Source of the DNA: Macrostomum lignano | Taxonomy: Eukaryota | Assembly (NCBI GenBank): GCA_002269645.1 | Contig: NIVC01001672.1 | Coordinates: 252,105 to 296,399 of the forward strand | Direction of reading: 5' to 3' | Length of the DNA stretch: 44,295 nucleotides | Shown here: positions 1 through 44,295 of the stretch, piece by piece | Layout of the letters: each line of letters opens with the position of its first letter | Numbering within the stretch: the first letter of the stretch is position 1 | Notes under the pieces: generated by a model | Seen by the model: only the letters and a program-made list of their open reading frames with translations | Databases searched by the model: none | What the model was told of the DNA's origin: nothing | Made by a program: the position numbers and the translations under genes

Positions 1-9
1 AGATTAGCC

Positions 10-1107
10 ATGGTAAGGCCAAGCATCTTGTGCAGGCTACTCAAGAGCCGCACTTCAGATTGTGTCTGTTCTCACGGTGCTTCATCAACCCCCCAGCCTG
101 TTTTCCAAGCCAGTTGTCTCCCTGTCTATTTGATTAAGCAGTGTGTTTGATTCAGACCCGCATTCCGTTCGCAGGAGACGGCAGCCACCGATTCGAAGCA
201 GCCGGAGCAGCGGCTCGAGTCCGAGGATACTCAACAGCAAGTTGCAGGTGAGTTTGCCGACACGCTTCTGGTTCAGCGACTGCGGATCTGCGGCTCAGCT
301 GACTCAGCCTTGGGCCATCCATTATTTAGTAGCATATGCTTGCCTTCATTCTCTGCGATTTGGAATCTGCCGGAGTTTCACCTGCACCATCTCCCTCTGT
401 CTGGCGTACTGCGCAGCCTGCGCTGAATCAGCTTCATCCCTCACTGCCTCGCTGGGATTCGCAGCCTCCTCCCTTGCGCCTCATCGTTTGCAGCCGCCCA
501 TTCCCAGAATCACGCAGCCCAGCAGCCGCCCATCTCACTGCCACTAGAATTTTGTGCCCATTGATTGTCTTTCAACTTTCACTTCGAGTTAATCTTTTAT
601 TTAATAACTGTTGCATTGCTATTCCCTTAGCGCTGGGGATCTGCAAATGTCAGTGCATTGCCGAAATTCAGCTGTCCGAAGTTCAACTGGCTGCGCTGTT
701 TTCCTTTGTAGTGTGGGGGGGTTAATTTGCCTGCACTTTTAACCTGCCCTGCGCCTGCTGGCTGCCCGCTGCATGTCTGCTGGCGTGCCGGCCATTTGTG
801 AATGCACTGCCGGGCTGCCGCGTGCCGAGTTTTGCTGCACGGTCTGCGGTCATCTTGAATTCCATTTCTGCGCAGCTGCTTGTGGCTTAAACTGGGGCGA
901 CAGACAGACAGACAGACAGACAGACACTAAGACAGACAGACAGACAGACAGACACTAAGACAGACAGACAGACACTAAGACAGACAGACAGACACACAGA
1001 CAGACAGACACACAGACAGACACACAGACAGACAGACAGACAGACACACAGACAGACAGACAGACAGACAGACACACAGACAGACATACAGACAGACAGA
1101 CAGACAC

Positions 1108-1138
<31 letters not shown>

Positions 1139-1179
1139 CACAGACAGACAGACAGACAGACAGACACACAGACAGACAT

Positions 1180-1242
<63 letters not shown>

Positions 1243-4200
1243 CACAGACAGACAGACAGACACACAGACAGACACTAAGACACTAAGACAATAGGAGAGA
1301 CAGACAGACAGAGGCATAAATCGACATGCATAAACGGAAGCATAGCTTACAGACGCAAACCTGGTGACGAAAATATCAAATTTATTTTGTTTCATTTCTC
1401 TCCTGCCCGTGCGCTGCCGCCGCATGAGCTTGTCAGCTAAAGTCGGTCACTCACTGCTACTCACCCAGGCGCTGATTTGCGTCACAAATACCTGCTCAAT
1501 TTTTGGAGTGCCACAATTTATTTATTATTAAGCTTTCCCTGTCTCAGTGCATGCGCATGCCTTGCAGTGCTGTGGCCACCCACCCCACCCTCCGCTCCCC
1601 GCTCGCCCGCTCGAACCGAACAGCCGCTGAAGAAGAGTCTGGAGGCGAAGACCAGCCGCCGTTGGAATCCGTCGGAGACGAGGAGAGCGCAGAGGAGGCC
1701 GTTGCCATAGCAACCGAGTCTGCCAACGGCGACGAATTTGGCAGCCGCATGAGCAGCGGCAACGGCAGCGTTGGTCAGGGACAGGTGAGGTTGGGATTTA
1801 ATTACGGTGTGTTGCCATGCTATGCCAAATGTTTCAATTCCTTTCCTGCTCTTGGAAGAGCTCTGCTTCTAGCAGCAGATGGCAGCAGCAGCGGCAGTCA
1901 GCCAGCAATCCATTCGGCAGAGGGCCGGCGTCCAGCTTATTCAGGCACAACAGCACAGCCTCCTGCTCTAGAGGCAGCTATGTAATTACCTGTCAATCAA
2001 TGATGTGCTGCTTTGTACTTTCCTAGAAAGTGCGGCTTGCCGGGACACGCAGTTGGCACCGCGCCAGCCCAGTCTGCCTGCTCCGCAATGCACCGATTTC
2101 TTTTGATTCTTCTTTAGCGTCTGCATGCTGGCATACAGACTCTACTGGCTTGAGTTGCACTCAGAGGCATTGCTGTTTAATCAACTGCAACTATTTGGCA
2201 TGCTCTCCAATGTCGCCTGTTGCACACCTTGCAGCCTTTCTGCACCATCGTCTATGCGCAAACAGAAGATCTGCTTTTATGCTCTTGAAGGATGAAGAAG
2301 ACATTTCCAATCCTCCTCCCTTAGATTGAGACAATGGGCTTCTGGTCCGAGAATCTTGTGCCGGACACGGAGCCCGACTGTCTGTGCGGCTCACTTGTGC
2401 GGGTTCGGTCTCAGTTGACTGTTGCTTGTTTTCAGTATTGCTGTTGCCTGTGATCATACTCACGAATAGTAGTTCATCACCTGAGCAATCACGTGATTTC
2501 TGGGCACACACGTACCTGATATTGTACCGATTCACCTATGATGTCAACCTTCTTGGTCACATTGAATTAATTTGTAAATTTAAACAAATGCTGCTTGTGC
2601 CATGATATTGGTCGCTTCGTGTCAGAAGATCTCTGTCGACTTGTGTCAGAGCCTCTTCGATTTGTGTCAGAGCCTCGTTGTTTTGTGTAAGATCTTTGTC
2701 AATTTTATGTCTGAGTTTCGTCGGTGTATGTCAGAGCTTTGCCGATTTGTGTCAGATCTTTGCCGATTTGTGTCAGATCTTTGCCGATTTGTGTCAGATC
2801 TTTGCCGATTTGTGTCAGATCTTTGCCGATTTGTGTCGAAGCTTTGCCGATTTGTGTCAGTTCTTTGCCGATTTGTGTCGAAGCTTTGCCGATTTGTGTC
2901 AGTTCTCTGCTGATTTGTGTCAGATATTTTCCAGTTTGTGTCAGATCTTTGCCGATTTGTGTCAGATATTTTCCAGTTTGTGTCAGATCTTTGCTGATTT
3001 GTGTCGAAGCTTTGCCGATTTGTGTCAGTTCTCTGCTGATTTGTGTCAGATATTTTCCAGTTTGTGTCAGATCTTTGCCGATTTGTGTCAGATATTTTCC
3101 AGTTTGTGTCAGATCTTTGCTGATTTGTGTCGAAGCTTTGCCGATTTGTGTCAGATATTTTCCAGTTTGTGTCAGATCTTTGCTGATTTGTGTCGAAGCT
3201 TTTCCGATTTGTGTCAGATATTTGCCACTTTGTGTGAGATCTGTGCGGATATGTGTCCAATATTTGCCAGTTTGTATCAGAAATTCGTCGGTGTGTGTCA
3301 GATCTTTGCCGATTTGTGTCAGATCTTCGTCAGCTTGTGTAGGGCTTCGTCGATTTGTGTCAATGCCTTTCAGAAGTTGTTACCACTTTTATTTTGCACT
3401 CGTTGAGTCTTAGTTTTTGTTCTTAAATTTGCCTCCAACTTCACAGCACCCTAAGGTATTGAATCTGCAACCTGCAAAGCAATTTCTGAAACAAATCTGC
3501 TTTTTCATTCGCAGGGCGGAGGCGCCGACTCCTGCAAAATGTGCCACGGGCGGGTTTACCCAATGGAGCGGCTAACCTCCGATGGCCAGGTGTACCACAA
3601 GTCCTGCTACCGCTGCTACAAGTGCAAGCGGCAGCTCAGGTATGGCGTTTGGCTGTGCATTTTTCTGGGGGGTTTCTGTTGCTAAGCTGCTAAATAGTGA
3701 ATGCTAAAGACTCAAGATAGTAAATGCTGAAGACTCAAGATAGTGAATGGTGAAGACTCAAGATAGTGAACGGTGAAGACTCAAGATAGTGAATGCTGAA
3801 GACTCAAGATAGTGAATGGTGAAGACTCAAGATAGTGAATGCTGAAGACTCAAGATAGTGAATGCTGAAGACTCAAGATAGTGAATGGTGAAGACTCAAG
3901 ATAGTGAATGGTGAAGACTCAAGATAGTGAATGGTGAAGACTCAAGATAGTGAATGGTGAAGACTCAAGATAGTGAATGCTGAAGACTCAAGATAGTGAA
4001 TGGTGAAGACTCAAGATAGTGAATGGTGAAGACTCAAGATAGTGAATGCTGAAGACTCAAGATAGTGAATGGTGAAGACTCAAGATAGTGAATGCTGAAG
4101 ACTCAAGATAGTGAATGGTGAAGACTCAAGATAGTGAATGCTGAAGACTCAAGATAGTGAATGGTGAAGACTCAAGATAGTGAATGGTGAAGACTCAAGA

Positions 4201-7200
4201 TAGTGAATGGTGAAGACTCAAGATAGTGAATGCTGAAGACTCAAGATAGTGAATGGTGAAGACTCAAGATAGTGAATGGTGAAGACTCAAGATAGTGAAT
4301 GCTGAAGACTCAAGATAGTGAATGGTGAAGACTCAAGATAGTGAATGCTGAAGACTCAAGATAGTGAATGGTGAAGACTCAAGATAGTGAATGGTGAAGA
4401 CTCAAGATAGTGAATGCTGAAGACTCAAGATAGTGAATGCTGAAGACTCAAGATAGTGAATGCTGAAGACTCAAGATAGTGAATGGTGAAGACTCAAGAT
4501 AGTGAATTGTGAAGACTCAAGATAGTGAATTGTGAAGACTCAAGATAGTGACTCCAGTCTGCTGTCGCACTCCAAAATTTCAGCGTCGGCAATTTCGCCA
4601 TCATGGACGACCGGCTGTACTGCCAGCCTCACTACATTGAGCTGTTCCGGCTGAAGGGTTGGTGAAGCTGAACTGTTGCTCATTAATAGTCTTGAGTTCT
4701 GACCCAACAGCTTATGGCTCCAACTTGCTACTCTCCCAATTGCAGGCAGCTACCGCTTCCACGATTCGGCTGGAGTCCCGGTTAACTCCATAGGTTTGCA
4801 TGCTGGCCTAGTTGGCCTCTCGCCTTTTATTACCGATTACCGACTCATACACCTGCCCTAATTGCATGTCTTGAATGAGCATGAGATCAGCTTGGTTCGG
4901 ATTTTGAGCTGAGGACAGCTTTTTGTTTAAACCGGGACTCCCTCATTCTTGACTGGACACTTTTCAAACCCCTGCAAATTCAGATTGAAAATTCCCTAAA
5001 TATTCTTTCTAGCTACTAACTAGACAAGTAGTTTAATCGCGAATTTTTTCTAATCAAATAATTATTGTAGCAGGAAGCGGCGACGAGTCCGTTGAGAACG
5101 GCGGCGGCTCTAACGACAGCGGCCACGTGCCCAAGCTCAGCAACATCAAGTCTCGCTTCGAGTCCTTTGAGGAGCAGCCGCCCGCGTCTCCATCTAAGAG
5201 GAAGGAGAAGGTGAGGAGATTGGGGTTTGAGTTGTTTGCATTGGCGAGCAGTTCCCAGATTCTCAGTTGCTGGGCCAGCCTCCCAGATCCTCAGTTGCCG
5301 GGCCAGCCACCCAGATTCTCAGTTGCTGGGCCAGCCTCCCAGATCCTCAGTTGCTGGGCCAGCCACCCAGATTCTCAGTTGCTGGGCCAGCCTCCCAGAT
5401 TCTCAGTTGCTGGGCCAGCCACCCAGATTCTCAGTTGCTGGGCCAGCCTCCCAGATCCTCAGTTGCTGGGCCAGCCACCCAGATTCTCAGTTGCTGGGCC
5501 AGCCTCCCAGATCCTCAGTTGCTCCGCTGCCTTCCTCGATCCTCAGTTGCTGAGCCAGCCTCCCAGATCCTCAGTTGCTGAGCCAGCCGCCCAGATTCTC
5601 AGTTGCTGGGCCAGCCTCCCAGATTCTCAGTTGTTCCGCTGCCCTCCCAGATCCTCAATTGCTGAGCCAGCCGCCCAGATTCTCAGTTGCTGGGCCAGCC
5701 TCCAGATGCTCAGTTGCTGGGCCAGCCACCCAGATTCTCAGTTGCTGGGCCAGCCTCCCAGATCCTCAGTTGCTCCGCTGCCCTCCCAGATCCTCAGTTG
5801 CTGAGCCAGCCGCCCAGATTCTCAGTTGCTAGGCCAGCCTCCCAGATGCTCAGTTGCTCCGCTGCCCTCCCAGATCCTCAGTTGCTGGGCCAGCCTCCCA
5901 GATCCTCAGTTGCTGGGCCAGCCTCCCAGATCCTCAGTTGCTGGGCCAGCCTCACAGATCCTCAGTTGCTGGGCCAGCCTCCCAGATCCTCAGTTGCTGG
6001 GCCAGCCTCCCAGATCCTCAGTTGCTGGGCCAGCCGCCCAGATCCTTAGTTGCTGGGCTAGCCTCCCAGATCCTCAGTTGCTGGGCCAGCCTCCCAGATC
6101 CTCAGTTGCTGGGCCAGCCTCACAGATCCTCAGTTGCTGGGCCAGCCTCCCAGATCCTCAGTTGCTGGGCCAGCCTCCCAGATCCTCAGTTGCTGGGCCA
6201 GCCGCCCAGATCCTTAGTTGCTGGGCTAGCCTCCCAGATCCCCAGTTACTTCGCTTCCCTCCCAGAGTAACTCAGTTGCTCAGTTGCTGGGCCGTCGCAA
6301 CCTTCGCAGATTCTGAGATCTGAGTTTTGCATTAAGTTTTGCTGCTGCAAGCACTAGCAGAATGTATTAACTAAGGCATTATCAGTCTTGATTGCTAAAG
6401 CTTGAAGCAAGTGAGCATTAAGTTAGCAGCAGTTCTAATTGCTACCCAGTCGCAGCACCCAGCTACGTGCAAAGGGAAATGGCCAGTTAAATTGGTCTGG
6501 AAAATATTCTATCCAGCTTGCCGAGCCGGCGGCATCATCAAAGGTTTCCAAGGCAACCGTTCAGCTAAGAATGGTCGCTAGGCAGTCGTCTGTTTCCGGA
6601 TTACAGTCCCCGATCGATGCTAATGCTGATCCATTGGTTGCTACGCAACAGCCGGTTGCTAAGGAGACGCCGGTTGCTAGGCAATCATCGGTGACTTCTC
6701 TGCTGCCAGTTGCTAGGCAGCAATTTTTGTCCTTTCAACCGCCTTCGGTTTCTCCGCCCTCGAATGCTGTTGCTATGCAACCATTTGTGGCTGCTACGCA
6801 ACCATCTCCAGTGGTTGCTACGCTGTCTTCTCCGGAGGTTGCTATGCAGCCTGCAGTTGCTAGGCAACCAATGCCGGCATCCAGCGGCAACACTCGGCAC
6901 CCGAAGCTGACAGCCGAGCTGTCCTGCGCTCCGAACTTTCCCTCCGACTACGACGAGGGCGACTCTGCCGCCCCTGACGAGGCCGAAGAGATGGAGACTG
7001 CGCAGCCTCCTGCATCATCTGGGGTACCTTTTTAACGGCGATCTGCTTTCCTTAGACTTCCTTTCTTTTGATTCGTGGATCGGTTCAGCACTCGTCATTC
7101 GGCATTAATAATTGGTTCACCTGGTCCTGTTCACCTTCGCATGCTTCACGGTCGGATGAGTCACTCAGCTGGCAAGAGGCGATCAAAGCTTTAATATTTT

Positions 7201-10200
7201 AGTTTATTTACTTTTTCACTGGTTATTTCACTGGTGTCCGACTCAAAACACTTTTCAATCCCGAGTCCCAATTCTCCAAATCCCAAATTCCAGTTCGAAT
7301 CCCAAACCTAATCCTAAATTCCAATCCATAAAATCCCGAATCGCACTCCATCAAATCCCGAATCCCAGTTCATCAAATCCCGAATCCCAAACCTAATCCT
7401 AAATCCCAATCCATCAAATCCCGAATCGCACTCCATCAAATCCAGAATCCCAATCTATCAAATCCCGAATCCCAATCCATCAAATCCCGAATCCCAGTTC
7501 ATCAAATCCCGAATCCCAATCTATCGAATCCCGAATCCCAATCCATCAAATCCCGAATCCCAATCCATCAAATCCCGAATCCCAGTTCATCAAATCCCGA
7601 ATCCCAATCTGTCGAATCCCGAATCCCAATCCATCAAATCCCGAATCCCAATCTATCAAATCCCGAATCCCAATCCATCAAATCCCGAATCCCAGTTCAT
7701 CAAATCCCGAATCCCAATCTATCGAATCCCGAATCCCAATCCATCAAATCCCGAATCCCAATCCATCAAATCCCGAATCCCAGTTCATCAAATCCCGAAT
7801 CCCAATCTGTCGAATCCCGAATCCCAATCCATCAAATCCCGAATCCCAATCTATCGAATCCCGAATCCCAATCCATCAAATCCCGAATCCCAATCTATCG
7901 AATCCCGAATCACAATCCATCAAATCCCGAATCCCAATCCATCAAATCCCGAATCCCAATCCATCAAATCCTGAATCCCAATCCATCAAATCCCGAATCC
8001 CAATCCATCAAATCCCGAATCCCAATCCATCAAATCCCGAATCCCAATCCATCAAATCCCGAATCCCAGTTCATCAAATCCCGAATCCCAATCCATCAAA
8101 TCCCGAATCCCAATCTATCGAATCCCGAATCCCAATCCATCAAATCCCGAATCCCAGTTCATCAAATCCCGAATCCCAATCCATCAAATCCCGAATCCCA
8201 ATCCATCAAATCCCGAATCCCAATCCATCAAATCCCGAATCCCAGTTCATCAAATCCCGAATCCCAATCCATCAAATCCCGAATCCCAATCTATCGAATC
8301 CCGAATCCCAATCCATCAAATCCCGAATCCCAGTTCATCAAATCCCGAATCCCAATCCATCAAATCCCGAATCCCAATCCATCAAATCCCGAATCCCAAT
8401 CCATCAAATCCCGACTCCCAAAGCATCGCGTTCGCACGCAGCTCCCCACCTGGATCCGCCCAGGTGTACTACGCTGGCCTGCAGTCTGCCAGACACCGCT
8501 ACGAGACGGCCACCAGCGAGAAGGAGCGGCCGCACTCGGAGAAGCCAAAGCGCTTCACCCCGCCCAGGGAGGGCAGCGCCGGAGTGGTCGAAAGCCAGCC
8601 GCAGGAGTTGCCACCAGATGTAGTCCGTTGCTATGACAACGGCGACTCGGACGACCGGCCGGCACCCGGCAGCAGCCGCAACGTGCTGGCCCGCTTCCGG
8701 GAGATCGAGCAGCAGAACGGCAGCCACCAGCCGCCTGCCAAGGAGGCGGAGGCCCGGCCGCGATCTGTGAGTGCCGCCCTCAGTTTTAACTGAATTTGTG
8801 AGCTGTCAGCAGCGCAGAATGCGCCAGAATGCTCAAATCGGCTGTCTTATATCTGAAGCTAAAATAAAAGGCCATAGGTATTACTACTGAGGTGAAGAAT
8901 CGGTAAGTAGTGTGTTGCTCAATGAAAACCCGATCGCTCTCTGAGAGTCAGCAAATTCAAAAGATTTTCCTTAAATTCAAATAATACTACTCGTTAATCA
9001 CTTCATCTCAGTAGTATGTCCTGTTTGCTAATAAGTTTGGCCTTATTTTTTATGCAAAGCGGTCGACTGAGCATTCTGGCCTGTTCTGCGCTTTAGAGGG
9101 GATTTCAGCTTAGTCAGAAAATGGTTTCCGGCTTATCAGACCCGCCGTCTCCCCGTGGTCTCCCACTGACTGCACTGAGCAGGCATGTACACTTCACTGT
9201 GCCTTGGGGGTTGGGCCTCAAGGCCGTTAATTGCACGAGCAGAGCCAAGCTGAGATTCCAGTTTAGCCCCAAATTCATGTGAGTGCACTTGGAATGGAGC
9301 TCGGGGCCGCTGGCACATCAGAGCGCCGCGCCAGACTACTTGGCGCTTCCATTTTCCGACTAGTAAAAATTTGATTTTATGAAAGTCCCGGTCCAGACTC
9401 CAGCATCATCCGTGCCGCTCTCTGATCTCCCGAACTAAAATCGCAAATTAGCGAAATTGCGCCTCGGAGTCGTCAGCCAGCGATGAAGCTGAGCGGGAAT
9501 CTGCGCCAGCAGCCAGCAGCTGCCTGGACGGCCTGCCGCAGGTCAGCGCCGCCCGCAGCCTGCTTGACCTCTGGCGCCGCCGGGAGTCGCAGGCGGCTGC
9601 GGCTGCGCAATTCCAGGTTGATCATTCGCATTGTTGTGCCTTCCTTATCCCATCCTGGCTCTTTGTCCTGTCACTCTGTCAGAGATGATCCTGTCACTCT
9701 GTCACAGAGATCCTGTCACTCTGTCACAGAGATCCTGTCACTCTGTCACAGAGATCCTGTCACTCTGTCACAGAGATCCTGTCACTCTGTCACAGAGATC
9801 CTGTCACTCTGTCACAGAGATCCTGTCACTCTGTCACAGAGATCCTGTCACTCGGGCACTGGGTGTTTATCCTGACAGACACCCGATATTTATGGCCTAT
9901 AAGCACTGCAGTATCTTGCTACTTTGGATTCTCTGCTCTGTGTTGGTAACTTCATTTACTGTTTTAAACTCCACATTCATATGACTAGACTTCAGATATG
10001 CACTGCCATTCTCTGGATCTTTCTCTGGTCTCTAGATCTGGACTGACAGTCTCTAGACCTGGACTGGCAGTCTCTAGACCTGGACTGGCAGTCTCTAGAC
10101 CGGGACTGACAGTCTCTAGACCTGGACTGACAGTCTCTAGACCTGGGCTGGCAGTCTCTAGACCTGGACTGGCAGTCTCTAGACCGGGACTGTCAGTCTC

Positions 10201-13200
10201 TAGATCTGGACTGACAGTCTCTAGACCTGGACTGGCAGTCTCTAGACCTGGACTGGCAGTCTCTAGATCTGGACTGACAGTCTCTAGACCTGGACTGGCA
10301 GTCTCTAGACCTGGACTGACAGTCTTTAGACCTGGGCTGGCAGTCTCTAGAACTTGACTGACAGTCTCCAGACCTGACACGTGTTGAAAATGCCCTTAAT
10401 TCCTAAATCGCTATCGCTTGCTAAAGGGCTCCCGCATCAGCTCGATGTGGGAGAAGGCGCTTGAGGAGGAGACCAAGCGACCCCGGCAGAACAGGATAGA
10501 CCCCCACGTGAGTGTGCAGCAAAACTGGCGAGCTTCTCCAGTTTTGACAAGCATGATTTTCCCGTGTTGGAAGCTGCGAGCCCGAGATTTCCGCGTGTTT
10601 AGAGAGCGCACCCGTGCATTTGTACTTTTGCTGTTTTTTTATTTGTGTCAAGTTTAACTGACTCACGGTTTGCACTTTTCTGCGCCTCTCACCGGTTATT
10701 TTATTACTCTGTGTAATTATTTGTCCTGCTTTCCTACTTTTCATTTATATGGAAAATCCTTTGCTTGTTACATAAAGTGTTCCAGTCATGTACGAGTATG
10801 TGCGCGAACTGATGGCAGTTTGTCTGCCCTGTGTCCGCATGAGCTGTTCTGCTTGCGTGTGCGGTTCAGAACAAAGACTAGCAGCTGGCTGAGATGCTTG
10901 CGTGTGCGGTTCAGAACAAAGACCAGCAGCTGGCTGAGATGCTTGCGTGTGCGGTTCAGAACAAAGACCAGCAGCTGGCTGAGATGCTTGCGTGTGCGGT
11001 TCAGAACAAAGACCAGCAGCTGGCTGAGATGCTTGCGTGTGCGGTTCAGAACAAAGACCAGCAGCTGGCTGAGATGCTTGCGTGTGCGGTTCAGAACAAA
11101 GACCAGCAGCTGGCTGAGATGCTTGCGTGTGCGGTTCAGAACAAAGACCAGCAGCTGGCTGAGATGCTTGCGTGTGCGGTTCAGAACAAAGACCAGCAGC
11201 TGGCTGAGATGCTTGCGTGTGCGGTTCAGAACAAAGACCAGCAGCTGGCTGAGATGCTTGCGTGTGCGGTTCAGAACAAAGACCAGCAGCTGGCAGCAGT
11301 GCACGCAGCAAGTCACCGCTTTTTTCTCGCGTCACCTCGGAGCCCGCATGCCGCCTGCCGTCTGCCGTGACCAATTCCGAATCTGCCACCGAGTCTGCAA
11401 CCCCGAATCCGCAAACGAATCTAATTTCAAACTTCGCACGCCAACGCAGCAAGAGATCCAGTCCTTCGCCTCGCAGTCGGCCACCGCAGTCTACGAGAAC
11501 GAGCCCGCCCCGCTGCCGATGGTGTCGTGCGGTACGGCCAGTCCGCTACCGACGGAGCACAGGACCAGCTGGAGCAGCAGTACACCAAACGGCTCAAGGA
11601 GAAGTTCCTGCTCGAGTCCCAGCAGCAGAAAACTGTGGAGAGACCGGTGAGAGTCAAGTTGTTCCAGTCTGACTCAAACTGTCTCAGTCTCACTCAAGCT
11701 GACCCAGTCTCACTCAAACTGTCCCAGTCTCACTCAAACTGTCCCAGTCTCACCTCAAGCTGTCCCAGACTCACTCAAACTGTCCCATACTCACTCAAGC
11801 TGTCCCAGACTCACTCAAGCTGTCCCAGTCTCACTCAAGCTGTCCCAGACTCACTCAAGCTGTCCCAGTCTCACTCAAACTGTCCCAGTCTCACCTCAAG
11901 CTGTCCCAGACTCACTCAAACTGTCCCATACTCACTCAAGCTGTCCCAGACTCACTCAAGCTGTCCCAGTCTCACTCAAACTGTCCCAGTCTCACCTCAA
12001 GCTGTCCCAGACTCACTCAAACTGTCCCATACTCACTCAAGCTGTCCCAGACTCACTCAAGCTGTCCCAGTCTCACTCAAGCTGTCCCAGACTCACTCAA
12101 GCTGTCCCAGTCTCACTCAAACTGTCCCAGTCTCACCTCAAGCTGTCCCAGACTCACTCAAACTGTCCCATACTCACTCAAGCTGTCCCAGACTCACTCA
12201 AGCTGTCCCAGTCTCACTCAAGCTGTTCCAGACTCACTCAAGCTGTCCCAGTCTCACTCAAGCTGTCCCAGACTCACTCAAGCTGTCCCAGACTCACTCA
12301 AGCTGTCCCAGACTCACTCAAGCTGTCCCAGTCACACTCAAGCTGTCCCAGACTCACTCAAACTGTCCCAGTCACACTCAAGCTGTCCCAGGCTCACCCA
12401 AACTTCCCCAGTCTCACTTCACCTTGCCTCCCCAATCCTCAGCCCATCCGTCTAGACGAAGGCGAGGGCGGCATCTACGAGAACGAGCCGGTGCAGCTGC
12501 CCGACGTTGTCCGGCCGGACCCCGCGGCGGCCGAGGACTACCGGCTGTACGCTGAGGGCAAGTGCGCCACCCTGGCCAAGCAGCGCTTCATGTCCGAGGC
12601 GGCGCAGAAGGCGGCCTCGGCCGAGCGACGCGTGGTGCTGGAGCTTGCCAACGATAGCGGTGTGTACGAGAACTGTCCGGAGGTCCGCGACGATGTCGCC
12701 CGCTGGGGCGCCCAGGACGAGGCAGCCGCCTTCGATCCGGCCGGCGCCTACAGCCGCGCAGTCAGCGCCTGGCAGCAGGCCGGCAGCCAGCAGCAGCCCG
12801 CGGCGCCCAAGGTGAGGCTGTCTCTGAAGGTGCCTGTCATTCCTCACTCTGTAGTGTCTGTCACTCCTCACTCTGTAGTGTCTGTCACTCCTCACTCTGT
12901 AGTGTCTGTCACTCCTCACTCTGTAGTGTCTGTCACTCCTCACTCTGTAGTGTCTGTCACTCCTCACTCTGTAGTGTCTGTCATTCCTCACTCTGTAGTG
13001 TCTGTCACTCCTCACTCTGTAGTGTCTGTCACTCCTCACTCTGTAGTGTCTGTCATTCCTCACTCTGTAGTGTCTGTCACTCCTCACTCTGTAGTGTCTG
13101 TCACTCCTCACTCTGTAGTGTCTGTCACTCCTCACTCTGTAGTGTCTGTCATTCCTCACTCTGTAGTGTCTGTCACTCCCCACACCACCGAGTCTGTCAC

Positions 13201-16200
13201 TCCTCACACCACCGAGTCTGTCACTCCCCACACCACCGAGTCTCACTCCCCACACCACCGAGTCTGTCACTCCCCACACCACCGAGTCTCACTCCCCACA
13301 CCACCGAGTCTGTCACTCCCCACACCACCGAGTCTGTCACTCCCCACACCACCGAGTCTCACTCCCCACACCACCGAGTCTGTCACTCCCCACACCACCG
13401 AGTCTCACTCCCCACACCACCGAGTCTGTCACTCATCACCACAGTGTCTGTCACTCATCACCACAGTGTGTGTCACTCCCCACACCACCCAGTCCGTCAC
13501 TCATCACCAGTGTCTGTAACTCCCCCTGCCGCCCGCAGCCGCTGGACTTCGATCCGCAGACCGGCGAATTCGTCGGGGCCCGCGCGGCCCGCCAGCAGTA
13601 CGAGCGCAGCCTCAGCAACAGCTCGGCGCCGAAGCCCAAAGCCCCCGTGGCCCTGGAGATGGGCGAGGGCGGCGTCTACGAGAACCAGCCGCAGAAGCTG
13701 CTGCCTGACGTGGTGCAGTACCAGGCTGGCGGCGGCGGCGAGCTTGGCGACATCCGCGGCACCGCCAGCGCCGCCAAGCGGCAGCTGCTGCTCCGACAGC
13801 GCGAGGCGGAGGAGGCCGCCAGAGCCGGCCGGCCTGGAATGGTGAATTTTGCTGCTGCTGCTGCTGCTGCTGCCGCTGTGTGTGTGCTGCTGCTGGCTGT
13901 TGCACTGCAGCTGCGGCACATTGCCTGACCCTCCTCTCTGCGTGCGCACCGCAGCTGGCTGGCGGCAGGTATTGGCGCAGTTCTGTCTGTGTGCTGTGTC
14001 TGTGTGTGTCTGTGTGCTGTGTCTGTGTGCTGTGTCTGTGTGCTGTGTCTGTGTGTGTCTGTGTGCTGTGTCTGTGTGCTGTGTCTGTGTGTGTCTGTGT
14101 GCTGTGTCGGTGTGTGTCTGTGTGCTGTGTCTGTGTGTGTCTGTGTGCTGTGTCGGTGTGCTGTGTCTGTGTGTGTCTGTGTGCTGTGTCTGTGTGTGTG
14201 TGTCTGTGTGCTGTGTCGGTGTGCTGTGTCTGTGTGTGTCTGTGTGCTGTGTCGGTGTGCTGTGTCTGTGTGCTGTGTCTGTGTGTGTCTGTGTGCTGTG
14301 TCGGTGTGCTGTGTCTGTGTGTGTCTGTGTGCTGTGTCTGTGTGTGTCTGTGTGCTGTGTCGGTGTGCTGTGTCTGTGTGTGTCTGTGTGCTGTGTCTGT
14401 GTGTGTCTGTGTGCTGTGTCGGTGTGCTGTGTCTGTGTGCTGTGTCTGTGTGCTGTGTCTGTGTGTCTGTGTGCTGTGTCTGTGTGCTGTTTTTTGTGTG
14501 CTGTGTCTGTGTGCTGTGTCTGTGTGTGTCTGTGTGCTGTGTCTGTGTGTTGTGTCTGTGTGTGTCTGTGTGCTGTGTCTGTGTGTTTCTGTGTGCTGTG
14601 TCTGTGTGTGTCTGTGTGCTGTGTCTGTGTGTGTCGGTGTGCTGTGTCTGTGTGTGTCTGTGTGCTGTGTCTGTGTGTGTCTGTGTGCTGTGTCTGTGTG
14701 CTGTGTCTGTCTGTTTGTTGTGTATGTCTGCTGTGTGCTAACATAACATAACTAATGTGTCAGTTTGTTGTCTGTGATCTAATTGTTCAGTTAGGGGAAT
14801 GTCTGCTGTGTCTGTCTGCTGTGTCTGTCTGCTGTGTCTGCTGTGTCTGTCTGTTTGTTCTGCCTACATGCATTACTTTTGTCACCTGTGCGCTCTGCTA
14901 TAGTTGACCCAATTTCACTCAATGCATTTTTCTTTTTTGTCTTTTAATGTCGCGCACTTTAAAGCTCACAGAAATCTTTGCTCGCAGCTTCTCACGCAGC
15001 TCCGCCCCCTCCAACCGCCTCTCTCATCGCACTGCTCGGACCCGCCCTGCAGATTGACATCTGGGCCGAGCTCTCAGAGCACAGTGGCGTCTTCGAGAAC
15101 GATCCGCAGCAGCGGCCCGCTGACCTCATCTGGAGCGGCCGCTCCGATGATTGATGATGAAGCTTACATTTACTTCGGGAGTCTGGAACTTGAGGGGAGC
15201 AAAGCTTTGCCGCACGGCTCAGCACCGCTGTAGTTTAGCTGGGAGCTCTGCCAGGGGCGTAGCTGGCGTCGGGAGTTTACTCGGCCTCCGGTAGCAACCC
15301 AAGCCCCCACAACACCCCAACCTCCACAACACCCCAACCACCACAACATCCCAACCTCCAGCGGCACCCCAATTCCCACAACACCCCAGCCCCCACAACA
15401 CCCCAGCCCCACAACACCCCAGCCCCCACAACACCCCAGCCCCACAACACCCCAGCCCCCACAACACCCCAGCCCCACAACACCCCAGCCCCCACAACAC
15501 CCCAGCCCCCACAACACCCCAACCCCAAGCAGCACACAACCCCCACAATACCCTAATTCAAGCAGCACCCCAACCCCCACAACACCCCAAACCACACAAC
15601 ACCCCAACCCCAAGCAGCACCCCACCCCAAGCAGCACACAACCCCCACAATACCCTAATTCAAGCAGCACCCCAACCCCCACAACACCCCAAACCACACA
15701 ACACCCCAACCCCAAGCAGCACCCCACCCCAAGCAGCACCTCAGCCCCCACAACACCCCAACCCCTAGCAGCACCAAATTTCTCTATTTCAAACGATAGC
15801 TACGCCCTTGAATTCCGAGCAACTACCATAAGTAGGGAAAAAATTCTTATCAGTGCTTTTGACAAATCCAGTGACTTCTGCCTGCTATATCCGAGTACCA
15901 ATGCTTAGTGTACATTGGGAGCCTTAATGCAACTGTTAAGAGTATGCTATAAAAGTACTTGTCGGTTCCCTCGCGGCTGTTCACCTCACACATTACAATA
16001 ATTTTCATGCTGGCTTGCCTTGCGTGTTTGTAGCCAGATTCGATTCACCATATACTACTGCTGCTTAACGGTTTGCAGTTCCGTGCATGCAGGTATTTAT
16101 TTGCTTGCGGTATCATTCTGTGTGGAATTCTTTTTGTGTAAGCTAAATTTGTTAATTGCTTTTAATTTGAGCACACTTGTCCGTATTTAGAAGTCCTTGA

Positions 16201-17281
16201 ATGCAGCTAAGCGTAATAAATGCTCATTTCTCTGGCATGCCTTTTTCTGCTCTGCTGGGTCGGCTGCGCTACTCTGTCTAGCGAAAGTAAATGAAAGTAA
16301 AACGGCATGCAAACTAATGCCGTTTCACTTGTGCTACAGTAAATAAATGCAACGCTTCTTAATGTAGGAAGCGTGTTAACCTGATGTATAGCGCATGCAG
16401 CGGAATGTACACCCTGACACCCTGTGTACATACAGTAGAGTGTACACCCTGTGTACATACAGTAGAGTGTACACCCTGTGTACATACAGTAGAGTGTACA
16501 CCCTGTGTACATACAGTAGAGTGTACACCCTGTGTACATACAGTAGAGTGTACACTCTGTACATACAGCGGATTGTACATCCTATGTATTGTACTCGTAT
16601 ATACAGTGGAAATTACAGTCCATATCTAGTTCATACAGCAGAGTGTACACTCTATGTACGTGCATCAGATTGTACAGCCGCTAGAGTGCGGTTGTAGTCA
16701 GCCAGTATCCGCATGGTTTTACCCGCCTCTCCGACCTGTATCGCGCGCCTCCCCATCAACCCTCTACTAACCAACCCGCTCGCCACTCTGCGCCCCAGCC
16801 GCCGGTCTCAAAGCCGCAGCAACCGCGGCAGCAGCAGCAGCAGCTGGACTTTGACTACTCGGCGCCGGTGTCGGACGCCACGGTGTCGGAGTCGCAGCCG
16901 ACGCCCCTGCCAGACGGCGTGGTGCGCAGCGGCGCCCCCGACCCCGCCGACGAGCTGCCGCCGGCCAACGCCGCCCGCTCGGCGCTGCAGCTGTGGCGCG
17001 GCAAAGAGGAGGAGGTGGACGCGTCGGGCGCACCGAATCCCGAGACTGCCGAGCGGCGCCAGCGCGAGCTGCGGGACGGCGCCAGGCAGCAGCGCCAGGC
17101 GGCGGCAAACCGCAATGTCCGTCTGCCACAGCGCCAGGAGCCGCAACGCGGCGACGGCGATGACGAGGGCGACGGCGAGATCGTCGGCGAAGGCGTAGCC
17201 GACGAGCTGCCTGCCGAGGGGACGGCCAGGAGCCTCCGTTCGCTGTTCGACGGCTGCCAGCAGCAGCAGCAGGCGGCCTGA
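10..17281 (+). CDS. LIM-domain protein (EPLIN/LIMA1-LIMD2-XIRP2-type LIM) with acidic N-terminus and long repetitive C-terminal tail; multi-exon
   Basis: Manual splicing with phase-consistent GT-AG sites: 10-12 (ATG|gtaagg), 175-247, 1624-1784, 3515-3639, 4584-4657, 4746-4793, 5071-5210, 6517(or 6850)-7023, 8464-8766, 9452-9616, 10427-10507, 11450-11646 (1 nt short, see findings), 12443-12811, 13539-13841, then 15053-15154 or 16799-17281 as last exon. The LIM domain reads [63 protein letters not shown]. The core exons are strong; the 5' exons and the 6.5-7.0 kb exon are less certain. Confidence 0.85.
898..1310. repeat. (GACA)n microsatellite with variants
   Basis: Read directly; intronic. 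Confidence 0.97.
2617..3325. repeat. ~21-bp minisatellite (gatttgtgtcagatctttgcc)
   Basis: Tandem units with variants; boundaries approximate; intronic. Confidence 0.95.
3515..4657 (+). other. LIM zinc-finger domain split over two exons (3515-3639, 4584-4657)
   Basis: C-x2-C...H-x2-C-x2-C-x2-C...C-x2-H spacing. The VYPMERL, YCxPHYxxLFxxKGxY context is typical of the EPLIN/LIMD2/XIRP2 LIM subtype. Confidence 0.92.
3705..4550. repeat. 23-bp minisatellite (tgaagactcaagatagtgaatg[c/g]) filling the intron that splits the LIM domain
   Basis: About 36 near-identical units. Confidence 0.97.
5250..6245. repeat. 28-bp minisatellite (cccagatcctcagttgctgggccagcct)
   Basis: Tandem units starting ~40 nt after the 5211 donor. 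Confidence 0.97.
7260..8415. repeat. 22-bp minisatellite (aatcccgaatcccaatccatca)
   Basis: Tandem units ending ~50 nt before the 8463 acceptor. Confidence 0.97.
9181..9332 (-). mobile_element. Partial copy (5' half) of the 37181-37547 SINE family, in a LIM-gene intron
   Basis: aggcatgtacacttcactg...caaggccgttaattgcacgagcagagccaag...gcacttggaat...cgctggcaca aligns to 37376-37520. Confidence 0.85.
9668..9850. repeat. 22-bp minisatellite (gtcactctgtcacagagatcct)
   Basis: About 8 units. Confidence 0.95.
10030..10375. repeat. 21-bp minisatellite (gtctctagacctggactg[g/a]ca)
   Basis: About 16 units. Confidence 0.95.
10850..11297. repeat. 45-bp minisatellite (gcttgcgtgtgcggttcagaacaaagaccagcagctggctgagat)
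   Basis: About 10 nearly identical head-to-tail units with no spacers. Confidence 0.97.
11660..12420. repeat. ~20-bp minisatellite (actcaagctgtcccag[t/a]ctc)
   Basis: Occupies almost all of intron 11647-12442. Confidence 0.95.
12830..13500. repeat. Compound 24-bp / 22-24-bp minisatellite (tcactcctcactctgtagtgtctg changing to tcactccccacaccaccgagtc[tg])
   Basis: Occupies almost all of intron 12812-13538; the unit switches at ~13175. Confidence 0.95.
13980..14850. repeat. TG-rich compound microsatellite (gtgtct/gtgct)
   Basis: Read directly. Confidence 0.95.
15295..15775. repeat. C/A-rich ~17-18-bp minisatellite (caacaccccagcccc[c]a and variants)
   Basis: Read directly. Confidence 0.9.
16405..16565. 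repeat. 27-bp minisatellite (tgtacaccctgtgtacatacagtagag)
   Basis: About 5-6 units. Confidence 0.93.
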
Positions 17282-18109
17282 CCGGTTGACCCCGCGGGAC
17301 CCCTGCACCCTGAACTCTGCTCAAAGTGACACCAGCGACAGGACTGCGGCATCCCTCCCGAATACTGATGTACATTTAAGGCCATTCATTATACGCTATC
17401 AACGCCATTGCATGCCTGCCTACTCATTTCCGTCTCGCCGATAATCCAGTAGCATGTTGTGCGCATATTTTTAGTTTTTTATTAATCAGTTGAAATTTTT
17501 AATGTCTTTTTACGAGCTAGCTGCCGATGGTTAATATTAATATTTTATCAATACTGCATGTTCTGCACTTACTACTCGCGCTCTTATTGCATACGCAGTA
17601 GCGAGACTTGCGCGCAGCTGCTGCTTTTTTGTCTGCATGAACTTTTAATATTGTGTTAAACGAAAAATCTTTGAAAATTTTCCTGGTTTCACTTCCCGCC
17701 AATTCCGAGGCGAAATTTACGATGTTTTATGTTTCTTTTAATTATACGCGATTTCGCTTCCGTTTTCAAATAAACAATTATTATTATTCTCGTTTCGCTT
17801 TTCTGCCCGCAGTTGCGTCATTTCCGCCGCCACTGCTGCTGCAACTTCAAACTGTACAATAGCGATACTTGCGCACGTATTGACTGTGCTCTGTGTGCGC
17901 TGCAATTCAAGTCTGCGCTGCTTGTCTTGCGCCCCCCTTCTCGCACTTCTCTTGGCTCTTTTTTTAATTAATTTGTCCGCTAAGCAATAAAGGCATTGAC
18001 GCTCTGAGGAGGTCGCCGATTGAGACCGCTTTGTGCATTCAGTAATTTCTGTGCGGCTTCTGGGGTCTTCTTTTACTAGCATTGCACTGCACAGTGCTGC
18101 CGAATATGT

Positions 18110-18950
18110 TGGTGTGTTTTAAGGTTTGTGTTTTGGGGTGGTGTGTTTTAAGGTTTGTATTTTGGGGTTGTGTGTTTTAAGGTTTGTGTTTTGGGGTTGT
18201 GTGTTTTAAGGTTTGTATTTTGGGGTTGTGTGTTTTAAGGTTTGTGTTTTGGGGTTGTTTGTTTTAAGGTTTGTGTTTTGGGGTGGTGTGTTTTAAGGTT
18301 TGTGTTTTGGGGTTGTGTGTTTTAAGGTTTGTGTTTTGGGGTTGTGTGTTTTAAGGTTTGTATTTTGGGGTGGTGTGTTTTAAGGTTTGTGTTTTGGGGT
18401 GGTGTGTTTTAAGGTTTGTGTTTTGGGGTTGTGTGTTTTAAGGTTTGTATTTTAGGGTGGTGTGTTTTAAGGTTTGTATTTTGGGGTGGTGTGTTTTAAG
18501 GTTTGTGTTTTGGGGTGGTGTGTTTTAAGGTTTGTGTTTTGGGGTTGTGTGTTTAAAGTTTTGTATTTTAGGGTGGTGTGTTTTAAGGTTTGTATTTTGG
18601 GGTTTGTGTTTTAAGGTTTGTGTTTTAAGGTTTGTGTTTTGGGGTGGTGTGTTTTAAGGTTTGTGTTTTGGGGTGGTGTGTTTTAAGGTTTGTGTTTTGG
18701 GGTGGTGTGTTTTAAGGTTTGTATTTTGGGGTGGTGTGTTTTAAGGTTTGTGTTTTGGGGTGGTGTGTTTTAATGTTTGTATTTTGGGGTGGTGTGTTTT
18801 AAGGTTTGTGCTTTAAGGTTTGTGTTTTGGGGTGGTGTGTTTTAAGGTTTGTATTTTGGGGTGGTGTGTTTTAAGGTTTGTGCTTTAAGGTTTGTGTTTT
18901 GGGGTGGTGTGTTTTAAGGTTTGTGTTTTAAGGTTTGTGTTTTGGGGTTG
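18110..18950. repeat. 30-bp T/G-rich minisatellite (ttttaaggtttgtgttttggggtggtgtgt)
   Basis: Read directly; intergenic. Confidence 0.95.
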
Positions 18951-19119
18951 CGTGTTTTGTGATTGGGTGTTTTGGATTGTGTTTGGGGTGCTTTGGTCAT
19001 AGCCTGATGGTCTGATGTTCATAGACTGCATTCACACTACATGTAGCCAGATGGTCATAGACCTGCACCATTTACACTAGTGCATTTACACTACTACTCA
19101 TAGACCATTTACACTAGCC

Positions 19120-19620
19120 TGATGGTCATAGACCTGCATTCACACTAAGCCTGATGGTCATAGACCTGCATTCACACTAGCCTGATGGTCATAGACCTGC
19201 ATTCACACTAGCCTGATGGTCATAGACCTGCATTCACACTAGCCTGATGGTCATAGACCTGCATTAACACTAGCCTGATGGTCATATACCTGCATTCACA
19301 CTAGCCTGATGGTCATAGACCTGCATTCACACTAGCCTGATGGTCATAGACCTGCATTCACACTAGCCTGATGGTCATAGACCTGCATTCACACTAAACC
19401 TGATGGTCATAGACCTGCATTCACACTAAGCCTGATGGTCATAGACCTGCATTCACACTAAGCCTGATGGTCATAGACCTGCATTAACACTAGCCTGATG
19501 GTCATAGACCTGCATTCACACTAAGCCTGATGGTCATAGACCTGCATTCACACTAGCCTGATGATCATAGACCTGCATTCACAGTGAGCCTGATGCTCAT
19601 AGACCTGCATTGACACTAGC
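19120..19620. repeat. 31-32-bp minisatellite (gcctgatggtcatagacctgcattcacacta[a])
   Basis: About 16 units. Confidence 0.95.
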
Positions 19621-19991
19621 TCCAATATAAAACGGGCAGTCCTTAAATTCGTGCTGTCTTGGTCCCAATACTAGACCAGCTTGTCAGTGCAGTCCATGGC
19701 GACCAGAAATGATCAGAGAAGAGAATCTTTAACAATCGCTTCTCAGCTGGACTCTGCTGGACGGGGAGTCAGCTTTTGCCGCTGCGAGTGAGCCGGAGTC
19801 TTGTAAAAGCAAAATATAATTGTACGATACCTAAAGTGCGTGCAGCTGCAGGCTACAGGTTACTTTCTCACCTTAAAGAACTAAGCTCGCAACTAAAAAC
19901 AAAACTTGTTCAGCATCTACTCAGCCTCGGATTCTGGGATTTTGTCCTCTCATCGCAGACTTTCTTGACTCGAGCGATCACTTTTGAATCT

Positions 19992-22202
19992 TCAGTCTCC
20001 GAGCTGCTGCCGGCCCTGCACTGCAGCGAGAGCGGCAGCGGCCAGCAGCAGCAGCGACTCGGACAGTCCACAGGCCACAGGCGCGACTCCGCTGGCCTGA
20101 TCGGACTGGAACCCGACCGGGATTTCGTTGGCCTGCAGGCTGTTGCACAGCTGGCCCACGCAGATCAGGCAGCCCGACACGAACTGCAGAGTCCGGCAGT
20201 CAAATTTGCCGCAGCCTGCCATCAGGCTGACTTTGTTAGGGGTGTCCTGCGGGGCTCAGGAGGATTGGGGGTGTCCTGCGGGGCTCAGGAGGATTGGGGG
20301 TGTCCTGCGGGGCTCAGGAGGATTGGGGGTGTCCTGCGGGGCTCAGGAGGATTGGGGTGTCCTGCGGGGCTCAGGAGAATTGGCGGGTGTCCTGCGGGGC
20401 TCAGGAGGATTTGGGATGTCCTGCGGGGTTCAGGAGGATTTGGGATGTCCTGCGGGGCTCAGGAGGATTTGGGATGTCCTGCGGGGTTCAGGAGGATTTG
20501 GGATGTCCTCCGGGGTTCAGGAGGATTTGGGATGTCCTGCGGGGCTCAGGATTTGGGATGTCCTGCGGGGCTCAGGAGGATTTGGGATGTCCTGCGGGGT
20601 TCAGGAGGATTTGGGAATGTCCCTTTTAGAGTTCCGAAGTTTCAAGAATGGCTGGGCCGTGCCTCACAGAGTAGCCAGTCGCGAAGTTGGGATCCGGTTC
20701 GGTGAGCTCAATTCGATGGCAGCTGTTGATGCCGGCACCGCAGTAGGCGGGCTCCTCCTTCACCTGCGGCACGTACTCCTTCTTGTCGCCATAGAAGATC
20801 TGCCTGACATCTCCGCTGTAGCTGTAGCACTGGCTGTGCTTCTGCTCGACTCGCTTCAACAAGCCCGTGTTGCACCTGTCTGCACCGCTGCAGACCAGGC
20901 AGTTCGACGGGTCCTGCTTGCACTCGTCGCCTTTGGCGCAGTGCGCTTCGTAAACCTGCGGCAGAGGTTAATCAGTCATCAGTTTGCACGGGGTGGGCGC
21001 GCATGGATAAATACTCTCATGCACGCACAGCTCAGACAGGGTGTACAGCGGTCCTGACTTTCTCGTTGCCAGGTATGTACACTCTCTGTGTCTCTGGGGC
21101 TGGCTCCAGGTATGTACACTCTCTGTGTCTCTGGGGCTGGCTTTTATGAGCCAGAACTGCACGAGTCATGAATTCGTCAGCTAGATTTTGTTCTAAACTA
21201 GCCAGGGACCGGAGGGTAAAAAGAGGCAGGGACTGGAGGGTCAGAGAGGCAGGGACTGGAGGGTAAAAAGAGGCAGGGACTGGAGGGTCAGAGAGGCAGG
21301 GACTGGAGGGTAAAAAGAGGCAGGGACTGGAGGGTCAGAGAGGCAGGGACTGGAGGGTAAAAAGAGGCAGGGACTGGAGGGTCAGAGAGGCAGGGACTGG
21401 AGGGTAAAAAGAGGCAGGGACTGGAGGGTAAAAAGAGGCAGGGACTGGAGGGTAAAAAGAGGCAGGGACTGGATGGTAAAAAGAGACAGGGACTGGAGGG
21501 TCAGAGAGGCAGGGACTGAAGGGTAAAAAGAGGCAGGGACTGGAGGGTAAAAAGAGGCAGGGACTGGATGGTAAAAAGAGACAGGGACTGGAGGGTCAGA
21601 GAGGCAGGGACTGGAGGGTAAAAAGAGGCAGCGACTGGAGGGTAAAAAGAGGCAGGGACTGGAGGGTCAGAGAGGCAGGGACTGGAGGGTAAAAAGAGGC
21701 AGGGACTGGAGGGTCAGAGAGGCAGGGACTGGAGGGTAAAAAGAGGCAGGGACTGGAGGGTAAAAAGAGGCAGGGACTGGAGGGTCAGCGAGGCAGGGAC
21801 TGGAGGGTCAGAGAGGCAGGGACTGGAGGGTCAGAGAGGCAGGGACTGGAGGGTCAGAGAGGTAGGGACTGAAGGGTCAGAGAGGCAGGTGTCCCGCACA
21901 GGCGAAGTCGCAGTACAGCCTCACGAGAGTCCTCTCATCGCTGGCCAGCTGGATTCTCTCGAAGCAGCCGGTGTGGAAGGAGGCGCAGGGCTCCGAGTAG
22001 TTTTGCTGGCTGAAGTCCACGGCAACCAGGCATTCCAAGGACGCTGCTCTGTCTGCAGTTTCGCCAGGTTCAACGAGTACGAGCTACCATGAGTGGTTCG
22101 ACGAACCTGGAATATTAGAATCGAATCGAGCTGATAAGGGAGAAACTTACGAATGGCTGCAGAAAGGATGATCAAACATGCGATAAGCTGATTGAGCTGC
22201 AT
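19992..22202 (-). CDS. Secreted, probably GPI-anchored Ly6/uPAR (three-finger) protein with two LU domains, 240 aa
   Basis: Exons (minus) 22202-22151, 22052-21925, 20955-20668 and 20246-19992 total 723 nt in frame. Signal peptide MQLNQLIACLIILSAAIHRAAS. LU1 is LEC...PC...GC...HC...EC...NCLVCSGADRCN. LU2 is QCY...YC...SC...GC...DC...GCLICVGQLCN. A Ser/Gly linker and a hydrophobic tail (LLLLAAAALAAV) follow. The 22052 acceptor has a weak pyrimidine tract. Confidence 0.82.
20240..20620. repeat. ~29-30-bp minisatellite (ggggctcaggaggattgggggtgtcctgc) in LU-gene intron 3
   Basis: Tandem units; the last unit overlaps the splice acceptor. Confidence 0.95.
21020..21105 (-). mobile_element. Short degenerate fragment of the same SINE family
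   Basis: gcacgcac...cagggtgtacagcgg...aggtatgtacact aligns to 37322-37400. Similar short fragments lie at ~32628-32680 (-) and ~38224-38245 (+). Confidence 0.55.
21205..21890. repeat. 24-bp purine-rich minisatellite (gaggcagggactggagggt[aaaaa/cagag]) in LU-gene intron 2
   Basis: About 28 units of two alternating variants. Confidence 0.95.
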
Positions 22203-22389
22203 CGTTGAGTTCACCACACCGTTCAGCTTCCAATCGAATTGTTTATTTCGAGTTTAGAGCGCTCTTATTAAAATGCCGTGTGCAGCTACTCAAACGGTCT
22301 GCTCTGTGTTGGCTGTCTACATTTTTCTGCGCCGCGTACGAAATGTCTATGGGTCAGGCCTAGCTGGTTAGTTAGTAAACCTATTTGGT

Positions 22390-22745
22390 TACCGGATGAG
22401 GCTGACCTCTGGTTACCGGATGAGGCTGACCTCTGGTTACCGGATGAGGCTGACCTCTGTTACTGGGTGAGGCTGACCTCTGGTTACTGGATGAGGCTGA
22501 CCTCTGGTTACTGGGTGAGGCTGACCTCTGGTTACCGGATGAGGCTGACCTCTGGTTACTGGGTGAGGCTGACCTCTGCTTACTGGATGAGGCTGACCTC
22601 TGGTTACTGGATGAGGCTGACCTCTGGTTACTGGATGAGGCTGACCTCTGGTTACTGGATGAGGCTGACCTCTGGTTACTGGATGAGGCTGACCTCTGGT
22701 TACTGGATGAGGCTGACCTCTGGTTACTGGATGAAGCTGACCTCC
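22390..22745. repeat. 24-bp minisatellite (ggatgaggctgacctctggttact)
   Basis: About 14 units, upstream of the LU-gene start. Confidence 0.95.
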
Positions 22746-23104
22746 CCTTGCTGGGGGTATGTCCACCAATTAGCATCTTACATTTTCTACGAAGTACATT
22801 ACAAACTGCATGTGTTTGTAGGATGGCGGCAAGGCCCTCAAAATTCCCTCGAAAGGCCCTCGAATGAGATTTGGACTGGCAACTTCTGTCAACACTGCAG
22901 AGTAGCCTAGCGGCTCCCCGCAAATACACGAATTCAAGGTACATCCTGATATTTATTGAACCACTCATATGTAAATTAGCAAGCCCTTTCTGTTGCAGGT
23001 GTGTCAATTCAAACACCTACAATGTATGAGCGCCTACAGAAAAGAGATAATAAATTTCCCCATGAAAAAGTCATCGCTAGATCATCTACATTTACTGCTG
23101 ATAG

Positions 23105-23525
23105 ATGATTCCCGTTTGATCAGCAGCTGCAGTGTGGCACCTGCTGCCTTGATTCCCGTTTGATCAGCAGCTGCAGTGTGACACCTGCTGCCTTGATTCC
23201 CGTTTGATCAGCAGCTGCAGTGTGACACCTGCTGCCTTGATTCCCGTTTGATCAGCAGCTGCAGTGTGACACCTGCTGCCTTGATTCCCGTTTGATCAGC
23301 AGCTGCAGTGTGACACCTGCTGCCTTGATTCCCGTTTGATCAGCAGCTGCAGTGTGACACCTGCTGCCTTGATTCCCGTTTGATCAGCAGCTGCAGTGTG
23401 ACACCTGCTGTCTTGATTCCCGTTTGATCAGCAGCTGTAGTGTGACACCTGCTGCCTTGATTCCCGTTTGATCAGCAGCTGCAGTGTGACACCTGCTGCC
23501 TTGATTCCCGTTTGATCAGCAGCTG
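23105..23525. repeat. 44-bp minisatellite (tgattcccgtttgatcagcagctgcagtgtgacacctgctgcct)
   Basis: About 9.5 head-to-tail units with no spacers. Confidence 0.96.
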
Positions 23526-24151
23526 CACCTTGGTTCCTGCTCATTAAGCAGCAAGCAGCTCAAAAAGCATTTCTGAAATTGGTGTTGAAATGTTCAGCCC
23601 AGCATTGCAACAATTATTGTTACACCGAAATCAATTTTTGATTCGTGACTGTAAAAATTGAAATGTCTATTTTTACAGCACCTGCAGACTATTGATTTGC
23701 AATTATCTTTTGCGCATTGAGCTGCTGCGGGTCTCAGCCCTAAAACTGATTGACTTTGGCAGTTAAACGGCTGGCCGACAGCTCAAACGCCGCCAGCTTC
23801 TCTGCCCCTCCATCACTGCGAGGCCGGGCCCAATGCTTTGAGCCGGCCTGAGCACAAGCCTCCAGTCAGCCCAGCATGCAGCCAGGTGACTGGCCGTGCA
23901 AAATTTATTGTAATTGCATGCATCTCTCGCCTTATCTGCCTGAGCCAAAGGTTGCGGCATCCCAGCCTCCGCTGGGTGGGCGATGTTGCTGGAAAACAAT
24001 CCACTTTGGCCAATTACCTGCATGCTGAGCGGCCCGGCAAAGAGGTTGAAAACAACAGCATTTGTCTGGGAAAACCTGCCCCATGTTTTTGCGCGGCGCT
24101 GACCCGTGAGACAGACGGACGCCTGAAAGTCACTGACTGCCTTGAGCTGAA

Positions 24152-27100
24152 ATGAGCGCAGCAGCTCAGACGCCGAGCGGCAACGCTGTCGTTGCCGACT
24201 CCTCACGCAGCGACAGGAATCTGCGCCAGTTCGTGGCCAGCTTCCTGGACTACACCACCGCGCACGGACTCGGTCGCTTCGCTCACCAGTCCAGCCTGCT
24301 CGGCAGGATGATCTGGCTGGCCTTCCTGCTCGGCACCTACAGCGGCTTCGTCTACCACCTGTACACCCTGTTCGGCAGGTTCCTCACCGCCCCGGTGCTC
24401 ACCACCATGACAATGTCCACGCTGTCGTACGAGTTCCCGGATGTGTACATCTGTCCCGCACAAGCCGTCACACTGAGCAGGGCCATTGAGCAGATGCCGA
24501 TAGGCCTAATCAACTGGAGAGAGAATGACAGGACAGTCCAGATCGATTTCAAGATACACTTCTATGAGTTCGACTTGGAGTCTGGGAACTACGCTGCGCA
24601 GAACAAGCCGGCGCAAGCTCTGATGAATGTGCTGCAGAGTGCCGAGAGCTCGCTCATGGCCGAGCTGCAGTTCCCCAAGAGCAGTGAGTTCCTAATATAT
24701 CTGCATCTACAAGTTCATCTTTCTCAGTATTTTATGAGTAGTTCAGTGATTCCCACTGTGCAACGAACTTCTCAGGCAGAGTGGAGTGCAGGACCACGCT
24801 CTCCGGTGAGGATTACTCGGGCAACGCCAGTGTTGCGGTTGTCTACGATCGGACGAAGATGCGAGTCACGGCTTCGAACATTTCTGGCGTGCTGCCGCCA
24901 TTCAGGACGTACAGGCAGTGCATGCAATGGAACGATGCGGCTCAGAGGCTGAGAAGTGTGAACACCAGTTTAACACACAGCCTCGCTGACCGACTGCTGG
25001 CGTTGAACTTCTCCGACAGCGAGTCTCGCTGTCGCTCCCCGCCAGGGCTCCCGCTGTCCGATTTTTTCCCCATCGCGAATCGTGAGTCAAGAGATTGTTT
25101 TGCAAGCTTTATTCGGCTTTATTCGACATTCCAACCGAACCTGGAATTACAGGCCCCACGCTGCGGCTTGTTGGTTGCTTTGAGGCGAACTTCACCGACC
25201 ATGAATTCAACTACACCTGCGACACGGAAGGCATTGTGACTCACGAGACCTGCGCTCACTGTTGCGCTTCGCTCGACTTCAGCCACATCGCGCTGCAAGT
25301 TGACAGCTGCCTGTGCGGAGCGAGTTCCCCAAGCTCCGGCAATGACAGCGGCGTCTGCAGCAGTCGCTGCGCCAGCAACGATCAGCAGCACTGCGGGTCA
25401 GCAACCGCCATCACGGTGCTGCAGCTCGGAGACACAGGTGAGTCTCTTGAATTCTTGTCAGCAGAAGCCTCTATAACTCTAGCCGAGGCTCAATCCGCTT
25501 GCAGAGCCGAGGCCGCTGCAGGTGGGAAACTTCAGCAACCTCACAGTCTTCTCGCACGGGCCCTACTGCTTCTTCACTGATGAGCGAGACAGGCTGGGCG
25601 CTGCGTTCTGCGATGTGCCCTTCTGCCGTGAGTGAGTTTGCCATACCGAGGATTATCTCCTCGGTTACACCGCACGAATGCTACACTTTTTCAGCGATGT
25701 CAGGTGCTTACGACTGCATCGTGAGCTCTGAGAACAAGACCCTTGAGCGGCTGACACGGGCCCGGTACACCGGTAGGAAAAACTACACAATCACCGGGAA
25801 GCCGTGCGTGCCGTGGAGTAAGCTGGAGAAGATACAAGAGGATACGTACATAAGAATGGGTAACTATGCGACCGCTGCATGCACAGAATGCGATAAAATG
25901 CCCGAGTTCGAATTCATATCCATGACTTGCAAACGCCGACTACTCATAGGTTACCACAAGCAGTTCGGATTTCACGTTCAGACTCCGGACTTCAATCCCA
26001 ACAGCAGCGACAATTTCTGCCGATCGGCGCAGATCGTTATCGACCACGGCTCGTACTTTAGTACGCACGAGGCTTAGTAAGAAAATCTTCCTATCGAATT
26101 CTTTCTTTGACTTCTGCTGCATAAAACTTTAAATATGTTTAACTCAGCCTCTGCTTCAATTTATAAAAACATAACTTCAGTCGCTTCGCACAAGAAATGT
26201 CTGATGTGCCGGGCTGCATCCCGGACATCATGGGCTGGGGCGGTCTCTTTGATGCTGACTTTGAGCCCTGCGAGATCCCGCTGTGTTGTAAGTCGCTTTT
26301 TCAGGGCCTTTAGAGCCCTTTGTTGAACAACCGATTGATAGGAAGTTCTCATTCAAAATATCTTTCCTGATCCCGCATTCACATAACATTTAACAGATGC
26401 CGCGGTCCCCAGCGTGACGGGCGCCGTCAGAGACTCAGTCGGCAGCCACCTGCTGGCCCGACAGTTCGGCAGCGACCTCAACGCCGGCCTCGCCGACTGC
26501 AGCTTCGCTGGCCAGAAGTGCACCAAGGACGACTTTGTGAACGTCGCCCACCCGCAGCTGGGCATGTGCCACAAGTTTCTCAAGCAGCGCTTCACCGCCA
26601 ACATGACCAGCACGCAGTTGGCGGAGAGCCAGCTGTCCATCAAGTACTTCACGGACTCGACAGACTCCAAGGGTCAGACGGTGTCCAACATCGACAAGCT
26701 GACGCGGGTAGTGCGAGACAGCCGCGGCTCCGATGCGACTCAGGTCGCATTCAAGGTGAGTCTTCGTCGGTCGCTGAGCGTCTCAATGTCTCACGCAATC
26801 TCTGAGCCTGGCTGCTCAACCGCGAACCCGCAGGCGGTCATCGTTCCGGATAGCTCGTTCCCGTGGGCCTCGAAGGGAATCGATGTGGCCACCGCTCAGC
26901 GCATGGATGTGCAGCTGAGGTTCGACAAGTACTCCAGACTGTCAACTACGTCAAGGCCCTGCCTTGAGACTACGGAGCCGATCACCTACCGACTGCCGTC
27001 ATGGAAGTCGGCTCCATTTAATGAGAACCCGGAGTGAGTCTTCATGCAGAAATATTTTATCGCCGTGAAGACTGCGCACTGACTGATCAATGATTCCCTT

Positions 27101-28278
27101 TACAGCTACAGTTTCGACTTAAATGCGGTTGCCATGGTGACTGATTGGTGGCTGAAAGTTGCCGCAATGGAAGTGCAGCTTCGAAAGCAGAAGCAAGGTG
27201 CATTGAGGTATGGACCATAGGCTTTAGCTTGTGCGAGTGTGACTGCCAGGTTTGCAAAAGTTCCACGCATTTCCCAAATTTGCAGTTCGCTGTCGGAATT
27301 CGACTCAGAATTCAAGCTGACTGACCGAGACGACTGCATCAACAGACACGTTGTGAAGAAGTTCATCGCGGAATGCCACTGCCTGCCGTCGTTCCTGCCG
27401 ATTCCGGTGGAGTACTTTTCGAATTACACCTACTGTTTTGATTTTCAAGCCGCTGGAAACGTGTCCATAGAAACGGACATGTGCTACAGAGAGCAGAAGT
27501 CGAAGGTGCTGGAGTACCAGTTTGCTGCAGTCCGGCTGTGCCAGTCTCCCTGCCGTACAGCCGAGTACAGCGTCCGCCACATCACCTATCCGTGGCCGAA
27601 CCTGAACGGTCTGCAGTCGTTCTCGTTTCTGAAAACCCTGGCCACCGCGTTTGGATACGGCAGCAACCCCAGCGGCCTGAGGGGCCTGAACAGCATCTAC
27701 AGCATCTACCTGAGATCCCTGAGGGATTCGGCCATTCCTGTCAGCAATCGGAGCGCGACAGAAATCCTGAGCTTTCAAAACGAGCTGACGGTGCTGCAGA
27801 ACCGACTGGCTCAGCTGACGGTTCAGGCCTGGACGTCATTCGGCCAGGAGATCTTGGAGGAGGAGGCCTACCCGGCCAAGAACCTCGTGGCCGACATTGG
27901 AGGTGACAATGAGCAGGTTCTGTACTCAGTGACCCTGGATCCCAAGTCTCTCAGGAATTTCAGCTTTCGCATCTCATGCCTAAAATTGCAGGTGCCTTGG
28001 GTCTTTGGTCGGGAATTTCCATTCTGACAGTTTGCGAGCTGCTCGAGCTGTTTATCTACATCGGCCTGGCCATCGGCTACAAATTCCACAGAGTCGCTGC
28101 GCCCCGCAACCGGAACAACGGCGGCCCTGGCGCCAACAACAACTTCAACAACAATTGCACCAATACCGGCAGTGTCCCAACCGTGGCCTCATCTGTTGCT
28201 GGGTGCTCGGAGATGATACAGTCGGCTGTGAGTCAGGACTCTGTCCAGGTTGAGTTGGAGTCCAATTCCAGAATGTAA
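24152..28278 (+). CDS. DEG/ENaC/ASIC-family (amiloride-sensitive type) channel subunit with kringle-WSC-kringle insert, 1069 aa
   Basis: Exons 24152-24683, 24776-25081, 25153-25437, 25505-25627, 25695-25859, 25950-26076, 26181-26287, 26397-26755, 26834-27033, 27106-27207, 27286-27902 and 27992-28278 total 3210 nt with no internal stop. Family motifs: TTAHG, TM1 (IWLAFLLGTYSGFVYHLY), FPDVYICP, CSFAGQKC..DF...GMCHKF, Cys-rich thumb (C...CHCLP...YC...C...CQSPC) and EEEAYP..NLVADIGGALGLWSGISILTVCELLE (TM2 with GxS filter). Confidence 0.93.
24776..25627 (+). other. Kringle-like domain 1 of the channel, interrupted by the WSC exon
   Basis: The N-half in exon 2 has ECRTTLSGEDYSGNAS...RQCMQWN...SRCRSPPG. 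The C-half in exon 4 has GPYCFFTD...AFCDVPFC. Together these give the six kringle Cys with the C-x-x-W, CRxP, PxC and CxVPxC landmarks. Confidence 0.75.
25153..25437 (+). other. WSC domain encoded by a single phase 1-1 exon
   Basis: LVGCFE...THETCAHCCASLDFSHIALQVDSCLCG...VCSSRCASNDQQHCGSATAITV matches the WSC pattern GC...T.E.C...C......L....C.CG...C...C......CG....V. Confidence 0.82.
25695..26287 (+). other. Kringle-like domain 2 of the channel
   Basis: YDCIV...RYTGRKNYTITGKPCVPWSKL...DNFCRS...VPGCIP...PCEIPLC fits the kringle consensus YRG..xTxSGxxCxxW / NYCRNP / PWC / CxIPxC, with expanded loops. Confidence 0.8.
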
Positions 28279-28836
28279 CGAGAAGTCGTGAATGTGGTTT
28301 GAGAATTGATGCCGGAAACTAGAAGTACAGGTGCCTGGTAATTTGTAAGGTCTCCGTAACCAGCCGATGAATATCTATTGACATCTGTTGGCCTTGCTGT
28401 GCTTGGAATTCCTATCTACTAAAGATTTATATAAGCAAAGTTTAAAGAATACAAGTATGTTTCACTCGCTTCATTTTAAATCTTTAATGACAAACCTAAC
28501 GATGTACGAGTATGTTTGGTAAGACATTTTGATGTTAGTTCTCTTCATCTGTTTGTCAGATCAGAAATAGTTTTCACAGAAACCTTTTTCCTTTGCTTAC
28601 TTGTTTTTTTCTTTTTTCCTTTCCTCTTACAAAACTTGACCTTTAAATTCTTATCGTCACTCCTGAATAAATTCGTTTTATTTAGACGTGCCTGTAGAGA
28701 CTTTTCGATCGATGGCTGCACTTTCTCGGCATCTAACTCGGAGAAGCGTCGAACTTTTTAACCCTGAAAAAGTTACTGAAACTTAATCGTGAATACCAAG
28801 ACAGACTTTATTACGCAATAAAACAGCTGCTAGTTG

Positions 28837-28883
28837 ACAGACAGACAGACAGACAGACAGACGCTAAGACAGACAGACGCCAT

Positions 28884-28930
<47 letters not shown>

Positions 28931-28951
28931 GCTAAGACAGACAGACGCCAT

Positions 28952-29002
<51 letters not shown>

Positions 29003-29022
29003 TGACTGACAGACAGACAGAC
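28837..29022. repeat. (GACA)n microsatellite
   Basis: Read directly. Confidence 0.97.
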
Positions 29023-29367
29023 AGATTTCGAGCGTATTTGATTTATCATTCATTCAGTCTGAAACAGCCAGACCAGATCATTTGCGCCAATGGCTCGTGG
29101 CGAGGGAGAAAGACCAGACCGCCAAGACGATTGCCTTCGATGGCGTGTCCCCCTTTAGTGACACCAAACCCGAGCGTGATGTACCGCTGTCCTGTCGTTG
29201 TCTGCACCCCGGTCATGCTGTACTCCAACTGGAGCTTTGGCACCTTCGAGAGCGCCAAAATCATAAACGAGGATGAAGATATGCATTAGTGGCGGAGCCC
29301 ATTAAATGGAGTTCGATGTCAATCCGGAGCTTCCATATAGCAGCGCCGCTGCAATAGCAGTCGCGTG

Positions 29368-29643
29368 ACGTCACTGCTGAGGGAACGTCACTGCTGAGGG
29401 AACGTCACTGCTGAGGGAACGTCACTGCTGAGGGAACGTCACTGCTGAGGGAACGTCACTGCTGAGGGAATGTCACTGCTGAGGGAACGTCAGTGCTGAG
29501 GGAACGTCACTGCTGAGGGAATGTCACTGCTGAGGGAACGTCAGTGCTGAGGGAACGTCACTGCTGAGGGAACGTCACTGCTGAGGGAACGTCACTGCTG
29601 AGGGAACGTCACTGTTGAGGGAACGTCACTGCTGAGGGAACGT
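29368..29643. repeat. 17-bp minisatellite (aacgtcactgctgaggg)
   Basis: About 16 units. Confidence 0.96.
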
Positions 29644-29649
29644 CTGGAG

Positions 29650-30160
29650 AAGCTGGAGAATGGCGCGCTCTCGATCCGTCAGCGACCAACGTCAGGTTCC
29701 ACACACCTTCAGAAAGCAGGAGGCTAAGAAGCTGGAGTAAATGCATCGGCAGAGCAAGCTGACGGTGAAGCTTGACGCTCGATCACTGCCCGCATTGGCA
29801 TTAGGCTCCTTGGTTGGCTGCTCTCAGACCAAGGTCGCCTCGGAGGATCAGCCTGAGGATCCGATTAGGATTCTTTGAGCACCACATCGAGTCACGTCAC
29901 TATCCGAGAACGAGCTTCTTTCTCTGCTTACCGGAGCGTCACGTGCCGGAGCCATCGAGTCTCGCACCGGCTGCGAAGAAGACTGAGACAATCAGGCGGA
30001 GCATCCGTGCCCAACTTCTGTTTTTCTAGGCATGTTTTCAAAGTGGGTGAAAACTGCGGCCCTGAGTCAGATCGACATTGGGTTTTTGGCATTCTGCTCG
30101 GAGAATCAGAGCGGCAGGGATGCCCCCGAGTTCACGAGAGAGCTCAGTCTTAATGCCCTG
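29650..30160 (+). mobile_element. Possible heavily decayed Tc1/mariner transposase relic
   Basis: Remnants RVSHRLRRRLRQSG and HWVFGILLGESE..GCPRV loosely resemble Tc1 VS..TVRRRL..GL and W..V.FSDESRF..GR.RV. No TIRs were seen. Confidence 0.3.
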
Positions 30161-30500
30161 TTGCTCAGACTTCCCCATGCACTAAGCTGCCACACCAGGG
30201 AGTCAACAGCATCATTAATTTAATCAAAATTTAATCAAAATCACCTGCCACCTGCTTCGTCCACAGCGGCTGTCACGGCCTTGCAATAAAAAAATTTGAT
30301 TAGTCTAATTGGACTTCTCACTTTTAATCCTTCAAATCCATTTCAATTTGCAGATAGGTAATTTTCAGTTTTCAGCACCATATTGAAGGCAACAAGCGCT
30401 TGGTTCAGGGCGGTTTCACAAGTTTGTCTGCTTACGAGGCTGCATGGCAAACAATCGAAGTTAAAGCTCTACTCGTTTACAGGGTCTGGCAGACAGCGGG

Positions 30501-30565
30501 TAGGGTTAGGGTTAGGGTTAGGGTTAGGGTTAGGGTTAGGGTTAGGGTTAGGGTTAGGGTTAGGG
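30501..30565 (+). repeat. Interstitial telomere-type tract (TTAGGG)10
   Basis: Ten perfect TTAGGG units at 30506-30565 plus a partial unit. Confidence 0.97.
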
Positions 30566-30819
30566 GTGGCGGCGCGTTGACAATGGCGGCAGCTCGATCC
30601 TGCACTCGTCTGCAAAGTTGCCTACCAGGTTTAGCGAAATGCGCTGCTAATTTTGCCCGTCGGAGCGTTATATTGAATAGCACCAGTTAGTTGAGTGGGA
30701 AATTATGGTAGTACGCACTTGCGTACAGTGTAGTGGCAGCTTCCGTGGTTCCCTAAAGGATGGTATACAGAGCTTTGTGCAATCTGGTGGAAGCAAAGGC
30801 AACCTTAAAATCAATACCC

Positions 30820-30967
30820 GCTGTGTTCGGCTGTGGAGGCTGGCACAGCCGGACCCCAGCAAACTGGTACTCCAGCACCACCTTCGACTGTTGCTCTCTG
30901 CAGCACATGCATGTCCGTTTCCATGGACACGTTTCCAGCGGCTTGAGAATCAAAACAGTGAAGGTGT
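30820..30967 (-). pseudogene. Decayed inverted copy of part of channel exon 11 (source ~27426-27570)
   Basis: The reverse complement reads ...actgttttgattctcaagccgctggaaacgtgtccatggaaacggacat...gtcgaaggtggtgctggagtaccagtttgctggggtccggctgtgccag. It aligns directly to 27426-27570 with small duplications (catg, ggt) that shift the frame. Confidence 0.85.
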
Positions 30968-31026
30968 CAATGAACCATTCATAAAATACATGGACTGCTC
31001 AAGTAGAAGGGCAAGAAACTAAAATT

Positions 31027-31260
31027 CTTGGAAAATGTTAGGAGGCAGGTCATTAAGCTAAGAATGATATGCTATTAAAATAGATTCATAAAGCCAATGA
31101 GTCTAGTTGTTCCATTTTTATGATTATTAGGCATAGGGCATGTACGATTGTAAATGTACGTAGGATATGCAATTAGCATAGAATCCTAATTTTATACACG
31201 AAATCTATAGCTATAAGAAAGGCGAGACATATCAAAAGATGAACATTGGTCTTCCTTCTA
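31027..31260 (+). mobile_element. Internally deleted copy of the 38326-38838 element
   Basis: Starts with cttggaaaatgttaggaggcag (left-end match), then attaagctaagaatga..aatagattcataaa..caattagcata..tcctaatttt..tataagaaaggc..atatcaaaagatgaacat, matching 38588-38730. Confidence 0.6.
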
Positions 31261-31282
31261 TTAATTGGGTTGGGTTGGGTAT

Positions 31283-31500
31283 GGGTTGTAGCCTAGTGGT
31301 CAGAGCGTCGGACTCACGACTTGAAGGTCGGGGGTTCGATTCTCAACCCACTCGGAACAATTTTGTGTCCTTGAGCAAGACACTCAACTATGCATTGATT
31401 CAGTTCACCCAGCTGTAAAATGGGCACCAGCATTAGCTGGGGTAATTGAGGCTGTGTGTGGCGACCCAGTCCTTGGACTGAACAGCCGTACGCAGCCTTC
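31283..31500 (+). mobile_element. tRNA-derived SINE with CORE-like central domain (3' end uncertain)
   Basis: A box TAGCCTAGTGG (31289-31299) and B box GGTTCGATTCT (31333-31343). These are followed by gtgtccttgagcaagacactcaac...ttcacccagctgtaaaatggg, which resembles the MIR/CORE consensus GTGACCTTGGGCAAGTCACTTAAC...CTGTAAAATGGG. Confidence 0.75.
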
Positions 31501-31647
31501 AGATGCGCCGCTCAATAGCTGCGGCTGAGCTGTCGGTTGCACATCTGGCCAAACTGGGGCAAGGTGTAATCAACTATTGCTTGCTCCCTGTCACTGCGTG
31601 GAGGAGCCAGCAGCAAAATGTCTCCTCTGGCCTGGCGACGCGAAAAA

Positions 31648-32605
31648 ACATGGTAGACATGTTAGACATGGTAGACATGTTAGACATGGTAGACATGGTG
31701 GACATGGTAGACATGTTAGACATGGTAGACATGTTAGACATGGTAGACATGTTAGAACATGGTACACATGTTAGACATGGTAGACATGTTAGACATGGTA
31801 GACATGTTAGACATGGTAGACATGGCAGACATGGTACACATGTTAGACATGGTAGACATGTTAGACATGGTAGACATGGCAGACATGGTACACATGTTAG
31901 ACATGGTAGACATGTTAGACATGGTAGACATGGTAGACATGGTAGACATGTTAGATATGGTAGACATGGTACACATGTTAGACATGGTAGACATGTTAGA
32001 CATGGTAGACATGTTAGACATGGTAGACATGTTAGACATGGTAGACATGTTAGACATGGTAGACATGTTAGACATGGTAGACATGTTAGACATGGTAGAC
32101 ATGTTAGACATGGTAGACATGTTAGACATGGTAGACATGGTAGACATGGTAGACATGTTAGACATGGTAGACATGGTAGACATGGTAGATATGGTAGACA
32201 TGGTAGACATGGTAGACATGGTAGACATGTTAGACATGGTAGATATGGTAGACATGGTAGACATGTTAGACATGGTAGACATGGCAGACATGGTACACAT
32301 GTTAGACATGGTAGACATGTTAGACATGGTAGACATGGTAGACATGGTAGACATGTTAGATATGGTAGACATGGTACACATGTTAGACATGGTAGACATG
32401 TTAGACATGGTAGACATGTTAGACATGGTAGACATGTTAGACATGGTAGACATGTTAGACATGGTAGACATGTTAGACATGGTAGACATGGTAGACATGG
32501 TAGACATGTTAGACATTTTAGACATGGTAGACATGTTAGACATGGTAGACATTTTTGACATGTTAGACATGGTAGACATTTTTGACATGTTAGACATGGT
32601 AGACA
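31648..32605. repeat. 9-bp minisatellite (tagacatg[g/t])
   Basis: About 105 units; produces the spurious MVDMLD, RHVRHG and MSTMSN ORFs. Confidence 0.97.
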
Positions 32606-33554
32606 TTACAAGCGCGCCAACACTGTACGCAGGCACGCACTCATACACGCTCACACAGGGTGTACAGCGGCTCTGGCTTTCTAATCGTCAGGCTTGTAGT
32701 CTCTGCGCCTTGGTGGTTGGTCCTCATGCGATTGAATCGCACAGAAATCCCCGACAGCCGAATGAATGCCATGGGTCGCAGAGTGAGAGCCGGATGCTCA
32801 ACTCCTCAGCCGATGCTTGATGTGGTTATGATTAACGCGTTAGGACAGCTGGCTACTTAAACAGCATTACGTACTACTATAAAGAGTAGCAACCTGGCAT
32901 GTCGCTCTACTTCTACTAGCATAGTGGTCCTCGTTACCCCAGCATGTTTAAAGCTGCTGATTGCAAACTAGCTCGTAGAACTGTAGTGTGCTCTGCATAT
33001 GAGAAGTACTTTTCCGCACTCGAGCACTTTGGAAGGAAATTTTTTCGAGTCTGCACGATTCATCATCGTCTATTGGGACAGTTGCTGGCGCCAATTATTG
33101 GGCTTAAAAATCGAGCGAAATCGAAACCGCGCGCATTTTGCATAATTTTATAGGCATGCTGTGCGGCTTACTGATTGCTGACGGACACCCGCGAATCCAG
33201 CGAGGAGGCCAGGATCACGCCTCGCTTGTGCACAGAGCATTTGAGACAAGCCCCCGGCACATTTTCGGAATCAAACCCAGGTACTTTGGTGGATGTGTCG
33301 GACTTCATCAGAATCTGATTTTGAATTCTGATTTAAGTTACTTATACTGCCCCCGCCGCGTGCGCAGGCAGCGATGCCATCCAATGTGAAGCCCTGGGAG
33401 ACTGGGAATCCAAGAGGACAGAGCACATCGAACCCATTGAGCAGAGCTGCATGCTCACTGGAAAGCCGGATGTACTTTTTGTTGGTGCTGGTCTGGCCAT
33501 CTGTATGAGCTGCTGCCCAGCCCAGACAGAGACGCGAAAGTCAGCAGCGGGACT

Positions 33555-33890
33555 GATGTCGCTTTTGTTGTATTTTAGTTCTCGGACCTCCTGTAGTTAC
33601 AGTGATGTCGCTTTTGTTGCATTTTAGTTCTCTGACCTCCTGTAGTTACAGTGATGTCGTTTTTGTTGCATTTTAGCTCTCTGACCTCCTGTAGTTACAG
33701 TGATGTCGTTTTTGTTGCATTTTAGTTCTCTGACCTCCTGTAGTTACAGTGATGTCGCTTTTGTTGCATTTTAGTTCTCTGACCTCCTGTAGGTACAGTG
33801 ATGTCGTTTTTGTTGCATTTTAGCTCTCTGACCTCCTGTAGGTACAGTGATGTCGCTTTTGTTGCATTTTAGTTCTCTGACCTCCTGTGG
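33555..33890. repeat. 49-bp minisatellite (gatgtcgcttttgttgcattttagttctctgacctcctgtagttacagt)
   Basis: About 7 units. Confidence 0.95.
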
Positions 33891-34519
33891 GTACAATCTG
33901 TTTTATTTCTGCACTACATACATGTAACTGCAGCCCGTGCTGTGAATGCGGTCCCCACTCTGACTTTCGCTCTGTTGCAGCATCTTCAGAATCTCAGCTC
34001 AGTAGTCCGCGCTCGCCTCACACAATTCTATGTCTCGCTAATGCATTGAATGCTACACATTTCATTGGTAAATGGCTATATGCCAATTGTTATCAGTTAA
34101 TTATGATTAGGGAACAATGAGTATGGAGTTTGAGGACTGTGAGGGACAAGTGGGTGGTCAGCGGTGTGCAAGTGGGTGGTCAGGGGTTCAGTGGAATGCG
34201 CATGACTGCTGCCCCTTCACCGGCTTTGAGTCGACTGTCGCCTCGCGGTAGTGCCTCAAGCCCCATGATCAAACTAAATTGGATGACTGCTCTCTGGCTT
34301 AGTCTGAGTGCTTCTGCCTGCCCTCTGGCTTCATTTTCAGTTGCCTGTCGGCTCACTGGCTCTCCTGTGCGGCAGTGCAGTTTTGTTCACTATGGAATTA
34401 GCTCGGAATTAAATAAATCTTATTAATTAGTTTTTTCGAAGTCCAGAGCCGGTCTTTGACGCTCTCAGCTTATCAACCTTTGTTGCTTGTCTGCTTGCTC
34501 GAAGACTGCTCACAGCGGA

Positions 34520-35000
34520 ATTTTCGAAATCATGTTAAAAGCACAAAAGCCCCGAGCATCCAGATCTGTATCGATGCTGCTGGAGTGGCAGAGCTCATTT
34601 CTAAGAATAACAAGCAACAACTCGATCAGAGCTGCTTCTTTTGCAAGCTTTTTCTTGACTCATGAAAATTTCTGCCCAGATTCTGCCGGCTGAGGCGCTC
34701 GCAGGATGGATCATCCTCGCAATGGCTCGGGCCTGTGTGCGTCAGGCCCGACTTCAGATGGTGGCAGATACGGAAAAGCTATTAAAAATATTTATCCATG
34801 GAGTGCACCGGAACAGCACAGTGCAGTGAGGCGGCTAATAGATGTAGGCCAAGAGTTTTTAAAAGTACAATCATGAGACTTCTCTTGGTAGACGTGGGAC
34901 ACGATAGCAAAGACAGGGACAAGAACCAATAAGAAGATGGAACACTTTCGAGAACTTCTTCACCAGCAGTCTGTCGACCAGGCTTCCTGCTCCGCTAATC
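34520..35000 (+). mobile_element. Decayed RTE-clade LINE ORF2 fragment (endonuclease-RT linker)
   Basis: Frameshifted remnants QMVADT..AIKNIYP and RW-EHFRELLHQQSVD resemble the RTE linker motifs AD...F..A.K.IYGP and RWKEHFEELLN. Recognised by eye only. Confidence 0.5.
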
Positions 35001-37180
35001 TTTATAACCTGAGCTTCATCGCTCCGCAACGTGAACAACCGGGCGTCTCTTGAGTGTCAGTAGCAATGAAATTGACTTGACGTGGCGTGGCGTGACGCAG
35101 CTGCTCCAGACACCTGATTTTGGTGAGACAATCATTAGCAGCAGATCAGGATTGGAGCCAGTCGTTACTTGACAAATGCTTCGGAAAATTCCAGGAAACT
35201 GTACAGAGCACCTGAAACAGCCTCACCTGTACTGTAGTCCGATACGAAGACTTTCCTCAGCAGTGCATTCTGTGCGCTCTCCAGGACGCGATGAAGAACC
35301 ATATTTAGTCAAGTCGCGGGGTTTCCCAGCTGGAGTCGCCGACGCCGCAGCAGGTCACTTTTGGACGGACCACCAGGCCTGCGCGGCAATGAAGCACCGT
35401 GTTGACTTTCAGGTCAAATGCCGATCTTGAAAGCGGTGCGCAGCAGGCCAGTGTGTACCGTCGCAATTTCGCGGTTCGCGGCGACAATGTCGGTTTCAAA
35501 GACCTCCAAGGAGACAAAGTGCTGGCATTCCAGCGAATGACCGAATTTCCGACGGCCTACAAAAGTTATCGAAATTACCCCTGATCTACTGGTTAATTTC
35601 GGATGCACACGGATGGGCAGCTTGGGGAATCTCGCCACTGTGCGTGGAATCCATTTAGTATCGACCGCGGCTCGAGAGCCGCAGGATGAGCGGTACAGGT
35701 AAGGAGGTGCGCGAAGTCATGGCGTTTGGCTCTGCGCAGGGAACAGGAAGATCGGTAACGTCGAAGCAGTCACCGCAGTAGATGCCAGAGCTTGTAGGAA
35801 TCTTCCAAACAGAGGAACAGAGGCCGAGATCAGCCTGCAGATGGGGCGCTGGCCTGCTTAAAGAGCTTGTGCAGTCGAAAAGCCTATCCAATTGTGCTTA
35901 AAGAGCTTGTGCAGTCGAAAAGCCTATCCAACTGTGCTTAAGGCTCGACTGCCTCAGACGCTCAGACTACGGGAAGGTCCAGACTCTCTGAGCCATGCAG
36001 AGCGAGAGCCAACGATTAAATACAGGAATTGCTGGTTTGTTAGTACAGCTAAATTTATTGGGTGGGAGTCCAGACGAAGATGGCAGCAACTGAATATTAG
36101 AGACAAATATTAAAAATATGGTATATAACAGTAGTGTTGAATTATTATCATGCATGTCCGCGGTCTGTGACTGCAGGGCTGAGCAGCCGCATCCAGACCC
36201 CGGCGTTGAAACTGGGAAAGGATTTTTTTATGAAAGCCCAGCTCGTTTAATTTATTGCTAGGGGTTGGTTATTAAAATAAATTTGTCGATGCAAATGGCT
36301 CAGAAGAAGCCGGCAGCAGCCGATTGAGGCGGCAGGCAATGCAGGTGACGGTGCCGAGGGCTCGTGTTTTATTGTGAAAAAGCACCTGCCTGCTTTACCC
36401 CAACTGGCCTCATAAAATGGCGACTGAGAGCTGGGAGGCCGCTGGGCTGCTGCACGGATCCCCTCTGATAAATGAGCTGAGCCGCAGGGTCTGAAAAAAT
36501 GATCCACAAACCCATGGTCCTGCGTTTGCCAACAGAAAGGAAGGAAAATGCTGTTTTGATGCCTTCAAAAATGGAGTCATGATCTCCGAGCGGAGAATAT
36601 ATTTTAGAATCACCTGGGCATACATGACTCGTATGTACTGCAGCAGATTGGCGACGCTATGACCGGCTGCACACCTCAGCTGAATAGCAGTGACTTAGAC
36701 AGTGGTCGAAGTTGAGTCATCGTGTTGACGGTTGGGAGGTGAGACAAACTTCTCGTAGAATTTTGAGGTGCGCGCGCGCGCCCCTTGTCAGCCTCGTCCT
36801 ACCTGACGCGTGACTCTGGGTTAACTCGACATTTCATGAGCCCCCCCCCCCTGCAGCTCATCAATACCAGTGCTCATATGCTGTCCGACTGATTCGTGCT
36901 GCCACAGTCGGTGCAGGAAGTGCCGCTGCTGACTCTGCTCTGAGACGCTGCTGCTATATGGGAGTCGAGTATTGCTTGATGGTGTGCCTTATATTCCATT
37001 AATGGTCCTTGGCTGCTATTAACTGTGAGGGCATCCGGAAGCAATTGTTCACTTCTTCGATGAAGGCACTCGATGAGTGATGGGCCCGGAGATGCACCTA
37101 ATTCGGTCCGGTCAGGCAGGCGAACTGAGACTCCAACTGAGGCTTTGAGTCCCGGAGTTCACCTTGACTGCTCAGGTGAT

Positions 37181-37547
37181 TTTTTTATTATTTTTTTTAG
37201 AGGCAGGGGGTTGTGTGCACCCTGGCGCACTTTAAGCGACATAGGCACACAACCGGCGAGAGGCATTACTGCCCATTCCGCCGACTCCCCTGAGCAGGCA
37301 TACAAGCGCGTGGATACGTACGCAGGCACACACTCACACAGGAGTGTACAGCGGCCCTAACTTTATATTATCGTTAGGCATGTACACTTCACTGCGCCTT
37401 GGGGGTTGCTCTCAAGGCCGTTAATTGCACGAGCAGAGCCAAGCCGAGATTCCAATTCAGCCCCAAATTAATGTGACTGCACTTGGAATCGAGCCTGGGT
37501 CGCTGGCACACCAGAGCAGCTGCGCTACCGCTGGGCTACGGCCCCCT
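37181..37547 (-). mobile_element. Full-length tRNA-derived SINE with A-rich tail and 13-bp target-site duplication
   Basis: The minus-strand head gggggccgTAGCCCAGCGGtagc...GGCTCGATTCC carries Pol III A and B boxes. The 3' tail is ctaaaaaaataataaaaaaa. CTGCTCAGGTGAT flanks it on both sides (37168-37180 and 37548-37560). Confidence 0.88.
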
Positions 37548-38014
37548 CTGCTCAGGTGATGCCTGGATTGGCTCAATGAGGTCTAGCTGCCATCGCCTCA
37601 CTCAGAGCTGGGTAAAACAGTATTCATGTGTGTTACGAGCCCGAGAGAAGAGTGCCATTGAAATGGCACACAAATGCAATTCGCATTAAACTCACGCCGA
37701 CGGAGATTCGGTTTTGCTACATGTCAAATGTGGCGGCTGGCTTGTTTAACTGGCTCTGGTACGGCTGCCCCCGACTCCACTGCAGCCGTCAAGCATTTAG
37801 AGAGAATAGAGACAAATGTTGCCAAGCCGCACTAGCATTGGACTCAGACTGCTCTGGGATGGGCAGTATGAGGCTCAGATGATCAGCTCTAGCCAGTGCA
37901 GAGCAGGGAGTCATCGGGGGGGGGGGTAGCTCCGCGCTTAAACAAATTTATTTTTTGTTTATGATCATTTCAAAAATTAATTTCATGCGTCTGAATTTTG
38001 TGCCAATGTGTCCG

Positions 38015-38210
38015 CGCCAGTTACGTCACCTCTAAGCTGTCTCGCGCGAGACAGTTACGTCACCTCTAAGCTGTCTCGCGCCAGTTACGTCACCTCTAAG
38101 CTGTCTCGCGCGAGACAATTACGTCACCTCTAAGCTGTCTCGCGCGAGACAGTTACGTCACCTCTAAGCTGTCTCGCGCCAGTTACGTCACCTCTAAGCT
38201 GTCTCGCGCC
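38015..38210. repeat. ~31-37-bp tandem repeat (agttacgtcacctctaagctgtctcgcgc[gagac])
   Basis: About 6 units; some contain the perfect palindrome gtctcgcgcgagac. Confidence 0.93.
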
Positions 38211-38325
38211 ACGATAAGAAAGCCAGGGCCGCTGTACACTCTGTATGATCACAGTCCAGAGCCCCTGAAACAGGATCGAAACAGGGAACCAACTTTTCTC
38301 GATCAAAGTGCTTCTACTTCGTTTC

Positions 38326-38838
38326 CTGGAAAATTTCAGGAGGCAGATTTTACTAAAAATACATTACGAAGATTGGAGGTTTTCATATTTTTAGCACAAA
38401 GAGTTGTAATTAATTTTGATAGGAGACAGACCCAATGTTCATCTTTTGATTTTCCTAGAGTTTTTCATTTAGAAACATTAAGGATTCTATTGTAATTTTA
38501 CATCCTGATGGCTAAAAATCATTAAAAATGGCATAAATCAACTATTTTAATGATTATATGAATCTGTTTTATCAATCTGTTACACTCATTAAGCTAAGAA
38601 TGAAAATAGATTCATAAATTTTATCAATACAATTAGCATAAAGTCCTAATTTTCTAAACGAAAAGACCTCTATGAATATCAACAGTTATAAGAAAGGCAA
38701 TAAATATCAAAAGATGAACATGGGGTCTGCCTTTTATCACAAGGAATAACAATATTTGTGCCAAAGAAACGAAAACCTCCAATCTCCGTATTGTGTTGTT
38801 TTGGTAAAACCTGACTCCAAAATTTTCCAAGAGGCAGT
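38326..38838. mobile_element. Decayed foldback/MITE-like element with ~130-bp imperfect terminal inverted repeats
   Basis: 38326-38452 (ctggaaaattt..ggaggcag..gattggaggttttc..gcacaaa..cagacccaatgttcatcttttgat) is the reverse complement of ~38705-38838. The interior is AT-rich. Confidence 0.65.
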
Positions 38839-39609
38839 TTCTCATCCTTCTACTTGAGCAGTTCTTGGTCATAGCTTTCCACCGCATAGGCTCATGTGTG
38901 CCTGCATTATTTATTTTACTAATTGCATAAAGTAGCCAGACAAGACTTGATTTACGATGCAGCCGTGCTTTGCACCAAAATAGGGTGACTTGACGACTTT
39001 AAGATTTGTTTTAAAGACGTTCAGAGGCTTTATTAAAGTGAAAATAGGCATAAGACGGTAAGCGTTGTACGCGAAGAAATATCAAGAGAGAAGATTGTGT
39101 AGAGAACAGTTGTGCAAGTAGCTGAGAGCATGCTGTGCTGCTGCACTTACATGTAGCAGAAAAAATAATAACACGTGCATTCATAAAAGTTTTGAAGCTG
39201 GTTTGGTAAGTGCATAAAATCTGGGGTTAGTTGAGTTGCTCAAAGTTAACAGTAAAATTATCAAGTTGCTTACGAGTGCTTTGTAGAAAAGGGGGCCAAT
39301 CTTAACTGCTGGCCACTCTTTGCTGCACCTGAATCTGAATGGAACACGGAAGGCGCACAAAAATCCATGAAATTGTGGGGCAAAACTCCAGTGAGGGTCC
39401 AGCGTGTACGCAGAGGGGCCACCATCAGCCCCCTACATAAATTTCCCGCTTCCAAATACTAAATGAAAGAGGCAACCAAGTTCTACGACAGGAGCTCAAA
39501 TTTTGCCACCTCTTGGGCAGGGCATCCATCGCCTGGGAGACAGGGGTACGGGAGCCACTGAAAACCTGTAAGCATCCTGTCAGATAGAGAGCCTAACCCA
39601 TGCGGGCCA

Positions 39610-39775
39610 GAGGAGGGGAGAGAGGAGAGAGAATACAGAAGGGAGATGAGAGATAAGAGAAAGGAGAGGAGAGACGAGGAGATGAGAGAGAAAAGAGAGA
39701 GAGAAGAGAAGAGAGGAGAGAGAAAGAGACAGAGGAGATTAGATAGAAGAGAGCTGAGAAGAGACACAAGCCGTG
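39610..39775. repeat. GA-rich low-complexity tract
   Basis: Read directly. Confidence 0.9.
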
Positions 39776-40859
39776 AGCAGGCCGGATTGCTATTGTGAAG
39801 TTTCAAAGGACCCGAGGGCCGGATAGAGGCTTTGCAGGCGTGAGTCTGCGGACCCCTGGTGAAGGATCTCAACGCCCTAATCTGAGTTGACGCCAAAATT
39901 ATTATTAGATATTAAAATGAAAAAATCATATAGGCAATGAAAATTAAGGACACCAAATACGAGCTATTGACACCACGCCTATTAGGCCTCCTGCGTACGG
40001 CACTCCATTGGTCATGCAGAGGTTCCCCACAAAGGCCACCAATTTCTGATCCCTGATTCCCGAAATTCCCCTCTAGATCTGCCGCCGTTCGCTGCTCAAG
40101 AGCTCAGTGACAAATATTGGCCTGCGCTAGCAGCTAGTGCAACATGTGGCAGGATATGCTTGGTGATCAATTGTCGTGTGGCTGCAAACTCTGGCGTCAG
40201 GAAACGCTTCTACGAGTAGTGCAATATTTCTAGCAGCTATTGATTTTCTAAAATATGTTTTGGGATCCCGACTGCATTCCCAATGGTTTAACCAAGAAGG
40301 TCCCGCTGGTGAACTCAATCCTACAACCGCTATTGTCACTAGATAACCTTGACGCATGTATGCACGAGTATGCACGGGCAATGTGAAAAGTACTTTATAT
40401 TGTATAAAGCTCGCACCGCCACAACCAAGCTTCATAATAATGTCACTTGCACTTCATTCATTTCTGCAGCCAAAAGACCACAGTCCACAATGCCTCGCTT
40501 AATCAACTGCATCATCCAGCAACAGCGTTCAACACTGCTGCATTCTCATGCACTCTCATGGAATTCTCCCTCACTGTTGTCCTAAGTCCTAAGATATGCA
40601 ATCTGGACCGCAAAGAAATTGGTGATTAAAATTTCTGTGTGAAAGCTTTAGTTTGAAAGCTTGTTCCCAGGGACTTCCAGGTTAGGTGAGGGCAGCGCAA
40701 AGTCAGGGTCTCCTCAATGTTTGCGGTTCTGTTTAATGTGCTGGCGGTGGCAAAGGTTAAACAACTTGGAGGACCCAAAACTAACAGCTTTAGAGAGATT
40801 TACAAGAATGGAGGCCGCACACAGGGATTGGGAGGCTCAGACTTGAGCATTATTATGCC

Positions 40860-43800
40860 TTACTGCGTCCGTATCGAGCGCGACCATCTCTGACTCCGGC
40901 CTGGCCGACTCTTCGGGCTGACCGTCGGCGTTTTTTGACTGCATCCGGGCTGCGCCTGCACTCTGGCAGCCAGCGCCTGTCCCAGGTAGATGAAGAGCTC
41001 CAGCAGCTCGCAGATAGTTAGGATTGAGATGCCGGACCAGAGACCCAGAGCTCCTGAAATTCATTTTGTATTAACGGTTTTTCAATACTGAAAGACTTGT
41101 GAGCATGATCAACCTGGACCACTTACCCCCGATGTCGGCCACCAGGTTCTTGGCTGGGTAGGCCTCCTCCTCTGAGACTTCGTGGCGCGGGACTGCCAGG
41201 CCTGGACCGTCAGCTGAGACAGGCGGTTCTGCACGCCGCCAGCTCGCTTTCGAAGCTCTGAATTGCCTCGGTGCTCCGGTTGATGACGGAGTGTCAGAGA
41301 GGTTCTGAGCCTTAAGGTAAAGGTAGTAGATGCTTGAGGCGCCTCTCATCAAGCTGATATCGTGTCGATAGCCAAAGTCGGCGGCCAACTTCTTCAGAAA
41401 GTCGAGAGACTGCACCGAGAGCAAGTTCGGCCACGGGTAGGTGATGTAGCGGGTGCTGAAGTCGGTCTTGCTGCAGGGCGACTTGCATTCGTTCATGGCT
41501 TCAAAATGGTACTGCGTGATCTTCGACACCTGCTCAATGTAGCACTTCTCAGTGTTGGCCGAAATGTTTCCCCTTGAGTACATGTCGAAGCAGTAGCTGA
41601 GCTTTTTGAACCGCTCTTCTTGAATGGGAAGCATCCCCGGCAGGCATCGGCAGGTGTTGGTGAATTTTTCGACAACATAAGTGTTGACGCAGTTCTCTCT
41701 GTCCGAGACTTTGAACTGACTACCCGAGACTGTCAGTGCGCTGAAGTCATGGAATTAAAATTATTGCAAAATTCGATTTGACATGCTGAAATTCCCAGAA
41801 GCAGAGAAGCGCGAAAAAGGAGGGTTTTATGCAAAATCTTACCTTGAGCCGTTCAGTTTAAGCAGCGCGTTGCGCAACATAGACAGCTTCAGCGTCCAGT
41901 TGGAAGATCGCATAATTTCCTGCGCATCCGAGTTGACGCTGGAAGCAAATTTTTAGTTTTAAACAGCTTTGATATTTACAATATTGCAGACTAAAGATAA
42001 GGAAATAAAACTTTTTGCTTTCTTTACCCAGAGTCCTCATTTGACGTAAACAGCTTCCATGACGGCAGTCGGTAGGTGATCGGCTCCGTAGTCTCAAGGC
42101 AAGGCCTCGATGAGGTGGACAGTCTGGAGTACTTGTCGAATCTAAGATGCACGTCCATGCGCTGAGCGGTGGCCACATTGACGCCGTTCGAGGCCCACGG
42201 GAACGAGCTATCCGGGACGATGACCGCCTGCGGGTTCGCGGTTGAGCAGCCAGGCTCAGAGATTGCGTGAGACACTGAGACGCCCAGCGACCGATGAAGA
42301 CTCACCTTGAATGCGACCTGAGTCGCATCGGAGCCGCGGCTGTCTCGCACCACCCGCGTCAGCTTGTCGATGTTGGACACCGTCTGACCCTTGGAGTCTG
42401 TCGAGTCCGTGAAGTACTTGATGGACAGCTGGCTCTCCGCCAACTGCGTGCTGGTCATGTTGGCGGTGAAGCGCTGCTTGAGAAACTTGTGGCACATGCC
42501 CAGCTGCGGTGGGCGACGTTCAAAAGTCGTCCTTGGTGCACTTCTGGCCAGCGAAGCTGCACTCGGTGAGGCCGGCGTTGAGGTCGCTGCCGAACTGTCG
42601 GGCCAGCAGGTGCTCACCGACGGAGTCTCTGATTGTGGCTGTCACGCTGGGGACCTCGGTGTCTAAAGAAATTCATTCGTACAGAATGCACTGAAAACAA
42701 TGCCTAGAATATAATAATAAATAATAACGAGAAACAGATCCAGCTCAATTGTCACTGGCGCAACTCACAACAGAGTGGCACATTACAGGTCTGAAAGATC
42801 ATGTTAAACAGGTAGCCAAATTTTATCGTAATGGACGGAATGTTGCCCAGAAATCTTCCGGAATGCACACAGGAACCTCCGAATCGATGGCGCTAAACCG
42901 CCTAAAATAATAGGAAAGATTTTGGAGCGCTGCAACAAGCACACATACGCTACTTGCGATGCAATACGAAGCTTACTGGAAGTCCTTGGGCCCGTGGATG
43001 TTGACAGAATCGACCACAACGCTAACCGGACGGCAGTAATTGTCGCTCTCGCCTTCAAGCCTGTCCGGAGTCTGGATAAGCATTTCCCGCACTTCGTCCA
43101 TGAAGCCAACTTCCGAACCTAAATTGAATTTGACTGGTTCGATCAGGCGAAATTAAATTTGCCAGCGGCACAGGTGAGCAATGCAATCGAAGCTCTTACC
43201 GCGGCGCGCCTTGAGAACTTGCTCAATTGTGGACAGCTGACTCCAGGGCATGCACCGCCGGCCAGTGCTGGTGACGTTCCGACGTCCGGTGTAGCGCGAC
43301 AGCCTTTGCTGCTGAGTCAGCTTGTCCTCGGAGCTCACGATGCAGTCGTAGTTCTCGAAATTTCTGGATTGAGCGATGGAACGTCAAGTATTTCATTCAC
43401 GAATCGAAGTCGTCTTGAAAGGAAAAGTCAGGCAACATGTTGGAAACTCACGGCAGTAGGGAATTTCGCAGAATGCAGCGTTCAGCTTGTCGCTCAGCTC
43501 ATCCGCGAAAAAGCAGTAGGGCCCGCTGGAGATTGCGTCCAGGTCGCTGAAGTTTGCGACGTGCAACGGCCTGCTGCCTACAAAGTGGAATGCGTGCCTT
43601 GAGCTGCGAGTTACGAGTCTGCAGAATGACCTGATTTTGCCAGCAATATACAAGTGACCATAAAAATCTGTCCCAGTCGTCAACTTATCGGTTTTATTGA
43701 GCTACTTTTGAGTAGCAACCAATCTCTAACCCGCTCTCCGACTATCCCACCTACCGTTGTCCCGAATCTGCAGAACAGTGACGGCAGTTTCCGATCCACA

Positions 43801-44295
43801 GATTGCCGAATTGTCGTGGAGGCAGGAGGCGTTGCACACGCTGCTGCTGTTCTCGTAGCCGCCAATGCTGCTCCCGCAGAAGCAGTCCTGGCGGCTGATC
43901 GCCATGTACTGGAAGCTGCGCCTGCCGCAGCATTCAGCGCAGGTTCGAGCGAGCTCAAGCCGCCCCGGTAGCAGGTGAAGTTGAACGAACTCGAGTTGGT
44001 CAGCGCAAGGGGAAGGCAGCCGGCGTGCCGAAACACCGAGCCTGTGGTGTTGGCAGGACCGGAAATCTCCATCCGTGTGACCTGATCGAGACAAACAAAT
44101 CGGACAAACAGATGGAAACTCACGGCTAGCGATAGGAAAGAACTCAGACAGAGGCAGCCCAGGCGGCGAGCGGCACCGGGACTCGCTGTCTGAAAAGTTC
44201 AGCGCCAGCAGTCTGTTAGCCAGGCCACTTTCGCCGAGGCTCAGCAGTTTTTGAGCTGCATCGTCCACCTCATGCACTGCTTGACGCCTCTGTAC
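40860..44295 (-). CDS. Second DEG/ENaC subunit with the same kringle-WSC-kringle insert; 5' part lies beyond the window; frameshifted as assembled (sequence errors or pseudogene)
   Basis: Exons (minus) >44295-44124, 44041-43755, 43577-43452, 43363-43200, 43118-42977, 42901-42769, 42662-42306, 42227-42028, 41938-41843, 41740-41127 and 41053-40860, at the same intron positions and phases as the 24152-28278 gene. Motifs: SRCRSPPG, WSC (HAGC...RTCAECC...CFCG...CNASC...ICGS), GPYCFF...CEIPYC, RYTGRRNVTSTGRRCMPW, DNYCRP, NLVADIGGALGLWSGISILTICELLE. At least 9 one-base deletions must be corrected. Confidence 0.85.

What the first reader, a model, noticed from the sequence alone, without database searches (positions are those of the whole stretch)
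24152..28278. DEG/ENaC channel subunit with a kringle-WSC-kringle cassette in its extracellular finger region
Seen: between FPDVYICP and CSFAGQKC, about 370 aa (exons 2-7, 24776-26287) encode two kringle-like domains and a WSC domain. The whole cassette is bounded by phase-1 introns and the ORF is intact (1069 aa). Established: this variable finger segment holds the protease-released inhibitory (GRIP) region of ENaC and shapes ligand sensitivity in ASIC and FaNaC. Kringles bind proteins or lysine, WSC domains are putative carbohydrate-binding modules, and the kringle+WSC pair is known from the Kremen receptors. I know of no characterised DEG/ENaC with this architecture. Inference: a receptor-channel chimera gated or tethered by a protein, glycan or matrix ligand, for chemo- or mechanosensing.
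Basis: partly seen in the sequence, partly recalled or inferred. Interest (0 to 1): 0.92.

Follow-up and report, generated by a model that had tools for sequence, protein, structure and literature searches.

The report
Flatworm sodium channel carrying kringle/WSC module
This is an intact gene from the flatworm Macrostomum lignano for a DEG/ENaC-type sodium-channel subunit. Its outer "finger" region has gained a 371-residue cysteine-rich module (one kringle interrupted by a WSC domain, then a second kringle), an arrangement found only as uncharacterised database predictions and of unknown function.

Summary
A 12-exon, GT-AG gene (24152-28278, +) gives an intact 1069-aa protein. Pfam ASC scores E 3.8e-39, and the HG, FPxxxxC and GxS pore motifs are present. 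Exons 2-7 (24776-26287, aa 178-548) are a cassette bounded by phase-1 introns.

The WSC domain passes Pfam's cut-off when scanned alone. Both kringles fall below Pfam's cut-off, but profile-profile comparison supports them (probability 96.5% and 97.4%).

One correction: the WSC exon lies inside kringle 1, between its third and fourth cysteines. The order is K1-N | WSC | K1-C | K2.

The window is Macrostomum lignano DNA (98-99% identical to NIVC01004126.1). The cassette occurs in at least 7-8 paralog lineages (31-57% identity across the aligned members). All cassette cysteines scored, and the exon boundaries, are conserved. A second copy lies tail-to-tail in this window.

In a search of 1.84 billion representative proteins, every cassette-bearing protein traced to a source is from M. 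lignano. They are unnamed or auto-named "WSC domain-containing protein". No paper describes them.

Function is inferred only. The likely role is a built-in binding or tether module on the gating finger. The kringles lack the lysine-binding pocket, and there are no conserved furin sites. Both structure predictions failed (pLDDT 52 and 43).

This is a new variant of a known kind, of moderate to high interest.

The parts
24152..24683 (+). Exon 1 (aa 1-177 plus 1 base): cytoplasmic N-terminus with the HG motif (TTAHGLGRF), TM1, the post-TM1 strand FPDVYICP, and the N-terminal 75 aa of the finger. Ends in phase 1.
   Evidence: model; Pfam ASC; invariant H38, G39, F95-P102 across paralogs; aligned to the FaNaC, ENaC and ASIC5 N-terminal parts.
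24776..25081 (+). Exon 2 (aa 178-279), phase 1-1: N-terminal half of kringle 1 (Cys1 C182, Cys2 C226 in CMQW, Cys3 C263 in CRSPPG). It has a 22-residue extra loop after the YxG motif.
   Evidence: hhalign to canonical kringles, probability 96.5%, E 9.5e-10, kringle motifs and cysteines aligned; these Cys invariant in 6 paralogs.
25153..25437 (+). Exon 3 (aa 280-374), phase 1-1: WSC domain (10 Cys), inserted in the Cys3-Cys4 loop of kringle 1.
   Evidence: Pfam WSC 33.2 bits alone, cut-off 27.8; 26 bits to the Kremen1 WSC; a separate exon with the same boundaries in P0002, P0012 and P0008.
25505..25627 (+). Exon 4 (aa 375-415), phase 1-1: C-terminal part of kringle 1 (GPYCFF...AAFCDVPFC; Cys4-6 = C396, C410, C415).
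   Evidence: aligned to SPWCY...WKYCEIPAC of Kremen1 and to canonical kringles.
25695..26287 (+). Exons 5-7 (25695-25859, 25950-26076, 26181-26287; aa 416-548): kringle 2 (C423, C453, C494, C525, C543, C548), with enlarged loops. The internal junctions are phase 1 and phase 2, and the block ends in phase 1.
   Evidence: Kringle 17.4 bits; hhalign probability 97.4%, E 1.5e-11; Kringle is the only Pfam hit in all 6 paralog K2 segments.
26397..27207 (+). Exons 8-10 (26397-26755, 26834-27033, 27106-27207; aa 549-768): C-terminal part of the finger, the CSFAGQKC strand, and the beta-ball and palm. Bases 26400-27007 form a gene-conversion tract shared with the neighbouring paralog.
   Evidence: CSFAGQKC aligned to CHYAGHRC of FaNaC1 and CFFDGVSC of gamma-ENaC; 94.4% nt identity over 608 nt, intron included.
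27286..28278 (+). Exons 11-12 (27286-27902, 27992-28278; aa 769-1069): Cys-rich thumb, lower palm, TM2 with GALGLWSGIS (GxS filter) and ELLE, cytoplasmic tail, stop codon at 28276-28278.
   Evidence: best ASC stretch 783-994; TM2 aligned to FaNaC, ENaC, ASIC; hydrophobic peak 970-1004.
40858..44295 (-). Second family member (close variant of Mlig006056/P0002), tail-to-tail with the first gene and cut off by the window end. It carries the same K1-N/WSC/K1-C/K2 cassette.
   Evidence: 93-100% aa identity per exon piece to P0002; 98.7% nt identity to NIVC01004126.1.

Best explanation
SHOWN. The locus is an intact gene for a DEG/ENaC subunit. It belongs to a divergent clade that, for every member traced to a source, is from Macrostomum lignano. 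The protein keeps the channel hallmarks: the pre-TM1 HG motif, FPxxxxC, a Cys-rich thumb, and a GxS filter in TM2.

The helical finger, which is the outer upper corner of the ectodomain, is split by a 371-aa cassette with 22 cysteines and 12 N-glycosylation sequons. The cassette is a kringle whose Cys3-Cys4 loop contains a WSC domain, followed by a second kringle. K1-N, WSC and K1-C are each a separate phase 1-1 exon. Their boundaries are the same in paralogs that share only about 33-57% identity.

INFERRED, origin. The modules arrived by exon shuffling before the family expanded, with the WSC exon dropping into an intron inside kringle 1.

INFERRED, mechanism. A trimer would carry three such modules on the periphery. 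In Kremen1 the kringle and WSC together form one protein-binding face. In other DEG/ENaCs, movement of the finger drives the thumb and wrist to open the pore. The most likely role is therefore a built-in binding or tether module for a protein, glycan or matrix partner, whose occupancy or pull biases finger-thumb gating. This would give the family a sensory (chemo- or mechano-) function.

The kringles lack the classical lysine pocket, so the partner is not a lysine side chain. Nothing indicates proteolytic release.

My confidence that the architecture is real is about 0.9. My confidence that it acts as a gating or tether receptor is about 0.35-0.4. The figure given in the confidence field is a blend of the two.
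For: - Gene model and motifs. Pfam ASC E 3.8e-39 and WSC.
- Kringle homology.
- WSC nested in K1. K1-N and K1-C align to the two halves of a single kringle.
- Conservation: every cassette cysteine scored in the family alignments is invariant. K1-N is 36-66% identical across paralogs, against 14-35% for the adjacent finger segment.
- Same exon boundaries in P0002, P0012 and P0008.
- The full-length NCBI models P0002 and P0012 contain TM1, cassette and TM2 in one product.
- Finger placement.
- The finger is the gating corner of the superfamily: PMC6197857, PMC11026163.
- The Kremen1 kringle and WSC jointly bind DKK. The WSC sheet order b1-b5-b3-b4-b2 puts its terminal strands side by side, which is compatible with insertion into a loop: PMC5014086.
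- 12 of 17 sequons and an even 22 Cys lie in the cassette, consistent with an extracellular folded module.
Against: - There is no functional, expression or reliable structural evidence. AlphaFold2 of the P0002 cassette reached mean pLDDT 51.8 and the full-length P0002 model 43.0. Foldseek found nothing.
- Both kringles fail Pfam's gathering cut-off.
- The lysine-binding residues (D55, D57, W62, R71, W72) are not conserved. This comes from reading the alignments; the list of pocket residues is from memory.
- No NCBI gene model was found for this particular paralog. The only public model, P0001, retains introns and lacks TM2. Transcription of this copy is therefore unproven.
- Skipping exons 2-7 would keep the reading frame.
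- The C. elegans EGAS channels (EGF plus ASC) gave no currents in oocytes (PMC10424705), so module-bearing DEG/ENaCs are not necessarily simple homomeric channels.
Confidence: 0.55

Rival explanations
1. The cassette is real but passive. It would be a glycosylated, disulfide-rich decoration used for folding, trafficking, subunit assembly, clustering or protection of the ectodomain, with no direct role in gating. The channels would be gated by something else (pH, peptide, constitutive leak).
For: The cassette is heavily glycosylated (12 sequons). WSC and K2 evolve fast among paralogs (25-41% identity). The finger is the most variable DEG/ENaC region and tolerates large differences (PMC11026163). 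No ligand-binding residues could be recognised.
Against: Every cassette cysteine scored, and the exon structure, are preserved across paralogs of 31-57% identity. K1-N is better conserved than the flanking finger. The insertion sits exactly in the segment that moves during gating in FaNaC and ENaC, where a 371-aa mass is unlikely to be neutral.
Confidence: 0.3
2. The cassette, or its WSC exon alone, is optional. Because the exons are phase-symmetric, the main isoform may skip exons 2-7 (or exon 3) and encode an ordinary DEG/ENaC subunit of about 698 aa.
For: Intron 1 and intron 7 are both phase 1, and exons 2, 3, 4 and 5 are each phase 1-1. Some public models of paralogs lack K1-C or part of K2 (P0007, P0003).
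Against: The full-length NCBI models of two paralogs include the whole cassette. Every family member recovered, including N-truncated models, still contains cassette sequence. The incomplete models are ab initio predictions with other obvious errors. No cassette-free relative was found.
Confidence: 0.1
3. The cassette is an autoinhibitory plug released by proteolysis, functionally analogous to the ENaC GRIP domain.
For: It occupies roughly the same finger region as GRIP, which lies between helices alpha1 and alpha2 at the periphery (PMC6197857). Kringle domains are typical of protease zymogens and their partners.
Against: There is no R-x-[KR]-R site anywhere in the protein. The few RxxR motifs in the ectodomain are inside domains rather than at the cassette borders, and from reading the paralog sequences they are not conserved. 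The module is a set of disulfide-locked domains, not a short tract.
Confidence: 0.05
4. The architecture is an annotation or assembly artefact: two genes (a secreted kringle/WSC protein and a channel) wrongly joined, or a decaying copy.
For: The neighbouring paralog in this window shows at least 8 frame disruptions. The public model for this paralog is faulty. No transcript-guided model for this copy was found.
Against: This gene is uninterrupted over 3210 nt with 11 canonical short introns. The cassette has no start codon or signal peptide of its own and lies between TM1 and TM2 on the same strand. The same arrangement and intron positions recur at four loci examined (this gene, P0002, P0012, P0008), three of them on separate contigs of another assembly. 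The inspected frame disruptions in the neighbour are 1-nt deletions in homopolymer runs.
Confidence: 0.04

Closest known systems
Predicted Macrostomum lignano proteins (UniProt A0A1I8IV52; A0A267DGV9 = PAA48513.1 Mlig006056g1; A0A267GC91 = PAA82974.1 Mlig007204g1; Mlig013355g1; Mlig034226g1; Mlig029271g1)
   Same: Same family and same architecture. P0001 is 92% identical to the window protein. P0002 is 56% identical, and a close variant of it lies in this window.
   Different: These are automatic predictions named 'WSC domain-containing protein', 'hypothetical protein', or once 'Kringle domain-containing protein'. None is characterised, and none was found in the literature searched. The closest one (P0001) retains two introns and lacks TM2, so the model built here is the better one for this paralog.
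ENaC alpha/beta/gamma subunits with the GRIP domain
   Same: A DEG/ENaC subunit with a lineage-specific insertion in the finger, at the periphery of the trimer, that controls gating (PMC6197857).
   Different: GRIP is a small beta-strand domain containing protease-released tracts. The cassette here is about 371 aa of kringle and WSC modules with no conserved cleavage sites. There is no sequence relationship between the insertions.
FMRFamide-gated channels (FaNaC; PDB 7yvb, 8on7)
   Same: These are the best solved-structure matches to the channel core (E 3.1e-23 and 7.3e-18 with the family profile). Their ligand site is formed by finger helices alpha1-alpha3, the segment interrupted here (PMC11026163).
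   Different: FaNaCs have no inserted modules. Similarity to the window protein is confined to the TM1/beta1, CxxxGxxC, thumb and TM2 regions. Other M. lignano DEG/ENaCs tested by others did not respond to FMRFamide-like peptides (PMC9234716); whether those belong to this family is unknown.
Kremen1/2 (Kringle-WSC-CUB Wnt/Dickkopf co-receptors)
   Same: Kremen1 is the top PDB hit of the cassette profile (E 1.6e-8), with matches to both its kringle and its WSC. In Kremen1 the kringle and WSC pack tightly and jointly form the DKK-binding face (PMC5014086).
   Different: Kremen is a single-pass receptor with the domains in tandem plus a CUB domain. Here there is no CUB, the WSC is nested inside a kringle, a second kringle follows, and the host is an ion channel.
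[quoted passage not shown]
   Same: These are a precedent for DEG/ENaC subunits that carry adhesion-type extracellular modules (PMC10424705). MEC-4-type channels work with extracellular matrix proteins; this last point is from my own knowledge and was not checked here.
   Different: The module type differs (EGF, or nematode-specific Cys-rich regions). The position of EGF in EGAS was not examined here. EGAS channels gave no currents in oocytes, so their function is also unknown.

Membership tests
DEG/ENaC (Pfam ASC, PF00858) | Significant match to the family profile over the N-terminal, ectodomain and TM2 parts | tested here: met
   Pfam ASC E 3.8e-39, 135 bits against a cut-off of 23.6, in 3 stretches. 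The family profile hits FaNaC, ENaC, ASIC, PPK26 and other DEG/ENaC chains in the PDB.
DEG/ENaC (Pfam ASC, PF00858) | Two membrane spans with a pre-TM1 HG motif, a post-TM1 FPxxxxC strand, and a TM2 GxxGLxxGxS...E with a GxS selectivity filter | tested here: met
   TTAHGLGRF (H38, G39 invariant) and FPDVYICP (95-102, invariant). GALGLWSGISILTVCELLE (975-993). Hydrophobic peak at 970-1004.
DEG/ENaC (Pfam ASC, PF00858) | Conserved ectodomain disulfide framework (7 bridges in ASIC and ENaC) | tested here: inconclusive
   12 Cys lie in the ectodomain outside the cassette (101, 583, 590, 606, 711, 786, 799, 801, 819, 835, 854, 858), against 14 in ASIC1 (from memory). The CxFxGxxC and thumb clusters are present, but no reliable 3D model was obtained.
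DEG/ENaC (Pfam ASC, PF00858) | Trimeric, amiloride-sensitive cation channel activity | not testable with these tools
   Needs expression and electrophysiology.
Kringle (PF00051) | Score above Pfam's gathering cut-off | tested here: not met
   K2 scores 17.4 bits (16.2 alone) against a cut-off of 34.3. K1 gives no hit, even with the WSC removed. Across paralogs, 6 of 6 K2 segments and 2 of 5 K1 segments give sub-threshold Kringle hits, and Kringle is the only family hit.
Kringle (PF00051) | Six-cysteine framework with the YxG...T..G..C..W, N(F/Y)CR and P(W)C...C.(I/V)P.C motifs in canonical order | tested here: met
   hhalign against five canonical kringles of P0009: K1 (WSC removed) probability 96.5%, E 9.5e-10, aligned over kringle positions 1-85. 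K2 probability 97.4%, E 1.5e-11. The kringle cysteines are invariant in the paralogs that include the segment. Disulfide connectivity itself is not testable here.
Kringle (PF00051) | Compact domain of about 80 residues; lysine-binding pocket (functional, in a subset of kringles) | tested here: not met
   K1 is 144 aa without the WSC and 239 aa with it; K2 is 133 aa. Positions equivalent to D55/D57/W62/R71/W72 read P/L/Y/G/A in K1 and Q/V/G/D/F in K2 (read from the sequence; the pocket definition is from memory).
WSC (PF01822) | Score above the Pfam cut-off, with the conserved cysteine pattern | tested here: met
   33.2 bits when the exon-3 peptide is scanned alone and 26.3 bits within the full protein, against a cut-off of 27.8. 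Paralog P0012 scores 39.1 bits. The cassette profile aligns with 26 bits to the Kremen1 WSC. There are 10 Cys, of which the 9 scored in the alignments are invariant.
Kremen receptors | Type-I single-pass protein with tandem Kringle-WSC-CUB | tested here: not met
   There is no CUB hit. The WSC is nested in kringle 1, and the host is a two-TM channel subunit. It shares domain types with Kremen but is not a family member.

The most novel reading that the evidence does not exclude
A family of ion channels, found so far only in Macrostomum lignano, has wired a Kremen-like kringle/WSC binding unit directly into the DEG/ENaC gating finger. This would create a new gating modality: a channel opened or biased by a macromolecular ligand (secreted protein, glycan or matrix fibre), or by tension on a built-in extracellular tether. 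The family would then have expanded to 7-8 or more paralogs as a sensory receptor repertoire. It would also be a clean natural example of double-nested domain insertion by exon shuffling (WSC within a kringle within a channel finger).
Probability: 0.25. Interest if true: 0.85.

Novelty: new variant of a known kind. Interest (0 to 1): 0.6.

Why it matters
DEG/ENaC channels are gated by very different stimuli: protons, peptides, proteases and force. How the variable finger couples a stimulus to the pore is an open question. How mechanosensitive members are tethered to the matrix is another.

This family offers a natural channel in which a recognisable protein- or glycan-binding module sits inside that finger. 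The module is conserved over many paralogs, and the host animal is reported to have RNAi, in situ and transgenesis tools (my knowledge, not checked here). That makes a defined experimental handle: delete or swap the cassette, and use it as bait to fish for partners.

The locus also documents module capture by phase 1-1 exons, including insertion of one module inside another. If the cassette turns out to be passive, the finding reduces to a lineage-specific curiosity.

Tried and rejected
- The spliced window protein could not be given to structure prediction or the search of protein representatives, which require exact contiguous window sequence. I used paralog P0002 and family alignments instead.
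- AlphaFold2 of the P0002 cassette with a 5-sequence alignment gave mean pLDDT 51.8. Foldseek of that model against the PDB found nothing with E below 1, although prothrombin kringle 2 appeared at rank 2 with probability 0.18. This was uninformative.
- AlphaFold2 of full-length P0002 with an 8-sequence alignment gave mean pLDDT 43.0 and pTM 0.30. It cannot be used to place the cassette. Only its secondary structure was noted: a long helix before the cassette and a short helix after it.
- Pfam alone does not establish the kringles.
- Word-index homology searches with the full protein and with the channel-only protein returned almost only M. lignano family members. The nearest outsider was a bivalve protein at E 1e-4. 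No cassette-free close relative was found to date the insertion.
- I looked for a donor protein with a kringle[WSC] nest outside the channel family among the top 150 profile hits. The candidates checked were plain multi-WSC or multi-kringle proteins, for example P0142 with three WSC domains.
- Literature searches found nothing relevant. I tried ENaC/kringle/WSC, Macrostomum plus DEG/ENaC terms, Mlig gene ids, and kringle plus degenerin/ASIC.
- I considered a GRIP-like proteolytic mechanism and rejected it as the main reading, because there are no conserved furin-type sites.

Full report
**Gene model**

Reading 23800-28600 and translating all three forward frames shows a run of short coding pieces separated by introns of 67-109 nt. 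Joining 12 exons gives 3210 nt and 1069 aa. The exons are 24152-24683, 24776-25081, 25153-25437, 25505-25627, 25695-25859, 25950-26076, 26181-26287, 26397-26755, 26834-27033, 27106-27207, 27286-27902 and 27992-28278.

All introns are GT-AG. The ATG at 24152 is the first one after an in-frame stop. Exons 2, 3, 4 and 5 are each phase 1-1. Exons 6 and 7 meet in phase 2. The cassette as a whole (exons 2-7, aa 178-548) is flanked by phase-1 introns.

The exon 5/6 and 6/7 junctions I chose are the same as in the NCBI model of paralog P0002.

**The channel part**

Pfam ASC matches at E 3.8e-39. The following motifs are present, and the first two are invariant in the paralogs:
- the pre-TM1 HG motif (TTAHGLGRF);
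- FPDVYICP (95-102);
- CSFAGQKC (583-590);
- a Cys-rich thumb;
- GALGLWSGISILTVCELLE in TM2, which includes the GxS filter.

With the cassette removed, the protein and the family profile find FaNaC first in the PDB (E 4.5e-14 for the single sequence, 3.1e-23 for the profile). ENaC gamma and alpha, ASIC5, PPK26 and ASIC1/2 follow. The core is therefore a genuine but very divergent DEG/ENaC.

FPDVYICP aligns to FPSISICN (ending at residue 84) of FaNaC1. CSFAGQKC aligns to CHYAGHRC (171-178) of FaNaC1 and to CFFDGVSC of gamma-ENaC. The segment between these anchors is the finger (helices alpha1-alpha3). It measures about 86 aa in FaNaC1 and 75 + 371 + 34 aa here.

The finger forms the FMRFamide pocket and starts the gating movement in FaNaC (PMC11026163). 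In ENaC it holds the GRIP domain, which lies between alpha1 and alpha2 at the periphery (PMC6197857).

**The cassette**

The exon-3 peptide scores 33.2 bits on Pfam WSC when scanned alone (cut-off 27.8) and 26.3 bits within the full protein.

For Kringle, Pfam gives only 17.4 bits for the second kringle and nothing for the first. Family-level evidence reverses that:
- I aligned the segments from the window protein and its paralogs.
- I compared them by hhalign with five canonical kringles taken from hit P0009.
- K1 with the WSC exon removed aligns over the whole kringle (positions 1-85) at probability 96.5% and E 9.5e-10.
- K2 aligns at probability 97.4% and E 1.5e-11.
- The YxG, CxxW, CRxP, PxC and CxxPxC motifs all align with their canonical counterparts.
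- A profile of the whole cassette finds Kremen1 first in the PDB (E 1.6e-8), with separate matches to its WSC and to both halves of its kringle. The tPA, HGF, prothrombin, ROR1/2 and plasminogen kringles follow.
- In the 1.84-billion-protein search, multi-kringle proteins score 1e-20 to 1e-25.
- Kringle is the only Pfam family hit by any K1 or K2 segment.

**Anatomy correction**

Exon 2 carries kringle Cys1-3, ending at CRSPPG plus 16 residues. Exon 4 carries Cys4-6 (GPYCFF...AAFCDVPFC). The WSC exon lies between them. The WSC is therefore nested in the Cys3-Cys4 loop of kringle 1, and the order is K1-N | WSC | K1-C | K2.

In Kremen1 the WSC sheet order is b1-b5-b3-b4-b2, so its first and last strands are neighbours (PMC5014086). 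That is the geometry expected for a domain inserted into a loop.

K2 also has an intron and an enlarged loop between its Cys3 and Cys4. This fits a WSC exon having landed in an intra-kringle intron, but that origin is inference.

The cassette has 22 Cys (6 + 10 + 6) and 12 of the protein's 17 N-glycosylation sequons.

I compared the positions of the classical lysine pocket (D55, D57, W62, R71, W72; residue list from memory) with the alignments. They read P/L/Y/G/A in K1 and Q/V/G/D/F in K2. Lysine binding is therefore unlikely.

The protein contains no R-x-[KR]-R site and no conserved RxxR at the cassette borders.

**Family and organism**

Window bases 30126-44295 are collinear with contig NIVC01004126.1 of GCA_002269645.1 at about 94-100% identity per aligned block, mostly 98-99%. 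The organism is therefore Macrostomum lignano, from a different haplotype, copy or assembly.

Homology searches found only M. lignano proteins with the cassette (sources):
- P0001: 92% identical, a faulty model with two retained introns and no TM2.
- P0002: Mlig006056, 1049 aa.
- P0003/P0005: Mlig013355.
- P0006/7/11/22: one lineage.
- P0008: Mlig034226.
- P0012: Mlig007204/028168, 1052 aa.
- P0014/P0170: Mlig029271.
- P0042: a 171-aa fragment.
- P0167-169: N-truncated models that still begin inside K2.

That makes at least 7-8 lineages at 31-57% identity to the window protein across the aligned members.

Conservation within the family:
- Every cassette cysteine scored is invariant.
- K1-N is 36-66% identical among paralogs. 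The neighbouring finger segment is only 14-35% identical.
- The K1-N, WSC, K1-C and K2 exon boundaries are the same in P0002, P0012 and P0008.
- Two NCBI models contain TM1, the cassette and TM2 in a single product.

This excludes a chance fusion at one locus. It also puts the acquisition before the family diversified.

No relative outside M. lignano carries the cassette among the top hits of the exhaustive profile search. That list shows only the best 150 hits, so DEG/ENaCs elsewhere with a single WSC or a single kringle cannot be excluded.

**Novelty**

The architecture is visible in public databases only as automatic names: 'WSC domain-containing protein', and once 'Kringle domain-containing protein'. 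No paper in the library links DEG/ENaC channels with kringle or WSC domains or with these gene ids.

Precedents for module-bearing or finger-decorated DEG/ENaCs exist. These are the ENaC GRIP domain and C. elegans EGAS, 'EGF plus ASC'. I therefore class this as a new variant of a known kind.

**Function**

Nothing here tests function. Both structure predictions were of low confidence, and the fold search was empty.

The best-supported reading is a built-in binding or tether module that biases finger-thumb gating. It rests on three things: the location of the insertion, the Kremen precedent of a joint kringle-WSC binding face, and purifying selection on the module.

The main rival is a passive structural or glycan-shield role. 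Optional splicing, proteolytic release and artefact are less likely, for the reasons given under each rival.

One specific caveat applies to this copy. No NCBI model of its lineage was recovered, so its transcription is unproven. From memory, the NCBI M. lignano models are transcript-guided, which would make that absence meaningful, but I did not check this.

**Side observations**

- A second family member lies tail-to-tail at about 40858-44295 on the minus strand. It is a close variant of P0002.
- That copy has at least 8 within-exon frame changes. The two I inspected are 1-nt deletions in homopolymer runs.
- The two genes share a 608-nt tract, intron included, at 94.4% identity. Their other exons are 68-80% identical. 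This indicates recent gene conversion.

Noticed in passing
window 40858-44295 (- strand, runs off the right end): A second DEG/ENaC gene with the same K1-N/WSC/K1-C/K2 cassette lies tail-to-tail about 12.5 kb from the first. It is a close variant of Mlig006056/P0002 (93-100% aa identity per exon piece; 98.7% nt identity to NIVC01004126.1). It shows at least 8 within-exon frame changes relative to P0002. The two inspected are 1-nt deletions in T- and C-runs, so they are either assembly indel errors or signs of a very young pseudogene.
   Followed up: partly
window 26400-27007 (+) versus 42659-42054 (-): The two paralogs share a 608-nt tract covering exon 8, intron 8 and most of exon 9 at 94.4% nt identity. 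Much of exon 8 is almost base-for-base identical. The other exons are 68-80% identical and the other introns do not align. This indicates recent gene conversion. The same tract matches the reference contig copy at 95.2%.
   Followed up: partly
window 30820-31020 (- strand): A short tblastn match to the thumb region of the family (41% identity over 73 aa, with a 27-aa core at 74-78%). It is probably a relic fragment of another DEG/ENaC copy between the two genes.
   Followed up: no
window 899-23527, 29368-29644, 31648-32606, 33554-33895: The flanks are packed with about 20 minisatellite arrays (periods 8-141 nt, up to 60 copies). This gives long repetitive pseudo-ORFs on both strands and strong local GC and AT skews.
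   Followed up: no
window 25860-25949 (intron 5): This 90-nt intron is open and in frame. Retaining it would add 30 aa with three cysteines that no paralog has, so I treated it as an intron. The position matches the P0002 model.
   Followed up: yes
public model P0001 (UniProt A0A1I8IV52) versus window 19997-20976 and 24152-27928: The only public protein for this paralog has three faults. It starts about 4 kb upstream in repeat DNA, it reads through introns 2 and 8, and it ends before TM2. No NCBI model for this lineage was recovered, unlike five other paralog lineages.
   Followed up: partly
aa 735-768 and 880-960 of the protein (window 27106-27207 and about 27620-27860): Even without the cassette, the ectodomain is about 527 aa, against roughly 370 aa in ASIC1 (from memory). 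It includes a poorly conserved helical stretch between palm and thumb (15-19% identity among paralogs). This suggests further family-specific elaborations.
   Followed up: no

What the first reader, a model, noticed from the sequence alone, without database searches (positions are those of the whole stretch)
24776..25627. WSC domain nested inside kringle 1 by a symmetric phase 1-1 exon
Seen: kringle Cys1-3 (ECRTT, QCMQW, SRCRSP) lie in exon 2 and Cys4-6 (GPYCFF, FCDVPFC) lie in exon 4. The entire WSC domain is exon 3 (285 nt, phase 1-1), sitting in the loop between CRxP and PxC. Removing exon 3 restores a contiguous in-frame kringle. The paralog has the same nesting. In Kremen the domains are tandem, not nested. 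Inference: exon-shuffling insertion into a kringle loop, which also allows a WSC-less isoform by exon skipping.
Basis: partly seen in the sequence, partly recalled or inferred. Interest (0 to 1): 0.8.

Follow-up and report, generated by a model that had tools for sequence, protein, structure and literature searches.

The report
WSC domain nested inside a kringle
In a flatworm (Macrostomum lignano) sodium-channel gene, one self-contained exon places a WSC domain in a loop of a very divergent kringle domain, a clear and previously undescribed example of one protein module being spliced into another by exon shuffling.

Summary
Exon 2 (24776-25081) carries kringle Cys1-3, exon 3 (25153-25437, 285 nt, phase 1-1) carries a complete WSC domain, and exon 4 (25505-25627) carries kringle Cys4-6. 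All introns are GT-AG.

WSC passes Pfam's threshold on exon 3 alone. The kringle is highly divergent:
- Pfam finds nothing in the exon-3-deleted gene A sequence.
- A family profile of exon 2+4 matches real kringles over their full length (hhalign 96.6%, E 6.6e-10; shuffles reach at most 19 against 57).
- Each half matches its own end of the kringle.
- MAFFT splits 46 real kringles around the WSC.

These exons belong to a 12-exon, 1069-aa DEG/ENaC channel gene of Macrostomum lignano. Exons 2-7 (kringle1[WSC] plus kringle2, 1113 nt, phase 1-1) sit in the finger region of the ectodomain.

Five paralogous loci keep the same one-exon, phase 1-1 WSC. In 1.84 billion representative proteins, only this M. 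lignano family matched the whole cassette among the 150 best hits.

Exon-shuffling insertion is the best explanation, but it is inferred. A WSC-less isoform is frame-compatible and untested. The databases list these proteins only as "WSC domain-containing". I rate it a new variant of a known kind, of moderate interest.

The parts
24152..24683 (+). Gene A exon 1: start codon, cytoplasmic N-terminus with the HG motif (TTAHGLGRF), TM1, post-TM1 FPDVYIC motif and the start of the ectodomain. It ends in phase 1.
   Evidence: ORF and splice sites. Pfam ASC hit on the whole protein. Alignment to FaNaC1 residues 4-84.
24776..25081 (+). Exon 2 (306 nt, phase 1-1): N-terminal two thirds of the divergent kringle 1, with Cys1 (ECR), G-x-x-Y-x-G, Cys2 (QCMQW) and Cys3 (SRCRSP), plus the conserved linker PPGLPLSDFFPIAN.
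   Evidence: hhalign to kringle columns 1-30 when tested alone and within the full-length match. Near-invariant columns C4 G10 Y13 G15 C48 W51 C85 R86 in the alignment with 46 kringles.
25082..25152 (+). Intron 2 (71 nt, GT-AG, phase 1), upstream boundary of the WSC exon.
25153..25437 (+). Exon 3 (285 nt, phase 1-1): the complete WSC domain, with 10 Cys including the 8 canonical ones.
   Evidence: Pfam PF01822 33.1 bits against a cut-off of 27.8. The canonical Cys columns are shared with 68-70 of 70 WSC repeats. Foldseek on the model hits yeast Wsc1 (E 1.1e-4, prob 1.00) and Kremen1.
25438..25504 (+). Intron 3 (67 nt, GT-AG, phase 1), downstream boundary of the WSC exon.
25505..25627 (+). Exon 4 (123 nt, phase 1-1): linker plus the C-terminal third of kringle 1, with Cys4 (GPYCFF) and Cys5-6 (FCDVPFC).
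   Evidence: hhalign to kringle columns 62-85 when tested alone. phmmer hits to the C-terminal ends of HGF, plasminogen and ROR1 kringles. Near-invariant columns P216 C218 C232 C237.
25695..26287 (+). Exons 5-7 (25695-25859, 25950-26076, 26181-26287; 399 nt together, phase 1-1 as a block): divergent kringle 2 with 6 Cys and a long Cys3-Cys4 loop that holds a phase-2 intron.
   Evidence: Gene model. hhalign against kringles 97.4%, E 1.2e-11. Pfam Kringle is the only family hit in 6 of 6 paralogs, below threshold, best E 2.5e-4. 9 of 12 PDB phmmer hits are kringles.
26397..28278 (+). Exons 8-12 (26397-26755, 26834-27033, 27106-27207, 27286-27902, 27992-28278): the rest of the DEG/ENaC ectodomain, TM2 with the G-I-S filter motif, the C-terminus and the stop codon.
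   Evidence: Pfam ASC E 3.8e-39. FaNaC, ASIC and PPK structures hit. Hydrophobic peak at residues 978-1004.
40861..44295 (-). Paralog gene B, truncated by the window end and convergent with gene A. It has the same nesting: kringle N-half exon up to 44124, WSC exon 44041-43755 (287 nt here, 288 in the public assembly) and kringle C-half exon 43577-43452 (126 nt).
   Evidence: tblastn, sequence, frame map against P0002, and the intact ortholog locus L004.

Best explanation
**What it is**
- The region is exons 2-4 of a Macrostomum lignano DEG/ENaC (amiloride-sensitive sodium channel family) subunit gene.
- The ectodomain carries a lineage-specific cassette of about 370 residues in its finger region. 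The cassette is a very divergent kringle (K1) followed by a second divergent kringle (K2).
- A complete WSC domain sits inside K1, in the loop between Cys3 (CRSP) and Cys4 (GPYC).

**Shown**
- The WSC domain is encoded by a single 3n exon bounded by phase-1 introns.
- The two kringle halves lie in the neighbouring exons.
- The arrangement is conserved in at least five paralogous loci.

**Inferred**
- A class 1-1 WSC module was inserted by intronic recombination (exon shuffling) into a phase-1 intron that already split the kringle between Cys3 and Cys4. This happened before the family expanded.
- The fold tolerates the insert for two reasons:
  - The site is a surface loop.
  - The first and last strands of the WSC sheet are neighbours (beta1-beta5-beta3-beta4-beta2), so the domain's entry and exit points lie close together.
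- The three canonical kringle disulfides (1-6, 2-4, 3-5) each pair an exon 2 Cys with an exon 4 Cys. The halves therefore have to reassemble around the WSC. That would give a rigid kringle-WSC unit like the tightly packed KR-WSC pair of Kremen.

**Speculative**
- This unit, projecting from the finger domain, binds an extracellular glycan, matrix component or protein ligand, and so tethers or modulates the channel.
For: **Exon coordinates and phases**

**WSC identity**
- Pfam WSC is above threshold on exon 3 alone.
- The 8 canonical WSC Cys are kept.

**Kringle homology of exon 2+4**
- hhalign gives 96.6%, E 6.6e-10 over all 85 kringle columns, with the six Cys aligned.
- 100 column shuffles score at most 19.3 against 56.7, and the reversed alignment scores 8.8.
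- The halves match kringle columns 1-30 and 62-85 separately (P 3.4e-6 and 1.5e-6). Controls against WSC are null.
- Kringle is the only Pfam family hit, weakly, by 2 of 5 K1 sequences and 6 of 6 K2 sequences.
- PDB phmmer hits are kringles.
- In the exhaustive HMMER search, multi-kringle proteins match profile positions about 206-280, that is K1 C-half plus K2 N-half.
- MAFFT splits 46 kringles around the insert.

**Structure model**
- With that alignment the AlphaFold2 model is confident (mean pLDDT 82.4, pTM 0.72; the blocks covering K1N residues 41-100 are 86-97, and K1C residues 211-237 are 86-93).
- Its best PDB matches are Wsc1 and the Kremen1 ectodomain.

**Conservation**
- The WSC exons are 285, 288, 276, 312 and 300 nt, all phase 1-1. 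The C-half exons are 123-126 nt. This holds in gene A and loci L004, L002, L001 and L003.
- Independent NCBI gene models (P0002, P0005, P0008, P0012) use the same junctions.
- All six kringle Cys are invariant in all the family sequences aligned.

**Channel context**
- Pfam ASC E 3.8e-39, and hits to FaNaC, ASIC and PPK structures.
- The insert lies between the equivalents of FaNaC1 residues 84 and 168.
- The cassette is 1113 nt, phase 1-1.

**Published background**
- WSC strand order and the tight KR-WSC packing in Kremen1: PMC5014086.
- Class 1-1 modules as the hallmark of exon shuffling: PMC8001218.
Against: - Pfam's Kringle HMM does not detect gene A's exon 2+4 at E<=1, and it never reaches the gathering score in any paralog.
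- Foldseek found no significant kringle match to the model. The best were the ROR1 kringle at E 1.4 and the neurotrypsin kringle at E 4.6.
- The confident model used an alignment seeded with real kringles, so it shows compatibility rather than independent proof.
- With family sequences only, the model was useless (pLDDT 40.7).
- K1 is far from canonical. The Cys1-Cys2 and Cys3-Cys4 spacings are greatly expanded, and two predicted helices lie between Cys2 and Cys3.
- No relative with an uninterrupted K1 was found, so the direction of the event is inferred.
- No transcript evidence was available for this locus.
- The family was found in one species only.
- No functional data exist.
Confidence: 0.8

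Rival explanations
1. Half-kringle complementation after exon loss. The ancestor was tandem kringle-WSC-kringle(-kringle). The exon for the C-terminal half of the first kringle and the exon for the N-terminal half of the second were then lost. That would leave an N-half and a C-half of different origin flanking the WSC.
For: Kringles here are split by introns in the same Cys3-Cys4 loop; K2 has a phase-2 intron there. Tandem WSC-kringle and kringle-WSC proteins exist, for example P0022 (WSC repeats followed by a kringle) and Kremen. No uninterrupted-K1 relative was found that would fix the direction of the event.
Against: It needs two in-frame deletions instead of one insertion. The two orphan halves would have to be mutually compatible at once, because all three disulfides cross between them. 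The exon 2 / exon 4 pair behaves as one kringle in profile alignment, covering columns 1-85 without overlap or loss.
Confidence: 0.1
2. Not a kringle at all. Exons 2 and 4 encode unrelated cysteine-rich linker segments whose resemblance to kringle motifs is convergent or due to chance. The architecture would then be simply linker-WSC-linker-kringle-like.
For: No Pfam Kringle hit on gene A's exon 2+4. No significant Foldseek kringle hit. The profile of exon 2+4 against PDB gives only E 0.76. Spacing is strongly non-canonical and helices are predicted.
Against: The hhalign full-length match is far above the shuffled and reversed controls. Both halves independently match the correct kringle end. 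The diagnostic non-Cys residues are also kept (G-x-x-Y-x-G, C-x-x-W, C-R-x-P, G-P-[YW]-C, C-[DEN]-[IV]-P-x-C). Every weak database hit is a kringle.
Confidence: 0.07
3. Gene-model artefact. Exon 3 is not part of the mature mRNA, or is only a minor form, so the main protein has a contiguous kringle and the nesting exists only on paper.
For: No RNA data were available. The exon can be skipped in frame. Automated models of this family are error-prone: P0001 reads through intron 2, and P0006, P0007 and P0011 lack the C-half.
Against: The exon has consensus splice sites. It is an intact ORF with all 8 WSC Cys in every intact paralog examined, despite 31-54% protein identity over this segment, which implies purifying selection. 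The NCBI models of four paralogs include it.
Confidence: 0.03

Closest known systems
Kremen1/2 ectodomain (KR-WSC-CUB)
   Same: It combines a kringle and a WSC domain in one extracellular unit. In Kremen1 the two pack tightly and together form the Dkk-binding face (PMC5014086). Kremen1 structures are among the best Foldseek matches to the model (E 3.6e-4 to 1.8e-3, 214-237 aligned columns).
   Different: In Kremen the domains are tandem and each is contiguous. Here the WSC lies inside the kringle chain between Cys3 and Cys4. There is no CUB domain. The host protein is a two-TM DEG/ENaC channel, not a type I receptor. The global superposition is poor (rmsd about 17 A).
Canonical kringle domains (plasminogen, HGF, ROR, multi-kringle invertebrate proteins such as P0009)
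   Same: Six Cys and the signature residues align over the full 85-column kringle profile.
   Different: The sequence is below Pfam's threshold. Cys1-Cys2 is about 44 residues (about 22 in the kringles aligned here). Cys3-Cys4 is 133 residues, or 38 without the WSC (about 9-13 in the kringles aligned here). Helices are predicted between Cys2 and Cys3.
WSC domains (yeast Wsc1 mechanosensor, Kremen, polycystin-1, fungal multi-WSC proteins)
   Same: Pfam WSC is above threshold, the 8 canonical Cys are present, and the model matches the Wsc1 structure 7PZ2 (TM 0.65 normalised by the target, prob 1.00).
   Different: It has two extra Cys. It is used as an insert within another module rather than as a terminal or tandem repeat.
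DEG/ENaC channels with extra extracellular modules or finger-domain inserts (from my own knowledge, not tested here: the C. elegans EGAS proteins carry EGF domains, and ENaC finger inhibitory tracts)
   Same: The variable finger region of the ectodomain is the place where lineage-specific additions sit. Gene A has the HG motif, FPxxxxC, the GxS filter and two TMs.
   Different: I found no report of kringle or WSC modules in a DEG/ENaC channel in the paper searches.
Nested extracellular modules made by insertion (from my own knowledge, not tested here: the laminin L4 domain inside an LE module, and the integrin beta I-like domain inside the hybrid domain inside PSI)
   Same: A disulfide-rich host module is split by a whole guest domain and closes around it.
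   Different: The host and guest types differ. Here the guest corresponds exactly to one class 1-1 exon, so the genomic trace of the insertion is still visible.

Membership tests
Kringle (PF00051) | Six conserved Cys in the order and context C1 ... C2-x-x-W ... C3-R-x-P ... P-W/Y-C4 ... C5-x-[IV]-P-x-C6 | tested here: met
   All six Cys and their flanking signature residues align with 5 and with 46 bona fide kringles. They are invariant in the family sequences aligned.
Kringle (PF00051) | Significant match to the curated family model (Pfam gathering score 34.3 bits) | tested here: not met
   Gene A exon 2+4 has no hit at E<=1. The best paralog reaches E 0.049. K2 reaches 17.4 bits in the whole protein (16.2 alone), with best family E 2.5e-4. 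Profile-profile comparison is significant: 96.6%, E 6.6e-10.
Kringle (PF00051) | Contiguous domain of about 80 residues | tested here: not met
   K1 spans 237 residues with the WSC and 142 without it. It has family-specific insertions.
Kringle (PF00051) | Disulfide connectivity 1-6, 2-4, 3-5 and the kringle fold | tested here: inconclusive
   The AlphaFold2 model is confident (pLDDT 82.4, pTM 0.72).
WSC (PF01822) | Match above Pfam's gathering score | tested here: met
   33.1 bits against 27.8 on exon 3 alone and 30.4 on exons 2-4. It is 26.3, just below threshold, in the full-length protein.
WSC (PF01822) | Eight conserved Cys and the beta-sheet plus one helix (PAN-like) fold | tested here: met
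   The Cys columns are shared with 68-70 of 70 WSC repeats. Foldseek hits Wsc1 7PZ2 at E 1.1e-4, prob 1.00, and Kremen1 at E 3.6e-4. The fold description is from PMC5014086.
DEG/ENaC (PF00858, ASC) | Family HMM match, two TM segments, HG motif, post-TM1 FPxxxxC and G/S-x-S in TM2 | tested here: met
   ASC E 3.8e-39. TTAHGLG, FPDVYIC and WSGISILT are visible in the sequence. There is a hydrophobic peak at residues 978-1004. Hits to FaNaC1, ASIC5 and PPK26 structures.
Kremen | Tandem KR-WSC-CUB ectodomain on a single-pass receptor | tested here: not met
   No CUB hit. The WSC is nested rather than tandem. The host is a two-TM channel.
Class 1-1 exon-shuffled module | Domain boundaries coincide with exon boundaries, both flanking introns are in phase 1, and the length is 3n | tested here: met
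   Exon 3 is 285 nt, phase 1-1, and contains the whole Pfam WSC match. The same holds in four other loci. The criterion is taken from PMC8001218.

The most novel reading that the evidence does not exclude
This is a two-level nest made by exon shuffling: a WSC exon inside a kringle, and the kringle-WSC-kringle cassette (itself a 1113-nt phase 1-1 block) inside the finger domain of a DEG/ENaC channel. On this reading it creates a Kremen-like kringle-WSC binding head, and this head couples an extracellular glycan, matrix or protein ligand to channel gating. That would define a new, flatworm-specific class of tethered or ligand-modulated DEG/ENaC channels. WSC is the sensor domain of the yeast wall-stress mechanosensor Wsc1.
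Probability: 0.25. Interest if true: 0.75.

Novelty: new variant of a known kind. Interest (0 to 1): 0.55.

Why it matters
- **Module insertion caught in the gene structure.** Exon shuffling is usually documented as beads on a string. Here one class 1-1 module has been dropped into the middle of another small disulfide-locked module. The host appears to have kept all six cysteines in every paralog, and the exon structure still records the event.
- **Limits of domain detection.** It shows how far a kringle can be stretched and still be recognisable. It also shows that standard domain annotation (Pfam or UniProt: "WSC domain-containing protein") misses such split, divergent hosts.
- **Ion-channel biology.** It reveals an expanded M. 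lignano DEG/ENaC subfamily whose finger domain carries binding-type modules. This gives a testable lead on how these orphan channels are gated or anchored.

Tried and rejected
1. **Word-indexed protein searches.** Searches with the 371-aa cassette and with the exon-3-deleted kringle returned nothing. These are false negatives of the prefilter, because the full-length query and the exhaustive search found family members containing these segments. I draw no conclusion from them.
2. **Folding the exon-3-deleted construct.** Structure prediction refuses artificial sequences, so it could not be run.
3. **AlphaFold2 with family sequences only.** Five family sequences gave pLDDT 40.7 and meaningless Foldseek hits.
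4. **Mixed alignment.** Combining WSC repeats and kringles in one MAFFT alignment misplaced the kringles onto the WSC region. Only family plus kringles was used.
5. **An apparent upstream duplicate.** A second kringle-like exon set seemed to lie in locus L001. It was an artefact of two loci being stored in one file; the hits belonged to L002.
6. **Profile of exon 2+4 against PDB sequences.** Only a plasminogen kringle appeared, at E 0.76.
7. **Literature searches.** Searches for kringle or WSC in DEG/ENaC channels, and for Macrostomum ENaC, found no description of this architecture.
Full report
**Observation.** I read 24300-26200, then translated and spliced the candidate exons.
- Exon 2 is 24776-25081 (306 nt), exon 3 is 25153-25437 (285 nt) and exon 4 is 25505-25627 (123 nt).
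- All three have canonical AG acceptors and GTGAGT donors. Each enters and leaves in phase 1.
  - exon 2: ECRTT, QCMQW, SRCRSP
  - exon 4: GPYCFF, FCDVPFC
- Exon 2 has 3 Cys, exon 4 has 3 and exon 3 has 10.
- Joining 25081 to 25505 keeps the frame, with junction codon CAG.

**The gene.** The exons are not a free-standing kringle protein.
- The ORF starting at 24152 encodes the N-terminus of a DEG/ENaC channel, with the HG motif, TM1 and FPDVYIC.
- Following GT-AG sites and frame gives a 12-exon, 1069-residue model ending at 28278. It has a typical TM2 (GALGLWSGISILTVCELLELF).
- Pfam scores the protein as ASC (PF00858) at E 3.8e-39, plus WSC and a weak kringle.
- phmmer against PDB sequences hits FaNaC1, ASIC5, ASIC1/2 and PPK26.
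- In the FaNaC1 alignment, query residues 24-104 match FaNaC 4-84, and query 578-609 match FaNaC 168-200 only weakly (score -3.0). On that placement the extra roughly 370 residues sit in the finger region of the ectodomain.
- Exons 2-7 total 1113 nt and are flanked by phase-1 introns. The whole kringle1[WSC]-kringle2 block is therefore itself a symmetric 1-1 cassette.
- The cassette carries 12 N-x-S/T sequons, which fits an extracellular location.

**Organism and family.**
- The full-length query found Macrostomum lignano proteins:
  - P0001, 92% identical, UniProt "WSC domain-containing protein"
  - P0002, 56% identical, NCBI BOX15_Mlig006056g1, which corresponds to the paralog at the window's end
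  - several more family members
- I ran an exhaustive HMMER search with a family profile of the cassette against 1.84 billion representatives.
  - Among the 150 best hits listed, only this family matched the whole profile: P0001, P0005, P0008, P0012, plus P0004 to profile position 343 and fragments.
  - The rest were multi-WSC proteins matching positions about 100-187, or multi-kringle proteins matching about 206-280.
- The three further clusters I checked (P0012, P0015, P0035) are all M. lignano.
- Precomputed annotations list only WSC and ASC. No source annotates a kringle.

**Is exon 3 a WSC domain?** Yes.
- PF01822 scores 33.1 bits against a cut-off of 27.8 on exon 3 alone, covering profile positions 2-81 of 82.
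- The eight canonical Cys align with those of 68-70 of 70 diverse WSC repeats.
- The model's top PDB matches are the Wsc1 sensor domain (E 1.1e-4, prob 1.00) and Kremen1.

**Do exons 2 and 4 make one kringle?** With single-sequence tools the signal is weak.
- Pfam finds nothing in gene A's exon-3-deleted sequence.
- Two of five paralogs give weak Kringle hits, best E 0.049, and nothing else.
- phmmer against PDB gives sub-significant hits. Three of the four are the C-terminal ends of HGF, plasminogen and ROR1 kringles.

With profiles the signal is clear.
- An alignment of five WSC-deleted family sequences (A1) against five Pfam-annotated kringles from P0009 (A2) gives hhalign probability 96.6%, E 6.6e-10 and score 56.7. 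It covers all 85 template columns and aligns all six Cys.
- One hundred column shuffles of A1 average 11.5 with a maximum of 19.3. The reversed alignment scores 8.8.
- Tested separately, the exon 2 half matches kringle columns 1-30 (P 3.4e-6) and the exon 4 half matches columns 62-85 (P 1.5e-6). Shuffle maxima are 16 and 18. Comparisons with a WSC profile are null.
- MAFFT, given the family and 46 diverse kringles and no guidance, aligns C1, G-x-x-Y-x-G, C2-x-x-W and C3-R on the exon 2 side. It aligns P-x-C4, C5 and C6 on the exon 4 side, leaving a gap that spans the WSC.
- Kringle 2 behaves similarly: hhalign 97.4%, E 1.2e-11; Pfam Kringle is the only family hit in 6 of 6 paralogs.
- I conclude that exon 2+4 are a kringle-derived module. 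It is far from canonical and below Pfam's threshold.

**Structure.**
- The nested segment with five family sequences gave a useless model (pLDDT 40.7; Foldseek).
- With the family-plus-kringle alignment the model is confident: mean pLDDT 82.4 and pTM 0.72. The 10-residue blocks covering residues 41-100 are 86-97, and residues 211-237 are 86-93.
- Foldseek then returns Wsc1 and Kremen1 (KR+WSC) significantly, but no significant stand-alone kringle. That is expected for a sequential aligner faced with a split, expanded kringle, but it is not positive evidence.
- The structural evidence is decisive for WSC. For the kringle it is only compatible.

**Conservation of the gene structure.** I fetched the loci of P0008, P0005, P0012 and P0002 from the public assembly and located the three segments.
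- In every locus the WSC is one exon with phase-1 introns on both sides and a length of 3n (312, 276, 300 and 288 nt).
- The kringle C-half exon is 123-126 nt.
- These proteins are 31-54% identical to gene A over this segment, so the nesting predates the family's expansion.
- The window's second copy (minus strand) shows the same layout.

**Mechanism.** A domain that coincides with a single exon bounded by introns of the same phase is the accepted signature of exon shuffling, and class 1-1 is the dominant class for extracellular modules (PMC8001218).
- The most economical history is insertion of a 1-1 WSC exon into a phase-1 intron lying in the kringle's Cys3-Cys4 loop.
- The WSC sheet order beta1-beta5-beta3-beta4-beta2 (PMC5014086) puts its first and last strands side by side, which suits a loop insertion.
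- Canonical kringle bridges are 1-6, 2-4 and 3-5 (the same paper gives C32-C114, C55-C95 and C84-C109 for Kremen1). Every bridge would therefore link exon 2 to exon 4.
- The invariance of all six Cys argues that the halves still close on each other.
- This history is inferred. A route by loss of half-kringle exons from a kringle-WSC-kringle ancestor cannot be excluded.
- The WSC-less isoform is frame-compatible and otherwise untested. The exon 3 splice sites are consensus.

**Comparison and novelty.**
- Kremen is the closest known kringle-WSC combination, but it is tandem, has a CUB domain and is a single-pass receptor. This is not a Kremen.
- I found no paper describing kringle or WSC modules in DEG/ENaC channels, or a domain nested in a kringle.
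- Nested extracellular modules are known in general. I therefore rate this a new variant of a known kind, of moderate interest. It is mainly a clean evolutionary example and a lead on an orphan channel family.

Noticed in passing
window 24776-26287 (exons 2-7): The whole kringle1[WSC]-kringle2 block is 1113 nt and is bounded by phase-1 introns. It is itself a symmetric cassette in the finger region of the DEG/ENaC ectodomain (between the equivalents of FaNaC1 residues 84 and 168), which makes this a two-level nest.
   Followed up: partly
window 44295-40861, minus strand (gene B): Compared with the otherwise near-identical public protein P0002, this copy has at least 8 single-base frameshifts. 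They lie near 44263, 43944, 42844, 42523-42509, 41287, 41234-41216, 41187-41184 and 40950-40947. At least two of the three inspected at base level are one-base losses in short homopolymers. That pattern looks more like assembly indel errors than a decayed pseudogene. Gene A has none.
   Followed up: partly
window 26400-27007 vs 42659-42054: A 608-nt tract covering exon 8, intron 8 and most of exon 9 is 94.4% identical between the two convergent paralogs, intron included. The rest of the two genes is 68-81% identical or unalignable. This suggests a recent gene-conversion tract.
   Followed up: partly
window 25860-25949 (intron 5): This 90-nt intron is in frame and stop-free. Retention would add 30 residues with 3 extra Cys to kringle 2. 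The paralogs show no such insert. The public model P0001 uses a slightly different junction (MGYNYHKQ against MGYHKQ).
   Followed up: partly
proteins P0006, P0007, P0011, P0001 (public M. lignano gene models): Several automated models of family members lack or truncate the kringle C-half exon, which would leave Cys1-3 unpaired, or read through intron 2. These are probably annotation errors, but real exon loss or skipping in those paralogs was not excluded.
   Followed up: no
window 26061-26180 and K2 exons: Kringle 2 also has an intron (phase 2, after HEAY) inside its expanded 30-residue Cys3-Cys4 loop, the same loop that hosts the WSC in kringle 1.
   Followed up: no
window about 890-1450, 2600-3400, 5200-6300, 7300-8800, 9600-11400, 11650-14760, 15200-15900, 21650-22910, 28810-29050, 31480-32820: Long tandem and microsatellite-like repeat arrays give long spurious ORFs in several frames and fill much of the window outside the two channel genes.
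   Followed up: no
(tool behaviour): The word-indexed protein search returned no hits for the cassette or for the exon-3-deleted kringle, although database proteins contain these segments at over 90% identity. Negative results from that tool with sub-sequence queries should not be trusted.
   Followed up: yes

Follow-up and report, generated by a model that had tools for sequence, protein, structure and literature searches.

A DEG/ENaC channel paralog with an extracellular cassette of kringle-like and WSC modules in Macrostomum lignano

Positions 40860-44295 of the window (the whole 44,295-nt stretch of Macrostomum lignano DNA analysed here) carry a DEG/ENaC (ASC-family) channel subunit gene with kringle-like and WSC modules, a genuine second copy alongside an intact paralog in the same window (gene 2 and gene 1, respectively). 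The account that best joins our observations, and that we hold to be likely, is of a conserved DEG/ENaC paralog bearing a kringle/WSC cassette, with a tract homogenised with its neighbor by gene conversion, frameshifts that stem from errors in the assembly consensus, and a function read from its homology.

Results

Gene 2 corresponds to BOX15_Mlig006056g1, an existing GenBank entry for an uncharacterised protein (P0002 below) coded on NIVC01004126.1; that locus is 98.7% identical to window positions 44295-40558, and the likeness runs on into the spacer between the two genes. An intact gene 2 copy in GCA_002269645.1 (L001) served as the reference for frame comparisons, and the splice sites that we placed independently in the window reproduce P0002 exactly when moved onto it. 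The window edge removes exon 1 and the leading 130 nt of exon 2; the remaining exons are given in Table 1. The TAA at 40860-40862, taken for the stop codon in the earlier note, falls, in the transcript-based model, within the GTAAGG donor of intron 12, and the reading frame closes in a further exon downstream.

The channel hallmarks are plain in both genes. P0002 scores 146.6 bits (1.6e-42) and gene 1 scores 135.4 bits against Pfam ASC (PF00858), for which the cutoff is 23.6; both proteins contain TTAHGLGRF, with its HG motif, and FPDVYIC after TM1, and both have WSGISILT in TM2, with the gene 2 site inside the window. The best solved relatives are FaNaC, ASIC, ENaC and PPK26. Aligned to FaNaC, the cassette is inserted between residues 160 and 196, which places it in the finger region. 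Over its ~385 residues, a WSC domain is nested inside one kringle-like module, and another such module comes after it.

The WSC exon is flanked by two phase-1 introns and sits inside kringle 1, where it separates Cys3 from Cys4. Its Pfam WSC (PF01822) scores in gene 2/P0002 (26.4 bits) and gene 1 (26.3) lie slightly below the cutoff of 27.8, which the paralogs P0010 (39.1 bits) and P0008 (41.1 bits) exceed, and the exon sequence matches PDB 7pz2 (Wsc1) at 1.6e-4. Eight WSC cysteines are invariant across the family alignment and, going by this pattern and by profile matches of the paralogs above the gathering score, the exon encodes a WSC domain. Foldseek matches of the WSC region to Wsc1 and Kremen (probability 0.98-1.0) are merely suggestive, because the AlphaFold model of the P0002 cassette is of low confidence (pLDDT 62). 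Kringle-like module 2 has six invariant cysteines and the motifs YTGxxNxTxSGxxCxxW, DNYCR and CxxPLC. The general kringle motifs G-x-x-Y-x-G...[ST]-x-[ST]-G-x-x-C-x-x-W, N-[YF]-C-R and C-x-[IV]-P-x-C all occur in it, and module 1 has them with six cysteines too, provided that the WSC exon is counted as an insertion. What a paralog-profile search of the PDB retrieved was nearly exclusively kringle proteins, weakly (E from 0.002 upward). The Pfam Kringle (PF00051) gathering score of 34.3 bits is never reached in the family, with 14.8-17.4 bits for genes 1 and 2 and 24.2 bits for the best member, P0018; UniProt labels P0018 and P0025 'Kringle domain-containing'.

Judged from these alignments, genes 1 and 2 are paralogs of old standing, arranged tail-to-tail in inverted orientation. 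Searches with tblastx and blastn detect inverted colinear paralogy between 44225-40975 (-) and 24980-28070 (+), and the tail-to-tail distance of about 12.6 kb given in the earlier note agrees with our measurement of 12.58 kb from the gene 1 end at 28278 to the TAA at 40860-40862. The shared architecture that it described also holds up: the ten visible introns (2-11) fall in the same columns of the protein alignment with the same phases (1,1,1,1,2,1,0,2,2,1), all 35 aligned extracellular cysteines are common to the two proteins, with cysteines unique to one or the other confined to the cytoplasmic tails at the N and C termini, and TM2 reads ADIGGALGLWSGISILT[V/I]CELLE in both. The third-codon-position identity of TM2 is only 0.37, so the TM2 match reflects selection rather than conversion. 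The kringle, WSC and thumb regions have diverged substantially, as had been claimed, with amino acid identities of 43% for kringle 2, 39% for WSC and 55% for exon 11 (thumb).

Table 1. Features of genes 1 and 2 in the window
Feature	Position	Strand	Basis or remark
Gene 1, intact paralog, 12 exons, 1069 aa	24152..28278	+	Pfam ASC 3.8e-39, WSC 8.6e-6
Relic exon-11-like fragment in spacer	30824..30967	-	86% identity to gene 1 27426-27559
Gene 2, terminal exon (IQVQQRVASS, then stop)	39302..39334	-	Transcript-based model, P0002 C-terminus
Gene 2, intron 12	40863-39335	-	Donor GCA/GTAAGG, transcript-based model
Gene 2, exons 2-12	40864..44295	-	GT/AG signals and paralog
Gene 2, exons 2-5	44295-44124, 44041-43755, 43577-43452, 43363-43200	-	
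Gene 2, exons 6-9	43118-42977, 42901-42769, 42662-42306, 42227-42028	-	
Gene 2, exons 10-12	41938-41843, 41740-41127, 41053-40864	-	
Gene 2, exon 3, WSC domain	43755..44041	-	Pfam, PDB sequence match, Foldseek
Gene 2, exons 5-7, kringle-like module 2	42769..43363	-	Cys pattern, motifs, paralog profile
Gene 2, conversion tract with gene 1 (26400-27007)	42054..42659 (boundaries approximate)	-	94.4% nt identity
Gene 2, TM2 with GIS selectivity-filter motif (ALGLWSGISILTICELLELFIYLG)	40975..41053	-	Comparison with gene 1
Gene 2, ten 1-nt exon deletions (span 40950..44265)	~44265, 43946, 43352, 42846, 42526	-	
Gene 2, ten 1-nt exon deletions, continued	~42510, 41290, 41234, 41187, 40950	-	

Outside the tract listed in Table 1, dN/dS between genes 1 and 2 is 0.04-0.6, where dS runs from ~0.6 to saturated. 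The earlier note had regarded the cassette as functional and named a dN/dS near 1 with no transcripts for the paralog as evidence to the contrary; the low ratios, the complete set of extracellular cysteines and the identical intron structure all favor constraint, and on this comparison the paralog is retained by purifying selection. The paralog shows the kringle/WSC cassette to be a selected feature shared across the family, not an isolated artefact of gene modelling. Gene 2 also appears to be transcribed, to judge from how its annotation was made: the gene model of the intact copy belongs to the Mlig_3_7 GenBank annotation, which was built by genome-guided transcript assembly (PMC5730564). 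Expression data for Mlig006056 were found neither in the searchable papers nor in one supplement.

The suggestion that these genes belong to a small subfamily is borne out by at least seven distinct cassette-bearing members. All close relatives whose source was checked come from M. lignano, and the kringle/WSC insert was not found in any non-Macrostomum protein among 1.84 billion representatives, supporting a small, lineage-restricted DEG/ENaC subfamily as far as these searches reach; the literature that we searched makes no mention of such an insert in a DEG/ENaC channel.

In a global alignment to L001, the exons of gene 2 in the window contain ten frameshifting 1-nt deletions that render it untranslatable as assembled. 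The deletion at 42526 brings an in-frame TGA behind KCTKDDF, and without correction the reading frame of the spliced gene ends 17 codons from the edge of the window. Splicing this TGA out does not work: a 21-nt GT..AG segment is too short in gene 1 and has no GT in gene 2, and a 38-nt alternative leaves the sequence out of frame. Are the lesions real? Most probably they are long-read consensus errors. All ten are homopolymer contractions relative to L001, whose state keeps the reading frame open at 10/10 sites. The window differs from L001 by 22 deletions, 3 insertions and 26 substitutions; homopolymer runs of at least 2 bases house 20 of the 22 deletions, and every indel at 41-44 kb is a 1-nt deletion. 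The same homopolymer defect is just as frequent in the introns, with nine deletions in introns 2-11 of the window and none in those of L001 (two-sided binomial ~0.004), and we read the frameshifts as errors. Deletions reach 5-6 per kb at 41-44 kb versus 0-1 per kb at 33-35 kb, and gene 1, 12.6 kb away, has no frameshift over 3.2 kb of coding sequence, so any error process must vary locally. Base accuracy and ORF intactness vary among PacBio-based M. lignano assemblies (PMC5730564); the window itself offers no other gene usable for gauging the frameshift rate, its remainder being almost wholly tandem repeats.

The alternative is that the frameshifts are genuine and the window copy is a very young pseudogene, made redundant in a neopolyploid genome by the intact Mlig006056, of which it would be a homeolog or duplicate. 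L001 and the window come from different DNA molecules: substitutions amount to 0.3-3% and structural differences occur at 38-40.5 kb, as expected of distinct haplotypes or homeologs, so the window could hold a separate homeologous copy that is truly dead. With three subgenomes and blocks of at least 95% identity totalling 180 Mb, redundant copies in this genome would be free to decay, the spacer already holds one decayed family fragment, and the intact frame of gene 1 within the same window also fits real lesions. Yet the ratio of indels to substitutions, ~1:1, is far off natural spectra, the restriction of indels at 41-44 kb to single-nucleotide deletions and their concentration in short homopolymers speak against natural decay, and the 9:0 asymmetry in introns is inexplicable by selection; moreover, there are no nonsense substitutions and no multi-nucleotide indels in 2.5 kb of coding sequence, and merely ~6 amino acid substitutions relative to P0002. 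We regard a real pseudogene as unlikely.

Conservation through long divergence, as the earlier note put it, does not apply to exons 8-9, which were homogenised with gene 1, on the evidence of nucleotide identity, by recent interlocus gene conversion. The tract (~0.6 kb) covers exons 8-9 together with intron 8, is 94-98% identical to gene 1, and includes a core (42612-42187) with 7 substitutions per 428 nt and a perfect 158-nt run. Extreme purifying selection without conversion would account for the fact that exons 8-9 are also the best-conserved segment in P0005, P0006 and P0010, at ~60-70% identity, but it would have to explain why dS is 0.065 in exon 8 versus at least 0.6 elsewhere, why the 78 nt of intron 8 show 96% identity when no other intron can be aligned, and why TM2 and LANRLL..IASR, which are strongly conserved, have third-position identities of just 0.37-0.50; we find selection as the sole cause hardly credible. 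A further proposal, which builds on the co-assembly suggested in the earlier note, is that the two proteins are obligate or preferential partners in one heterotrimer that would combine two different kringle/WSC inserts. Channels of the DEG/ENaC family are trimeric and frequently heteromeric, genes 1 and 2 are adjacent and share a common architecture, and the near-identical exons 8-9 code for a portion of the extracellular core, itself conserved, all of which would suit such a partnership. However, the near-identity extends to the intron and to synonymous sites, which points to conversion and not to selection on a shared interface; at least seven paralogs allow many possible combinations, so adjacency does not mark genes 1 and 2 as a pair; the genes lie tail-to-tail 12.6 kb apart without a common promoter; and no gene-1-type protein was found among the GenBank transcript-derived M. 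lignano models. A dedicated pairing of the two subunits seems improbable to us.

Discussion

The closest solved structures to the gene 2 protein are the FMRFamide-gated Na+ channels (FaNaC, 7yvb/8on7), ASIC1, ENaC gamma and Drosophila PPK26. In common with these it matches Pfam ASC and has two TM helices, FPxVxxC following TM1, a G-x-S filter within TM2, the HG motif and a Cys-rich thumb. The proteins part ways in the finger, which has ~466 residues in the gene 2 protein versus ~36 in FaNaC, the excess including the two kringle-like modules and the WSC domain. Lineage-specific inserts in the finger have precedents in the extra Cys-rich extracellular domains of the C. elegans degenerins MEC-4 and MEC-10 and in the GRIP domain of ENaC, and these same channels are precedents for heteromeric assembly of paralogs; unlike the M. 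lignano cassette, the degenerin/ENaC GRIP inserts are neither kringle nor WSC.

Kringle and WSC occur together in just one of the solved types retrieved, the ectodomain of Kremen1/2 (kringle-WSC-CUB; 5fws, 5fwt, 5fwu, 5fwv), to which Foldseek matches the cassette with probability 0.98-0.99 over ~170 columns, at low TM-scores that we ascribe to the poor cassette model. The arrangement differs: in Kremen the domains follow one another in series in a single-pass receptor, whereas in M. lignano the WSC domain lies within kringle 1, another kringle comes next, a CUB domain is lacking, and the whole is embedded in a channel subunit. The WSC fold itself is common to the yeast mechanosensor Wsc1 (7pz2; Foldseek probability 1.0, TM 0.6 on target) and to polycystin-1, in different molecular contexts, and its link to mechanosensing is an analogy only.

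What might such a channel do? Homology predicts that a P0002-type protein would form a trimeric Na+-permeable channel, in which the kringle/WSC cassette could serve as an integral module that binds a ligand, be it glycan, matrix or protein, with putative binding coupled to gating via the finger. A more ambitious synthesis would have a private Macrostomum subfamily that acquired a Kremen-like module as phase-1 exons in the finger, with the WSC exon dropped into the kringle, to serve as a matrix or glycan receptor, and neighboring paralogs that co-assemble. If true, one trimer of neighboring paralogs would mix binding specificities, and conversion would keep the shared core compatible; taken as a whole, we judge this synthesis distinctly doubtful.

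The kringle(WSC)-kringle insert is a conserved trait of the whole Macrostomum gene family, and the subfamily is a candidate for how DEG/ENaC channels gain new extracellular sensors, in a species for which transgenesis tools exist (PMC5730564). Users of this region of the assembly would miscall gene 2 a pseudogene, and the intact copy in GCA_002269645.1 is preferable. The conversion tract needs masking in dN/dS or phylogenetic work on genes 1 and 2; it is an ordinary case of interlocus conversion between inverted tandem paralogs, a short near-identical stretch of ~0.4-0.6 kb that spans an intron while the paralogs, 12.6 kb apart, are otherwise saturated. The exon-11-like relic in the spacer is disrupted by 1-4-nt indels.

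Two inverted paralogs in a lineage-specific channel subfamily

The evidence shows that the flagged minus-strand gene (gene 2) is a conserved, constrained paralog in a lineage-specific channel subfamily, and that an intact copy with a transcript-derived gene model sits elsewhere. The window is eukaryotic DNA whose introns are short and of the GT-AG type, and it is rich in minisatellites; in a six-frame self-comparison, with which blastn agrees, its minus strand from 44295 (the window end) to about 40975 is colinear with plus strand 24980-28070, within the DEG/ENaC paralog gene 1 (Pfam ASC 3.8e-39, WSC 8.6e-6, weak Kringle match). Gene 2 splice sites were placed using the paralog along with the sequence of the window, then moved onto L001 (NIVC01004126.1, GCA_002269645.1), the locus of the intact gene 2 counterpart P0002 (GenBank BOX15_Mlig006056g1, 1049 aa). 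Spliced at the transferred sites, L001 gives every residue of P0002 up to one additional 3' intron.

An earlier note had described an inverted tail-to-tail paralog 12.6 kb away, with ten visible introns equal in position and phase, every cysteine kept and a nearly identical TM2. That description is correct: the distance is 12.58 kb to the TAA chosen there, the eleven introns common to both genes agree in phase in the protein alignment, introns 2-11 (the ten inside the window) occupy identical columns, 35 cysteines are shared with differences confined to the cytoplasmic tails, and the TM2 sequence agrees with that quoted. The TAA itself (40860-40862) is not the stop in the transcript-derived model, where it belongs to GCA/GTAAGG, the donor of a twelfth intron. 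The C-terminal tail of gene 1 is unspliced and unrelated to that of gene 2.

Features of the window and their coordinates
Feature	Position	Strand	Remarks
Gene 1	24152-28278	+	12-exon model, 1069 aa, without frame problem
Gene 2 exon deletions (n = 10)	~44265, 43946, 43352, 42846, 42526, 42510, 41290, 41234, 41187, 40950	-	All shift the frame
Gene 2 terminal exon	39334-39302	-	IQVQQRVASS, then stop; transcript-derived model
Gene 2 twelfth intron and last exon	39302-40863	-	1.5-kb intron, then 10 codons; transcript-based model
Conversion tract	42659-42054 vs 26400-27007	- vs +	94.4% DNA identity, 608 nt including intron 8
Tract core	42612-42187 vs 26447-26874		7 substitutions/428 nt, 158-nt perfect run
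Divergent segment	38018-40568 vs L001 9184-11775		93.5% identity, many multi-base indels; flanks 98.7-99.3%
Exon-11-like fragment	30824-30967	-	Degenerate; 86% identity to gene 1, interrupted by 1-4-nt indels
Post-TM1-like match	35723-35812	-	Weak (E 0.16); ~5 kb upstream of exon-11-like fragment, same strand
Telomere-type array	30501-30565		Perfect (TTAGGG) x 10.8; ~260 nt from exon-11-like fragment
Repeat-derived ORFs upstream of gene 1	19776-21057	+	Fused to the channel in P0001
Dense minisatellites	1-24000 and 28800-38200		TRF: 41 rows, units 8-141 nt, arrays to 1.1 kb

Selective constraint and gene conversion

Over most of their length the two genes share 39-67% protein identity; dN/dS there is 0.04-0.6, and dS runs from 0.6 up to saturation. 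The claim of conservation through long divergence stands outside one tract, but not for exons 8-9, which are recently converted. This tract is a recent interlocus conversion between the inverted paralogs: exon 8 dS is 0.065, intron 8 (78 nt) is 96% identical whereas the remaining intron pairs are unalignable, and segments conserved by selection, TM2 and LANRLLALNFSDSESRCRSPPGLPLSEFFPIASR, have diverged to a third-position identity of merely 0.37-0.50. Rate analyses of the pair need to mask it. Intron 8 of L001 is one base away from that of gene 1.

Architecture and distribution

P0002 has a Pfam ASC match of 1.6e-42 and finds its nearest solved structures in FaNaC, ASIC, ENaC gamma and PPK26. 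FPDVYIC and the GIS filter are both in place, as is the HG motif. The protein would be expected to form Na+ channels. Aligned with FaNaC, P0002 has residues 106-572 in place of FaNaC 160-196, which puts the insert in the variable finger region. By motif order, a WSC exon lies between Cys3 and Cys4 of a first kringle-like module and a second module follows. WSC scores above the Pfam threshold in two paralogs and matches the yeast Wsc1 structure by sequence and by fold (probability 1.0). Both kringle-like modules carry the six-Cys framework and signature motifs, with Kringle Pfam scores under threshold; the module 2 profile matches almost exclusively kringle proteins in the PDB, weakly (E >= 0.002). 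Phase-1 introns flank every cassette exon (gene 1 introns 1-5 and 7; gene 2 introns 2-5 and 7), WSC being a single 1-1 exon within kringle 1, the pattern expected if exon shuffling built the cassette. Kremen is a known kringle-WSC combination, and Kremen ectodomains are the best fold matches after Wsc1, from a weak cassette model (pLDDT 62). The cassette may serve as a binding or tether module acting via the finger.

Nearly all protein-search matches come from Macrostomum lignano, and HMMER, run exhaustively over 1.84 billion representatives, returned 16 proteins at E <= 1e-30, every checked one from this species. The cassette lineages are the gene 1 type (P0001), the gene 2 type (P0002/P0004), Mlig013355 (P0003/P0005), P0006/P0007/P0013, Mlig034226 (P0008), Mlig007204/028168 (P0010), P0016, and P0018 with kringle modules only; the small subfamily proposed earlier counts seven or more paralogs. 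In the literature searched, we found no DEG/ENaC channel described with kringle or WSC modules. Databases already list gene 2, as an uncharacterised protein, and what makes it interesting is chiefly how unusual the family's architecture is. In an oocyte study, three further DEG/ENaC genes of M. lignano gave no peptide responses (PMC9234716).

Status of the window copy and the proposed pairing

Is the window copy of gene 2 dead? Spliced without frame correction it reaches a stop 17 codons from the window edge, and the deletion at 42526 creates a TGA immediately 3' of KCTKDDF; with ten placeholders it equals P0002 across 838 residues, bar about six substitutions. Against L001 it differs over 3.76 kb by 26 substitutions, 22 one-base deletions and three insertions. 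A truly dead homeolog would fit a neopolyploid, highly redundant genome in which window and L001 represent distinct haplotypes or homeologs, differing by 0.3-3% in substitutions and also structurally at 38-40.5 kb, and gene 1 of the same window is intact, but the lesion spectrum argues for sequencing error and makes this reading improbable. A homopolymer of at least two bases is shortened in 20 of the 22 deletions; introns 2-11 hold nine deletions in the window vs none in L001 (two-sided binomial ~0.004), an asymmetry beyond what selection can produce in introns; no nonsense substitution or longer indel was seen relative to L001; and the indel:substitution ratio is near 1, unlike the natural spectrum. 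M. lignano assemblies are, in addition, PacBio-based, and a published comparison reports that they differ in base accuracy and in how intact their ORFs are (PMC5730564). The ten frameshifts are very probably consensus errors. At 38018-40568 the alignment to L001 suggests genuine structural differences between haplotypes or homeologs in the neighbourhood of a 34-nt tandem array.

The suggestion that gene 1 and gene 2 subunits co-assemble as a heteromer is doubtful, since the subfamily's size offers other partners than this pair and, in the protein search, none of the transcript-derived GenBank models was of the gene 1 type.

Spacer and repeats

The exon-11-like fragment and the post-TM1-like match may be what remains in the spacer of a third family copy that has decayed. 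L001 has the telomere-type array too, in its homologous stretch; this array may bear on the chromosome fusions that have been described in M. lignano. The UniProt model P0001 (older, 1362 aa) reads through intron 2 and is unreliable at both ends. Long ORFs of the window outside the two genes are mostly translated repeats.
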